From the UHGV virus genome UHGV-0207457: a DNA stretch of 36,350 nt; one strand, written 5' to 3'. Numbering within the stretch: the stretch's first letter is position 1; each line of letters opens with the position of its first letter. Below, in pieces: positions 1 through 36,350 of this stretch. Position numbers and translations under genes: made by a program. The notes beneath the pieces were generated by a model. That model worked only from the letters and a program-made list of their open reading frames with translations. It was not told the DNA's origin and did not search any database. The DNA is from a virus.

Positions 1-137
1 GTCATGATCACTTTATTGAAGTACCTTTGAGCGTCGCCTCTAAAGTATTGCTGTTAAATGCTTTTTTACAGTCAGAAATCACTCAGCAAGAGTTAGCCAG
101 GCGAATTGGCAACCCGAATGTAGTCAACCCAAAATAA
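1..137 (+). CDS. 3' end of an ORF running off the left edge; C-terminal fragment with an HTH-like segment (…QSEITQQELARRIGNPNVVNPK*)
   Basis: Frame 3 is open from position 3 to TAA at 135-137; ELARRIG resembles the first helices of an XRE-type HTH. Too short to assign. Confidence 0.3.
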   Translation, partial: HDHFIEVPLSVASKVLLLNAFLQSEITQQELARRIGNPNVVNPK

Positions 138-369
138 CTAAAAATTTTGCAATAAAAAGCCCCATCTCAAGGACAAGGCTTAGAAATCAACTAATTAACA
201 TAGTTTCCAGATCAAAGGGGTTATAATGAAATCCATAAAAGGTGATCTGTTAGCTGGGTGCTGTATATCTAAAATGTTACTTAATTAATATCGTTCTGGT
301 GGTTAGCTTTCATCGCATCCCACCATTTTTGAGTAATCTTCATGCTATTGAATTGCATCATTTCACCTC

Positions 370-1149
370 TTACTCTGCGTCTACCATGTCACATGCAAAT
401 TGAGTGTGTTTATATTCAGAATCAAATTTTGGTTCAATTACTTCAAGACGCATGTCACCTTTTTTGCTTACCCAGATGTTATAAGTGTTAACACGTCCAA
501 TAGCATCCTGTTTGGATTTACCTTCCATTGCGTTTGGATTCTCTTTAGATGGCTTGAGACTTGATTTATAAACATCATACTTGTCGGAATACACAAAAGA
601 TACAGGAACATCGTCTACCATTTTGATCTTAAGTTTACCGCCGTTATTATCAAAAGTTTTGTTTCCGTAGAGTTTATCTTTTACAGCTTCTGTTTCCTCA
701 CCATCGATAACTTTCCATGTAAATTTTGTAGTACATGCGTAAATCGCGGTAACATTCAGTTTCTTTACTTCTTCCTGTTTCGGTTGTTCTTCTTCAATCT
801 TCGCAGAAGTCTCTGAATCGCTCTCTGACGCGGTTTCTTCTTTAGATAATACATTCATCAAGTTTTGGATTTGAGCGTTGTATACAGCCTCCAGTGGCTG
901 AATCTGCCCGATATTGATCATTGTATCACGAACAGTTTTATTCCAGTTGCGTTGCTCTTGTTTAAGAGACGGATCAATCTTAACAGCCTTAACATATACT
1001 TCATGAAGTTTAGAATCCAGTGCGGAGATTGACTCATTAGCACAAATAAACTTCTCTGATTTGGTTATAGCCTTAGTGCAATCAAAGGACGCAGCATCAG
1101 CACCGAAAGCAGTAGCAGAAAGCACGATAGCAGCGATAATGTTTTTCAT
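370..1149 (-). CDS. Secreted DUF1311 (LprI/YecT-like) domain protein with a Cys-bounded C-terminal domain; possible periplasmic lysozyme-inhibitor-like moron
   Basis: ATG at 1149 with AGAGGT Shine-Dalgarno; N-terminal signal peptide MKNIIAAIVLSATAFGADA; DUF1311-type motif C-x-K-A-x-T-x-x-E-x-x-IC ... QRNW; C-terminal ~120 aa bracketed by Cys (YAC...FACD), reminiscent of an MliC-like fold. Confidence 0.65.
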   Translation of the reverse strand: MKNIIAAIVLSATAFGADAASFDCTKAITKSEKFICANESISALDSKLHEVYVKAVKIDPSLKQEQRNWNKTVRDTMINIGQIQPLEAVYNAQIQNLMNVLSKEETASESDSETSAKIEEEQPKQEEVKKLNVTAIYACTTKFTWKVIDGEETEAVKDKLYGNKTFDNNGGKLKIKMVDDVPVSFVYSDKYDVYKSSLKPSKENPNAMEGKSKQDAIGRVNTYNIWVSKKGDMRLEVIEPKFDSEYKHTQFACDMVDAE

Positions 1150-1304
1150 TTTATACCTCTTTTGGTATGGACTGACTTTTAGATGCTTACTTTATTGATT
1201 TTTGATATTTTTTCAATTATTGGGATGAGATTTAGTAATTAAATTAAGAAATTAATGCTTGACAAATTAAAAAGGTACTGTTCCACGGATGAAATAAAGG
1301 GAGT

Positions 1305-1390
1305 TTTCGGCACCCCGGTATTTGATACGCGGGCGGGATTCTGAAACGTGATCACTTCACTTATGGCGCGGTCGCTACGCGACTATTAAC
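1305..1390. promoter_or_regulatory. GC-rich segment with partial dyad symmetry upstream of the Nu1-like gene; candidate cos/packaging recognition region
   Basis: ACGCGGGCGGGATTCTG and GGTCGCTACGCGAC lie in an AT-rich context about 120-190 bp upstream of the Nu1-like ORF; loosely resembles lambda cosN (GGGCGGCGACCT). Weak. Confidence 0.2.
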
Positions 1391-1507
1391 CCACTTCCTA
1401 GCCCTTACCATTACTGGATCTTTCCCTTCGTTAGAATGCGATTTAGGCGCTTAGATTGTGCGTAAAACCAATAAATAAAATTACGCAAATTTAATGGAGG
1501 ATAACCA

Positions 1508-2062
1508 ATGAAAGAAGAATTAACCCTTACAGAAATTTCCCGTTTATATGGTTATACATTGAATGGTGGCGGTAAGCGATGGTTAGAAAGGGGATTGCCA
1601 TTTAACACCAATACCCGCCGCGTGCCAGCCAAAGAAGGAACAGAATGGGTCTTGAAAAATATTATCAACCCGCTTAAACAAACTTCTATCAAAGAACAAA
1701 TCGATGTAGAGAAATTACGCCGTGAGCGTGCTTTGGCAGATGCAGCCGAACGAGAGAACCAGGAAAAAATGAATCTCCTGATTCCTGTCGGGTATGTAGA
1801 ACAGGAACTAGCGGAATATTGCGGAAAGGTGAAACAGACTATTTTGCAGATCGCCACAATCGACGCTTTAGAAATTCTCGAATCTGCCACTGATCAGAAA
1901 ACATTGAAGAATAAGCTAAGGGAGATCATCGAGCGTCGTTTAAATGAAGTAGGGGACTTGTTCGAAAATGCGGATTTGGGAGAAGACGAGGAAGAAGAAT
2001 TAGCATTAATCGATGAACCGGAACAAGAACCAGAAGAAGACGATGAATTTGATGTGTCTTAA
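1508..2062 (+). CDS. Nu1-like small terminase / DNA-binding packaging protein candidate (184 aa) with acidic C-terminal tail
   Basis: Strong RBS GGAGG; N-terminal HTH-like segment, GGGK motif and EKLRRE motif as in lambda Nu1; acidic tail EDEEEELALIDEPEQEPEEDDEFD. Lies ~6.2 kb from the large terminase, which is atypical. Confidence 0.45.
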   Translation: MKEELTLTEISRLYGYTLNGGGKRWLERGLPFNTNTRRVPAKEGTEWVLKNIINPLKQTSIKEQIDVEKLRRERALADAAERENQEKMNLLIPVGYVEQELAEYCGKVKQTILQIATIDALEILESATDQKTLKNKLREIIERRLNEVGDLFENADLGEDEEEELALIDEPEQEPEEDDEFDVS

Positions 2063-2162
2063 AATTTCTATACTAAATATATACGTGAAGGATGTTGAGC
2101 TGGTCAACGTCTACGGGGGAGAACATCCCCCGCTAACCTTTTTCTTATTTGAGGATTTACCT

Positions 2163-2264
2163 ATGGTTGAATTTTTGATTTATCTGGCTGTAGGATTAAC
2201 TATCGTATATTCACTGGCACATATTGGCATTTCTACTTTGTGTAACGCTTTCAAGTATCATTAA
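2163..2264 (+). CDS. Small hydrophobic membrane peptide (33 aa)
   Basis: ATG at 2163 after GAGGA; MVEFLIYLAVGLTIVYSLAHIGISTL is one predicted TM helix. Confidence 0.3.
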   Translation: MVEFLIYLAVGLTIVYSLAHIGISTLCNAFKYH

Positions 2265-2317
2265 TTAAATCGATGAATTGAACTATAGATGATGGTCGTT
2301 TTCAAAGAGGATTATCT

Positions 2318-2491
2318 ATGGATCTTTTTGTCTACTTTGCTACTCTGCTGTTTTTGACTATCGTCGCTGGCATTAAATTGATTTTTATATCGCTGGTGGT
2401 GTTTTTCAAATTTCTAATCGGTACGCCTTACGGCTGGGTATGCTTCTTTTTGTTTATTCTTTTTAGTTGCTGTAAAAAGGATACTAAATAA
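2318..2491 (+). CDS. Small membrane protein (57 aa, two hydrophobic segments)
   Basis: ATG at 2318 after AAGAGG; MDLFVYFATLLFLTIVAGIKLIFISLVVFF...; followed by tandem intrinsic terminators. Confidence 0.4.
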   Translation: MDLFVYFATLLFLTIVAGIKLIFISLVVFFKFLIGTPYGWVCFFLFILFSCCKKDTK

Positions 2492-2650
2492 TAGTGTAAT
2501 CTGCCTTTTCTCCTTATGGTTATTAACAGGGGATCTTCTTTGAGGATTCCCGATTAAAAGCCATAAAAACACACTTCCAGTACAGTGTTTTCATAGTCAG
2601 GATCTATACAACATAAAAACATAACAAGTATAGATTGAGTATTAATCCTC

Positions 2651-2676
2651 CCGCCCTTCGGGGCGGTTATTTTTCT
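2651..2676 (+). terminator. Intrinsic terminator (UUCG-loop hairpin + T-tract)
   Basis: CCGCCC-TTCG-GGGCGG followed by TTATTTTTC. Confidence 0.6.
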
Positions 2677-2746
2677 GGCTTTAAAGAATAATGTAGCATT
2701 ATGTTCATTATAACCTCATCTTTGTTGTGCAAACCTAAACTTACTA

Positions 2747-2771
2747 GGGACTCTTCGGAGTCCCTTTTTTT
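2747..2771 (+). terminator. Intrinsic terminator (UUCG-loop hairpin + T7 tract), abutting the stop of the convergent 80-aa gene
   Basis: GGGACTC-TTCG-GAGTCCC followed by TTTTTTT. Confidence 0.65.
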
Positions 2772-3012
2772 ATGCAACAATTCGAAGTGTAAGTTTCTTA
2801 TGTTGTGTAGGTTTAGTTTCATTTCGCCACTCAGGGAATACATGATCCATCATAACCGCATTAGTCTCATCAATCAGCTTTAAGGACTTTCTCAACGCCT
2901 TATTATCAGCTTTAAGTGTTTTAATCTCTGATTCCATCGCTACCATTCTTTCTTTCATTTTGGTAATTTCTAACATCAGATTACCCAGAAATTCTTTGTT
3001 TTGATTCATCAT
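2770..3012 (-). CDS. Small coiled-coil protein (80 aa)
   Basis: ATG ATG at 3012/3009 with GGGGTGA RBS; heptad-like MLEITKMKERMVAMESEIKTLKADNKALRKSLKL; last gene of the leftward operon. Confidence 0.5.
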   Translation of the reverse strand: MMNQNKEFLGNLMLEITKMKERMVAMESEIKTLKADNKALRKSLKLIDETNAVMMDHVFPEWRNETKPTQHKKLTLRIVA

Positions 3013-3027
3013 AGATTCACCCCTCTA

Positions 3028-4023
3028 TTAAGCTGCGTATGCGTAGGCGCTGTAGTTGGTGTCGTAGATAGCGTCATGCAGTGCCATCTGTGCTTCGCGG
3101 ATCTCGTCTTCGTTTACTTCAATCTCTTCTTGTTCTTCTTCGGTATCTTCCCAAGTGGTTTTGAATTTAGCCATAAAGTTATTGCGCAGGGATTCAAAGT
3201 TAGTAACAGGTGCGGATTCTTTTTCAACTTCAACCGGAACAACTACCGGAGCAACTTCTTGTTCTACTTCTGCAACAACACCCCAGCGATAGTTAAGGAG
3301 TTCTTCCAGTTCTTCATCAATGGATTTTTCTTCAACTGCTTCAACTTCAACCGCTGCTACTTCGAAAGTGGTTTCCTGTGCTGCCAGTTCAGCTTTCAGA
3401 GATGCGTTTTCAGCTTCCAGTTCAGCAATGCGTGCTTTCAGTGCTTCAACTTCGGAAGATTCAACCACTGCAACTTCTTCTTTAACTTCTTCAACTACTA
3501 CCGGAGAAACTTCTTTCTGTGCTTCTTTTTTGCAGAAGAAGGAGGAAGTAACCTGTAATGCGTGGTTGTAGAAGGAACCGCCTTTAGCGGTGTTAACAGT
3601 ACCAGAAACATCCTTTACAGTGGATTCGGTAGCAACAGTACGGAAGCGTTTTGCGACTTCCTGGGTCTCTACGCCGTATTCGTTACGTTTGCTCTTGTGA
3701 TGCATTACAGCACGGAAGCCGGAAGCAGTTTTAACAACAGCCAGATAGTAAGTTTCATCAGCTTTAACAGCACGAGCGAAGCAATAAACGGATTCACCTT
3801 CTACCAGTGTAGGTTTAACGTGACGTTTGTCGAAACGGTTAGTGATCTGCCATTCAGCACCGTCTTTGATGCCAGCATTCTGACGCATTTCGGTCAGAGT
3901 CTTACCGGATACTACTTCAAAGGATTTGTCTTGTTTGCTTGCTTTACCTTCCATGACGGTAATGTTCAGTTTGCCGTTGGATTTAATAAACAGGTTGAAG
4001 GTGATGCGCTTAGAATTTTTCAT
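3028..4023 (-). CDS. Hypothetical early protein (331 aa): N-terminal globular domain plus strongly acidic E/V/A-rich coiled-coil C-terminal half
   Basis: ATG at 4023 with GGAG RBS; the antisense + strand ORFs here are Phe/Asn/Cys-rich low-complexity, so the - strand is the coding one. Function not recognised. Confidence 0.75.
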   Translation of the reverse strand: MKNSKRITFNLFIKSNGKLNITVMEGKASKQDKSFEVVSGKTLTEMRQNAGIKDGAEWQITNRFDKRHVKPTLVEGESVYCFARAVKADETYYLAVVKTASGFRAVMHHKSKRNEYGVETQEVAKRFRTVATESTVKDVSGTVNTAKGGSFYNHALQVTSSFFCKKEAQKEVSPVVVEEVKEEVAVVESSEVEALKARIAELEAENASLKAELAAQETTFEVAAVEVEAVEEKSIDEELEELLNYRWGVVAEVEQEVAPVVVPVEVEKESAPVTNFESLRNNFMAKFKTTWEDTEEEQEEIEVNEDEIREAQMALHDAIYDTNYSAYAYAA

Positions 4024-4074
4024 TTATAAATACTCCTGAATGCTCTGTGTTAGTTTTAATGTTTCATGCTAAAA

Positions 4075-4110
4075 GCCTCCTTGCGCCAACAGGGAGGCTT
4101 TTTTATTTTT
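4075..4110 (+). terminator. Strong rho-independent terminator on + strand, located between two genes of the leftward (-) operon
   Basis: GCCTCC-N11-GGGAGGC hairpin followed by TTTTTTATTTTT; on the - strand the same hairpin is followed only by UUUUAGC. Confidence 0.5.
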
Positions 4111-4142
4111 AAAGCCATCATATAATTCTCAGTGAAAGTGGA

Positions 4143-4322
4143 TTAACAAACTTGAACGTTAATCTTTATCTGAATTTCGTATTTCTTCATTAGCTTATAG
4201 AATCCGCTTCTATCAATTCCTTCCTTCTTAAAGAAATTCTCGCCGCCTCGTTCAGTATCGCCATAAAAGCGTTTAGCAATATCAACAATCATTTCACGAG
4301 TAAACTTAACAGGTCTAGCCAT
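4143..4322 (-). CDS. Small DNA-binding protein with Fis-type C-terminal HTH (59 aa)
   Basis: ATG at 4322 with GAGGA RBS (the track start at 4337 is TTG); EGIDRSGFYKLMKKYEI matches the Fis/NtrC-type HTH motif; first gene of the leftward operon, next to the operator palindromes. Confidence 0.55.
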   Translation of the reverse strand: MARPVKFTREMIVDIAKRFYGDTERGGENFFKKEGIDRSGFYKLMKKYEIQIKINVQVC

Positions 4323-4421
4323 AAGTAGATTCCTCAAATGTGGATTAATAAGGACAATAAAAAGAGCTTTTCGCCCTCGATACTTCTATTTATAAAATGA
4401 TTTTCAGAAAACCCTGTAAAA

Positions 4422-4443
4422 CCACTGTATATCCGATCAGTGG
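4422..4443. promoter_or_regulatory. 22-bp palindromic operator candidate CCACTG-N10-CAGTGG
   Basis: Perfect 6-bp inverted arms with a 10-bp spacer, ~100 bp upstream of the leftward operon start. Confidence 0.45.
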
Positions 4444-4506
4444 GAGCACGAATTGCTAAAGAGAAGATTAATAATTAATCAATTCGTACATTATTCAATC
4501 GAAAAA

Positions 4507-4543
4507 GCACTGTATGTTTAACCAGTGCTGTATGTGTTAACAG
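4507..4543. promoter_or_regulatory. Second palindromic operator GCACTG-N10-CAGTGC overlapping a LexA-box-like CTGT-N8-ACAG
   Basis: GCACTGTATGTTTAACCAGTGC at 4507-4528; CTGTATGTGTTAACAG at 4528-4543 fits the E. coli SOS-box core CTGT-N8-ACAG. Confidence 0.4.
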
Positions 4544-4887
4544 TGAATCAGGGGATTTTCAGAAGTGAACAATCATTTCATGCATGTATTTATACACGAA
4601 AAAATCTTGCTTATCATCAATATGGGGATTGTTTCGAAAATTTCAACCCCTACCAACGAGAAAAAGTATAAAATAATCCTTGATAGTTGTCAATACACTT
4701 GACCTAAGCGAGAAATGACTATCAAAATTTTTGTGTGAAAATGGCGGATAACGATTATCAACCTTTATAACCTATTATAGCACGGCGACCTTTTGATCAT
4801 TCCTTTTAAATCATTCGGTTACCGCGATTTTTGGTGATTTTATGATTAAATAATATACAAGAATTTTCTATCAAAATTTTTGATGAA

Positions 4888-5010
4888 AACCCTACACTAC
4901 AAACCTACACTTTAAAGGGATTGGCCTACACTACACTAGCCAGTAAACCTACACTATAACACCCTCAAACCTACGCTATGAAACCTACACACCTACACTA
5001 ACCCTACACT
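4888..5010. repeat. Iteron array: at least 8 direct copies of (A)ACCTACAC(T) with roughly helical phasing
   Basis: Copies start at about 4891, 4904, 4925, 4948, 4970 (variant CCTACGC), 4984, 4993, 5003; spacings 9-23 bp; sits in a 1.2 kb ORF-free region. Confidence 0.7.
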
Positions 5011-5349
5011 TCAATCTCATAAGTGTATGATCTTGAAAGACATTTAACCTCACAGACCATAGAATATAAAATTCGAACTAACGTTCTCCTTTTTGCTCGT
5101 TTTCTCTCACTACGTTCAAGAAAGATCTCGCAAAAAGAATACGGCGTAGCCGTGCGCGAAGCGCCCATCAACACCTTCTAAGACCTGCAAGCAGGATTCG
5201 AAAGGGATTGGATAGTTCGCTTCGCTCACGTTCACGCCTACGGCGTTCACTCACTTTTGAAAGGATTTTCTTAGAAAGGGATTTAATACTAGTTACTAAC
5301 TGATTCTAGTAAACGAACGAAGTGAGTAACAATCACTTTCTAGAAAGGT

Positions 5350-5390
5350 ATTGGTATCCCTTCGGGATTGCAACCTTCGGTTGCTAAATT
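5350..5390 (+). ncRNA. Tandem UUCG-tetraloop hairpins (ATCCC-TTCG-GGAT; GCAACC-TTCG-GTTGC) ending an ORF-free structured segment; candidate small RNA 3' end or processing site
   Basis: Two adjacent perfect stems with TTCG loops followed by an A/T-rich tract; no ORF of 60 aa or more anywhere in 4338-5583. Confidence 0.25.
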
Positions 5391-5583
5391 GCTTCCTGAT
5401 TATTATTTCTCCAAAAGAAAGATTCTTATATTCTAAAGATACTTCTTCGTTTTGATGATGATTTAATCAAAACTATGAAGGAGGGCTATGCCCGACTGAA
5501 TACAATCACCTTTCATAATAACAAGAATTTTCTCTTTATAAATAATATTAGATTGATTCACTTTCTTTTAGAGGATTTCCACT

Positions 5584-6051
5584 ATGAACCATAAAATGAC
5601 TACCACTACTCCTTTCATCCTGTTAGGTTTTGATGCTGATAGCTTCCACAATGACAAGTTAATGAAGATGTTCCGTGAACGTGGTTATAACATCCTTTTC
5701 AATTCCGATGAATCCCATTTCTCTAGTGCATGGTATGCGTTTTGCCGTAATAAGAAGCCGACCATTGTTGTTAACGTCTTCACCGATGAAGATCGCTTAA
5801 AGTACCAGAATCTACCAGCAATTATTGTTCGTGATGATCTGCCGTTTGAAGTCCGTTCCGGTGACATTGATCTGGGTAGCTTCGTTACTGTCTATGAACT
5901 GGATGAAGCAATGTTTAACTACGGCAAAGAAACCGCTCAGGAAGCCCCAGAACAAGATGAAGAAGATGAGGAAGACGAAGACTACGCTCCAATCTGTTTT
6001 TCTTCTCAGAATGGCTTCTACGGTTACGATGAAGGCTTAGATATGCTGTAA
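5584..6051 (+). CDS. Hypothetical protein (155 aa) with acidic C-terminal tail
   Basis: ATG at 5584 after AGAGGA; tail QEAPEQDEEDEEDEDYAPICF; function not recognised. Confidence 0.65.
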   Translation: MNHKMTTTTPFILLGFDADSFHNDKLMKMFRERGYNILFNSDESHFSSAWYAFCRNKKPTIVVNVFTDEDRLKYQNLPAIIVRDDLPFEVRSGDIDLGSFVTVYELDEAMFNYGKETAQEAPEQDEEDEEDEDYAPICFSSQNGFYGYDEGLDML

Positions 6052-6073
6052 GTTAGGTCAACCCTTTGGCGTC

Positions 6074-6114
6074 TTGTCAAGGTGTATTGACAAAAATTTC
6101 TGACTTTTTATGAT
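6074..6114 (+). promoter_or_regulatory. Sigma70-like promoter (TTGACA-16-TATGAT) whose -35 lies inside a palindrome TTGTCAA-N6-TTGACAA
   Basis: TTGTCAAggtgtaTTGACAA at 6074-6093; TATGAT at 6109-6114; a further TTGACA at 6124; upstream of the small basic ORF and the antirepressor gene. Confidence 0.45.
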
Positions 6115-6171
6115 TATCGCACTTGACAACTTTGATTATATTTGACCTAGATTTGTAAAGAGGATGTAAGC

Positions 6172-6351
6172 ATGAAAACCTTTACCCGTGAACGTGAACC
6201 AGGGGTGATCGAAACCCGCCGTCGTCGTTATGTTAAGGGCTTTGGTTGGGCTACCGAAACCGTGGATGTGGAATATAAAGACGAATCCAAAGCACCGAAA
6301 CCATCACCTTTGCAAATGGCTTTACGCGGATTGTGTGCTAACAACAAATAA
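6172..6351 (+). CDS. Small basic protein (59 aa)
   Basis: ATG at 6172 after AAGAGGATG; MKTFTREREPGVIETRRRRYVKGFGW...; below the ORF-track length cutoff. Confidence 0.4.
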   Translation: MKTFTREREPGVIETRRRRYVKGFGWATETVDVEYKDESKAPKPSPLQMALRGLCANNK

Positions 6352-6442
6352 GAAATAGCTCTTATAAATAAAATTGTTCCGGTGGTGATGCCGGAACAGG
6401 GAGGATTAAATCGCAAAACCGTTAATTAAGGGGAATTTTACT

Positions 6443-7258
6443 ATGAATACTGTTACTACTATGAATACTGCTGTTAAAACTGCTTCCGTGTCTCTGGTTG
6501 TTGATAACACCAAACCACTGACCATGTCTTCTCGTCAGATCGCTGAATTTACCGGAAAAGAACACAAAAACGTTAAAGCTGATATTGTTAAGATGTTTAA
6601 AGCACTTGAATTAGATGCGCTGAAATCTCAGCGTATCTATTTTGACCAATATGGACGCGAACAAACCGAATATCACCTTGACGAAGAAATGACGCTGACT
6701 CTTGTTACTGGTTACGATGTTAAACGTCGAATGATTGTTATTCAGGAATGGAAACGACTGAAAGAAGAAAATGAAAAACTGCGTCAGGAACGGTTAGCCG
6801 TTAACCCGTATGCAGACTTTGAAGAAACCGACTGGATCGAACTGGCGTTAAAGAAAACTCGCGAGAACAAGCAACTGATTACTCTACATCATCGCAAATC
6901 CGTAGATAGCCATTCAATGACGCGTTTGTTAGGTGCTAAAAAGGGCGCTACGAAGGTTAAAGAAGCACTGACGGCCTTACGTACTGCCGGATACATTGAG
7001 CGCGTCTATGATGAAAATAACAAGCCGTGTGGGTATGTTGCTAATGATTCCGCGATACCGTTTTGCAGCATGAACGCTCACTATCAACTTTCTTTCACTG
7101 TTGATGTGCTTCCGGTGCTGGTTGAATTGGGTGTTCTTGAAGAAGAACAAAAAGCAGCTTTGACACTGCCTAAACCGAATAACACGATCATGATTCAGAA
7201 TAAAGCGACTATCATGATTCGTCAGAATGTTGGATCGCTAGAACACTTCGGACTGTAA
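6443..7258 (+). CDS. Rha-family phage regulatory protein / antirepressor-like (271 aa)
   Basis: N-terminal TMSSRQIAEFTGKEHKNVKADIVKM matches the Phage_pRha motif; separate C-terminal domain; followed by an intrinsic terminator. Confidence 0.75.
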   Translation: MNTVTTMNTAVKTASVSLVVDNTKPLTMSSRQIAEFTGKEHKNVKADIVKMFKALELDALKSQRIYFDQYGREQTEYHLDEEMTLTLVTGYDVKRRMIVIQEWKRLKEENEKLRQERLAVNPYADFEETDWIELALKKTRENKQLITLHHRKSVDSHSMTRLLGAKKGATKVKEALTALRTAGYIERVYDENNKPCGYVANDSAIPFCSMNAHYQLSFTVDVLPVLVELGVLEEEQKAALTLPKPNNTIMIQNKATIMIRQNVGSLEHFGL

Positions 7259-7266
7259 TAATTTTT

Positions 7267-7292
7267 GCCCCTGAATTTCAGGGGCTTTTTTG
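7267..7292 (+). terminator. Intrinsic terminator after the antirepressor gene
   Basis: GCCCCTGAA-T-TTCAGGGGC followed by TTTTTT. Confidence 0.65.
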
Positions 7293-7304
7293 TATCTGTA
7301 GGTA

Positions 7305-7331
7305 TAAAAAAAGCCAACCCCGAAGGATTGG
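7305..7331 (-). terminator. Intrinsic terminator for the leftward 7341-8206 operon
   Basis: On the - strand: GGCCAATCC-TTCG-GGGTTGGC followed by TTTTTTT. Confidence 0.6.
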
Positions 7332-7340
7332 CCTAGAGAA

Positions 7341-7571
7341 TCAAATTCCTGTTGCTTCTACCATTTCACCGTCAACCTGAACAAAGAATTTCAAATCAAC
7401 TTTATGTAGGGATTTGTATAGCTGGGCTATAGATAAGCCATGCTCATTTAATACCCGTTCTTTGTTCTCTTTACCTTTCGGTGCTTGATAGTATGCTTTT
7501 ACAATCGCTGCCAGTTGTTCACGATTAAAACGGGCAGGGCGACCGCGAGTAGCTTTAGTAGTCATAGTCAT
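7341..7571 (-). CDS. Small HTH DNA-binding protein (76 aa)
   Basis: ATG at 7571 preceded by GGAGAAA (the track start at 7598 is GTG); TRGRPARFNREQL and HGLSIAQLYKSLHK look like an HTH. Confidence 0.5.
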   Translation of the reverse strand: MTMTTKATRGRPARFNREQLAAIVKAYYQAPKGKENKERVLNEHGLSIAQLYKSLHKVDLKFFVQVDGEMVEATGI

Positions 7572-7600
7572 TTTCTCCAAATTAAAGTGAATGTTCACCT

Positions 7601-8206
7601 TTATTTAGAGGACTTACATTTTATCGGAAAAAGTTCTCCATCGTCAACCGACATAAAGAACTCTGCCTTAATCCCGTACTTCTTCAACCGTGAATAATAT
7701 GTACCCCGACTAATATCAACCTTGCGCAGCACTTCGAAGAACTCTTTAGGATTCCTGTAATAGTGGCTATATCGCACGTTAGCGAGTTCTACAAACAATT
7801 CCCTTGAATCACCATAGCCTTTCTTGAAAGCCACGTTACGATAGCGTGTAATGGCATGATTCAATCTCTTCTGTTTAAGCACTTCCCTGATCGGCTTCCA
7901 CTGCAACCGATAGATTGGACCGTCATCCACTCGATAATAACGCTTGATATCAAAATCAAACCATTCACGGACTCGCTGAAACTCTGTCTGTGATGTGCGA
8001 TGCTTCTTAAAGAAGTTATGAATATCGGTATACCCATGATCGCGATACAACTCGATTAAAATCTGTTTCGCTTCCTCGCGACTAAAGCCGGATGTTGTGT
8101 AATCAGTCTTCTTGTGATGGTGCTTAACTGGCAAACGATATTCATGATCGGTACAACAAGAAAAGGCTAATTTTAATTCATCTCTTTGTTGCTGATTAAT
8201 TAGCAT
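7601..8206 (-). CDS. Hypothetical basic protein (201 aa) with Fis-type C-terminal HTH
   Basis: ATG at 8206; VDISRGTYYSRLKKYGIK matches the Fis/NtrC-type HTH; transcribed divergently from the large terminase. Confidence 0.6.
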   Translation of the reverse strand: MLINQQQRDELKLAFSCCTDHEYRLPVKHHHKKTDYTTSGFSREEAKQILIELYRDHGYTDIHNFFKKHRTSQTEFQRVREWFDFDIKRYYRVDDGPIYRLQWKPIREVLKQKRLNHAITRYRNVAFKKGYGDSRELFVELANVRYSHYYRNPKEFFEVLRKVDISRGTYYSRLKKYGIKAEFFMSVDDGELFPIKCKSSK

Positions 8207-8293
8207 ACAACCCCCTTAAATCTTAATACCCGTATTTATCAAAATATCAACAATTTAATAAATACCTTCATATTTCGTAATGAGGGTAATTAC

Positions 8294-10198
8294 ATGAAAC
8301 TGATTTCTAATAAGGCAAAATTAAAAAAGATTCTCAGAAATATCACTGCTGCAATTCGCCCACCTAAAGCAATGAAACCTAGCGAGTGGGTAGAGGCTAA
8401 CGTAGTGGCTACCGATGGTGTTAAAGCCGGATCTCTAATTAAATTGCATCCCTTCCAACGTGGAATGATGGACGCGATCACCGAAGACCGTAGAAAAATT
8501 GTGCTAAAGTGCTCGGCACAGTTGGGTAAAACTCTTGTGCTAAACGGTATTATCTTTCACAGGATCGCCAGTAACCCTACTAATATCGGTGTTTTGCAAG
8601 CGAACGTTCGAGAATTGAACTCATGGATTGCGGGTAAGGTGAAGCCAGTATTAGAGGCAACCCCAGAATTAAAGGCGATGATCACCGACAAATCAGATCG
8701 CAATGCCGTTAACAACTCATCGATTATTCAGCTTCGTAACGGATCATTCATGTATTTCATGTCGCTGAACAGTCCATCACACTTGCGCGGTAAGACACTG
8801 CCTTTGATTATTCTGGATGAAGTTGATGCGGCTGATGAGTCAGACGAAGGGAACCCGATCCAGCTAGCGGAACAACGCGCAACCACTTTCGGTGATGATG
8901 CAAGGATCGTAATTGCTTCTACTCCAACTTCGCGGGATGGGGCGATAAACCAACAATGGGAACTCTCGGATAAAAGAAAATACCACGTCGTTTGCCAGCA
9001 TTGCGGACACAAACACGTAATGGAATGGAGTAGAGTATTCTTTGATTGGCATGTAATCAATGGTAAATCACTGCCGAATCCAGACACAGCCGTTTACCGT
9101 TGCCCGTCATGTGAAACTGATTGGTCAGAACCAGATCGCCTCCGTGCTGTTGCTCAGGGAGAATGGGTCGCCACCGAACCAAATGCGGAAGTAATCGGTT
9201 TTCATGCTAACCGCCTTATGTCTCCGTTTAGTTCTATCCGTGCGTGTGTGGTGGACTTTGCTGATAGCTACGCGAATATGTCACTGGCAACGTTCTATAA
9301 TGTGGTGCTCGGTGAAACCTTCGATGATCTTAACGAAGACCGCACAGCCGACGAACTGGAAACGCTGAAAACTGACATTAGCTTAGATAATATTCCTGAT
9401 GATGTTCTGGCTCTGGTAGGTGGAGTTGACCAGCAAAAAGACCGTCTGGAATCTACCTTGCTGGGTATCTCTCGTAAGGGGATATGCGTAGTTGATCACC
9501 GATCATTCTATGATGTGAACTGCGAACGCCACGAATCGCCAGCATATGACCAGCTTTATAACTTCCTGAAAGCGAAATTCTATACCCGATCCGGTGAACG
9601 AATCCCGATGCTATCTGCTTTCGTGGACTCATCGAACGGACGAGCTACAAACGTGATCTACCGTTTTTGCACTAGGTGGCAAAACCTATGCGCCATTAAA
9701 GGCGCAAGTAATGCTGATGCTCCAATCCTTCCGGCTAAGGACACAAGAACGGGTGGTTTTACCCTTAAAATTCTGGGCGTAAACAACCTTAAAACGATGA
9801 TCCGTGAAATGATTAACCGGAACTTGAGAGATGGCGATCCTCACACTGTCTTCCAGATTGGCGACGTTCCTGATGACTATTGCGAGCAATTGCTTTCTGA
9901 ACAGTTGAAACGGCAGGGTAATACCACACGTTGGGTAAAAGTTGGTCAGCAACGAAACGAGGCGCTCGACTGCCTGGCTTATTCCTATGCTGCTTCTCGC
10001 CATGTACTCAATAAAATGTCATGGGAAAAACTCGAAGCCATCAAAGATAGTTTGAACCGTGAACCAGAAGAATCCGTAGAAGCTCCTAAATCGCAATCTG
10101 ACGAGAAAATAGAAGAAACTAAGCCAATCACACGACCACAACGTCAAAACATCGCCAGACGCCCAAATAGAGGCCGTGGCTGGGTAACATCGTTCTAA
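8294..10198 (+). CDS. Terminase large subunit, lambda gpA-like (634 aa)
   Basis: Walker A-like SAQLGKT, Walker B ILDEVD, zinc-finger-like CQHCGH...CPSC; size and position ahead of the portal. Confidence 0.85.
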   Translation: MKLISNKAKLKKILRNITAAIRPPKAMKPSEWVEANVVATDGVKAGSLIKLHPFQRGMMDAITEDRRKIVLKCSAQLGKTLVLNGIIFHRIASNPTNIGVLQANVRELNSWIAGKVKPVLEATPELKAMITDKSDRNAVNNSSIIQLRNGSFMYFMSLNSPSHLRGKTLPLIILDEVDAADESDEGNPIQLAEQRATTFGDDARIVIASTPTSRDGAINQQWELSDKRKYHVVCQHCGHKHVMEWSRVFFDWHVINGKSLPNPDTAVYRCPSCETDWSEPDRLRAVAQGEWVATEPNAEVIGFHANRLMSPFSSIRACVVDFADSYANMSLATFYNVVLGETFDDLNEDRTADELETLKTDISLDNIPDDVLALVGGVDQQKDRLESTLLGISRKGICVVDHRSFYDVNCERHESPAYDQLYNFLKAKFYTRSGERIPMLSAFVDSSNGRATNVIYRFCTRWQNLCAIKGASNADAPILPAKDTRTGGFTLKILGVNNLKTMIREMINRNLRDGDPHTVFQIGDVPDDYCEQLLSEQLKRQGNTTRWVKVGQQRNEALDCLAYSYAASRHVLNKMSWEKLEAIKDSLNREPEESVEAPKSQSDEKIEETKPITRPQRQNIARRPNRGRGWVTSF

Positions 10199-10270
10199 TA
10201 ACTCGCCGTCCTTCGGGGCGGCTTACTCCTAAATATTGTTAATCCAATAACAATTAAATAAGGGGTGATT

Positions 10271-10765
10271 ATGAGTTTAGAACTAATTCCCTTAGTAATT
10301 CGTAAAGGCGAAAAAATCACGCTGGCGAATGAAGAGGGTGTAACAATTCAGGTAGGAAATAGTAAAGGTATCATTTATCAGGTTGATGATACTCCGGCTA
10401 ATCACGAGATTAAAACCTTAGATTTTGCCGAGGGTAAATATACCATCGTAACCACTTTGGAAGAAGAACTGGTATCAATGCAGGAATTAACTGTATTGCC
10501 AGTATTCGCCAAACAATCCAAAAAAGAACATCTGCGGGAGACTATCGCCAAAATCGAGCAAGTTATTTTCGCCCGTTTATCTGGGGACGAAGCCGCATTA
10601 TCTCAAATGACCGTGAAAGGGAATACTTTCGCCTATGAGTCATTAGGTGTTCTCCAGCAATTAAAGACTGATTATGAACGTCAACTGTCTAAATTAATTC
10701 AAGCCGAACGACGTAAACAGGGAATTAGCCCGATTAAAAATATCAAATTACGTCTTACGCGATAA
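10271..10765 (+). CDS. Head morphogenesis / head-tail joining protein (164 aa), in the position of lambda gpW
   Basis: ATG at 10271 with AGGGG RBS (track start 10265 is GTG); between terminase and portal. Confidence 0.55.
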   Translation: MSLELIPLVIRKGEKITLANEEGVTIQVGNSKGIIYQVDDTPANHEIKTLDFAEGKYTIVTTLEEELVSMQELTVLPVFAKQSKKEHLRETIAKIEQVIFARLSGDEAALSQMTVKGNTFAYESLGVLQQLKTDYERQLSKLIQAERRKQGISPIKNIKLRLTR

Positions 10766-10775
10766 GGGGTAAATC

Positions 10776-12287
10776 ATGTTTAATCTTTTTCGACGCAATA
10801 AGGCGGTAGAAACTCCAGTTAAAACTAATCACCGCCAGCAACAACAAAAAATCTTTATCGACAAACAAGTAGAAAAATTCCAGAAAGATTTGTCTAAGCG
10901 TTCTTTGGGCTTAGTTGGTGATCGCATTGATGGATCGCTTCAACAAGATACTATCACAGGAACCTTCAATAAGGCTCTCAAATCGAATGGTAAGCGCCTT
11001 TATGACCAGGGTCGTACTCTGGCCTTAAACACTTCCGTAGGCAGTCGCTACACGCAATACATCACCGATATGGTGGTAGGTACTGGCCTAGATCCGAAGC
11101 CGTCAGTTGTTAAATCAAATGGAAAACTTGATAGCGCACTGAATAAGCAGATCGAGAATGCTTTCTGGAAGTGGGCGCAGAATGCTAAACGCTTCTCCCG
11201 CAATGGTCGTTTTAACTTCCGTGAACTGCTGGTAATGGCTGAACGTGAGCGCGTTATGGGTGGTGAGTGCTTCATCGTTTTAACCAAAGAAAACAATGAG
11301 TTAAATGTTTCTATCCTGTCTGCTGATAAGTGCGACTGGTCGCTAAACCGTGAAGTAAGCAAAGACCGTGCGATATATCAAGGTGTGGAGTATGACGTAG
11401 AGACGATGAAGCCCGTAGCATACTGGTTTCGTAAAATCAACCTACTGACTCAGACTTACACAGGTGATAACTATCGCGTAGATGCTTCGCAAGTATGCCA
11501 TTATTATCAACCACTTGCGGCTGAATCTCTGCGTGGTGTGACTGACTTCCTGCCAGTGATTAAGGATATCGCACATCAAGACGCATTCCGCGAAGCTGTA
11601 CTGGTCCAGAAACGAATTTCAGCTAGTAGCATGGCGTTCATCGAGCGTCCGAAAGATTCTGGTGACGATTTTGATACTGGTGAAGATGATGAACAATATC
11701 AAGCGCCGGAAGTTATTCACGATTTCGCGCCGGGTACTATTCAGGAATTGCCGGAAGGGGCAACGATCAAGAGTATTCAATCCACGCAAAGCGGCGATGA
11801 TTTCAATTCATTTAACGCTGGTATGTTCACTAGCATAGCAATGGGTCTTGGCGTGTTCAATCAGGGCTTAACTGGCGATACTAGCCAAATAAATTACAGC
11901 GCTGCACGCTACGGCGAATTACTTCAAAGAACGCGCGTTAAAGCACTGCAAAACAAATTAATTGAAACAGTGGTATTGCCAATTTTCGAAGCGTATCTGC
12001 GTCATTATTCCGCGCGTGGTATTGTTCCGATTCGTATTACTGCAATTCCGCATATTATCGATAACACTACTATTATTCGTCCGCGTTTTGAATCCGTCGA
12101 TCCATTTAAAGACGTAAGCGCCGAGATTGCTTTAATTGATAACGGACTTAAATCACGTACTGCCGTTATATTGGAACGTGGTGATGATCCTGAAAAAGTA
12201 TTCTCAGAGATTCAAGCCGAAAAAAGCGCACTAAATATTATCGTTGATGGCGAGGGTGAAGAAAAAAATTCCCCAGCCGATCCCTAA
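10776..12287 (+). CDS. Portal protein (503 aa), lambda gpB-like
   Basis: Size, acidic C-terminus and position between terminase and the protease-capsid gene; RBS GGGG. Confidence 0.75.
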   Translation: MFNLFRRNKAVETPVKTNHRQQQQKIFIDKQVEKFQKDLSKRSLGLVGDRIDGSLQQDTITGTFNKALKSNGKRLYDQGRTLALNTSVGSRYTQYITDMVVGTGLDPKPSVVKSNGKLDSALNKQIENAFWKWAQNAKRFSRNGRFNFRELLVMAERERVMGGECFIVLTKENNELNVSILSADKCDWSLNREVSKDRAIYQGVEYDVETMKPVAYWFRKINLLTQTYTGDNYRVDASQVCHYYQPLAAESLRGVTDFLPVIKDIAHQDAFREAVLVQKRISASSMAFIERPKDSGDDFDTGEDDEQYQAPEVIHDFAPGTIQELPEGATIKSIQSTQSGDDFNSFNAGMFTSIAMGLGVFNQGLTGDTSQINYSAARYGELLQRTRVKALQNKLIETVVLPIFEAYLRHYSARGIVPIRITAIPHIIDNTTIIRPRFESVDPFKDVSAEIALIDNGLKSRTAVILERGDDPEKVFSEIQAEKSALNIIVDGEGEEKNSPADP

Positions 12288-12333
12288 TAACCAACGGGGG
12301 GCGCAATGCCCCCAATTAATTAAAGGTGATTAA

Positions 12334-14340
12334 ATGCTTAAATTTCGCCGCGAACTTAACGGTTACGGTGGAGTTATTAACGAAGGGCATAACGATCAAT
12401 ACGAATTTGAAATTGCTTTCTCCAGTGAACAGCCTTATCAGCGCCAATTCTGGGATGAGCAAAATCAAGAAATGGTGGTATTAGATGAAATTCTGGTACA
12501 TACACCGGAAGCGGTTGATCTGTCTCGTCTGAATAATAACGCTCCGTTGCTGTTTAATCATAATTTCGATAATCATTTAGGTGTCGTTTGTAACGCTCGA
12601 ATCGATGCGGATAAAGTAGGCCGTGCGACCGTTAGATTCTCTAAGCATGGCACTTTGGCTAATGATATTCGTAATAAAGTCATTGAAGGTACGATGGAAA
12701 AAATTTCTGTCGGTTATGACATTAAAGAATATCACATCGATTATGCCAAAGGACAATTGATTGTTACTAAGTTTGTTCCTTTCGAATTAAGTTTTGTTAC
12801 GGTCCCGGCGGACGATTCGGTCGGTTTAAATCGCTCTCTAAATACTATCACAGTTAATTTGGAGGCTAAACGCGATATGACTAAAGAACAAATCGAAGAA
12901 ATCAAAGAAGAACAAGAACCCGCTCAGGTTGAAGAAACTCCGGTAGAAGAAAATAAAGAATCGGAAGTTGAAGAAACTCAAGAGCGCCAAGTTGAAGAGA
13001 ATAAAGAAGATGAAAATCTCGAAGACGGAAAAGACGCTGAACATCCTGAAAGTGTTGATGATGATAGTTCAACTGTTCGGGAAACAGAAGAAGTAAAAGA
13101 AGAACGTGAAGCCGTTCCGGTTGAAGAAGAAAAAACCGAGGAAGTGGCTGAACGTTCCGAAGAAGACGAATTAGAAATCCGCGAGATCGCGCGGGAACTA
13201 AATATTGACGACGAAGAATTAAAACGCGCATTGGCAATTAAAGACATGACGCCGGAAGCATTCCGCACTAAGGCACTAAATAACATTACCAATGCTCAAC
13301 GTATTAACGAACAAATTAATAAGGAACAAATCATGGAAAAAACTTTCGATCTTAATAACGTAATCCGCTCCCTGGTAGATGGCGACGTGCTCGGCGCTAA
13401 CGAAGCTGAATATTCCGCTATGGCTGCTGGTGCTGCAATGCAGCGTGGTCGTGCTGCTCGCGGTGGCTCTGTATTCGTTCCGGCTGCTGCTCTGCGTGCT
13501 GCTTCCGAAGGTAACACCAAAGCTACTCTGACCGCTGTTACTGATGAAAAACTGCTGACTGAATCCTACATCGAAATGCTGTTGCCTCAGAGTGTTTTAG
13601 GCCGCCTCGGTGTAACCGTTCTGTCTGGCCTGACTTCCCCGATCGCTGTTCCGAAAATGACCGCTTCCAGCGTCGAAGCCTTTGGTTTTGTTGACGAAAA
13701 TGGGGCTGCCCCCGAGTCACATGCGGAATTTTCGAACGTGAAAATGGCTCCTAAGACGTTCGCTGGTGGGAATCCGATCAGCAGAGCTAGCATAAAGCAA
13801 GTTCCCGGCATCGCTACCCTGATCACTGATCACATTAACAAATCTGTTCGGATCAAACTGGAACAACTGATTCTGTCTGACAAAGACAACGAGCGCGGTC
13901 CGGCTGGCCTGGTTAAGCAACTGGTAGACGCGGGTCGCGTTACTAAGAAAGCCGCTTTCTCTTACAAAGACTTCCTGAAAGAAATTGCAGCACTGACCGA
14001 CGCTGGCGTTCCTGCTCAGGCGATCAAGTTTGCGATGAGCGGTGCAACTGCTGCTGAACTGGAATCTACCCTGAAAGATAACGGCGTTTCCGGTTATATC
14101 ATCGAAAACGGCAAACTGGCTGGTTACGAAGTAGTTACTTCTGGTGTTATCCCGGCAGACCACATCGTTCTGGGCGCGTTTGACGGTATCACCATTGGTG
14201 AGTGGGGCGGTCTTGAACTGGATATGGACGACACTACCTACCGCGCACAGTCTGCTATCGTTCCGCGAATCTGGGTAGACCTGGATTATGTTGTTACTCA
14301 GCCGGAAGCTCTGAAAGTTCTTCACATCTCCGCTGAATGA
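12334..14340 (+). CDS. Fused prohead protease - scaffold-like acidic linker - HK97-fold major capsid protein (668 aa); ends in TGA
   Basis: N-terminal ~170 aa carry prohead-protease-like motifs (LLFNHNFDNHLG, ISVGY, ELSFVTVPAD); residues ~180-300 are Glu-rich; C-terminal ~340 aa is capsid-like. Confidence 0.85.
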   Translation: MLKFRRELNGYGGVINEGHNDQYEFEIAFSSEQPYQRQFWDEQNQEMVVLDEILVHTPEAVDLSRLNNNAPLLFNHNFDNHLGVVCNARIDADKVGRATVRFSKHGTLANDIRNKVIEGTMEKISVGYDIKEYHIDYAKGQLIVTKFVPFELSFVTVPADDSVGLNRSLNTITVNLEAKRDMTKEQIEEIKEEQEPAQVEETPVEENKESEVEETQERQVEENKEDENLEDGKDAEHPESVDDDSSTVRETEEVKEEREAVPVEEEKTEEVAERSEEDELEIREIARELNIDDEELKRALAIKDMTPEAFRTKALNNITNAQRINEQINKEQIMEKTFDLNNVIRSLVDGDVLGANEAEYSAMAAGAAMQRGRAARGGSVFVPAAALRAASEGNTKATLTAVTDEKLLTESYIEMLLPQSVLGRLGVTVLSGLTSPIAVPKMTASSVEAFGFVDENGAAPESHAEFSNVKMAPKTFAGGNPISRASIKQVPGIATLITDHINKSVRIKLEQLILSDKDNERGPAGLVKQLVDAGRVTKKAAFSYKDFLKEIAALTDAGVPAQAIKFAMSGATAAELESTLKDNGVSGYIIENGKLAGYEVVTSGVIPADHIVLGAFDGITIGEWGGLELDMDDTTYRAQSAIVPRIWVDLDYVVTQPEALKVLHISAE

Positions 14341-14469
14341 ACTCCTGTAGAACCATCTGAACCTTCCCCCGATTCGGGGGAAGAAAATCTGATTCCTAAA
14401 CCGGAAGAAGATTCCCAGACGGTTACGGCGAAAGCCACAGCTAAAAAACAGCGTAAAACTAAAGAATAA
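14341..14469 (+). other. In-frame 42-codon extension after the capsid gene TGA; candidate programmed readthrough tail
   Basis: No stop from 14341 to TAA at 14467-14469; encodes TPVEPSEPSPDSGEENLIPKPEEDSQTVTAKATAKKQRKTKE; 20-nt core 14422-14441 is identical to 20337-20356. Confidence 0.5.
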
Positions 14470-14474
14470 TAATT

Positions 14475-14502
14475 AGCCCTGCCTAACGGTGGGGCTTTTT
14501 TG
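14475..14502 (+). terminator. Intrinsic terminator after the capsid extension
   Basis: AGCCCTGCCTAACGGTGGGGCT followed by TTTTTT; near-identical copy at 20390-20418. Confidence 0.65.
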
Positions 14503-14531
14503 TATGTAAATACTCCATAAAGGGGGTAACT

Positions 14532-14822
14532 ATGTTCAAATTATCAGAATCACAATTAAATCGAATGTTTAAAAGTGCTCCTGTATTTGTGGTGGAAGGT
14601 GGTAAATCAATTCGTGCTTATCATGAAATTACTACTACCGACGAATCAGGGGTAATGACAGAAACAGAATTTCTATTCTGTCGTGAGGGAGACTTAAAGC
14701 AAGGTGATATTGTCACAGTAGAAAACCAGCGTTTCAAAGTTCAATACGTTAAGCGTAATGGTGATAATACAACTGATTGCTTTATTACTCTGGCAGGGGG
14801 TACACATGCTCGCTATCGTTAA
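14532..14822 (+). CDS. Head-tail connector/adaptor protein (96 aa)
   Basis: Strong RBS AGGGGG; position directly after the capsid gene. Confidence 0.55.
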   Translation: MFKLSESQLNRMFKSAPVFVVEGGKSIRAYHEITTTDESGVMTETEFLFCREGDLKQGDIVTVENQRFKVQYVKRNGDNTTDCFITLAGGTHARYR

Positions 14823-15228
14823 TAATATGCCTAGACTGAAAATCAAACGCGCCTTGCAAGATATTATCGAACAAGATTTAGGTCTGGCTTTAAACGTAGA
14901 ACAAACTCAGCAAGGCTTTAGTGATGACGTGGTTTGTTGGATTACTGGTATGAATGAGACTTACACTAGGGTCCGTGGTGGTAATGCAATGCAAGCTGAA
15001 TGCGTTATCGAAATGCAGTTATATTCTCAGATTCATGAAACGAAAATTCATGAGGGTATTTGCCAGATAATCCAGATTCAGCCGGATAACCCACGATTTA
15101 AAGATTTGGGCTTCTCTATTTCAGATATCACTCCAGTAGCCTCTAATACCGATTATGACGATGATTCTAGTGATGGGGGTATCGTTGGGACACTTAGCCT
15201 TAAATTTTCTTATCTAGCGCGTTTTTAA
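14806..15228 (+). CDS. Head-tail joining / tail completion protein (140 aa)
   Basis: ATG at 14806 after AGGGGG, overlapping the previous stop (track start 14758 is upstream in the same frame). Confidence 0.55.
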   Translation: MLAIVNNMPRLKIKRALQDIIEQDLGLALNVEQTQQGFSDDVVCWITGMNETYTRVRGGNAMQAECVIEMQLYSQIHETKIHEGICQIIQIQPDNPRFKDLGFSISDITPVASNTDYDDDSSDGGIVGTLSLKFSYLARF

Positions 15229-15237
15229 GGGGTAATA

Positions 15238-16071
15238 ATGAATATTACACAAGATAACTTAGATATTTTCACTGGATCACATGTTGAAGTGTCGATCTCT
15301 AACCAGATAGACAATCAGGTCGACTTTTTCGATCCTAGCTTTAGTTCTATGGAGAACATCGCAGCATTCCCTACGCTAACCGAATCCACAGAGATAGAAA
15401 CTCTGGAAGAGTACGATCAGGACGCTACGGGGAAACTTGCTGGTTATCGTAGACTGGAACCGACAACACTCACATTAAACCGTGTTCTTGACGATGAACA
15501 TCAAGCAATGTTGATGAAAGCGGTAGAGGATAAAACACCTTTACGCTTCCGTATGTTCTATGTTGTGAACTCTGGCTATAGTGCTGCTAACACTGGTTAC
15601 TATGTCATCTATGACGCTTATGTCACTAGTCACAAAACCCGTGGCGCAGATAACAAAGCTGTAACACTGGAATTTAAACTTGAACCAGATGGCGGGATTT
15701 TGGCAAGGGGTATAGCGACCGAGGGAAAAATTCTGCGACAAGGGGATTATGGCGTAGGTGCAGGTGTACATCCATTCACGGGTCCAATTGATAGTGATGC
15801 TTTAGCAGGAAACCGTTTCGTAACTTACAAGGGAACTGCTAGCGGTAATCCATACTCAGCCGACACATCATTAATTCACCTTCAAGCTAATGAGCATGGC
15901 GCATGGCAATTAACCTGTAATACTTCCGGTGCACCACGTTTACGTGTCCGAAATATTCAGGAAAACGGTCGCTCTGAATGGATCAAGGTATATTCCACCA
16001 ATGAGAAACCGACACCTAGCGAAATTGGCGCAGTGGCTAAGACTGATAGAATCGACTTCGGTGAGTATTAA
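15238..16071 (+). CDS. Structural protein (277 aa) whose C-terminus shares a KPTPxEIGA module with the tail fibre; possible fibre-attachment/collar protein
   Basis: RBS AGGGG; C-terminal YSTNEKPTPSEIGAVAK parallels the fibre's YHEGDKPTPAEIGAYTK, with ~80% nucleotide identity across the 27-nt core. Confidence 0.6.
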   Translation: MNITQDNLDIFTGSHVEVSISNQIDNQVDFFDPSFSSMENIAAFPTLTESTEIETLEEYDQDATGKLAGYRRLEPTTLTLNRVLDDEHQAMLMKAVEDKTPLRFRMFYVVNSGYSAANTGYYVIYDAYVTSHKTRGADNKAVTLEFKLEPDGGILARGIATEGKILRQGDYGVGAGVHPFTGPIDSDALAGNRFVTYKGTASGNPYSADTSLIHLQANEHGAWQLTCNTSGAPRLRVRNIQENGRSEWIKVYSTNEKPTPSEIGAVAKTDRIDFGEY

Positions 16072-16100
16072 GATTGCTTACCTAAATAAAACATGACGCG

Positions 16101-16134
16101 GGGAGGTTAACGCCTCCCTTATTCCTGTTTTATG
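16101..16134 (+). terminator. Intrinsic terminator
   Basis: GGGAGG-TTAACG-CCTCCC followed by a T-rich tract. Confidence 0.5.
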
Positions 16135-16146
16135 TGAGGTGATTAG

Positions 16147-19100
16147 ATGCAATCAATCCAATTTAAACGCACACAAACGGCTGGTAAAAAGCCGACGCCG
16201 GAACAATTATCACAGGGTGAGATCGCCTTACAACTGGCGGACCATGTGATTTACACCAAAGACAAAAATAATAACGTAGTCCAAATTAGTGTTTCTCCAG
16301 AAAAACACGCTGAACTTAACACTAAAGTAGACAATAACAAAACTAGCACTGACCGTGTTATTGCTTCCAACAAACAAGAGGCCGCTAATAATCTGGCTAG
16401 TGCTAAAGCTGAACTGAATCAGACTATTACCACTAAAGACACCGCAACCAATAAGCGCATTGATGCTACCAACACCACTGTTAGTAACTTAACCCAGACA
16501 GTTACGGCAAATAAAACCGATGCCGACACTAAGATCAATAACCTTACGGGGACCGTATCTGCGAATAAGACCGCAATTGAAAGAACCGTTGCCGCAAACA
16601 AATCTGATGCAGATAGCAAACATGCAGCTTTAACGAAAACGGTCACTGACAATAACACCGCGATTAACAACAAGGTTAATACCACTAACACCAACGTTAG
16701 CAACTTAACTAAAACTGTTACTGCAAATAAAACCGATGCAGATAACAAAATTTCTAGCTTAACTAGCACGGTTGCAGCTAACAAGACAGCGATCGAAAAG
16801 ACTGTTTCCGACAATAAGAAAGACGCGGATACTAAGATTACCAATCTTACTGGCACTGTTAACAGCAACCATACCGCAATTAACAACAAGGTAGACCAGA
16901 ATAAATCTTCTACTGATGCCGCAATTGCAGCCGCTAACAAACGAATTGATGGTATTGAAGGTAGCAATGATGCTCTTTACATCAAGAAGAATACCAATAC
17001 TAAGCATGGTGGGTATCTGTTAAGCAAGACAGCTAACTATTTGGAAGACCAGACAGCGAGAGATCTTAACTACTTTGGCGCTTTCCGTACCAATGGTCAA
17101 GATGGACTCATGGATCTAACTCTTAACGTTCCTCATTCTGCCGGTAAAGCGCACGGTCGCGGATTTACTTTCCGTTATGCGTCTGGTGGATCTCGTGTTG
17201 AAACCTATGGTTTTGATAGAGAAGGACAGAAGAACTTTAGCTATAAAATGTATCACGAAGGGGATAAACCGACTCCTGCTGAAATTGGCGCATATACCAA
17301 AGGCGAAATTGATAAGATGTTTATTAAAAATGTCACAATGTCTGTTCCTTCTGGTAGTGAATCCCGTGCTTATTTCAAGATTGCTACGGCTACGATCCCG
17401 CAAAATGGTCGTATGGTAATGCTTCGTATCTTCGGTGGTAACGGTTATAACGTTAACTCCTATGATCAGGTTGACTTTTTAGAAATTGTTATCCGTTCCG
17501 GTAACAATAACCCGAAAGGCGTTAGTATTGCTGCTTATCGTCGAAACTCTTTGAACGTTCATCAAGTATTTGCGGTTAATACTTCCGGTGATAACTACGA
17601 CATTTACGTTAACTACGGTCGTTATACTGATAACGTTATTGTCGAATATGGTAAGACTAGCGGTGTTTCACTGACTGTTCATGACACCCCAGCTATGACT
17701 AACGTTAAGCCGTCTACTGGTGTTACAGATGGACGTGTTATTACAATGTTCAACACCGAAAACAAAGCCGGAACATTGATGTTTGATAATAACGGACAGG
17801 GAACATATGATATTGTCAGTTTGAATAACGATTCAGGTACTGGAAAAAAATATCTTCGTAAATTCCGTAGTAAAGCCGCAGAAACAATCTGGCATGAAAC
17901 TGTTCAAGGTAACGTATATCGTTTAGCGACTGGCACTACCGATTCTAGCGAAGTTCTACGAATCACTGGTCGCACCATGTTTACTGGTAAAGGCGTATTG
18001 GATGCTGGACAAAACGTTCTTAGATTAGAACGTCCTAGTAACCAATCTAACTACATTGAATGGCAGGACCGCCGCAATGGTGCTGATGCTCGTCAAGGTT
18101 GGATCGGTTTTGGTAGTGCGGAAACAAATAACTTCATGTGGTATAGCGATCATGGGAAAAACTCATTTCAGCTAGAAGCTAACGGTCAATGTTCTATATC
18201 CACTGGTGCAAATAAACTTGTATATACCAATGGTGAATATTGCTCTGGCAACTCTAACGCATATCGTATGGCATTTGGTAACTATGGCGCATTCTGGCGT
18301 AATGATGGTGGTAAAGTTTATCTTCTGTCGACGGATGAAAACGATAAGTTGGGCGGCTGGAATACTTATCGACCATTCATTTACGATCTTACTTCCGGTA
18401 ACGTTCAATTAGGCGGTGATGGTAACGAAGATGCATTAACGTTAGAACGTGCTTCTCGTGCCGCTCGTTTTAGCAATAACGTTTACATTAAGAAAGGTTT
18501 TTTGACTTTTGATGCTGGTCGGTCTGGTTCTCGCGATTATATTCGATTTAATCATTGGGGCGATAGTAATAACGCCCGTGATAACGTCTTGTACATAGAA
18601 GATAGTCAAGGCCGACATTTTAGCACAGAGCGTGCGATGGGTACTGGTGCTCTTAAGGCAAACTTCTTAGGCGATCTTGAAGTCGGTGGTAAGTTTACCT
18701 GGGGTAAAAATACAGCTACATCCAGCTTTAATATTCGTGCATGGGGTAATGATTCTCGTAAGCAAGTATTAGAATGCGCGGATGAAAGTGGTTGGCATTG
18801 GTATACCCAACGTGCTGGCGGTCCGGGCACAAATGAAATTAACTTTAGTGTTAATGGCAGTATTCACTCACAAGGGATTGCAACTTCCGGTAATATTAAA
18901 ATAACTGGACCTGATATTGAATTTCGTCGCACTGGCAATAAGCATATCTGGTTTAGAGATCCGAACGGCTTAGAATTAGGTTTGATGTACTGCGATGATG
19001 CTGGTGTTATCCGCTTCCGTGGTCAGAAACAAGGTCAAACTTGGAAACTTGCTGATAAAATGATTCATCTTGAGGCGGGGACTGTCGGCGGGTCTGATAA

Positions 19101-19731
19101 AGGTTTGATTCGTGGTAATGTTGCTGGTGGTAGCTGGGCTAGCTGGCGTGATCGTTCTGCCGGAATCCTCGTAGACTGTCCGAACTCAACCGATTCCGCT
19201 CATAACATCTGGAAAGCTACTCATTGGGGTAAATATCACATTGCAGCAATGGGTGTGCACGTTCCTAGCGGTACTATCACCAATGCTTTAGCTCGCCTAA
19301 ACGTTCACGACGCCAACTTTGACTTTAACGCTGCGGGTGATTTTAGCGCAGGTCGTAACGGTAGCTTTAATGATGTTTACATTCGCTCTGACTCCCGTTT
19401 GAAGATTAACAAGGAAGAATTACAGGACGGCGCATTAGAGAAAGTAAACTCCCTGAAAGTCTACACCTACGATAAAGTTAAATCTCTTAAAGACCGTAGT
19501 GTGATTAAACGCGAAGTAGGTATTATTGCTCAGGATCTGGAAGAAGTATTGCCGGAAGCAGTAGGTATTCAATCCACCGAAGATCCAGAACAACCGGAAG
19601 CAATTAAGACTATTTCTAACTCTGCTGTTAATGCCTTGATTATTAAAGCTATTCAGGAAATGGACGCCAAATATCAAGCTAAGATTGAAGCATTGACTAA
19701 AGAGATTGCCGAACTCAAAGCAACTAAATAA
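16147..19731 (+). CDS. Side (long) tail fibre, T4 gp37 / lambda Stf-like, with tandem shaft repeats and C-terminal intramolecular chaperone (peptidase S74-type) domain (1194 aa)
   Basis: N-terminus MQSIQFKRTQTAGKKPTPEQLSQGEIALQL resembles T4 gp37; YLRKFRSKAAETIWHETV resembles gp37 YLRKVRAKSGGTIYHEIV; two ~72-aa tandem repeats (~16480-16910); C-terminal SDSRLKINKEE...AIQEMDAKYQAKIEALTKEIAELK is chaperone-like. Confidence 0.85.
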   Translation: MQSIQFKRTQTAGKKPTPEQLSQGEIALQLADHVIYTKDKNNNVVQISVSPEKHAELNTKVDNNKTSTDRVIASNKQEAANNLASAKAELNQTITTKDTATNKRIDATNTTVSNLTQTVTANKTDADTKINNLTGTVSANKTAIERTVAANKSDADSKHAALTKTVTDNNTAINNKVNTTNTNVSNLTKTVTANKTDADNKISSLTSTVAANKTAIEKTVSDNKKDADTKITNLTGTVNSNHTAINNKVDQNKSSTDAAIAAANKRIDGIEGSNDALYIKKNTNTKHGGYLLSKTANYLEDQTARDLNYFGAFRTNGQDGLMDLTLNVPHSAGKAHGRGFTFRYASGGSRVETYGFDREGQKNFSYKMYHEGDKPTPAEIGAYTKGEIDKMFIKNVTMSVPSGSESRAYFKIATATIPQNGRMVMLRIFGGNGYNVNSYDQVDFLEIVIRSGNNNPKGVSIAAYRRNSLNVHQVFAVNTSGDNYDIYVNYGRYTDNVIVEYGKTSGVSLTVHDTPAMTNVKPSTGVTDGRVITMFNTENKAGTLMFDNNGQGTYDIVSLNNDSGTGKKYLRKFRSKAAETIWHETVQGNVYRLATGTTDSSEVLRITGRTMFTGKGVLDAGQNVLRLERPSNQSNYIEWQDRRNGADARQGWIGFGSAETNNFMWYSDHGKNSFQLEANGQCSISTGANKLVYTNGEYCSGNSNAYRMAFGNYGAFWRNDGGKVYLLSTDENDKLGGWNTYRPFIYDLTSGNVQLGGDGNEDALTLERASRAARFSNNVYIKKGFLTFDAGRSGSRDYIRFNHWGDSNNARDNVLYIEDSQGRHFSTERAMGTGALKANFLGDLEVGGKFTWGKNTATSSFNIRAWGNDSRKQVLECADESGWHWYTQRAGGPGTNEINFSVNGSIHSQGIATSGNIKITGPDIEFRRTGNKHIWFRDPNGLELGLMYCDDAGVIRFRGQKQGQTWKLADKMIHLEAGTVGGSDKGLIRGNVAGGSWASWRDRSAGILVDCPNSTDSAHNIWKATHWGKYHIAAMGVHVPSGTITNALARLNVHDANFDFNAAGDFSAGRNGSFNDVYIRSDSRLKINKEELQDGALEKVNSLKVYTYDKVKSLKDRSVIKREVGIIAQDLEEVLPEAVGIQSTEDPEQPEAIKTISNSAVNALIIKAIQEMDAKYQAKIEALTKEIAELKATK

Positions 19732-19738
19732 TAAAAGT

Positions 19739-19757
19739 CGGGGGACTAGTTCCCCCG
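19739..19757 (+). terminator. Stable hairpin after the fibre gene (weak U-tract)
   Basis: CGGGGGA-CTAG-TCCCCCG. Confidence 0.4.
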
Positions 19758-19787
19758 TAATAACAATTTTAATTAAGGGGTAATTCT

Positions 19788-20258
19788 ATGTCTCAATTTA
19801 ATGATATTTTTACTGGTGGTCTGGTAAGTCTGTTCTATCACGCTGATACCACTAACACCGCTCTCGATCACTCCGGTTACGAAGAAATTAAAGAGTGCGC
19901 TGGCTTCCCTGAAACTGCTATCGAGCGCGGTACTGTAGAAGTTAAATCCTTCTCTTCTCAGTACAACCGTAAGCTGGTAGGTAAACTGAATGTTCCTGAT
20001 CTGACTCTTACGGTGAATTACATCCCCGGGGATAGTGTCCATGAGAAGCTCATAAAGGCTGCCGAAGACGGTACTCGAATCCAGATTAAAGTAGAGTATT
20101 ACGTATCAGCGGATAAGCAGACTGGTATTCGCACCGCTTTCAACGGCTTTATTTCTAAAGTTGCTATGAACGGTGGCGATGAAGAAGTTGTAACCAAAGA
20201 GTTTACCTTCGCGGTGGACGGAAAGCCGATCAAACAGGAAATCTTCACTGCCGGATGA
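19788..20258 (+). CDS. Major tail (tube) protein, lambda gpV N-domain-like (156 aa); ends in TGA
   Basis: DLTLTVNYIPGDSVHEKLIKAAEDGTRIQIK parallels lambda gpV [33 protein letters not shown]; placed ahead of the G/T chaperones and tape measure. Confidence 0.65.
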   Translation: MSQFNDIFTGGLVSLFYHADTTNTALDHSGYEEIKECAGFPETAIERGTVEVKSFSSQYNRKLVGKLNVPDLTLTVNYIPGDSVHEKLIKAAEDGTRIQIKVEYYVSADKQTGIRTAFNGFISKVAMNGGDEEVVTKEFTFAVDGKPIKQEIFTAG

Positions 20259-20384
20259 ACTAACGAAGAACTTCCTTTAATAGAACCGGAACCACTACCG
20301 GAACATGAAGCGGTGGTGATTCCAGAAGTAGAAGAAGTTACGGCGAAAGCCACAGCAAAACGAGGCCGCAAGGCTAAGAATTAA
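20259..20384 (+). other. In-frame 41-codon extension after the tube gene TGA; candidate programmed readthrough tail
   Basis: No stop from 20259 to TAA at 20382-20384; encodes TNEELPLIEPEPLPEHEAVVIPEVEEVTAKATAKRGRKAKN; shares the 20-nt core and terminator with the capsid extension. Confidence 0.5.
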
Positions 20385-20389
20385 TTTTA

Positions 20390-20418
20390 AGCCCTGCCTT
20401 AATGGTGGGGCTTTTTTA
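20390..20418 (+). terminator. Intrinsic terminator after the tube extension
   Basis: AGCCCTGCCTTAATGGTGGGGCT followed by TTTTTT. Confidence 0.65.
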
Positions 20419-20432
20419 TTGGAGTTATCAAA

Positions 20433-20939
20433 ATGGCAAATGTCGTTAAAGTTCCTGGCTGGATCGGGTCATCTGCTGTATCGGTGACGGGTAAGCGATG
20501 GATGAAAGAAGCACTAACAGCTTTAAAAGTTCCGGCTCCGCGTAATATGTCGGCAATGGCTGGTCGTGGTATGGATACGGTTGTAGCTACTGCTGCATGG
20601 TCTACTTCATTGGGTAATAACTGGGGTGTAACTGCTTCAAACTATCCGGTAACTGACATGCGCGGTAAAGGGTCAATGGAGAACCCCGAAAACGTGGGCG
20701 TAGGGCGTCTGATTGGCGTTATCGTTGGTCAATTCAATGGCGGTACTCCTACTATGGCTGTATATCTCCAGAACGGTAGAGCGGGGAATATAACCGTTAA
20801 TTTGGGTGGTGCTACTGTCACTGTTCCTTATAACAGTATGCAAAGTGGTTTTCATTACTATTGGTTAAGCAATCCTCCGGCTGCTTTCCTCAATAACATT
20901 AAGAAGACTGGCACTAAGCAGACTTTGAAAATCTCTTAA
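20433..20939 (+). CDS. Hypothetical tail-associated protein (168 aa)
   Basis: RBS GGAG; Gly/Ala/Thr-rich; between the tube gene and the chaperone genes. Confidence 0.55.
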   Translation: MANVVKVPGWIGSSAVSVTGKRWMKEALTALKVPAPRNMSAMAGRGMDTVVATAAWSTSLGNNWGVTASNYPVTDMRGKGSMENPENVGVGRLIGVIVGQFNGGTPTMAVYLQNGRAGNITVNLGGATVTVPYNSMQSGFHYYWLSNPPAAFLNNIKKTGTKQTLKIS

Positions 20940-20981
20940 ATTCTAAATAAACATATCGAATTAACTTAAGAGGAAACAAGA

Positions 20982-21290
20982 ATGAATATTAATGAAATGC
21001 TGAAAGCTCTTTCTCCGAAACGCGAATCTCTGACCATCGGTGGATTCACTTTCTATGCTCGCCCTATGTCAGTAAAAGAATTTAACGAACATGTTTTCAA
21101 TACCGATAAAGATGACCGTGATGAACGTTCGATTCTTCGTTGTATTGAAGATGAAGACGGTAAACCGGTATTTGAATCTATGGAACAAGTTAAGGCACTG
21201 TATACTAACGTCCGCAGTGAATTAATCGGTTTGGTTGCTCAAGCATCATTGATGCAAGATCCGGCGGTAATTGAAAACGAGGTAAAGTAA
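20982..21290 (+). CDS. Tail assembly chaperone, gpG-like (102 aa)
   Basis: RBS GAGGA; small acidic protein directly upstream of the tape measure with a downstream overlapping -1 frame ORF. Confidence 0.6.
   Translation: MNINEMLKALSPKRESLTIGGFTFYARPMSVKEFNEHVFNTDKDDRDERSILRCIEDEDGKPVFESMEQVKALYTNVRSELIGLVAQASLMQDPAVIENEVK
21282..21290 (+). other. Candidate -1 frameshift site GTA-AAG-TAA at the stop codon (tRNA-Lys AAG to AAA slip) giving a G-T fusion
   Basis: The -1 frame opens at 21275 and runs to 21661; its overlap with the G frame is only 16 nt and contains A-AAG immediately before TAA. Confidence 0.35.
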
Positions 21291-21319
21291 ACCCGCTTCT
21301 GTGTTTCTATTTCCGGCAA

Positions 21320-21661
21320 ATGATGAGATCGGGGCTTAGTAAAGATGAAATGGATAATATGCCAATCACTCTGTTTTGGAAATTATACATTTTCGACACC
21401 TACTTAGAACCACAAAGCCCCGCGTTTCATGATATGCAGAATGCGATGTTGCAATATTCCATGTATATGACGTCGCAAGGAATGACTCGAGAAACTGCAC
21501 GCAAACTCAAGCCTAGCCAATTCCAATTAATTAGAGAAGAAAAACTCTTTAAAACTAAAGAAGAACTGGAAGAACTTGCACGCAAGAAAGAAGAAGAACG
21601 TAAAGCGGCAATGCTGAACATGTTTGATACATCTTTGCTTGAGAAACTCAGAAGCGGTTAA
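21320..21661 (+). CDS. Tail assembly chaperone T-frame segment (113 aa from first ATG); probably made mainly as a G-T fusion
   Basis: In the -1 frame relative to the G gene; ends just before the tape measure start. Confidence 0.5.
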   Translation: MMRSGLSKDEMDNMPITLFWKLYIFDTYLEPQSPAFHDMQNAMLQYSMYMTSQGMTRETARKLKPSQFQLIREEKLFKTKEELEELARKKEEERKAAMLNMFDTSLLEKLRSG

Positions 21662-21672
21662 AGGGGTAATTT

Positions 21673-24105
21673 ATGACAAAACATATAGTAACAATAGAAG
21701 GGGATAATAAAGGTCTAAGGAGAAGTACCAATGAAGCCGCCGACCTTCTCGATAGTTTGTCCGAAAAGGCAAGTAATATTGATTTTGGTGGTGGCTTATC
21801 TGGTCTGACTGGATCTCTTCGTGGGATCGCTGGCTCTGCTGGTTTGGCTGCTGGTGGTATCGGCTTAGTTGCGACCGCAGTGGTTGCAGCCGCTAAAGCT
21901 GGCGCGGAATACGTTAAACAGTATTCAGAAGTATCTAAGGCGACCGGACTCTCGATTGAATCCCTTCAAAGACTGGAAAAGGAATTTTCTGGTACTGGCC
22001 TAACAGTTGAAAAATTCGGTGATATCAACAAAGACACCTTAGATAAGATGGGTGATGCATGGGCTAACGGTGGTGGTATTGCTGATGACTTAGAATCGGT
22101 TGGTCTTAAGTTAGAAAACTATGCTCACTTCATGACTGATCCGCAAGGTGGTATGAAAGCGGCGATCCAAGTGTTCTATGACATGAAGAAAGCCGGAAAA
22201 TCAATGGCTGAAATCAAGTTCATGATGGAATCTTTAGCCAGTGATTCAAGTCATATGACCAGCCAGCTTGAGAAATATAATAGTGCTCAAGAGGCGATGA
22301 TCGCTATTCAGAATCAATCTGTTAACGTCACCGAAGAAAACGCTAAAAAATATGATAAATTTTCTCAGAATATTAATAAGCTGGAAAATAACCTGAAAGG
22401 CGCAGCCATGACCATTTCTGGTCCTTTGGTTGATAGCTTAAACTGGTTATTTGACTGGTTTAATATTGATTGGGAAAAGAGTTCTCTATTCAGGGCATTA
22501 GATCGACTGAATAAAGAAGGCAAGACCGCAACTGGTGGTATTCTTAACGCCAACCATAAAGACGCTCAAAAGATTATTGACAAGTACAATAAAGAAAAGC
22601 GTTGGAATAATCTGGCAGATTGGGAAAAGGCCGCGATACGTGGTGCTGGTGTCGACCCTCGTACTGCTGGCTTTGATGTTGAAGGATTTAAGAAACGTTT
22701 TGGTGGGTCTTATAAAACTTCAAGTGGTGCTCTGATTGTCGTAGATGCAGGTGAACATCTAACACGCAAGGCAGATCCTAACACTGATTTGACTATACCA
22801 AATAAACCAGTAAGACCAGAATCATTGGGTAAATCTGGCAACGAGAAGAAAGCCGAGGAAGAAGCCAAAAAGAAAGCGGAAGAGGCAGCTAAAAAGGCTA
22901 AGGAAGCCGCAGAAAAAGCACAGAAAGCACGCGAGGATGCAATCAAGCGACTGAATGCACTTGATGTTAAATTGCAAGGGCAAGTTGCAGCGTCTATCAC
23001 TTCTCAAAATAGCCAGTTGCAAAACAGCTTAAAAGATGTGAACGACGCGTTAGCTCTGGGCTTAATCTCTCAGGAAGACGCAGCCGCGAAACGCCAGGCG
23101 CTAATCGATCAGAATACTGAAAACGTTTATAAAATGATGTTGGGTGCTGATCCGATTGATGCTCTGAATGCTTTAACACAATTGCAACAAATCAGGGACA
23201 ACGAGCTAGAAAGCCATAAACGTTTACTTGATGGTAAAGCTATCTCCTACGAAGAATATATGCGTCGTGTGAACGATACCGAGCAAAACTATTCTCAGAT
23301 TGAAAATTCTTTACAGGGAATGGATGGTTATAAAACCAATCAATTAACTAGTGGTTATGATTATCAAGACTCAAATAATCCGTTTGCTAAATTTAATGCA
23401 ATCGATAAAGAGAAATCGGATGCTGAACAAGATTATAAGACCGATAAACTCAAGATTGACGGTATTAATGATCCGGCTAAACGGATGGCTGCATTAGAAA
23501 AACTCAATGAAAACCATCAAAAACGGATGGCTGCAATTGAAAAGAAATATGCTGATGCTCGTCAGTCAATAGCTGATGATATGTATGGCGGTTTTGCTGC
23601 TGCAATGACTCTCTTCGGGCAGGAAAACACTAAAGCTATGCAGATGGCTTTCAATGCTCATAAGGCATTCTCCATTGGACAAGCGACGGTGAACATGTGG
23701 ACGGCTGCTACCGATGCATGGAACGATCCGACCAACGTCACCACAGGTCAAAAAATTGCTGCTGCTGCATTGGCTGTTTCTCAGAACATGGGGAACATCG
23801 CAAACATCAAGTCTACTAACGTTAGCGGTATGGCTCATGATGGTATCGATAACATCCCTCGTGAGGGTACATGGTTGCTTGATAAGGGTGAACGAGTAGT
23901 TGATCAGCGTACTAACGGTGATTTGAAAGACTTCTTATCTGCTCAAAAATCAGGCGGTGGTAACTCTCAGCCGATTGAAGTTAATGCGCCTTTGAACATT
24001 AACGGCAATGTTAATAGCTCAGACAAGATGGTTATGGATGCTATCAAACGTCACGCTAAGTTAGTTGCTCAGGCGGTAGAAGACGCACAGCGTCGTAAGA
24101 TGTAA
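21673..24105 (+). CDS. Tail tape measure protein (810 aa)
   Basis: Size; Gly/Ala-rich hydrophobic N-terminal region; K/E/A-rich coiled-coil (KKAEEEAKKKAEEAAKKAKEAAEKAQKARE); follows the G/T chaperones. Confidence 0.85.
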   Translation: MTKHIVTIEGDNKGLRRSTNEAADLLDSLSEKASNIDFGGGLSGLTGSLRGIAGSAGLAAGGIGLVATAVVAAAKAGAEYVKQYSEVSKATGLSIESLQRLEKEFSGTGLTVEKFGDINKDTLDKMGDAWANGGGIADDLESVGLKLENYAHFMTDPQGGMKAAIQVFYDMKKAGKSMAEIKFMMESLASDSSHMTSQLEKYNSAQEAMIAIQNQSVNVTEENAKKYDKFSQNINKLENNLKGAAMTISGPLVDSLNWLFDWFNIDWEKSSLFRALDRLNKEGKTATGGILNANHKDAQKIIDKYNKEKRWNNLADWEKAAIRGAGVDPRTAGFDVEGFKKRFGGSYKTSSGALIVVDAGEHLTRKADPNTDLTIPNKPVRPESLGKSGNEKKAEEEAKKKAEEAAKKAKEAAEKAQKAREDAIKRLNALDVKLQGQVAASITSQNSQLQNSLKDVNDALALGLISQEDAAAKRQALIDQNTENVYKMMLGADPIDALNALTQLQQIRDNELESHKRLLDGKAISYEEYMRRVNDTEQNYSQIENSLQGMDGYKTNQLTSGYDYQDSNNPFAKFNAIDKEKSDAEQDYKTDKLKIDGINDPAKRMAALEKLNENHQKRMAAIEKKYADARQSIADDMYGGFAAAMTLFGQENTKAMQMAFNAHKAFSIGQATVNMWTAATDAWNDPTNVTTGQKIAAAALAVSQNMGNIANIKSTNVSGMAHDGIDNIPREGTWLLDKGERVVDQRTNGDLKDFLSAQKSGGGNSQPIEVNAPLNINGNVNSSDKMVMDAIKRHAKLVAQAVEDAQRRKM

Positions 24106-24109
24106 TTAA

Positions 24110-24156
24110 AAGCCCTCATAGTGATAAATAATCATAAAACTATGGGGGCTTTTTCT
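24110..24156 (+). terminator. Hairpin/terminator after the tape measure gene, overlapping the next gene's RBS
   Basis: AGCCCTCATAG ... CTATGGGGGCT followed by TTTTT. Confidence 0.45.
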
Positions 24157-24717
24157 ATGTTCAAATCCAAGAATATTAAAATCACAGATTTTACTCTTAA
24201 ATCAAAACAACCTTTCTTCAAGGCGCAATCTATCTCCGGTAAGTTCCAGCGTCGCTTTACTGGCATCCATTTTTACGAAGCAGAATTTACCGCGAATTAC
24301 ATGGCTCAGGATATTAACGAAGTAAAAGAATTTGTAGCACGTCACCTTTTTGGTCGTCCTTTTAGTGTGCCACTGTCTTACTTTTCAAAATATACAGGTG
24401 ATGTACGCCAGATGGTAACGGCTGCTGCTGGTACTGCTCGCGGTGGGCGTAAGGTGAGAATCTCCAACTTCACCGGAACACTGAAAGCGGGAACTGTCAT
24501 CCAGTTTGAGAACCACAAGAAAATCTACACGATCACCGAAGACGTGAAATCAGGTGGTGAAATGAAACTCTTCCCTAACTTGCGTCAGAACGTCCTGGCG
24601 GGTGAGGTGATCAAGTATCAGAACGTAGAAGGTGAATTTGTTCTCAAAACTGAAAATATCGATTGGAAGATCGCCCAGATTGGCAAGATGAAATTCGAAT
24701 TAGTGGAGAATGTATAA
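24157..24717 (+). CDS. Minor tail protein, gpM/distal-tail-like (186 aa)
   Basis: ATG at 24157 (track start 24121 is GTG inside the hairpin); first of the M-L-K-I/J series. Confidence 0.55.
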   Translation: MFKSKNIKITDFTLKSKQPFFKAQSISGKFQRRFTGIHFYEAEFTANYMAQDINEVKEFVARHLFGRPFSVPLSYFSKYTGDVRQMVTAAAGTARGGRKVRISNFTGTLKAGTVIQFENHKKIYTITEDVKSGGEMKLFPNLRQNVLAGEVIKYQNVEGEFVLKTENIDWKIAQIGKMKFELVENV

Positions 24718-25370
24718 TGGCAACTATTCAGGAATCATTCAGCAAACTATGCACTAATCTTGACTTCATCGAGGTCTACAACGACCAGACAGGTCAGAAC
24801 GTGTCTAGATTGACGCTACCGCAGCTTTTTTCCACTGGATCGATGTTTCACATTATCGAAGTGATTACAGCGTCAGGGGACGTTCTACGGCTTACTGATG
24901 GGTATTTCGATTTGGACTATAACGGATTTACGTATCTCGCAACGGGTGATTTTCTTCAAATCTCATCGAATACCGAAGAGAAGGAGATCAACAACAACGG
25001 GATCAACGTAACCGTTTCTAACGTTCGCGAAGAATACATTACTCTCATTCGAAACAAGCAATTCGATAAATCAGATGTGAAAATCGAGATGGTGTTCCTG
25101 AACCCCAACACGGGCAAAGTTGAAACCACTTACCCTGTTTTCCGTGGGGTAGTCGATTCCATCGGGATTAACATCGAACATGAAGATGATGAGTGTAAAA
25201 ACGAATCAGAATTTCAGCTTAATAGTATCTGGGAAGTTCTAGATAAAAACGCTCGTAGTCATGCCTCCGATGGTATCCACCGGTCCTATGTTGGAAACGA
25301 GAACGATCTATTCTTCTCTCGTGCCGGGAAGTGGCAAAGCGAGTCGAAGTGGTTTAGCTCTAAGAAATAA
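24717..25370 (+). CDS. Minor tail protein, gpL-like (217 aa)
   Basis: ATG at 24717 overlapping the previous stop (TAATG); position and size. Confidence 0.55.
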   Translation: MATIQESFSKLCTNLDFIEVYNDQTGQNVSRLTLPQLFSTGSMFHIIEVITASGDVLRLTDGYFDLDYNGFTYLATGDFLQISSNTEEKEINNNGINVTVSNVREEYITLIRNKQFDKSDVKIEMVFLNPNTGKVETTYPVFRGVVDSIGINIEHEDDECKNESEFQLNSIWEVLDKNARSHASDGIHRSYVGNENDLFFSRAGKWQSESKWFSSKK

Positions 25371-25416
25371 TCCCTTCTCCCTAAGCCTAGTAAATAACAG
25401 CATGGAGGTATTCAAC

Positions 25417-25836
25417 ATGCTAAAAACTAGGCTTATCACCGATTACATCAATTCTTTAATAGGTCAGGAGTTCGTTCAGGGTGAGAATGATTGCAATCTC
25501 ATTGCATGTAAGATCATCGATATTCTCGCTGGTACTGACCTATATAATTCTCTTTATAAAAAATATTCAACTAAAGAAGAAGGCTTGAAAATCTGCAAAG
25601 AATTAAGCGGGTATTCAAACATCCTTCAACCAATTAAGAAACATTTCAAATTAGTCACTGATGATTTACAGGACGGCGACTTACTGGTCACAGCCCACAA
25701 ATTAGGAAACCGTAATTATTATTCCGTAGTTCCTCATTATTCCGGTTATGGCCTCGTTGAAGAAGATGGTATCTGGATGACCATTCCTGTTTCAGACATT
25801 GACTATGAACAAGTTTATAGATTCGGGGGTGAATAA
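25417..25836 (+). CDS. Tail assembly protein gpK-like with NlpC/P60-type Cys/His motif (139 aa)
   Basis: ATG at 25417 after GGAGG; GENDCNLIACKI (Cys) and VVPHYSGYG (His) resemble the NlpC/P60 catalytic pair; stop overlaps the J start (TAATG). Confidence 0.6.
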   Translation: MLKTRLITDYINSLIGQEFVQGENDCNLIACKIIDILAGTDLYNSLYKKYSTKEEGLKICKELSGYSNILQPIKKHFKLVTDDLQDGDLLVTAHKLGNRNYYSVVPHYSGYGLVEEDGIWMTIPVSDIDYEQVYRFGGE

Positions 25837-28800
25837 TGGGATTTGAAATATTAGTAGGCGCGGTTATTGCTGGTGCGTCTGCTGGGATGGCTGCTGCTGC
25901 AACATTTTCTGTTATGACCGCAGTCGCTATCGGTATGGCTGCTGGTGCAATGACCTTGATCGCTTCCACTGTAGGCGCACCAAAAACACCGAAAGTACAA
26001 AGCCCAGATAATGCGGTGACACTAGGAACATCAAACGATCCGAAGACAGTATTACCCGTTCTTTTCGGTACTACCCGCACGGGTGCAATCTGCGTTTACA
26101 AGGCAATTTCTAAGCAAGAAAACAATAAGTTAGTGCAAATCTTCGCTATTGCCGAGGGTGAAATCGACCATTACAAAGCACTGTTTATCGATAACAAAAA
26201 TGTTCTTGTTGGTAAGAACATGACGATCCGTGATGGTGTACTGGACAAAGGCAACATTAAAGAAGAATACCGGAAAGTTTTAGAGGTTGAGTTCCGCACT
26301 GGTAAGAATCCTAACACCGCTTTGTCACTGGCAAAACGTCACTTAGGGTCAGACTGGAACGACAACTACAAAGGCAATGGTATTGCGACCATGTGTATTG
26401 TGTTACGTCGTGATGACAAATCTTTGGCTGCTGGTGTTGATATTCTTCAGCCAAATAGCCAGGTAGCAGTAGACGTTTGCGGCCTTAAAATCCGTAACCT
26501 TGAAACCAATGCTATTGAGGCTAGCACTAACGGCGTGGATCAGATTTTCCACTACCTAACAAATGAAAAATATGGCTTATCCGTACCAATTGAAAACATT
26601 AACGTTGATTCATTCCTGAAAGTACGTAAACAAGTACGCCAGATGGATCTACATTCAAACGGTGCATGTGATCCGAACGCCAGCTTTAAAGAGAACTTGA
26701 CTAATCTTATGCAGACTTTCGGCGGGGTGATGTTCGAATCCTTTGGAAGAATTACCCTGAAACTGGATGCTCCTGATATTGTTAAGCATACCTTCAATGA
26801 AGACAATATCATGATGGGTAAGGTATCACTGAAAACAGGTGGCACTAACGGTTATTTCAATACCATTAACGCGATGTATCAAGAACCATCAATCGACTAT
26901 TCAGAGCAAATGCTACGTTATCCGGCTGATGCTGAAAACGATGCTACTATTCGTCAAGATGGTCGAATTATCGCTAAAGATATTGAATATCGTTTTGTTA
27001 AGTCTAAAGCCCAGATTGATAAACTTGCGAGTATTGAACGAAATAAATCTCGTATCACTCAGGTTATCAGCTTTATGACTACTGACGCATTCACTGCCGA
27101 AGTTTGGGACGTTATCAGCGTAACCTATGATGAATTGAAGCTGAATAATTCCTTATGGCGTATTACTGCAATTGATCGCTCGATTGATTCTGGTATTGCT
27201 GGGATGATGACTATCACCGCCACAGAATATAATTCTCAGGTTTATACTGACCTGAACTATGCGGCAACTCCAGACAATAGACCAAGTGGTTTACCGGATT
27301 CAATGACAGTACAGAAGCCTACTAATTTCAGAATTAAGGCAACTGGTGAAACCATCTATGGCAAAAACGTTACTTTGACATGGGATGCACCGGAAGATTT
27401 TAACCGCTACGGCTTCCAGATTGATTACCGTGTAAGCGGATCACCTAACTGGATTAAGCTCGGTCAGACTTCACAGCAAATTTTCAGTGTCAATGCACTG
27501 GCTAAAGATCGTTCCTACGATTACCGAGTTTGTGCTTTCGGTATCATCGCTCGATCCGATTGGGTAGAACTGGTTAACCAGAATCCGACTGTTACCTATG
27601 AATTGCCGACTCCGGTTATTCGAATCAAAAATCAGGGTAGCACGCCTGGTACTTTCGAAGGTAATGATCTGATTATCGAATGGGAAAACCAGCAACAATT
27701 AGATGTGATGATCAACGGTGAAACTAACAAGTTTAGTGACCTGTTTGAAGCATACATTATCAAGGTTACTAACAAGGCTGGTAAGTCTATTCAGTACCGT
27801 ACCCGCGATCCTGAATCATGGACTTATACGCTTGATATGAACCAGTTTAACGGCCTTTCGCGTCAACTTACGGTAGAAGTATCAGCTAAGGGCTATAACA
27901 ACTCAGAGAGCGCCCCAGCGCGTTTAGTGGCTATCAACCCACAACATAAGCCAATGAAAGGTTTTAGTGCGCGTGGTGGCTTTAATACTGCGTTTGTTAG
28001 CTGGGCGGATGACGTAGAACATGACTATGCAGGGTCAATCATCCAGTATGCAACCGACAACACTTTCTCAGATGCAAGGGCAGTAAGCACGAATAGTGTT
28101 AGCCATACTTCCTTTGATATTGCTGACGGTGATTATTATATCCGTGGTGCTCACTACGATATTTTCGGTATGGATGATGCTGTTTGGTCTGAACCGTATT
28201 TCATGCAAATGAAGTCTACGATTAGTTGGGACGATCAGGACAAAGAAGCACTGGAAGACCTGATCGGTTTACAAGATCGCTTAGATGAAACTATCGCGGA
28301 TGCTATTAAGCAAGCTGGCGCTAATGCCGATGCTAAAATTGATGCAATGCATAAGCAAATCACTACCGAGACGGGTAAAACTGTTCAAGCCTCAGCCGAT
28401 ACCTTAAAGAGTCTGATTGCTTCTGGTGATAAGGCAAGTTCAACTAAGATTGATCAGGTTAAAGCTGAACTGAAAGGCGATATCACCAAAGAAGTTAGCG
28501 CCTCCGCTACAACCCTGAAACAAGCAATTGCAACCAGTGAGGCAGCAAGCGCAAGTAAGATTGATCAAGTTCGGGTAGAAATGGATGGCAAGATTGCTGG
28601 TGTGAATCAGGAAGCGGACGTTAAGATCGATGCTTTGAAAGGAACCATTAACAGCAAATACAATCTAGCGGTTAATGCAGATGGTCGCGTGGCTGGTATT
28701 CACATGAGCGCAACTAACGATCCGGCACAACCGACTAAAATCATCTTTACGGCTGATAAAATTGCTGTAGCTCCGCAGAACGGGACCGATGTTTGCCCGT

Positions 28801-29612
28801 TTGGTATCGAAGGTAACAAGGTTTATCTCGATAATGCGATGATTCGTAATGCTGCAATTGGCACAGCCCAGATTAATGATGCGGCAATTACTACCGCTAA
28901 GATCGGCAATGCTGCAATTAACAGCGCGAAGATTCAGGACGGGGCGATCACCAATGCGAAGATCGTAAACGGTGCTATTGATAACGCCAAAATTGGTAAC
29001 TATATCCAGTCTTCCAACTGGAACGGATCAACCGGATGGCATATCAACAAGAACGGGTCCGCTACGTTCATGAACGCTACCGTTAAAGGTAATATCACGG
29101 CTGATTCTGGTACTCTGAACAACGTCACGATTAACTCTAGCTGTGTTATTAAGGGTATGCTTGAAGCTACTCAGGTTAAGGGTGATTTCGTTAAGGTGAT
29201 TGGTCGTAAGTTCCCACACCGTGATGTTAACGTTGATAATGGTTATGGCGGCTATCCGCAAGGTACAGTAACCGTTCGCGTTGAAGATGATCACAAGTTC
29301 GATCGTCAAATCGTTATTCCGGCGATTAGTTTTGGTGGATTGCGAGCGCGTGAAGGATCGAACAATAATACCTATTACGACACCTGTCGCCTGATTGTTC
29401 GTAAGAATGGGTCAGAGTTGTATAATAGGGCGTATGGCGGTAATACTGGTCTTTACTCAGGTGTTATTGATATGCCAGCGGGTAAGGGTGCTGTAACATT
29501 GACCTTTGAAGTACACTCAAGCGCAATCAACAACTGGACGCCTAGCACATGGATCAGTGATTTAACTGTAATGGTAACTAAAAAAGCCACTACGGGTATT
29601 ACTGTTTCTTAA
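25836..29612 (+). CDS. Tail tip host-specificity protein, lambda gpJ-like, with gpI-like hydrophobic N-terminus (1258 aa)
   Basis: C-terminal ~150 aa align closely with lambda J (DDHKFDRQIVIPAISFGG vs DDHPFDRQIVVLPLTFRG; VIDMPAGKGAVTLTFEV vs IVDMPAGRGNVILTFTL; DLTVMVTKK vs DVQVMVIKK); N-terminal MGFEILVGAVIAGASAGMAAAATF. Confidence 0.85.
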   Translation: MGFEILVGAVIAGASAGMAAAATFSVMTAVAIGMAAGAMTLIASTVGAPKTPKVQSPDNAVTLGTSNDPKTVLPVLFGTTRTGAICVYKAISKQENNKLVQIFAIAEGEIDHYKALFIDNKNVLVGKNMTIRDGVLDKGNIKEEYRKVLEVEFRTGKNPNTALSLAKRHLGSDWNDNYKGNGIATMCIVLRRDDKSLAAGVDILQPNSQVAVDVCGLKIRNLETNAIEASTNGVDQIFHYLTNEKYGLSVPIENINVDSFLKVRKQVRQMDLHSNGACDPNASFKENLTNLMQTFGGVMFESFGRITLKLDAPDIVKHTFNEDNIMMGKVSLKTGGTNGYFNTINAMYQEPSIDYSEQMLRYPADAENDATIRQDGRIIAKDIEYRFVKSKAQIDKLASIERNKSRITQVISFMTTDAFTAEVWDVISVTYDELKLNNSLWRITAIDRSIDSGIAGMMTITATEYNSQVYTDLNYAATPDNRPSGLPDSMTVQKPTNFRIKATGETIYGKNVTLTWDAPEDFNRYGFQIDYRVSGSPNWIKLGQTSQQIFSVNALAKDRSYDYRVCAFGIIARSDWVELVNQNPTVTYELPTPVIRIKNQGSTPGTFEGNDLIIEWENQQQLDVMINGETNKFSDLFEAYIIKVTNKAGKSIQYRTRDPESWTYTLDMNQFNGLSRQLTVEVSAKGYNNSESAPARLVAINPQHKPMKGFSARGGFNTAFVSWADDVEHDYAGSIIQYATDNTFSDARAVSTNSVSHTSFDIADGDYYIRGAHYDIFGMDDAVWSEPYFMQMKSTISWDDQDKEALEDLIGLQDRLDETIADAIKQAGANADAKIDAMHKQITTETGKTVQASADTLKSLIASGDKASSTKIDQVKAELKGDITKEVSASATTLKQAIATSEAASASKIDQVRVEMDGKIAGVNQEADVKIDALKGTINSKYNLAVNADGRVAGIHMSATNDPAQPTKIIFTADKIAVAPQNGTDVCPFGIEGNKVYLDNAMIRNAAIGTAQINDAAITTAKIGNAAINSAKIQDGAITNAKIVNGAIDNAKIGNYIQSSNWNGSTGWHINKNGSATFMNATVKGNITADSGTLNNVTINSSCVIKGMLEATQVKGDFVKVIGRKFPHRDVNVDNGYGGYPQGTVTVRVEDDHKFDRQIVIPAISFGGLRAREGSNNNTYYDTCRLIVRKNGSELYNRAYGGNTGLYSGVIDMPAGKGAVTLTFEVHSSAINNWTPSTWISDLTVMVTKKATTGITVS

Positions 29613-29631
29613 AAATTTAATTCTAATAATT

Positions 29632-29672
29632 AATCCCGCTTAATTCTTTTGAGTTAGGCGGGATTATTTTTA
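29632..29672 (+). terminator. Intrinsic terminator after J
   Basis: AATCCCGCT ... AGGCGGGATT followed by ATTTTTAT. Confidence 0.6.
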
Positions 29673-29718
29673 TCTAAATAATTTTGCCATTAAACTATAT
29701 AAAAATATCGGGGGCGTA

Positions 29719-29997
29719 ATGACTGAAATTATATATGGCGGTATCGGTGTTATCGCCTTAATTTGCGGTGGTCTTTGGAGACTTCACCGAAATCAATTAG
29801 CAACTGAAAATAGGTTATCTAAATTGGAATCCAGCGACGCATTGTTAAACCAGAAGTTTGAGACGATGCAGAATAACCATACTCAGATTGCTGAACGTGT
29901 TTACCAAATGGAACAAACACTACACGGTATAGAGAAGAAAGTGGTTGCGATGGACGCCAAATTTGACCAAGTTCTCGACATACTCAAACAAAAATAA
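29719..29997 (+). CDS. Membrane-anchored coiled-coil protein (92 aa); lysis-associated candidate (holin/antiholin or spanin-like)
   Basis: RBS GGGGG; N-terminal TM helix IIYGGIGVIALICGGLW followed by a predicted coiled coil. Confidence 0.5.
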   Translation: MTEIIYGGIGVIALICGGLWRLHRNQLATENRLSKLESSDALLNQKFETMQNNHTQIAERVYQMEQTLHGIEKKVVAMDAKFDQVLDILKQK

Positions 29998-30015
29998 TAA
30001 TAAAGGGGTGAATAT

Positions 30016-30186
30016 ATGAAGAATAAACTTAAGAAATATTTTGGTTATCTCTTGATTGTCGCCCTCACTTATAACGTAGCTATTAGACCTCTGCTAACGT
30101 CCTTTGGGCTTGAACTCCCGGCTATGACCGTGGATGAACAATTGCTAAGGACACTGGCGGGGGTCTTTTCGTTATTAGGGGGCTAA
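30016..30186 (+). CDS. Small membrane protein (56 aa); holin-like candidate
   Basis: RBS AAAGGGGTG; hydrophobic segments YFGYLLIVALTYNVAI and LAGVFSLLGG; stop abuts the next start. Confidence 0.4.
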   Translation: MKNKLKKYFGYLLIVALTYNVAIRPLLTSFGLELPAMTVDEQLLRTLAGVFSLLGG

Positions 30187-30187
30187 C

Positions 30188-30871
30188 ATGGCAACCAGTA
30201 CCAATAAACGAAACGCTCTAAGGACTAAGAAAGCGTTGCGGCAATGGTCTGAAAAGGCAACTGATACATTCGAAAGGGCGATAGGGGAAGGGGCGATCTT
30301 TGCTTCCAGAGCACTCCAGAAGAAGATCAACAAGAATGTTGATAGACCTACTCGCTGGACTCAGCAAGCTGTAGGTAATACCAACTACAAGAACCGATCA
30401 GGGACCAGACACCAAATCTTCATCAAGGGCGCAAGGGATAAGGACAAGAAGATCGGCAGTCAGGATGACTATCTGAAACACTATTTCGATGGTGGCAAAA
30501 TCAATAAGCTAGTGCCAATCGCCAACGGCAAGGTCTTAGACTCCCACGGGAACATTAAGGCCATTAAAGGCGGTAAGATGATGCGTAACATCGAAAACGG
30601 CAACTTCATCAAGGTAGAGAACAAGGAAGGGACTTTTATCATGAAGAAGTACAAGCCTAAGAAATCCCGAACCAAACGCGCTAGGAATGGATCTGCGGTG
30701 GCAAAACGTCGCTTAGAGAAACGCATACAGAAACAGAGTAAGCGAATTGTTGCCGTTAAGTCGGATAAAATTTCTACTCGTTATTCGACGCTAGGATCGT
30801 GGGAAAGCAACGAAGCAATGATGCTTGAAAACATCAATAAGCACATTAAATCGCGCATGAAATACGTTTAA
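30188..30871 (+). CDS. Highly basic hypothetical protein (227 aa)
   Basis: K/R-rich throughout (KKYKPKKSRTKRARNGSAVAKRRLEKRIQKQSKR); function not recognised. Confidence 0.6.
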   Translation: MATSTNKRNALRTKKALRQWSEKATDTFERAIGEGAIFASRALQKKINKNVDRPTRWTQQAVGNTNYKNRSGTRHQIFIKGARDKDKKIGSQDDYLKHYFDGGKINKLVPIANGKVLDSHGNIKAIKGGKMMRNIENGNFIKVENKEGTFIMKKYKPKKSRTKRARNGSAVAKRRLEKRIQKQSKRIVAVKSDKISTRYSTLGSWESNEAMMLENINKHIKSRMKYV

Positions 30872-30909
30872 TCAATAAATACCCTCATAGAATCTTATGG
30901 GGGTATAAC

Positions 30910-31257
30910 ATGGCTAAAAATATTTTCACTGAATTTCCTACTTATCCGGTTGATCAGCTTTCCGGTATTTTTATTAATGGCATTAGCCCAGAATCAATGA
31001 CCTATGATTTTGAGGCGAAGAGAGTTAAACATAAACAATATAAAGAATGTATCCGTGACCATGAAAAGGGGACCGTGTTTTGTGTCGCTACATTGGCTAA
31101 ACGTCCTAAGTATCGTTTTCGTGTCGGGCAAGAAGTCGATGTAGTTAATCCTTATAGCTTTAATTGTCTGGGCGATGCACGCGCGGTGTGTGTAGGTACT
31201 GCTCCTTATTATATCAAGGGTATGCGCTTTATTGGTTATATCTTCGAAATGATCTAA
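30910..31257 (+). CDS. Hypothetical protein (115 aa)
   Basis: ATG at 30910; no TM segment; directly upstream of the endolysin. Confidence 0.55.
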   Translation: MAKNIFTEFPTYPVDQLSGIFINGISPESMTYDFEAKRVKHKQYKECIRDHEKGTVFCVATLAKRPKYRFRVGQEVDVVNPYSFNCLGDARAVCVGTAPYYIKGMRFIGYIFEMI

Positions 31258-31266
31258 GGGGGTAAT

Positions 31267-31620
31267 ATGTTAAGCAAACATTTTTCTCGCAAGGAATTTA
31301 AATGTAAATGCGGAAAATGTGATTATGATACAATCGACGCTGAATTACTGGTAATTCTTGAGGATGTACGAGAGCACTTCGGTAAACCAGTGATTATTAA
31401 CAGTGGCAACCGTTGCCCGACTCATAACAAGAATGTAGGCGGGGCAGCCAATAGCTATCACGTTCGAGGCCGTGCGGCTGACATTGTTATCAAGGGTGTC
31501 TCACCTGATATTGTTCATGCTTATCTTGATGGGAAATATCCTACTCAATACGGCTTGGGAAAATATAAAACATTTACGCATATCGATTCCAGATCAAAAA
31601 AATCACGGTGGAATGGATAA
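31267..31620 (+). CDS. Endolysin, zinc metallopeptidase M15 family (117 aa)
   Basis: RBS GGGGG; SGNRCPTHNKNVGGAANSYHVRGRAADI matches the M15 motif (SGYR..HN..VGG..S.H..G.A.D); followed by a terminator. Confidence 0.8.
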   Translation: MLSKHFSRKEFKCKCGKCDYDTIDAELLVILEDVREHFGKPVIINSGNRCPTHNKNVGGAANSYHVRGRAADIVIKGVSPDIVHAYLDGKYPTQYGLGKYKTFTHIDSRSKKSRWNG

Positions 31621-31626
31621 AACAAA

Positions 31627-31651
31627 AGCGCCTCTGGTGGGCGCTTTTTTG
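31627..31651 (+). terminator. Intrinsic terminator after the endolysin
   Basis: AGCGCC-TCTGGTG-GGCGCT followed by TTTTTT. Confidence 0.65.
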
Positions 31652-31831
31652 TTAGAATATGCTGGCGACGTTAGCTATATTTCTGACCATTTTTTCATTA
31701 TAGACAAATATACCGCAGACGATAAAGTCGTTTTTGACGAAGTAGATCCGTCTCTGGTTGAAGTAATGAAAGAACCGGAAGACCTAGAGCTTGATTTAAG
31801 CCAATTATAGACTCTCTAACGCAATTAAATT

Positions 31832-31860
31832 AAAAAGGGGTACAGATGTACCCCTTAAAG
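31832..31860. terminator. Bidirectional hairpin between convergent late and integrase-side transcripts
   Basis: Perfect palindrome GGGGTACA-GA-TGTACCCC flanked by A-run and T-containing tract. Confidence 0.5.
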
Positions 31861-31892
31861 CGTTTGGTTCGTTATACGGCGATTTAGGCCGC

Positions 31893-32150
31893 CTATGATT
31901 TATTTTCTTGTTCTATGAAAATCTTTCTCACCTCATCAGAATAAATGTCTAGTGATTCCTCATAACATTTTCTGTATTCATCGTAAGTACTGGTGGTCTT
32001 TTGACATAGCAATTTCAATGTCTTATGTGCTCCATCAATGAAAGCATCTTCTCTATAGGTTAGCGGTCTACGCATTTCTTGGTCTACGGTTGCCAATGCC
32101 AAGCAAGAATTCATAGATAAAATTAAACCTAAAATCTTAATCATCTTCAT
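31893..32150 (-). CDS. Small exported protein, possible lipoprotein (85 aa); lysogenic-conversion or superinfection-exclusion candidate
   Basis: ATG at 32150 directly after the integrase stop; signal peptide MKMIKILGLILSMNSCLALA with Cys near the cleavage region; four further Cys. Confidence 0.45.
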   Translation of the reverse strand: MKMIKILGLILSMNSCLALATVDQEMRRPLTYREDAFIDGAHKTLKLLCQKTTSTYDEYRKCYEESLDIYSDEVRKIFIEQENKS

Positions 32151-32154
32151 TAGC

Positions 32155-33834
32155 TTAAATTCCAAATTCTTGTAATGGACCTGGTATTTCTTCTTCTGGT
32201 TTCCAGTTCTTATCTGTCAGCATGTCTAAACATGGATGCAGAACAAGCCCGTTACTCTCCAGAATCTGCCTATCATTGATAGTCTTCAAATCAACGAAGA
32301 TCCGGCCTTTCCTCGGTCCTCTTGAATTTTCTATTACAACTCTCTGGGTCTTGCCATCGATGTATTCCAGTACAAACAAGTTTTTGTACTTGTCAATCCT
32401 GCTGCACCCGATCCGTTTTAGAGCTTGCTTAATCTTAAACCGGACCTTAATGCGATCCTCGTTGTAAACATCTTCTAAATCAAATTCTGCGAGCTTCTCC
32501 CAGCCTTGAGAGTCAACAGAATACATTTCCTCTTCTGCCATCTTAAGTTGATTGTAGAGTGTTTCACGCTCGCTATTGAGGGTAGTAATCTGATCGGCTA
32601 GCTCCTTCGTTGCTCCTGTCATAGCAGAAAGGGTAATCAGGTTATCAATCTTGCGTGATATTTCATCAATCTGTACTTTCAAAGCCGGAACCGGATTAGC
32701 CTTATCTTCAGCAATCCAGATTTTATCAGCCAGCAATTGCAATACAGCTTTCTCTAATTGGTCGCCGCGAAAACTCCAGTTTGTATGCACACATTCAATA
32801 CGACTAGAGCGCATTGCATCGCATGAATAACGATATTGGTTAGGCCGTCTGTTTGTTCCTTTCACCTTAACCATAGCGGAACCGCAATGTTCACATTTCA
32901 ATAGACCAACACCACTAAGCAAGGGAATAGGTTTAACTTCTTCTTTGTCTCCAAAGTTACATGCTCTAACACCAATGCTTTTCTTAAGGTGATAAAACTC
33001 AGCGTCATCTAGCACACGAGGATAATAATCCTTTAACTCATACTTAACGCCATCTACAGAGATTTCCTTGATACCAATCAAAGCGCGGGTATGGAACAAC
33101 CTTTCAATCATTGCCCGTGACCAGTTTGAATGCCTCTTGTGACTTGCGGCTGGTGGTGGTGTGTATGTCGCGTTAAGGTGATCCAGTATCTCGGCGGTTG
33201 ACCGTCCATTCCTGCGTAATTCCACAACTTCCTGAACAATAGGGAAGAAGACCGGATGAGGAAGCACATAACCAGATGTGGTATCAGTCCACCACATATT
33301 CTTTCCAATTTCCTCGATTGCAACAGCCGGATTTTGTGGATTTTCTTGATGAGCTTTAATCTTAATCAGTGCGCTTGAGTTAGTACGATTGCGCTTAGTC
33401 TGGCTTTCCTCATTACCACGGATGAATAAAAGGATGGAGAACATCAGGTCCATCGGGTTAGCGGTAACAGTATCAAGCGAGTAGATCTTGTTATCCATGC
33501 CAGTAACAATGGTTATCCCCCTACGGATGATTGAAAGGAATAACTCCTGCGCACTGACAATATCGGCACGGGATAAACGGTCCAAGTTTTCGATGAATAG
33601 CCAGCTACCAACAGGAACGGATCTACCTATTGCATCAAGGAAACGAGATAGCGCCCCTGTTTTGGAGTTAGCACCCTTAAACGCAGATACACCCAGATCC
33701 TGATAATCATTTACCAGTTCAAGGTCATACTTTACCGCAATCTCTCTAGCCATCCTGATTTGTCGTTCATAACTCGAACCATCATTCTGACGCATAGACG
33801 AGAAGCGAATATACGAATACAGTTTAGTTTTCAT
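32155..33834 (-). CDS. Large serine recombinase (integrase), 559 aa
   Basis: N-terminal resolvase catalytic domain (YSYIRFSSMRQ ... SYERQ ... ENLDRLSR), central recombinase domain, zinc-ribbon-like CEHCGS...YRYSC, C-terminal coiled coil; ATG at 33834 (track start 33849 is TTG). Confidence 0.85.
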   Translation of the reverse strand: MKTKLYSYIRFSSMRQNDGSSYERQIRMAREIAVKYDLELVNDYQDLGVSAFKGANSKTGALSRFLDAIGRSVPVGSWLFIENLDRLSRADIVSAQELFLSIIRRGITIVTGMDNKIYSLDTVTANPMDLMFSILLFIRGNEESQTKRNRTNSSALIKIKAHQENPQNPAVAIEEIGKNMWWTDTTSGYVLPHPVFFPIVQEVVELRRNGRSTAEILDHLNATYTPPPAASHKRHSNWSRAMIERLFHTRALIGIKEISVDGVKYELKDYYPRVLDDAEFYHLKKSIGVRACNFGDKEEVKPIPLLSGVGLLKCEHCGSAMVKVKGTNRRPNQYRYSCDAMRSSRIECVHTNWSFRGDQLEKAVLQLLADKIWIAEDKANPVPALKVQIDEISRKIDNLITLSAMTGATKELADQITTLNSERETLYNQLKMAEEEMYSVDSQGWEKLAEFDLEDVYNEDRIKVRFKIKQALKRIGCSRIDKYKNLFVLEYIDGKTQRVVIENSRGPRKGRIFVDLKTINDRQILESNGLVLHPCLDMLTDKNWKPEEEIPGPLQEFGI

Positions 33835-33897
33835 ACCATTTCCAAACAAAAACGCCCCTACCGCGTATTATAACGATAGGGGCTAGGTGATTAAAGA

Positions 33898-34317
33898 TTA
33901 AAGAATTTCACGGCAGCTAATCAGGGAATAAGACGTATCACCTTTTTTAACATCAAATATAGGCGCGCCATCTACAGAATGCAGATATTTGATGTAAGAC
34001 TTACCATCTTCGGAACCATAATATTCTTCTTTCTCGTTCTTATCTTCTTTCAGTTTCGGGCTTTTGATTGTTTTATCAAATACCGGATCGTTGAAAGCAA
34101 ATTGACTATTATCATCATTCACTCGAACCTTTACACCGATAAAACCACGGTATTTGCCAGACGGCGCATGATAATAACGGTCGCCATCACTCAGGTAGCG
34201 TGTATCATCTCCTTTATATTCGAAGTAGGAATTGCACACATAATAGGTATAGGTATTAGCATTCGCAGCACCAACCAAACCCAGAGCAAGAACAACACCA
34301 GCGATAATCTTTTTCAT
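33898..34317 (-). CDS. Secreted hypothetical protein (139 aa)
   Basis: RBS AGGAAA; signal peptide MKKIIAGVVLALGLVGAANA; two Cys; AT-rich cargo region. Confidence 0.6.
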   Translation of the reverse strand: MKKIIAGVVLALGLVGAANANTYTYYVCNSYFEYKGDDTRYLSDGDRYYHAPSGKYRGFIGVKVRVNDDNSQFAFNDPVFDKTIKSPKLKEDKNEKEEYYGSEDGKSYIKYLHSVDGAPIFDVKKGDTSYSLISCREIL

Positions 34318-34362
34318 AGTAGAATTTCCTCTTGTTGTTTGAATTACGATATATTTATATCA

Positions 34363-34485
34363 TTAAAAGTTAATGCTAATAATCAGACCAAACACAACCG
34401 CACCAATCAAATCAATCCAGTTAATACACAGCGAATATTCTTTCTTGAATGTCTTAGATGAAATGCCATCATGAAATTGTTTCAT
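34363..34485 (-). CDS. Small membrane peptide (40 aa, C-terminal TM helix)
   Basis: ATG at 34485 after GGGGTGAG; MKQFHDGISSKTFKKEYSLCINWIDLIGAVVFGLIISINF. Confidence 0.3.
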   Translation of the reverse strand: MKQFHDGISSKTFKKEYSLCINWIDLIGAVVFGLIISINF

Positions 34486-34488
34486 TGC

Positions 34489-34569
34489 TCACCCCATACT
34501 AACGACAATATAAGAAAGACTAATCATGGTTGTGAGACTACCTCCCACGAATGAGATAAAAGCTAACAT
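34489..34569 (-). CDS. Tiny hydrophobic peptide (26 aa)
   Basis: ATG at 34569 with GGAGA 8 nt upstream; MLAFISFVGGSLTTMISLSYIVVSMG. Confidence 0.3.
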   Translation of the reverse strand: MLAFISFVGGSLTTMISLSYIVVSMG

Positions 34570-34625
34570 GTTTGATTCTCCATTTAAAAAGCGGTGGGAA
34601 TTACACCCACCAAATTAGAAATTAA

Positions 34626-35063
34626 TTAAGCGCGAACGATGGTCAGAGTATCCAGCAAACCTTTTTCGTATAATTCGAAACACGTTTTATATTGCTCAAT
34701 CTTCCAACCGTAGCGGGTGATCTTATTCAGTAGAATAATCACGGTATTCTCATCTAGGTATTGTCCTTGCTTACCAATTACATATGACTCGCGGGATAGT
34801 CTCAGCTTACTGAAACCTTTAACACCTAATTCCTTAGCCACCGCTTTAACCTCGTTAATCTCACCTTCTGCGGCTACATATTCAGCGTCGATAATCTCAG
34901 TTGATGATCTCAGTGCTACCAGAACTAAGGCCATTGCTTCTTCTTCGGTACGAGCAACACCAGCTTTCTCGAAAGTCATCTCACCAAATTTACGAGTCAT
35001 AATATTGAACATTGTCTGTATTCCGTTTAAATCGGCGGGAATAGTACCCGCCAAATTAGACAT
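34626..35063 (-). CDS. Hypothetical protein (145 aa), second gene of a translationally coupled pair
   Basis: ATG at 35063 overlaps the upstream stop (TAATG); no recognised domain. Confidence 0.6.
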   Translation of the reverse strand: MSNLAGTIPADLNGIQTMFNIMTRKFGEMTFEKAGVARTEEEAMALVLVALRSSTEIIDAEYVAAEGEINEVKAVAKELGVKGFSKLRLSRESYVIGKQGQYLDENTVIILLNKITRYGWKIEQYKTCFELYEKGLLDTLTIVRA

Positions 35064-35335
35064 TACTTCTTGCTGATAAACTCTTTAGCGATAAAGTTGA
35101 TTACTTCTTTCAGCTTCTTGTCTGTATCGATGCACGCTGGTAATTCTTCTTTAATATCCTGCGGCAGATACACATTGCCTTTAAAGTGGAGGAAACCATC
35201 ATTACCAATCATGTAGGAGAACATCCATTCACAATCGTTATCCGCTTCCCAGAACGCCAAGGTCTCATCCCCAATCAAGGTAATGTCCATGTTGCGACGC
35301 GCTGCGTAGTTGATGATTGCTTTACCGATGTTCAT
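35063..35335 (-). CDS. Hypothetical protein (90 aa), first gene of the coupled pair at the prophage edge
   Basis: ATG at 35335 with GAGGGGG RBS lying inside a GTACCC/GGGTAC inverted repeat; no recognised domain. Confidence 0.6.
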   Translation of the reverse strand: MNIGKAIINYAARRNMDITLIGDETLAFWEADNDCEWMFSYMIGNDGFLHFKGNVYLPQDIKEELPACIDTDKKLKEVINFIAKEFISKK

Positions 35336-35339
35336 TGTT

Positions 35340-35365
35340 GTACCCCCTCGTGTTATTGTGGGTAC
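35340..35365. promoter_or_regulatory. Inverted repeat GTACCC-N14-GGGTAC covering the RBS of the 90-aa gene, at the AT-rich to GC-rich transition; candidate translational-control hairpin or att-associated sequence
   Basis: Seen directly in sequence; on the mRNA the GGGGGUAC of the Shine-Dalgarno can pair with the upstream GUACCC. Confidence 0.3.
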
Positions 35366-35410
35366 ATGATATTTGGCAAACCTAAACAGGAGATTACTCG
35401 CCTATTTAAC

Positions 35411-35445
<35 letters not shown>

Positions 35446-35569
35446 TGCGGCAAAGGCGCTTGGCAAAGAGTTATCGCTGGTGATGGTTTAATTACAGTTA
35501 ACGAAAAGTTGTCATTTTTAACAACTGATATAGACTGCCGAATCATCTGCACATAATTACGATTCGATA

Positions 35570-36350
35570 ATGAAAAAATACCAGCAGCTTGCAGAACAAT
35601 TACGCGAGCAGATTGCGTCGGGTATCTGGCAACCCGGCGATCGTTTGCCTTCGTTGCGTGACCAGGTGGCGCTTTCAGGCATGAGCTTTATGACTGTCAG
35701 CCATGCCTATCAGTTGCTCGAAAGTCAGGGATATATTATCGCACGACCGCAGTCGGGTTATTACGTTGCGCCACAGGCAATAAAAATGCCGAAAGCGCCA
35801 GTCATTCCAGTCACTCGAGATGAAGCAGTCGATATCAACACTTATATTTTTGATATGTTGCAGGCCAGTCGCGATCCGTCGGTCGTTCCGTTTGCCTCGG
35901 CCTTTCCCGACCCGCGACTTTTCCCCCTCCAACAACTAAACCGCTCGCTGGCGCAGGTAAGCAAAACCGCCACGGCGATGAGCGTGATTGAAAACTTACC
36001 GCCAGGAAACGCAGAACTGCGTCAGGCTATTGCTCGTCGCTATGCCTTACAGGGCATCACCATTTCTCCTGATGAAATTGTCATTACTGCCGGGGCGTTA
36101 GAGGCATTAAACCTCAGTTTGCAAGCGGTAACTGAACCGGGCGATTGGGTGATAGTAGAGAATCCTTGTTTCTATGGCGCGTTGCAGGCGCTGGAACGGC
36201 TACGGCTGAAAGCGTTATCGGTGGCGACGGATGTTAAAGAAGGGATAGATCTTCAGGCGTTGGAACTGGCGTTGCAGGAGTATCCGGTGAAAGCGTGCTG
36301 GCTGATGACTAATAGCCAGAATCCACTCGGATTTACCTTAACGCCGCAAA
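35570..36350 (+). CDS. yjiR: Host MocR/GntR-family regulator (N-terminal HTH plus start of the aminotransferase-like domain), YjiR-like; runs off the right edge
   Basis: ATG at 35570; MKKYQQLAEQLREQIASGIWQPGDRLPSLRDQVALSGMSFMTVSHAYQLLESQGYIIARPQSGYYVA is a typical MocR N-terminus and matches my recollection of E. coli YjiR; GC content is clearly higher than the prophage. Confidence 0.6.
   Translation, partial: MKKYQQLAEQLREQIASGIWQPGDRLPSLRDQVALSGMSFMTVSHAYQLLESQGYIIARPQSGYYVAPQAIKMPKAPVIPVTRDEAVDINTYIFDMLQASRDPSVVPFASAFPDPRLFPLQQLNRSLAQVSKTATAMSVIENLPPGNAELRQAIARRYALQGITISPDEIVITAGALEALNLSLQAVTEPGDWVIVENPCFYGALQALERLRLKALSVATDVKEGIDLQALELALQEYPVKACWLMTNSQNPLGFTLTPQ

Follow-up and report, generated by a model that had tools for sequence, protein, structure and literature searches.

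A putative leaky UGA stop followed by a shared in-frame extension in the capsid and tail tube genes of a prophage family

Readthrough is already known in the RNA phage Qbeta. In the ssRNA phages that make the A1 protein, Qbeta and MX1, the major coat gene ends in a leaky UGA that is read in an E. coli host; the Qbeta record NC_001890 annotates the minor readthrough product (about 5%), and the hexamer at its annotated leaky coat stop is UGA ACU. In tailed dsDNA phages, minor C-terminally extended subunits derive from frameshifting, as in gp10B of T7/T3, in Lactobacillus A2, and in Cps and Tsh of the Listeria phages PSA, A118 and A500, and in the Listeria phages both the capsid and the tail gene are recoded in a single phage (PMC5009743). 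Among E. coli stops UGA is the leakiest, and highly expressed genes avoid it (PMC4989110); in K-12 reporters Trp-tRNA-Trp reads it at about 2-4% (PMC10570021). In open-access papers and preprints we found no description of UGA readthrough in the structural genes of tailed phages.

The locus considered here lies in a window of 36,350 nucleotides, the whole stretch of the virus genome UHGV-0207457 that was analysed. The features at and downstream of its tail tube gene are, in window coordinates:

19788 to 20255 (stop to 20258), plus strand: major tail tube CDS, 156 aa, with a lambda gpV-type tube domain and without an Ig-like domain
20256 to 20261, plus strand: putative leaky stop context TGA-ACT, the proposed readthrough site, with Trp insertion expected
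20259 to 20381, plus strand: tube extension of 41 in-frame sense codons, TNEELPLIEPEPLPEHEAVVIPEVEEVTAKATAKRGRKAKN
20342 to 20351, plus strand: GGC-GAAA-GCC mini-hairpin inside a 20-nt core
20382 to 20390, plus strand: double in-frame stop TAA TTT TAA closing the tube extension (TAA at 20382-20384 and 20388-20390)
20389 to 20419, plus strand: intrinsic terminator after the tube extension, a 10-bp stem and then a T-rich run, from the terminator scan and folding
20982 to 21290 and 21320 to 21661: tail chaperone genes, downstream of the tube gene and a gp38-like gene
21673 to 24105: tape-measure gene, likewise downstream of these two

The 3′ end of the tube gene, read directly from the sequence, is GCC GGA TGA (20256-20258) followed by A, and the frame then stays open for 41 codons, just as the preliminary description had stated. 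Its further statement that the product is gpV-like but lacks the Ig-like domain is upheld by a match to PHROG 158 'major tail protein' (E 2e-21) and by an AF2 model of the homologue P0004, whose best Foldseek matches are the lambda gpV tube structures 8k36_A and 7t4f_A (E 7e-7); the Pfam matches of the tube protein to TTP_11/TTP_12 fall slightly under their cut-offs. Downstream of the tube gene come the gp38-like gene and then the tail chaperone and tape-measure genes. The tube extension consists of an acidic, Pro-rich spacer, TNEELPLIEPEPLPEHEAVVIPEVEE, and then a basic tip, VTAKATAKRGRKAKN, and the first TAA that closes it (20382) is six bases upstream of the intrinsic terminator. Were UGA read as Trp, the junction would be ...QEIFTAG-W-TNEELPLIEPEPLPEHEAVVIPEVEEVTAK, starting W-TNEELPL. 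The extension is predicted to be disordered, since pLDDT is below 50 across nearly all of residues 158-198 in the P0004 model. P0004 itself (198 aa, with W at the stop position) was considered as a natural sense-codon variant and rejected: its DNA carries TGA, so the entry is apparently a gene call made under a genetic code in which TGA is Trp.

A second gene of the window ends in the same manner. The corresponding features are:

12334 to 14340, plus strand: prohead protease-major capsid fusion gene (Pfam Peptidase_S78 and Phage_capsid)
14341 to 14472, plus strand: capsid extension, 42 codons (14341-14466) and then TAA TAA (14467-14472), TPVEPSEPSPDSGEENLIPKPEEDSQTVTAKATAKKQRKTKE
14363 to 14383, plus strand: 8-bp hairpin within the capsid extension, CTTCCCCC-GATTC-GGGGGAAG, from folding
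14422 to 14441 and 20337 to 20356, plus strand: 20-nt core GTTACGGCGAAAGCCACAGC, coding for VTAKATA, identical in the capsid and tube extensions
14475 to 14502, plus strand: intrinsic terminator after the capsid extension, from the terminator scan

The capsid gene (PHROG 617, E 4e-89; nearest solved structure 8gta_A) has the 3′ end GCT GAA TGA (14338-14340) and then A, and reading UGA as Trp would give the junction ...HISAE-W-TPVEPSEPSPDSGEENLIPK. Among the 21 structural ORFs of the window (plus-strand ORFs of 90 aa or more in the range 8294-31620), 19 stop at TAA; TGA is found in the capsid and tube genes only, in both cases followed by A.

Several features are shared with A1. There, as here, a UGA closes a major structural gene in an E. 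coli host, the stop hexamer is the same as that of the tube gene, and the extension begins with Thr and a proline-rich linker. Of the marks by which A1-type readthrough would be recognized, an in-frame ORF past the stop, a conserved stop and 3′ context, a maintained frame and coding-like codon usage are found; selection at the amino-acid level is weak. The differences are that Qbeta has an RNA genome, a coat of unrelated fold and an extension of about 196 aa, whereas the present case concerns a dsDNA prophage, a predicted-disordered extension of 25-45 aa, and one module on two genes. Frameshift-derived long forms arise by -1/+1 shifts at slippery sites and often add an Ig-like domain; here the extension lies in frame 0 behind a UGA rather than in the +1 or -1 frame at a slippery site, and it is short and homologous between capsid and tube. 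No folded Ig-like or FN3 domain is apparent in it, given a pLDDT below 50, and neither of the window's two extensions gave a match in Pfam or PHROG searches. With lambda gpV the tube protein shares the fold of the tube domain and the C-terminal point at which something is added. The Ig-like domain of gpV is on every subunit because it is part of the protein itself, while the addition proposed here would be confined to a minority of subunits, as it depends on readthrough, and is predicted to be unstructured.

At this composition one open run of 41 codons is unremarkable (P about 0.11); the significance lies in the comparative data and not in the window alone. The comparison comprises 36 unique nucleotide variants, 15 of the tube and 21 of the capsid, from E. 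coli, Salmonella and Providencia; they share ancestry, so that counts over them are not counts of independent events. TGA-A[C/A]T is invariant throughout (TGA-A in 15 of 15 tube variants), and frame 0 of the extensions contains no stop in any of the 36, whereas the +1 and +2 frames contain 1-6 stops in every one. The gaps inside the tube extension are of 6 and 9 nt only, and those inside the capsid extension (48, 24, 42, 3, 3, 6, 3 and 9 nt) are all multiples of three; just 3′ of the second stop, in the terminator region, gaps are mostly of 1, 2 or 4 nt. The frame-0 codon-usage score is 0.246 per codon for the tube extension and 0.396 for the capsid extension, against 0.38 ± 0.15 for real genes, and dinucleotide shuffles reached these scores in 9 of 5000 and 0 of 5000 cases, respectively; the two other frames score like out-of-frame sequence. 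An antisense ORF was rejected: most tube variants have stops in the reverse frames, and the capsid extension is not crossed by any minus-strand ORF of 50 aa or more. At the same time, amino-acid constraint in the extensions is relaxed: pN/pS is 0.42 for the tube extension and 0.71 for the capsid extension, compared with 0.13 and 0.41 over the final 100 codons of the respective genes, and variable sites are spread evenly over the codon positions.

The preliminary description had called for a search of related genomes for the motif after capsid and tail genes, and the module was found in all close relatives. In each of 24 IMG/VR loci with a tube of 83-99% identity (24/24), TGA-ACT is kept and the frame stays open for 41, 39 or 36 codons. 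For the capsid, TGA-A[C/A]T occurs in 18 of 18 loci, in 25 of 25 capsids of at least 90% identity and in 14 further metagenome copies, and it is also kept in three loci in which the capsid C-terminus is only 40% identical. In the capsids of Salmonella (49% identical) and Providencia (46%), TGA-ACT is followed by 33 and 25 codons, respectively, of like character, with different terminators. Doubled stops close the extension in most variants. Tube alleles without the extension stop at TAA (TAA TAA in two lineages) and pass at once into a terminator, and nearly all distant capsids stop at TAA. The phage collection, searched at the DNA level with 19700-20500, gave no match, the nearest phage record, DCP80, has a tube protein only 44% identical and no extension, and the capsid-alignment scan of genome contigs returned distant relatives without the module and no intermediate lineages. 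Among the matches listed in a degenerate TAKATAK-coding scan of viral contigs, the module occurs in this prophage family only, the other listed matches being due to chance.

The 20-mer reported to be identical in the two extensions is indeed present at 14422-14441 and 20337-20356, and since the flanking bases differ, the identity is of exactly 20 nt. A degenerate pattern coding for TAKAT[A/V]K has only these two sites in the window, with 0 expected (100 shuffles). The terminators described as near-identical, located at 14475-14496 and 20389-20413 in the terminator scan, differ in the loop alone; they are the two best plus-strand terminator-like sites between 8000 and 27000, and the 20-mer is placed 32 nt upstream of the tube terminator stem. 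A duplicated terminator or recombination scar fails as a whole explanation of the shared sequence, because the extension also occurs with different terminators (Salmonella, Providencia and the locus L322). On these comparisons the terminator is a non-obligatory part of the module. L322, whose tube extension has another terminator, has no gp38-like gene downstream, and an obligatory linkage of the extension to that gene was rejected on this ground. Of the earlier proposition that function or recent duplication, and not chance, underlies the shared module, the exclusion of chance stands and the recent duplication does not, given that the tube and capsid spacers have diverged.

A copying event of some age is nevertheless evident. 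In the tube module, close similarity to a capsid variant is confined to the 3′ half, and that variant is of the KRGRKPKE type, unlike the capsid tail of the window itself. Over more than 36 nt this half coincides with the L003-type capsid tail, a plain sign of copying by recombination, and the diverged spacers indicate that the copy is not recent. The capsid extension, widespread in E. coli, Salmonella and Providencia, looks ancestral, and the tube extension, as far as the compared sequences indicate, is restricted to a subset of E. coli prophages. The tube copy has the appearance of a capsid-type module that was transplanted later, with its junction exactly at the stop codon.

Such a history would also suit a neutral relic or scar, that is, a longer C-terminus cut by a nonsense mutation, or a pasted capsid 3′ end with its terminator, unselected since. 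The relaxed amino-acid constraint agrees with this, as does an Edwardsiella lineage in which the basic tail has decayed out of frame, so that the extension must be dispensable there. Yet an unselected relic would gather stops and frameshifts, and none is seen in the 36 unique variants from three genera despite many indels and substitutions; nor has the TGA become a sense codon, TAA or TAG in any variant compared. Considering also the age of the copy and the persistence of the extension where the terminator has been replaced, we hold a relic to be very unlikely.

The RNA itself appears to be under some constraint, which the preliminary description had not foreseen. The regions after both TGAs fold better than shuffles (z -3.2 and -5.8). 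The mini-hairpin in the 20-nt core pairs in 16 of 16 variants, its sole variable pair being C-G, U-G or A-U. In the Salmonella copy of the capsid hairpin at 14363-14383, CTCTCCCC..GGGGAGAG, all 8 pairs are kept through two compensatory swaps that alter amino acids, and capsid tails of the KKVGRPPKAK type have either GGUGG/CCACC or GGCGG/CCGCC as hairpin arms. There are thus compensatory changes in three small hairpins, partly through non-synonymous substitutions, and synonymous divergence is lower in the tube extension (0.16) than in the tube gene body (0.38); together these indicate that some constraint acts on the nucleotide sequence. One could therefore suppose that the 125-130 nt after each TGA stay untranslated and act as structured RNA at the 3′ end, for instance as a stabiliser or processing site of the mRNA or as a 3′-derived small RNA beside the terminator, the open frame and the basic 'peptide' being by-products of a GAA/CCG-rich, A-rich RNA; the low synonymous divergence and fairly high pN/pS would fit. 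But for the tube spacer RNAalifold gives a covariation term near 0 and no conserved structure, Rfam searches gave nothing near any threshold, and the spacer hairpins vary between variants or are deleted. Furthermore, an untranslated region leaves unexplained the invariant TGA-A amid TAA-ending genes, the multiple-of-three indels up to the second stop, a frame 0 free of stops when both other forward frames have them, and the coding-like codon usage of frame 0. We regard it as unlikely on the whole, and a structured-RNA role could in any case coexist with readthrough instead of replacing it.

If the extensions are translated, they need not be fused to the upstream protein. A free small peptide could come from an internal start, such as GTG in codons 15-20 of the tube extension, or from termination-reinitiation. 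An in-frame GTG is present within the V(V)IPE segment of all tube variants, and in the Edwardsiella capsid the stop overlaps a start (ATGA) from which the -1 frame runs into the basic tail. Upstream of the tube GTG, on the other hand, no clear Shine-Dalgarno sequence was seen, and the frame is kept from the TGA itself, the indels upstream of the GTG being of 6 and 9 nt. The capsid extensions of the window, of the L003 type and of Salmonella have no in-frame ATG, GTG or TTG; that of the window is therefore translatable by readthrough only. A free peptide thus seems to us highly improbable.

Readthrough might also depend on specific decoding of UGA, as selenocysteine or by a phage suppressor tRNA, and not on near-cognate leakiness. 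The conserved stop is UGA, which is also the Sec codon. There is, however, no conserved hairpin about 11 nt downstream of the UGA such as a SECIS element would require, nor an Rfam match, and the sequence after the UGA varies (ACTAAC, ACTCCT, AATAAC, ACTTTC). Only one tRNA is called in the window, a doubtful tRNA-Glu of 91 nt located on the opposite strand and within an ORF. The chance of such decoding is, in our view, close to nil.

Taking these observations together, we consider it likely that selected readthrough of the UGA gives minor, longer forms of both the capsid and the tube protein with a shared tail. Most ribosomes would stop at the UGA and yield the normal 156-aa tube protein, while a minor share, plausibly a few per cent, would insert Trp by means of the host tRNA-Trp, although natural E. 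coli strains may show lower UGA readthrough than K-12. The ribosomes that read through would add 41 codons and end at the doubled TAA just ahead of the terminator. The resulting tube subunit would be about 4.6 kDa longer, its added tail being predicted to be disordered, with an acidic, Pro-rich spacer and a Lys/Arg tip. The capsid would gain a homologous tail likewise, giving a few copies of one tag on each head and each tail; the same flexible, positively tipped tag is then probably carried by a minor fraction of both proteins. As the tube tail is attached at the C-terminus, where gpV bears its external Ig-like domain, it should project outside, and we infer that it would be exposed on the outside of the virion tail. 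Our best guess as to its role is that the cationic tip may bind polyanions (LPS, capsule or DNA, for instance) weakly and electrostatically, in analogy to Ig-like decoration domains.

Should readthrough hold true, it would represent a new recoding class for tailed phages, for which catalogues list frameshifting as the source of capsid and tail C-terminal extensions in dsDNA phages (PMC5009743). It would also be a rare bacterial case of selected near-cognate UGA decoding, and both the head and the tail of an E. coli phage would offer a natural display site of low copy number. PGAP annotation leaves both extension regions unannotated, so virion components of this kind may go systematically unrecorded. 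It is tempting to go further and see here a programmed UGA readthrough, the first among tailed dsDNA phages, embodied in a recombination-portable 'display cassette' with a shared polyanion- or DNA-binding tag and with the hairpins as a second layer of constraint, but we are evenly divided as to whether this fuller reading is correct.

The cassette so conceived would have as its parts UGA-A, a Glu/Pro spacer and a cationic AT-hook-like tip, and could be grafted onto the stop codons of virion genes. The AT-hook family PF02178 gave no match to the tails of the window itself (KRGRKAKN in the tube, KKQRKTKE in the capsid). Capsid tails of the KKVGRPPKAK and KKAGRPPKAKE types appear to resemble its GRP core with basic flanks, scoring 14.2-14.7 bits (E 0.03-0.04) against a cut-off of 17.4.

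The window covers nearly all of a siphovirus-type E. coli prophage. Among 5,426 complete E. coli genomes, 38 matched a 2-kb query taken from around the tube stop, with identities of 86-99% and every match in a chromosome, and the GenBank phage collection gave zero DNA-level matches to the window's tube region. Two of its genes are followed by an open frame.

Genes with an open frame past TGA
12334-14340, + strand: prohead protease-major capsid fusion gene
19788-20258, + strand: major tail tube protein gene (PHROG 158 'major tail protein', E 2e-21)

The tube gene encodes a lambda gpV-like major tail tube protein, by both fold and PHROG 158. The AlphaFold model of a tube homologue has the lambda gpV tube structures 8k36_A and 7t4f_A as its top Foldseek matches (E 7e-7), and scores against Pfam TTP_11 and TTP_12 lie slightly under the cut-offs. 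Since the tube protein covers just positions 15-158 of the 376 in the PHROG 158 profile, there are probably PHROG 158 relatives with a longer C-terminus.

Read directly from the sequence, the tube gene ends in GGA TGA A, and past it 41 further codons are open before a TAA at 20382-20384, with a second in-frame TAA at 20388-20390. In the capsid gene, GAA TGA A leads into 42 open codons closed by TAA TAA. What the preliminary description saw as common to the two extensions is indeed there: both have VTAKATAK and a Lys/Arg-rich tail as their C-terminal end, the 20-mer GTTACGGCGAAAGCCACAGC is the same at 14422-14441 and 20337-20356, and the terminators (14475-14496 and 20389-20413), the top two + strand terminator-like sites across 19 kb, differ solely in the loop. 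Among + strand ORFs of 90 aa or more in 8294-31620, 19 of 21 end in TAA, and TGA occurs only in capsid and tube, both times followed by A. These are presumably the two highest-expressed late genes; of the E. coli stops, UGA leaks most, and genes with high expression avoid it (PMC4989110). The window's capsid extension has zero in-frame ATG, GTG or TTG codons, so it would be translatable only by ribosomes passing the TGA. A single open run of 41 codons has a P of about 0.11 for this composition and is thus non-significant alone; the case for a selected frame depends on comparison with relatives, not on the window by itself. In the PGAP/RefSeq record of E. coli 24AR0357 (NZ_CP195351.1), both extensions are unannotated in any form, and the stretches of about 175-195 nt past the capsid and tube genes (2322-2514 and 8264-8437 of that locus, L241) are blank.

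In IMG/VR, all 24 loci with a tube 83-99% identical keep TGA-ACT and 41, 39 or 36 open codons. Capsids at least 83% identical all keep TGA-A[C/A]T with 28-45 codons, and the same context and range of lengths occur in three loci whose capsid C-terminus is just 40% identical and in 14 further metagenome copies. In a Salmonella prophage whose capsid is 49% identical, TGA-ACT comes with 33 codons, TPVEPSEPLPDNGESETPSVTAKATKRGRKPKE, and in a Providencia prophage (46%) TGA-ACT-AAC comes with 25 codons, TNEELPEEEPLPVATEKSTKRRKSK. Both have other terminators, and the notion that the shared sequence is a terminator duplicate or scar only is rejected. None of the extension-bearing variants has a sense codon, TAA or TAG instead of TGA. 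Tube alleles of at most 72% identity (E. coli, Salmonella, Edwardsiella, Providencia, a JGI contig and phage DCP80) have no extension and stop at TAA, doubled to TAA TAA in two lineages, with the terminator immediately after; distant capsids (at most 48% identity) nearly all have TAA and no module.

The tube homologue P0004 (198 aa, from the ENA contig locus L146), with Trp at the tube stop, was considered as a natural sense-codon variant and rejected. The DNA there is TGA, so the gene call apparently used a code reading TGA as Trp; such calls can mimic natural variants.

In its gaps, stops and codon usage, the frame itself looks like coding sequence. In nucleotide alignments built without regard to codons, the gaps within the tube extension (6 and 9 nt) and the capsid extension (48, 24, 42, 3, 3, 6, 3 and 9 nt) are all multiples of three; just beyond the second stop, where the terminator loop and T run lie, most gaps measure 1, 2 or 4 nt. 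Across 36 unique variants, frame 0 has no stop, and each of the other two forward frames has 1-6 stops in every variant. A log-likelihood codon-usage score trained on the window's structural genes gives, per codon in frame 0, 0.246 for the tube and 0.396 for the capsid extension, against 0.38±0.15 for 41-codon in-frame pieces of real genes and -0.54 and -0.84 for out-of-frame pieces; the extensions' two other frames score within the out-of-frame range. Dinucleotide shuffles attained the observed score in 9 of 5,000 cases for the tube and 0 of 5,000 for the capsid. The pN/pS values, 0.42 (tube extension) and 0.71 (capsid extension) compared with 0.13 and 0.41 for the last 100 codons of each gene, indicate weak amino-acid constraint, which is compatible with a disordered linker and is no proof of coding. 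Overall, the comparisons with relatives strongly support a putative selected readthrough extension.

The extensions could instead be purely RNA elements, and three small hairpins within them show compensatory changes. In the GGC-GAAA-GCC hairpin of the 20-mer, the variable pair is C-G, U-G or A-U; one tail type has arms GGUGG/CCACC versus GGCGG/CCGCC; and an 8-bp hairpin of the capsid extension (14363-14383), CUUCCCCC/GGGGGAAG in E. coli versus CUCUCCCC/GGGGAGAG in Salmonella (locus L154, about 4115-4140), keeps its pairing through two compensatory, non-synonymous pair swaps, which suggests an RNA-level constraint in addition to coding. Synonymous divergence is also lower in the tube extension (0.16) than in the tube gene body (0.38). 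A purely RNA role is nonetheless unlikely, because RNAalifold found no conserved structure in the tube spacer (covariation term near 0) and no Rfam family matched the extensions. A second, nucleotide-level constraint, or gene conversion between copies, may act as well.

Judging from the sequences, UGA readthrough is the likely explanation for both extensions. Reporters in E. coli K-12 put the decoding of UGA by Trp-tRNA-Trp, in competition with RF2, at about 2% at 37 °C and 4% at 25 °C (PMC10570021). Phage Qbeta likewise has a leaky UGA at the end of its coat gene, in the same UGA ACU hexamer as the tube; its record (NC_001890) is annotated with about 5% readthrough, yielding the A1 protein, whose extension also has Thr and a proline-rich linker at its start. 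No suppressor tRNA is encoded in the window, and no conserved hairpin was found 3' of the UGA, so specific decoding of the selenocysteine type is unlikely. The extension would then sit on a few per cent of the tube and capsid subunits; if the head is T=7 and the tail is set by an 810-aa tape measure, this comes to a few copies per head and per tail.

Long forms of capsid and tail proteins arise by frameshift in T7/T3, Lactobacillus A2 and Listeria PSA/A118/A500, the Listeria phages recoding both genes (PMC5009743). The architectural purpose is the same, but the window's extensions bring no detectable folded domain and, being in frame and without a slippery site, do not belong to the frameshift class. 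Searches of open-access papers and preprints yielded no description of UGA readthrough in tailed-phage structural genes.

As for the product, AlphaFold gives most of the tube core a pLDDT of 80-88 and nearly all of the extension one below 50, and no Pfam or PHROG family matches the window's tube or capsid extensions. Some capsid tails, KKVGRPPKAK and KKAGRPPKAKE, are similar to an AT-hook, under the Pfam cut-off. The tube core aligned with the N-terminal tube domain of gpV, so the extension begins where gpV's Ig-like domain, which faces outward in lambda, attaches. By analogy with Ig-like decoration domains, our best guess is that the acidic, proline-rich spacer and its cationic tip might bind weakly to polyanionic surfaces or DNA.

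The window's two copies, 77% identical overall in an alignment with many gaps, are not recent duplicates. In its 3' half, the tube module shares more than 36 identical nt with the capsid tail type KRGRKPKE (present in loci L003/L004 and in Salmonella), which differs from the window's own capsid tail, and its 5' end (TGA ACT AAC GAA GAA) is similar to Providencia and 28-codon E. coli capsid variants. The simplest history suggested by these matches would be an older capsid module, later grafted onto the tube gene precisely at the stop codon. In the metagenome locus L322, a tube with a 40-codon extension is followed by the terminator type usual after extension-less alleles.

Several relatives have other arrangements after the capsid. 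In an Edwardsiella tarda prophage (L157, 3787-3851; identical in L187), the capsid ends GGG TGA TAC with frame 0 open for just 9 codons, and the -1 frame, entered at an ATGA stop/start overlap, encodes a basic tail (..VSVKSGRKPKTDN); the module has either decayed here or is expressed in another way. The IMG/VR loci L193 and L195 (capsids 40-41% identical) have TAA and then in-frame codons EKQKQKRKRKLK... up to the terminator, which may be a chance A-rich run or a distant parallel of the basic tail. Phage DCP80 (PQ671644.1; L001, 3607-3672) has a small ORF with a basic end, MSLGAEALDAAPVKKSKSASG, between capsid TAA and terminator; although this 141-kb record is assigned to Straboviridae, it has a siphovirus-like head and tail module.

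Neighbouring tail genes
16147-19731: long fibre gene, with gp34-like trimerisation domain and S74 chaperone domain
20433-20939: gp38-like tail-fibre adhesin gene, between tube and tail chaperone genes (Pfam Gp38_N, E 4e-15; PHROG 1121)
20982-21290: first tail chaperone ORF
21320-21661: second, T-like tail chaperone ORF; its frame is -1 to that of the first and is open from 21275

The gp38-like gene sits after the tube gene, which therefore comes between it and the long fibre gene; Edwardsiella has its gp38 gene immediately after the fibre gene, and the relative loci L147 and L322 have none 3' of the tube. At the stop of the first chaperone ORF, GUA AAG UAA (21282-21290) resembles a possible A_AAG -1 slip site, and the canonical G/GT frameshift is probably used by the window's phage as well. 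The 91-nt tRNA-Glu (anticodon TTC) that ARAGORN places at 14993-15083 on the - strand, within the + strand ORF 14758-15228, is probably spurious.

Follow-up and report, generated by a model that had tools for sequence, protein, structure and literature searches.

The G and T genes in this DNA are probably joined by a programmed -1 ribosomal frameshift at GTA_AAG, which would yield the G protein and a G-T fusion as in lambda-like tailed phages, here in an E. coli prophage. The window, that is, the whole stretch of 36,350 nucleotides that was analysed, belongs to a prophage family that is found in 53 of 5426 complete E. coli genomes (about 1%) and whose host is E. coli. In the proposed mechanism, most ribosomes would read G (102 amino acids) and terminate at the TAA at 21288-21290, and a minority would move back by one base at GTA_AAG (21282-21287), where the single tRNA-Lys (mnm5s2UUU) would re-pair from AAG to the overlapping AAA; reading would then resume with GTA AAC CCG and give a 226-amino-acid G-T fusion with a lambda-gpT-like C-terminal part. 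The shift itself, its efficiency and its route are what we infer from the DNA and its relatives. The locus is most likely a routine and unannotated case of a frameshift that is well known from phages. RefSeq and GenBank carry two unrelated hypothetical proteins (PGAP), with T shortened to an internal ATG equivalent to 21359, and the GT fusion should be annotated with ribosomal slippage at 21287. Gene finders and frameshift predictors that demand X_XXY_YYZ would miss such sites, and PRFect has been reported to miss sites with unlisted motifs.

Anatomy and identity of the G and T genes

The features of the locus are as follows.

19788..20258, + strand: tail tube (major tail) gene
20433-20939: gp38-like adhesin gene, inserted between the tube gene and G
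20982..21290, + strand: gene G, tail assembly chaperone of 102 amino acids (ORF and translation; PHROG 344), with its TAA stop at 21288-21290
21272..21274, + strand: TGA of the -1 (T) frame, bounding the 16-nt overlap on its 5' side (sequence)
21281..21287, + strand: imperfect slippery heptamer G_GTA_AAG, core A_AAG at 21284-21287, the sole in-frame A_AAG of the overlap
21287..21319, + strand: linker VNPLLCFYFRQ, T-frame coding and upstream of any start codon (sequence and substitution pattern)
21287..21661, + strand: T-frame part of the G-T fusion, first -1-frame codon GTA at 21287-21289, stop TAA at 21659-21661
21288..21290, + strand: TAA stop of G, directly 3' of the slip codon, a candidate stimulator (sequence; 16-lineage comparison)
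21673..24105, + strand: tape measure protein gene

The genes thus named stand in the order tube, gp38-like insert, G, T and tape measure. The tube gene matches PHROG 158 (E=2.3e-21), reaches Pfam Phage_TTP_11/12 near threshold and bears the RefSeq name 'phage tail tube protein'; the tape measure gene matches PHROG 13674 (E=4.1e-64). Between them, the G protein of the window matches PHROG 344, 'tail assembly chaperone' (E=3.3e-7), and scores 21.5 bits against Pfam Phage_TAC_13, below the cut-off of 28.8, a family that is matched by 11 of 13 family members. The T protein of the window scores 21.7 bits (E=2.8e-4) against Pfam Phage_tail_T, the lambda gpT family, below the cut-off of 25.9, and 7 of 13 relatives match that family with a best E of 5e-6. 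The search of solved structures gave a chance match only (E=0.55). A large protein database searched with the GT fusion gave no match, although RefSeq contains the G protein. The preliminary description had taken the two genes for a G/T tail-chaperone pair, and this identification is supported by the related lineages, which keep NNA_AAG together with a T-frame peptide conserved from there.

According to the ORF lists and translations, T is read at -1 relative to G in a frame that stays open over 21275-21661, and the two overlap by 16 nt, at 21275-21290. Across the overlap the G-frame codons are GAA AAC GAG GTA AAG TAA, and four heptamers could feed the open -1 frame, namely T_GAA_AAC, A_AAC_GAG, C_GAG_GTA and G_GTA_AAG; none of these four possible heptamers of the 16-nt overlap is a canonical X_XXY_YYZ. 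In these respects the preliminary description, which had reported a 16-nt overlap with the -1 frame opening at 21275, the end of G at 21290 and no classic heptamer, is borne out by the sequence, the ORFs and the translations. Gene G has a good Shine-Dalgarno sequence of its own (AGAGGAAA, -6.0 kcal/mol). The G-T fusion, constructed as 20982-21287 plus 21287-21658, is 226 amino acids long, and its junction reads ENEVK followed by VNPLLCFYFRQMM, so that its translation contains the junction peptide ENEVK-VNPLL just as had been predicted.

Conservation of the proposed slip site and coding of the T frame

To place the site in its family, we compared 16 diverged G/T lineages with G identities of 24-100%, which are not phylogenetically independent; some of the relatives are prophage or metagenome fragments, and a scan of genome contigs contributed 2 loci. 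A DNA search of phage records gave no match, and a tblastn search of phage records matched only Escherichia phage DCP80. Every one of the 16 lineages has exactly one in-frame NNA_AAG in its overlap, no more than 2 codons from the aligned Lys, in the forms G/A_GTA_AAG, G/A_GAA_AAG, A_AAA_AAG and T_TTA_AAG. Canonical heptamers at or next to the aligned site are found in 4 of the 16 (T_TTA_AAG in DCP80; A_AAA_AAG in L076, L077 and L090). In the structural ORFs of the window, in-frame A_AAG makes up 0.34% of codons (26/7718), and the chance of one in-frame A_AAG in a 4-codon overlap is about 1.3%. A_AAG is the only shift-prone element of the overlap in the window, which, together with its retention within an in-frame NNA_AAG in all lineages, supports its earlier proposal as the slip site.

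E. coli reportedly reads AAG with a single tRNA-Lys species (mnm5s2UUU), as Tsuchihashi and Brown are said to have described in 1992 and as PMC4066793 discusses, and this tRNA, with the anticodon mnm5s2UUU, pairs better with AAA than with AAG. At the core of the window heptamer, tRNA-Lys would move from AAG (21285-21287) to AAA (21284-21286). Among tetramers, A_AA.G shifts most readily in E. coli (PMC4066793), re-pairing from AAG to AAA is energetically favourable and mismatches in the P site are tolerated (PMC6787027). The preliminary description had implied a less common mechanism; the motif is less exotic than that, as NNA_AAG motifs are known and G_GU has been described as the X_XX part (PMC5009743). 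The signal would be of the NNA_AAG hexanucleotide or the A_AAG tetranucleotide type, with an imperfect re-pairing of the P-site codon from GUA to GGU and no 3' RNA structure. In an IS3 reporter, A_AAG without a stimulator gave 0.147% (mean of the motif constructs) versus 0.112% for no motif, barely above background (PMC4066793); therefore, the efficiency in the window may be very low unless the stop codon, the imperfect P-site pairing or the upstream element GGCGGT helps. As judged by conservation, the determinant shared by the family is the known E. coli NNA_AAG/A_AAG motif, with tRNA-Lys predicted to re-pair from AAG to AAA, and we lean towards a family-wide route of slippage tied to tRNA-Lys on AAG, as at other NNA_AAG sites.

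The T frame evolves as coding sequence from the slip site on. When the GT fusions are joined at the aligned Lys, they align without a gap over the junction, and conservation of the T-frame peptide sets in at the slip site, upstream of any start codon, with the motif (N)WAKxFxYRxxxRRGL or NPLLxFYFRQMMRxGL preceding the first ATG. In L068, L069, L074 and DCP80 the first Met lies deep within the conserved T domain, and L018 carries a 3-nt insertion that preserves the T frame. The linker of the window (21287-21319) has no ATG, GTG or TTG in the T frame. It contains 15 sites that vary over 8 distinct variants, and 10 of these sites fall on third codon positions of the T frame (P=0.0085); its ratio of synonymous to non-synonymous changes is 10:6 in the T frame versus 4:11 and 2:13 in the other frames.

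The neighbouring stop codon, other candidate stimulators and alternative readings

The stop codon is adjacent to AAG in 8 of the 16 lineages, comes one codon later in 5 (AAG AAA/AAC TAA or AAG CCC TGA) and follows after 4 or more codons in 3. In the last three, L132 (G_GTA_AAG AAA), L072 (A_GTA_AAG GAA) and DCP80 (T_TTA_AAG CCG), it is 4-11 codons off, and in DCP80 it is 10 codons away. The near-identical clade uses all three stops, including TGA in L081 and TAG in L018 beside TAA, and because all of them occur there, no release-factor specificity is visible. Across the 16 lineages we found no correlation between the weakness of the heptamer and the adjacency of the stop: an adjacent stop is present in 3 of the 4 canonical-heptamer lineages, and the lineages with distant stops have both canonical and non-canonical heptamers.

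These distances bear on the route given in the preliminary description, in which the P-site tRNA-Lys slips while the ribosome pauses on TAA. Its slip site, A_AAG, holds, and a dependence on TAA is not established by a stop that is adjacent in half of the lineages. As a main route, peptidyl-tRNA-Lys on AAG would slip to AAA while a release factor slowly decodes TAA, and Val-tRNA would then read GTA; we consider this shifty-stop route possible, with the balance against it. In the window AAG and the stop are neighbours, in 13 of the 16 lineages the stop falls within one codon of AAG, and an 11-nt core of the window, GTAAAGTAAAC, recurs unchanged in a relative with a 60%-identical G. A weak heptamer and an absent 3' structure also fit a one-tRNA route, for which a vacant A site is needed and structure is not (PMC6771820), as does the near-background activity of A_AAG alone when it lacks a stimulator (PMC4066793), and stop-proximal effects on -1 sites are documented for PEMV (PMC5009743). 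However, L132, which is about 70% identical, shares G_GTA_AAG and has an intact T frame, yet its next codon is the sense codon AAA and not a stop, L072 continues with GAA, DCP80 has its stop 10 codons off, and in the five lineages with one intervening codon a ribosome with AAG in its P site has AAA, AAC or CCC in its A site. Moreover, the stop does not track heptamer weakness, because L076, L077 and L090, with the canonical A_AAA_AAG, have an adjacent stop as well, and the identity of the stop varies among TAA, TGA and TAG in near-identical relatives. The junction peptide ENEVK-VNPLL, if sought by mass spectrometry, cannot separate the two routes because both yield the same protein.

In 13 of 16 lineages, 0-1 codons separate the stop from the slip codon, versus a mean distance of 26-36 nt between slip site and stop in phage tail-chaperone frameshifts (PMC10885494). 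This far closer placement hints that the stop does matter and that the shifty-stop route is perhaps underweighted. We are doubtful that a zero-frame stop at 0-1 codons is a selected stimulator, acting by termination pausing or by a PEMV-like effect and replacing P-site re-pairing and 3' structure. If it were, the G:GT ratio would be coupled to release-factor activity and to the modification of the host tRNA-Lys, the family would represent a stop-stimulated -1 class of tail-chaperone signal, and L132, L072 and DCP80 would be escapees from that dependence. Under the slippage on AAG that we favour, the adjacent stop appears common across the family but not required, and in this prophage it would at most act as an optional enhancer by opening a one-tRNA P-site route as well. 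The family forms a natural allelic series at one homologous site, with GUA, GAA, AAA and UUA as P-site codons, canonical and imperfect heptamers, and stops at +0, +1, +4 and +10/11 codons. Such a series would allow a clean test of the neighbouring stop versus P-site re-pairing in a -1 shift on A_AAG that involves no RNA structure.

Two further sets of features concern stimulation of the shift and independent starts of T.

21263..21268, + strand: SD-like GGCGGT, 12 nt 5' of the heptamer at a dnaX-like spacing, a possible lineage-specific enhancer (duplex -6.4 kcal/mol)
21320..21361, + strand: T-frame ATGs at 21320, 21323, 21350 and 21359 (sequence)

The region 3' of the slip site in the window folds worse than shuffled sequence (MFE z-score +1.55), and neither 7 close nor 16 diverse sequences gave a consensus structure. 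Some relatives have hairpins 37-55 nt downstream, which were rejected as a 3' stimulatory structure, being too distant, weakly significant (z about -1.7) and non-homologous. On the 5' side, GGCGGT could pair with 16S rRNA and boost the -1 shift in this prophage in the manner of dnaX, where, reportedly in work of Larsen in 1994, the -1 shift is promoted by a spacing of about 10-14 nt. Its duplex of -6.4 kcal/mol is the strongest within the body of gene G. However, many relatives with 98-99% identity have lost the element through a synonymous GCG>GCA change (leaving -2.3 kcal/mol), a comparable SD-like element occurs only in L023 and L055 among the other lineages scored, and a second SD-like sequence, GAGGT, abuts the slip codon, a spacing at which an SD-like element would favour +1 and not -1. 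We regard a contribution of GGCGGT as unlikely.

Separate synthesis of T from an ATG of its own, at 21320 or at the 21359 of RefSeq, possibly by termination-reinitiation after the stop of G, is very improbable. The first ATG, which the ORF list places at 21320 as the preliminary description did, is just 30 nt past the G stop, three more follow at 21323, 21350 and 21359, and PGAP gives two separate hypothetical proteins. However, independent starts at these ATGs are unlikely because the scored ones (21320, 21323 and 21359) lack a usable Shine-Dalgarno sequence (-1.6 to -3.1 kcal/mol); the neighbouring genes that start with ATG have SD energies of -5.9 to -12.7 kcal/mol. A separate T is also at odds with the 33 nt before the first ATG, which evolve as T-frame coding sequence with no start codon, with a conserved T-frame peptide that begins at the slip site in all lineages, and with a first Met well inside the conserved domain in L068, L069, L074 and DCP80, and it leaves the 16/16 conservation of A_AAG unexplained.

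An earlier shift at T_GAA_AAC (21272-21278), with tRNA-Asn moving from AAC to AAA, has GAAAAC at the 5' edge of the overlap and a -1 frame open from 21275 in its favour but hardly any likelihood, given that AAC is AGC in the near-identical L084 and L087, that the run is missing from L055, L064 and the more distant lineages, that motifs ending in AAC shift inefficiently in E. coli (PMC4066793; PMC6787027), and that P-site GAA would re-pair poorly onto UGA. Transcriptional slippage was rejected in the window, whose A run is only 3 long; it could play a part in the three lineages with an A7 run, L076, L077 and L090. A +1 or -2 shift is unneeded, given the -1 position of T and the gap-free alignment of the fusion.

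Comparison with known frameshift systems

The closest likeness is to lambda gpG/gpGT, whose programmed -1 frameshift was reportedly described by Levin, Hendrix and Casjens in 1993 and by Xu, Hendrix and Duda in 2004, 2013 and 2014. In both, the tube and tape measure genes flank a pair of overlapping ORFs, of which the second is in the -1 frame and lacks a separate start signal; the C-terminal part appears to be of the Pfam family of lambda gpT, the A-site AAG is read by tRNA-Lys, and a 3' structure is unneeded. The lambda heptamer, which we take to be G_GGA_AAG, differs by one base from the G_GTA_AAG of the window. Thiolation of tRNA-Lys reportedly affects lambda GT. In contrast to lambda, the window heptamer is imperfect, with a P-site GUA that cannot re-pair cognately with GGU, and no sense codon of G follows its slip codon, which gives a 16-nt overlap and an adjacent stop. 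The ratio of G to GT in lambda is given as 30:1 in PMC5009743. The window also differs from lambda in the gp38-like adhesin gene that sits between the tube gene and G.

Bacterial NNA_AAG and A_AAG motifs resemble the proposed signal of the window: one tRNA-Lys moves from AAG onto AAA, and the 5' codon yields only its third-base A. Examples are reportedly CCA_AAG of IS3 and CGA_AAG of B. subtilis cdd, in work ascribed to Licznar in 2003 and Sharma in 2014. The known NNA_AAG cases depend on a stimulator, a pseudoknot in IS3 and an upstream SD in cdd. Unlike these, the window family has no conserved 3' structure or 5' SD, and its sole recurrent neighbouring feature is the zero-frame stop.

Slippage of one tRNA in the P site at a shifty stop or hungry codon is said to go back to Weiss in 1987. 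With that route, seen for dnaX and HIV (PMC6771820), the window shares a slippery P-site codon beside a slow A-site codon and no need of structure, but the stop is adjacent in only 8 of the 16 lineages of the family and the close relative L132 has a sense codon there. Finally, phage T7 gene 10 (G_GUU_UUC) differs in its A-site codon and tRNA, UUC and Phe, and, as a capsid gene, in its biological role, but it shares with the window an imperfect heptamer that begins with G_GU and is read by E. coli ribosomes (PMC5009743).

Neighbourhood and anatomy of the G/T overlap

The two tail assembly chaperone frames lie in a tail module whose genes were assigned as follows.

16147-19731, T-even-like long tail fibre (PHROG 1699, Gp34_trimer, Peptidase_S74)
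19788-20258, tail tube (PHROG 158)
20433-20939, gp38-like adhesin (PHROG 1121, Pfam Gp38_N)
20982-21290, G, 102 aa (PHROG 344 'tail assembly chaperone', E=3.3e-7)
21275-21661, T frame (Pfam Phage_tail_T, E=2.8e-4, under the curated cut-off, as is the Pfam match of G)
21673-24105, tape measure (PHROG 13674, E=4e-64)

Among 13 diverged fusions of G and T (GT), Phage_TAC_13 is matched by 11 and Phage_tail_T by 7 (best E 5e-6). The tube gene and G are usually neighbours. In the window, a receptor-binding pair of T-even type sits within a siphovirus tail module that resembles lambda. One member, the gp37/gp34-like long tail fibre, carries the intramolecular chaperone domain Peptidase_S74; the other, the gp38-like adhesin, is split from it by the tube gene and placed between that gene and G. 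Past the tape measure, three successive ORFs are listed (24121-24717, 24663-25370 and 25261-25836) with mutual overlaps of 55 and 110 nt; the first begins with a GTG that has no Shine-Dalgarno (SD) sequence (-0.1 kcal/mol), and the real starts of the ORFs in 24121-25836 probably lie further downstream.

Read directly, the 3' end of G is ATT GAA AAC GAG GTA AAG TAA, and the T ORF follows in the -1 frame. A TGA at 21272-74 closes that frame, which then stays open from 21275 up to the stop at 21659-61, so that the overlap measures 16 nt. Of the four heptamers through which a ribosome could enter the open -1 frame, none fits X_XXY_YYZ, and the window has the G/GT architecture without a canonical heptamer. 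The overlap contains a single in-frame A_AAG (21284-87, within G_GTA_AAG), whose Lys codon is the final sense codon of G; the earliest T-frame ATG is 21320. The preliminary description, which reported a 16-nt overlap, no classic heptamer and only A_AAG at the stop, agrees with this reading.

Conservation of the putative slip motif and of the T frame

By scanning IMG/VR, GTDB genomes and metagenomes, we obtained 16 lineages whose G is 24-100% identical to that of the window. Every one has exactly one in-frame NNA_AAG in the G/T overlap, 0-2 codons from the aligned Lys.

Slip motif and following codons in the 16 lineages (L-numbers denote loci of relatives)
Window clade, L055, L064: G_GTA_AAG TAA
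L066: A_GTA_AAG TAA
L070 group: G_GAA_AAG TAA
L076, L077 (Buttiauxella), L090: A_AAA_AAG TAA
L068: G_GAA_AAG AAA TAA
L069, L073: G_GAA_AAG AAC TAA
L074: A_GAA_AAG AAA TAA
L098: A_GAA_AAG CCC TGA
L132: G_GTA_AAG AAA, stop 4 codons further
L072: A_GTA_AAG GAA, stop 11 codons further
Escherichia phage DCP80: T_TTA_AAG CCG, stop 10 codons further

The P-site codon (GUA, GAA, AAA, UUA) varies freely, as does the first base of the heptamer (G or A), and across the 16 lineages only A_AAG is fixed. In the structural ORFs of the window (21 ORFs on the + strand, from 5584 to 31620), in-frame A_AAG makes up 0.34% of codons, about half of the expectation from AAG codon frequency and third-position A frequency (26 observed, ~47 expected); in this small sample, the scarcity would fit a shift-prone tetramer being avoided. 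Because A_AAG persists in all lineages despite saturated synonymous sites and this 0.34% background, its presence is not due to chance.

The T frame is likewise maintained from the slip site onward, evidence for T being translated through that site rather than started independently. GT fusions joined at the Lys align without gaps across the junction, and the motif immediately after it (NPLLxFYFRQMMRxGL / NWAKxFxYRxxxRRGL) is conserved upstream of the earliest ATG, while in L068, L069, L074 and DCP80 the first Met lies deep within the conserved T domain. In the window, the 33-nt linker that separates ATG 21320 from the slip codon lacks any start codon; among the 8 distinct linker variants, 10 of 15 variable sites are T-frame third positions (binomial P=0.0085), and single-step changes are synonymous to non-synonymous at 10:6 in the T frame vs 4:11 and 2:13 in the others. 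A 3-nt insertion in L018 (GTA AAG TAG TAA ACC) retains the T frame. For the three T-frame ATGs scored (21320, 21323 and 21359), duplexes with the anti-SD come to between -1.6 and -3.1 kcal/mol, vs -5.9 to -12.7 for neighbouring ATG-start genes.

Several loci were atypical. T ends early in L008 (stop at 3584, shortened to ...FKTQG), G ends at codon 74 in L031, and G diverges or breaks part-way in L031 and L075, the contig of the latter ending soon after; these truncations are likely decayed prophages or insertions. L078 (JBEBQJ010000175.1, a MAG named Sphingobacterium yanglingense) has a G/T junction identical to the prophage loci L070 and L071, and this 10-kb contig probably entered the Bacteroidota MAG as a binning contaminant.

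Candidate stimulators and the possible route of slippage

The 93 nt past the slip site of the window are less stable than shuffled sequence (z=+1.55), and RNAalifold gave no meaningful consensus in 7 close relatives and zero pairs in the 16 lineages; hairpins in some relatives begin 37-55 nt downstream and are non-homologous and non-significant. On the 5' side, the SD-like GGCGGT (21263-21268) lies 12 nt from the heptamer, a dnaX-like spacing, and its -6.4 kcal/mol is the gene-body maximum, but a synonymous GCG>GCA removes it in relatives 98-99% identical, and, of the other lineages scored, just L023 and L055 carry anything comparable. A second SD-like element, GAGGT (21279-21283), abuts the slip codon and, like GGCGGT, is not conserved in close relatives. 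The zero-frame stop is the sole recurrent feature beside the slip site.

A_AA.G is the most shift-prone tetramer in E. coli, reaching 5.6% with the IS3 pseudoknot and staying close to background without a stimulator (PMC4066793). At NNA_AAG, tRNA-Lys re-pairs, helped when the 5' tRNA gives up its third base, and G_GU is a known imperfect heptamer start, as in T7 gene 10 (PMC5009743). For tRNA-Lys(mnm5s2UUU), re-pairing from AAG to AAA is energetically favourable, and P-site mismatches reduce -1 shifting, not to zero (PMC6787027). Two kinetic routes are described, two-tRNA slippage in translocation and one-tRNA P-site slippage with a vacant A site, for which structure is unnecessary (PMC6771820). 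From the sequence comparisons, it is quite probable that a programmed -1 shift at GTA_AAG produces a 226-aa G-T fusion.

The zero-frame stop directly follows the slip codon in 8/16 lineages, is one codon further in 5/16 and at least 4 codons away in 3/16. The near-identical clade uses all three stop codons (TAA; TGA in L081; TAG in L018), and L132, whose G is ~70% identical to that of the window, keeps G_GTA_AAG unchanged before a sense AAA with the T frame intact. Because half of the family has no adjacent stop, and in five lineages the A site would be occupied by an ordinary sense codon, we lean toward slippage that would be tied to tRNA-Lys on AAG and independent of the stop. These same counts weigh against the route of the preliminary description, in which P-site tRNA-Lys re-pairs during a pause on TAA: its A_AAG slip site is supported, whereas the stop pause would be possible but not required. 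A stop 0-1 codons away in 13/16 lineages, against slip-to-stop distances averaging 26-36 nt in other tail-chaperone sets (PMC10885494), is suggestive, and we regard stop-paused slippage as a live, if rather unlikely, contributor in the window prophage. Both routes predict the same protein, ...ENEVK|VNPLL....

Annotation and comparison with known systems

This element, an E. coli prophage, occurs in 53 of 5426 complete genomes. RefSeq lists two separate hypothetical proteins, G and a T shortened to begin at the counterpart of ATG 21359, and annotates no slippage; the 226-aa fusion as a protein homology query gave no match at E<=0.001, although RefSeq has the G protein WP_001695775.1. In E. coli NZ_CM136169.1 and NZ_CP071263.1, a small ORF under the match is called 'cytochrome', almost certainly a mis-annotated phage tail gene. 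Among deposited phages, a relative occurs only in DCP80, where it is likewise unannotated. That 141-kb record (PQ671644.1) is classed Straboviridae/Gaprivervirus, and its stretch 7777-20342, with all genes labelled hypothetical, holds a G/T/tape-measure module of lambda-like type in which the slip site is a canonical T_TTA_AAG; the record's taxonomy or assembly looks doubtful.

The probable G/T frameshift of the window is unannotated and of a mechanism type already known; the stop-stimulated reading, if true, would be a modest variant of that type. Its value lies in a corrected G/T annotation and in a natural allelic series for telling P-site re-pairing from stop-codon effects. The slippery sequence of lambda, G_GGA_AAG, is one base off G_GTA_AAG. 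Known A_AAG sites use stimulators, whereas the window site has none of those; it would work as do the NNA_AAG sites in IS3 and in B. subtilis cdd, and as does lambda G/GT, where the G:GT ratio is 30:1 (PMC5009743).

Follow-up and report, generated by a model that had tools for sequence, protein, structure and literature searches.

The segment at positions 33,898 to 35,365 of a 36,350-nucleotide viral stretch (UHGV-0207457; "the window" denotes this whole stretch) is the attP-proximal right arm of an approximately 35-kb E. coli prophage, temperate and siphovirus-like, inserted in hicB. The explanation that we favor, and to which as a whole we assign a probability of about one half, combines a mosaic accessory arm, a promoter assembled at attP, and helper genes of the infection phase. 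Under this explanation, the array comprises, all in one orientation, three types of element: (i) a "first-gene slot" next to attP, occupied here by p90 and p128, two independently mobile small phage genes; (ii) a conserved core, consisting of p26, p40 and a conserved hairpin, that travels with the integrase gene; (iii) a swap slot that holds a secreted or other cargo gene, here p139. The main sigma70 promoter would be built across attP, with the -35 element contributed by the left arm and the -10 element by the right arm. The p90 and p128 genes would be transcribed from incoming or excised DNA and silenced once integration parts the promoter halves, and p26 and p40 would be expressed by read-through or, in Salmonella, by direct translational coupling. 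The p90 and p128 products are of an accessory type that virulent coliphages encode among their small early-region genes, and they would act as infection-phase helpers, most likely counter-defence or host-takeover binders, and not as toxins or defence proteins expressed in the lysogen.

Anatomy of the arm and its attachment site

The att cores were located by a three-way alignment of K-12 hicB with the left end and the right end of the window, and hicB and ydcR were recognized via E. coli genome annotation. The features used below are as follows:

106-112: attL core, matching the attR core TTGGCAA
122-127, minus strand: -35 hexamer TTGACT of the candidate promoter, on the left arm, about 35 kb away from the -10 hexamer when integrated
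157-181, minus strand: intrinsic-terminator-like hairpin on the left arm (-11.1 kcal/mol, followed by a U run)
32155-33834, minus strand: large serine integrase (Pfam Resolvase, Recombinase and Zn_ribbon_recom)
33854-33883, minus strand: 30-nt hairpin with a T run, directly upstream of int (-20.5 kcal/mol, z -4.0)
33898-34317, minus strand: p139, 139 aa, predicted periplasmic protein with a Sec signal and two conserved Cys
34363-34485, minus strand: p40, 40 aa, tail-anchored, with a polar N-terminus (MKQFHDGISSKTFKK) and a C-terminal transmembrane helix
34489-34569, minus strand: p26, 26 aa, uncharged and hydrophobic, with its own GGAG Shine-Dalgarno sequence
34592-34612, minus strand: intrinsic-terminator-like hairpin with a T run, after p128
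34626-35012, minus strand: p128, the conserved form of the next ORF, starting at its M18 (MFNIM...)
34626-35063, minus strand: 145-aa ORF, overlapping p90 by stop and start (TAATG)
35034-35052, minus strand: relic hairpin GGCGGG...CCCGCC in codons 4-10 of the 145-aa ORF (-18 kcal/mol, z -3.2)
35063-35335, minus strand: p90, 90 aa, first gene past attP, with a strong Shine-Dalgarno sequence (GAGGGGG)
35366-35371, minus strand: -10 hexamer TATCAT of the candidate promoter, on the right arm
35373-35379, no strand assigned: attR core TTGGCAA, at the junction of the prophage with the hicB 3' fragment

All five minus-strand ORFs that a sequence-only reading had placed between the integrase and the host junction were found there, and comparison with sister elements identifies all five as real genes. 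The same reading expected only an att site beyond the integrase, which is too strong; the att core lies inside hicB, 37 nt upstream of the p90 start codon. Within hicB, the cut falls in the HTH-coding part, separating helix 2 from helix 3, and the predicted truncated product is HicB(1-104) followed by NPNVVNPK. There are at least 22 hicB lysogens; of the two examined, one, a full lysogen, has an intact hicA, and in the other, an old remnant, the gene has decayed. Related elements fall into two att types, hicB-integrated and ycdX-integrated. A literature search found no description of a serine-integrase coliphage targeting hicB or ycdX, or of the proteins of this segment, and scans of genome contigs with p90 and with the integrase found no relatives, the integrase scan returning only a single contaminant-like contig of 512 bp. 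The integrase likely starts at the ATG at 33834 (MKTKLYSY...); the integrase of the Salmonella ycdX element, which is 69% identical, starts with MTKLYSY. The hairpin directly upstream of int is identical in Salmonella and contains TATAAT within its loop. The segment had also been described as AT-rich, and with a GC content of 39.3% it is so relative to the host flank (49.8%) but not relative to the remaining prophage (41.9%), where windows of the same size have a standard deviation of 2.3% and 12% of them are as low as the segment or lower.

The view of the segment as a variable accessory, or "cargo", region was borne out. Among sister elements whose integrases are 87-100% identical, genes have been exchanged, lost or gained at two slots, and p90, p128 and p139 are each present in some and absent from other relatives that have the integrase, p26 and p40 in common. 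What these comparisons establish is the anatomy of the segment, the independence of its cassettes, the coding status of its ORFs and the family memberships given below. Such an arrangement resembles the moron hotspots near int-att (the lambda b region, the HK97/HK022 morons, the P22 sie/gtr region), in which small mosaic foreign genes lie between conserved phage genes, differ in presence between close relatives, and have terminator-like hairpins on either side, here found after p128 and after p139. The differences are that two of the genes (p90 and p128) belong to families typical of virulent phages, and that a classical moron is transcribed in the repressed prophage from a promoter of its own, whereas here no convincing lysogen-active promoter was found and the best promoter-like site is destroyed by integration. 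If the promoter reading developed in the next section is wrong, the segment would be a well-documented, ordinary prophage accessory hotspot.

A promoter-like site across attP

Searches of IMG/VR and of metagenome contigs gave no intact attP; thus, the attP considered here is a reconstruction. It contains TTGACT and TATCAT separated by 17 nt, a match to consensus at 10 of 12 positions, 30 nt upstream of the p90 Shine-Dalgarno sequence, and across the 72,700 positions of the window there are only six matches this good. Neither attL nor attR alone contains a site of 9/12 or better. In the integrated state, no minus-strand site of at least 9/12 lies upstream of p90, p26 or p139, and the single minus-strand match falls inside p26. 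The 10/12 attP site is present in both hicB-type and ycdX-type elements: TTGACT is kept in the ycdX-type left arms of L075 and L112, though the sequence further upstream differs, and the -10 position reads TATAAT in L084 and TACCAT in Salmonella. The two att types are not independent witnesses because their arms are nearly identical. It should be noted that the promoter is defined by its consensus match, and that integrase binding explains part of the conservation of the arms. In circular DNA, the hairpin at 157-181 would immediately precede the attP site and would shield it from the LprI-like gene. On the left arm of both the window and KSC64, the site is closely preceded by a terminator together with an AT-rich tract; in VTB96775v the sequence upstream of the -35 hexamer differs.

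The earlier suggestion that these genes are expressed in the lysogen is doubtful, since the best promoter-like site requires an uninterrupted attP and is divided over attL and attR in the prophage. From this split we infer promoter function and expression timing: it suggests that expression of the first genes accompanies infection or excision, and does not take place in the lysogen. Weaker lysogen-active promoters are possible, especially for p139. Two terminator-like hairpins stand between the putative promoter and p26, p139 and int, so that the scheme assumes read-through.

A recombination site inside an expression unit allows the integrated and circular states to express different genes, as in the integration-dependent immunity of mycobacteriophages BPs and Brujita and in the joint-spanning promoters of Tn916-type elements and some ICEs, and the proposed arrangement would be alike in this respect. 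In BPs and Brujita, attP lies within the repressor coding sequence, whereas here the -35 and the -10 of one putative promoter would separate; in Tn916, closure of the circle connects a promoter with the transfer genes, whereas here the putative promoter itself would be split.

The first-gene slot

Residues 1-85 of p90 match positions 1-88 of the 91 in the PHROG 6147 profile (E 4.6e-33), and the protein has a predicted RWD/UBC-like fold (alpha-beta4-alpha-alpha). Residues 68-142 of the 145-aa ORF match positions 3-77 of the 83 in the PHROG 14908 profile (E 2.1e-18). Remote homology, which had been proposed as a check on the 90- and 145-aa proteins, thus places both in families of unknown function, but structure searches returned only generic folds. 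No recognizable domain had been reported for any of the five proteins, and this stands: Pfam and NCBIfam scans gave none above threshold, PDB sequence searches gave no match, and the PADLOC-DB v2 scan gave no match for p90, p145, p26 and p40 and a sub-significant one only for p139 (PDC-M63A, E 0.005, 15 bits, 51 residues). The names attached by NCBI to p128 homologues ("beta/alpha barrel domain-containing protein", "type I 3-dehydroquinate dehydratase") look spurious, and the amidohydrolase matches that appeared below P0093 in the profile search are artefacts of the chimeric sequence P0071 and were ignored.

Homologues of p90 occur in 422 phage records, nearly all of them virulent. Members of PHROG 6147 and PHROG 14908 belong mostly to virulent Stephanstirmvirinae, Drexlerviridae, Krischvirus and Webervirus-like phages, whereas here they are found in a temperate phage, beside attP. 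In the virulent phages, homologues of p90 and p128 stand singly among small genes. The p90 homologue of phage Bas11 is the first gene past a divergent intergenic region of about 690 bp, upstream of a Dcm-type methyltransferase, and in RB49 both families are represented in a small-gene cluster adjoining a DNA methyltransferase. A broader gene-neighborhood scan around p90 homologues was crude and too noisy, and was excluded as evidence. We also considered p90 as a substitute for the interrupted HicB and rejected it, because p90 is found in ycdX-integrated elements and in virulent phages as well, without a HicB-like match.

The 145-aa ORF probably includes 17 codons too many, because in sister loci the frame is open only from M18, giving 128 aa. 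This conserved form, p128, consists of an N-terminal unit of about 50 aa and a C-domain of about 76 aa; it differs from other members of PHROG 14908 by the N-terminal unit, stand-alone homologues being 78-83 aa and the C-domain forming a protein by itself in RB49-like phages as well as in a Salmonella element. The 17 additional codons coincide with the relic hairpin at 35034-35052, a diverged copy of the terminator at 34592-34612; alignment of the relic with the post-gene terminator and with the L017 spacer reveals compensatory stem changes. Both the extension and the relic are confined to one subgroup. Therefore, the stop-start overlap, which is indeed present in the window, is not a conserved feature.

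The proposed coupling of the two genes does not survive comparison with sister elements, which carry p90 alone, p128 alone, or both. The p90 gene occurs without p128 in L017-L021 and L074, and in elements that lack p128 the same hairpin as at 34592-34612 follows p90 directly. In L084, where the junction is seen, p128 without p90 stands directly after the att arm and uses the p90 Shine-Dalgarno sequence; p128 is probably alone also in L083, L086-L088, L096 and L100, the contigs of which begin at the 128-aa gene, so that the upstream region is unseen. Both genes are present in VTB96775v, with a 13-nt spacer, and the Salmonella loci L070-L073 carry the C-domain alone.

These observations bear on the reading under which p90 and p145 are coupled partners in a toxin-antitoxin or abortive-infection system, p26 and p40 resemble type I toxins, and the whole island is conversion or defence cargo expressed in the lysogen. 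The location next to the integrase and the att site, the small size of the genes, the TAATG overlap in the window and the hydrophobicity of the peptides are as this reading would have it; gene content differs between relatives, as it does in defence and moron hotspots, and the alternative cargoes include a CapR-domain/GIY-YIG-like protein, a type known from defence contexts. However, some sisters with 87-94% identical integrases have p90 but no p128 and others p128 but no p90, so that the obligate co-inheritance of a type II pair is not seen in sister elements, and neither a recognizable toxin fold or family nor an antitoxin with a DNA-binding or neutralizing domain was found. The overlap is limited to the single subgroup and lies on the relic hairpin, PADLOC, Pfam and NCBIfam contain no toxin, antitoxin or defence match, the homologues are single genes in hundreds of virulent phages, and no promoter-like site is left at attR. 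We consider this reading very unlikely.

Another possibility is that p90, p128 or both are accessory factors of the serine integrase, e.g., a recombination directionality factor, which would account for the constant placement of these genes between attP and int. Such factors are small and diverse and are sometimes found in integrase-less phages, as in the case of Bxb1 gp47, and in both E. coli and Salmonella either p90 or p128 is always the first gene between attP and the integrase lineage. On the other hand, even near-identical integrases are not always accompanied by p90, nor by p128, many virulent phages without an integrase carry homologues, and a driver of excision made at infection from a promoter that exists only in attP would presumably be counter-productive. 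We consider this possibility very unlikely as well. Our preferred reading of p90 and p128 as infection-phase helpers follows from the proposed attP-only transcription. As for biochemical roles, we infer counter-defence or host takeover from context and not from homology, because of the generic folds returned by the structure searches.

The p26/p40 core and the swap slot

The two tiny hydrophobic ORFs proved to be genuine genes, as the sequence-only reading had assumed: the bias toward synonymous changes is found in their own frame only, and homologues are present in a Salmonella element. For p26, there are 6 synonymous versus 3 nonsynonymous variable sites in frame (ratio 0.15) and 1:7 in the other frames. 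For p40, the numbers are 12 and 6 in frame (0.13), compared to 3:15 and 1:17 out of frame; relatives also differ by an in-frame one-codon indel. The N-terminal 15 residues of p40 are identical in Salmonella despite five synonymous changes, including TCT->AGC. The Salmonella element has a 26-aa homologue at the same position as p26, and the p26 and p40 ORFs there are coupled to upstream genes (TAATG, ATGA) and lie directly upstream of int. Both have accompanied the integrase lineage into Salmonella (dN/dS about 0.15). In L011, the p26 position holds a different hydrophobic ORF of 29 aa. Taken together, the comparisons indicate that p26 and p40 are conserved translated microproteins.

By sequence, p26 and p40 are small hydrophobic membrane peptides, as are type I toxins, and with 26-40 aa and a single hydrophobic helix they are similar to TisB, ShoB, Ibs and Hok as well as to small membrane proteins of the KdpF and AcrZ type. 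They differ from type I toxins in that p26 has no charged residue, and in that both are conserved together and are linked to the integrase, with translational coupling to upstream genes in Salmonella. The Rfam scan of the segment gave no credible match and no family at E <= 1, and thus no antisense-RNA family, which counts against the toxin reading; no long structured leader was detected. The only plus-strand promoter-like sites facing the peptides are 9/12 consensus matches, at chance frequency, and both peptides have ordinary Shine-Dalgarno sequences.

A different weighting of the same parts would place the main function of the segment in p26 and p40, perhaps along with the secreted cargo; p26 and p40 would be membrane microproteins that act at the envelope and are made with the integrase, p90 and p128 being unrelated passengers. 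They might block superinfection, as do the DNA-entry exclusion proteins HK97 gp15 and T4 Imm, or modulate a membrane protease or complex in the lysis-lysogeny decision, in the way that lambda CIII and SpoVM modulate FtsH. It fits this proposal that, of all genes in the segment, p26 and p40 alone are retained throughout the relatives, Salmonella among them, that both are under purifying selection in their own frame, with an invariant N-terminal 15-mer in p40, that L011 has another hydrophobic peptide at the p26 position, and that the Salmonella ORFs are coupled directly upstream of int. However, profile scans and the phage tblastn revealed no homology to a named exclusion protein or protease modulator (p40 had no match among 50,697 phage records), and the likeness to CIII, SpoVM, Imm and gp15 is a putative one. 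We regard this proposal as rather unlikely, at odds of roughly one to three, and retain the three-part arrangement, in which p26 and p40 form the conserved core.

The 139-aa protein had been called secreted, and it starts with a putative Sec-type signal, MKKIIAGVVLALGLVGAANA/NT, i.e., MKK-IIAGVVLALGLVGAANA/NT, recognized by reading the sequence. Homologues of p139 retain the leader and the two Cys residues, and in relatives a leader of the p139 type is fused to unrelated mature domains. This family is tiny (9 clusters in 1.84 billion representatives), and tblastn of p139 against the 50,697 phage records gave no match. Judging from these comparisons, p139 is one of several alternative cargoes in a slot with a shared signal peptide. 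The alternatives with the same signal peptide or 5' end are:

81-aa secreted protein
added 113-aa N-terminally hydrophobic protein, with a membrane anchor predicted from its sequence
348-aa CapR-domain protein

A bolder version of the favored explanation, which we hold tentatively and consider possible but doubtful, is that a lineage of enterobacterial serine-integrase phages makes a promoter out of its own attP, such that integration turns off, and excision turns on, a hot-swappable first-gene slot filled with infection-phase helper genes (p90 and p128) borrowed from virulent phages; that p26 and p40 constitute, together with the integrase, a previously unrecognized functional module; and that the insertion may rewire the host HicAB system, because its target is the hicB antitoxin gene. 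If the split promoter is real, the segment would be a compact example of site-specific recombination serving as an on/off switch for a cassette slot. In that case, PHROG 6147, the family of p90 that is present in over 400 sequenced phages, and the PHROG 14908 domain would have infection-phase functions and would be candidates for counter-defence. The p26 and p40 peptides lengthen the short list of phage-encoded membrane peptides, and their linkage to an integrase lineage provides a clear genetic handle. The insertion into hicB is a natural experiment that asks whether a truncated HicB still neutralizes HicA.

The right prophage arm inside hicB

The five minus-strand ORFs that the sequence-only reading had placed between the integrase gene (int) and the host junction were all recovered in the segment (33898-35365), in the following positions.

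35063-35335, minus strand: p90, a 90-aa protein
34626-35063, minus strand: p145, the annotated 145-aa ORF; p128 is the same frame read from M18
34489-34569, minus strand: p26, a 26-aa hydrophobic peptide
34363-34485, minus strand: p40, a 40-aa hydrophobic peptide
33898-34317, minus strand: p139, a 139-aa secreted protein

The background is the E. coli chromosome: the 3' end of hicB is at 35373-35491 (plus strand), ydcR starts at ~35572 (plus strand), and the 5' part of the interrupted hicB takes up the first ~112 bases of the window. Alignment of K-12 hicB with both window ends revealed a common core, TTGGCAA (106-112 and 35373-35379), and therefore a ~35-kb prophage inside hicB. Its annotated content includes lambda-like terminase, portal, capsid, tape-measure and GpJ-like tail genes, and its integrase is a 564-aa large serine recombinase. 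The segment is the right prophage arm, proximal to attP (the site on circular phage DNA), and the p90 start codon is only 37 nt into phage DNA. The insertion separates helices 2 and 3 of the HicB HTH; the truncated frame, read from the sequence, ends in ...ARRIGNPNVVNPK, leaving an N-terminal HicB fragment with the phage-encoded tail NPNVVNPK.

In one genome (L001, NZ_OY856299.1, 16008-21526), the element between the hicB halves is only ~5.5 kb. All structural and lysis genes are deleted from this remnant, which retains an LprI-like gene, a 184-aa gene, the integrase and both att-proximal arms, with the p139, p40, p26, p128 and p90 frames all intact (tblastn). In this genome, hicA has a 22-bp deletion in addition to a nonsense mutation (L001 15500-16008; L111); in the full lysogen E. 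coli H2, hicA is intact. In the window, the left arm encodes a 259-aa protein (370-1149, minus strand) with a weak match to the LprI lysozyme-inhibitor domain (E 3e-5) and a 184-aa protein without family (1508-2062, plus strand); because both are kept in the remnant, they may be further lysogen-relevant cargo.

The description of the segment as AT-rich holds relative to the host flank (39.3% versus 49.8% GC) but not relative to the remaining prophage (41.9%, standard deviation 2.3% in equal-size windows, 12% of which are as low as the segment or lower).

Cassette architectures and the start of p128

At least 80% of the segment is present in ~22 complete E. coli genomes, and ~40 sister loci were obtained from IMG/VR and assembly look-ups.

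Table. Gene order in the segment and its relatives, read from the att junction to int
Group A (window, L002-L007, L013-L015): p90, hairpin, p128/145, terminator, p26, p40, p139, hairpin, int; att in hicB (window, L001, L002), outside view in IMG/VR contigs
Group B (L008-L010, L012, L016, strain VTB96775v): p90, 13-nt spacer, p128, p26, p40, 81-aa secreted protein plus, in some loci, a 113-aa N-terminally hydrophobic protein, int; att in ycdX (observed in VTB96775v)
Group C (L017-L021, strain KSC64): p90 variant (68% identical), terminator, p26, p40, cargo, int, no p128; att in ycdX (observed in KSC64)
Group D (L084; probably L083, L086-L088, L096 and L100, contigs that begin at the 128-aa gene): p128 straight after the att arm, without p90 and with the Shine-Dalgarno that serves p90 elsewhere; att in hicB (L084)
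Salmonella (L070-L073): 82-aa protein (the p128 C-domain), TAATG, p26 homologue, ATGA, p40 homologue, 30-nt hairpin, int; att in ycdX

Judged by these architectures, p90 and p128 are independent cassettes, because each is found alone, and together they are joined by three different junctions. The conserved p128 protein begins at M18 of the annotated ORF: the frame upstream is closed or absent in groups B and D, and 128 aa is the length already given in many database entries. In group A, a stable hairpin underlies the 17 extra codons (-18 kcal/mol). It has diverged from the terminators 3' of p128 and 3' of the group C p90, of which it is a copy, by compensatory stem changes (GGCGGG/CCCGCC versus GGTGGG/CCCACC). 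Since the extension sits on a diverged terminator copy, the TAATG overlap is a by-product of the cassette junction, not conserved translational coupling. The proposal of a coupled 90/145-aa toxin-antitoxin or abortive-infection pair is thus not supported: each gene occurs alone, the overlap is not conserved, and no defence or toxin-antitoxin model in PADLOC, Pfam or NCBIfam matched p90 or p128. Co-inheritance and family match were both tested, and neither places the region among such systems. The label of cargo island is fair, given the presence/absence polymorphism among relatives and the swappable slots. For example, L020 carries as cargo a 348-aa protein in which three CapR-homology domains are joined to a GIY-YIG/MUG113-like tail, and in L011 an unrelated 29-aa hydrophobic ORF replaces p26.

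It should be noted that integrases ~92% identical to that of the window use ycdX, not hicB, as target (L074/L075 from KSC64, L112/L113 from VTB96775v), as does the 69%-identical integrase of Salmonella L070, that the hicB and ycdX attB (host target) sites are alike (TTTAGGTTTGCCAA versus TTTGGGATTCCGGG), and that p90/p128 content is independent of att-site choice. Distant serine integrases (L104, L107-L109 from IMG/VR; 31-35% identity) are also located in ycdX; there, only a few tens of bases separate the junction from the int start, and p26/p40-like ORFs are absent.

Protein families and the hairpin before int

p90 belongs over its full length to PHROG 6147 (E 4.6e-33), with the conserved core motif WEADNDCEWMFSY...GN(I/V)YLP..IKEELP. 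Homologues were detected by tblastn in 422 phage records, almost all virulent, including phi92/phAPEC8-like, T1-like Drexlerviridae, RB49-like Krischvirus, Klebsiella webervirus-like and RaK2-like phages; among the matches listed, they carry no function name or "hypothetical protein", save two automatic "thiol:disulfide interchange" labels. In Bas11, a divergent intergenic region of ~690 bp precedes an operon that opens with the homologue; a Dcm-type methyltransferase lies downstream. In RB49 (L068), the p90 homologue RB49p194 and the p128 C-domain homologue RB49p190 are on the same strand, three genes apart (3346-3597 and 4817-5086), in a run of small genes adjoining a DNA methyltransferase; this proximity could mean that both lie in one hypervariable early region, or that they are loosely linked in function. 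Some NCBI names of p128 homologues (P0031, P0055, P0071), "beta/alpha barrel domain-containing protein" and "type I 3-dehydroquinate dehydratase", are implausible at 128 aa; P0071, from a 1-kb contig, is chimeric, an amidohydrolase fragment joined to the p128 C-domain.

The two hydrophobic peptides are real genes, as are the other three ORFs. Among E. coli relatives, variable sites are 6 synonymous versus 3 non-synonymous in p26 (ratio 0.15) and 12 versus 6 in p40 (ratio 0.13), compared to 1.4-3.7 when the remaining two frames are scored. An indel of one codon, in frame and accompanied by a switch of Ser codon family, was also seen in p40. The Salmonella homologues have the same lengths, 26 and 40 aa; that of p26 is likewise uncharged and hydrophobic, and the N-terminal 15 residues of p40 are identical despite five synonymous differences, including TCT->AGC. 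No relatives of p26 or p40 were found in 50,697 phage records, no family in Pfam, NCBIfam, PADLOC or PHROG matched them, and Rfam gave no antisense RNA family in the segment. Of the genes in the segment, only these two recur in essentially every relative.

A 30-nt hairpin (33854-33883, minus strand; GCCCCTATCGTTATAATACGCGGTAGGGGC plus a T run) immediately precedes int and is identical in Salmonella (L070 5462-5491) although the integrases are only 69% identical; in L100, a U-G to U-A change preserves the stem. Its loop holds a perfect TATAAT, and the hairpin could be an int-insulating terminator whose loop contains a promoter -10. Together, p26, p40 and this hairpin make up a conserved core linked to the integrase lineage.

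p139 has a typical Sec leader, read from the sequence, and two conserved cysteines. An exhaustive HMMER search yielded only nine clusters (three full-length, 41-55% identity), none with a Pfam domain; in relatives, the leader and 5' region are fused to a different 81-aa mature domain, or other genes occupy the slot. p139 is a predicted orphan periplasmic cargo gene; a strong hairpin lies downstream of it. A 90-aa ORF overlapping the int end (31893-32165, minus strand) has a hydrophobic, signal-like N-terminus, 95-99% conservation in close relatives and only sub-threshold matches (DUF7938 and an "excisionase" PHROG, E ~0.1).

A promoter-like site spanning attP

In the integrated state, no minus-strand promoter-like site of at least 9/12 was found upstream of p90, p26 or p139; the sole such match in the segment is inside p26. 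Joining the arms at the core reconstructs an attP with TTGACT-17 nt-TATCAT (10/12, a consensus match only), which points into p90 ~30 nt upstream of its Shine-Dalgarno; intact attP was absent from public viral and metagenome contigs. Across 72,700 positions in the window, only six matches are as good. On the left arm of the window and KSC64, a terminator-like hairpin and an AT-rich tract precede the site. Elements of the ycdX type have TTGACT-18-TATCAT, one of them with unrelated sequence further upstream of the -35, and group D has TATAAT at the -10 position; the hicB and ycdX types share near-identical arms and are not independent witnesses for a promoter. The same bases are probably also integrase-binding half-sites, each arm having TACAT at a distance of 12 nt from the core.

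After integration, the -35 is at attL (122-127) and the -10 at attR (35366-35371), the two prophage ends, ~35 kb apart. We propose that p90 and p128 would be transcribed from incoming or excised phage DNA and, the hexamers being so separated, silenced in the lysogen; the same would apply to p26 and p40 in elements, such as that of Salmonella, that have no efficient terminator in between. The earlier suggestion of expression in the lysogen is doubtful for p90 and p128, whose best promoter-like site is split by integration.

The region resembles a prophage moron or accessory hotspot in its presence/absence polymorphism, terminator-bracketed cassettes and mosaic origin, but a moron is defined by a lysogen-active promoter, and none was found here. 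Confidence is much higher in the anatomy and the comparisons than in the mechanistic package, to which we assign a probability of about one half: p90 and p128 as infection-phase accessory binders, plausibly for counter-defence or host takeover, in a slot under an attP-spanning promoter, with a microprotein pair tied to the integrase and swappable periplasmic cargo. Recombination sites inside expression units underlie integration-dependent immunity in mycobacteriophages and joint-spanning promoters in Tn916-like elements, and the proposed switch would be analogous to both in this respect. It would be a variant of its own, in which the two hexamers of a single promoter are parted.
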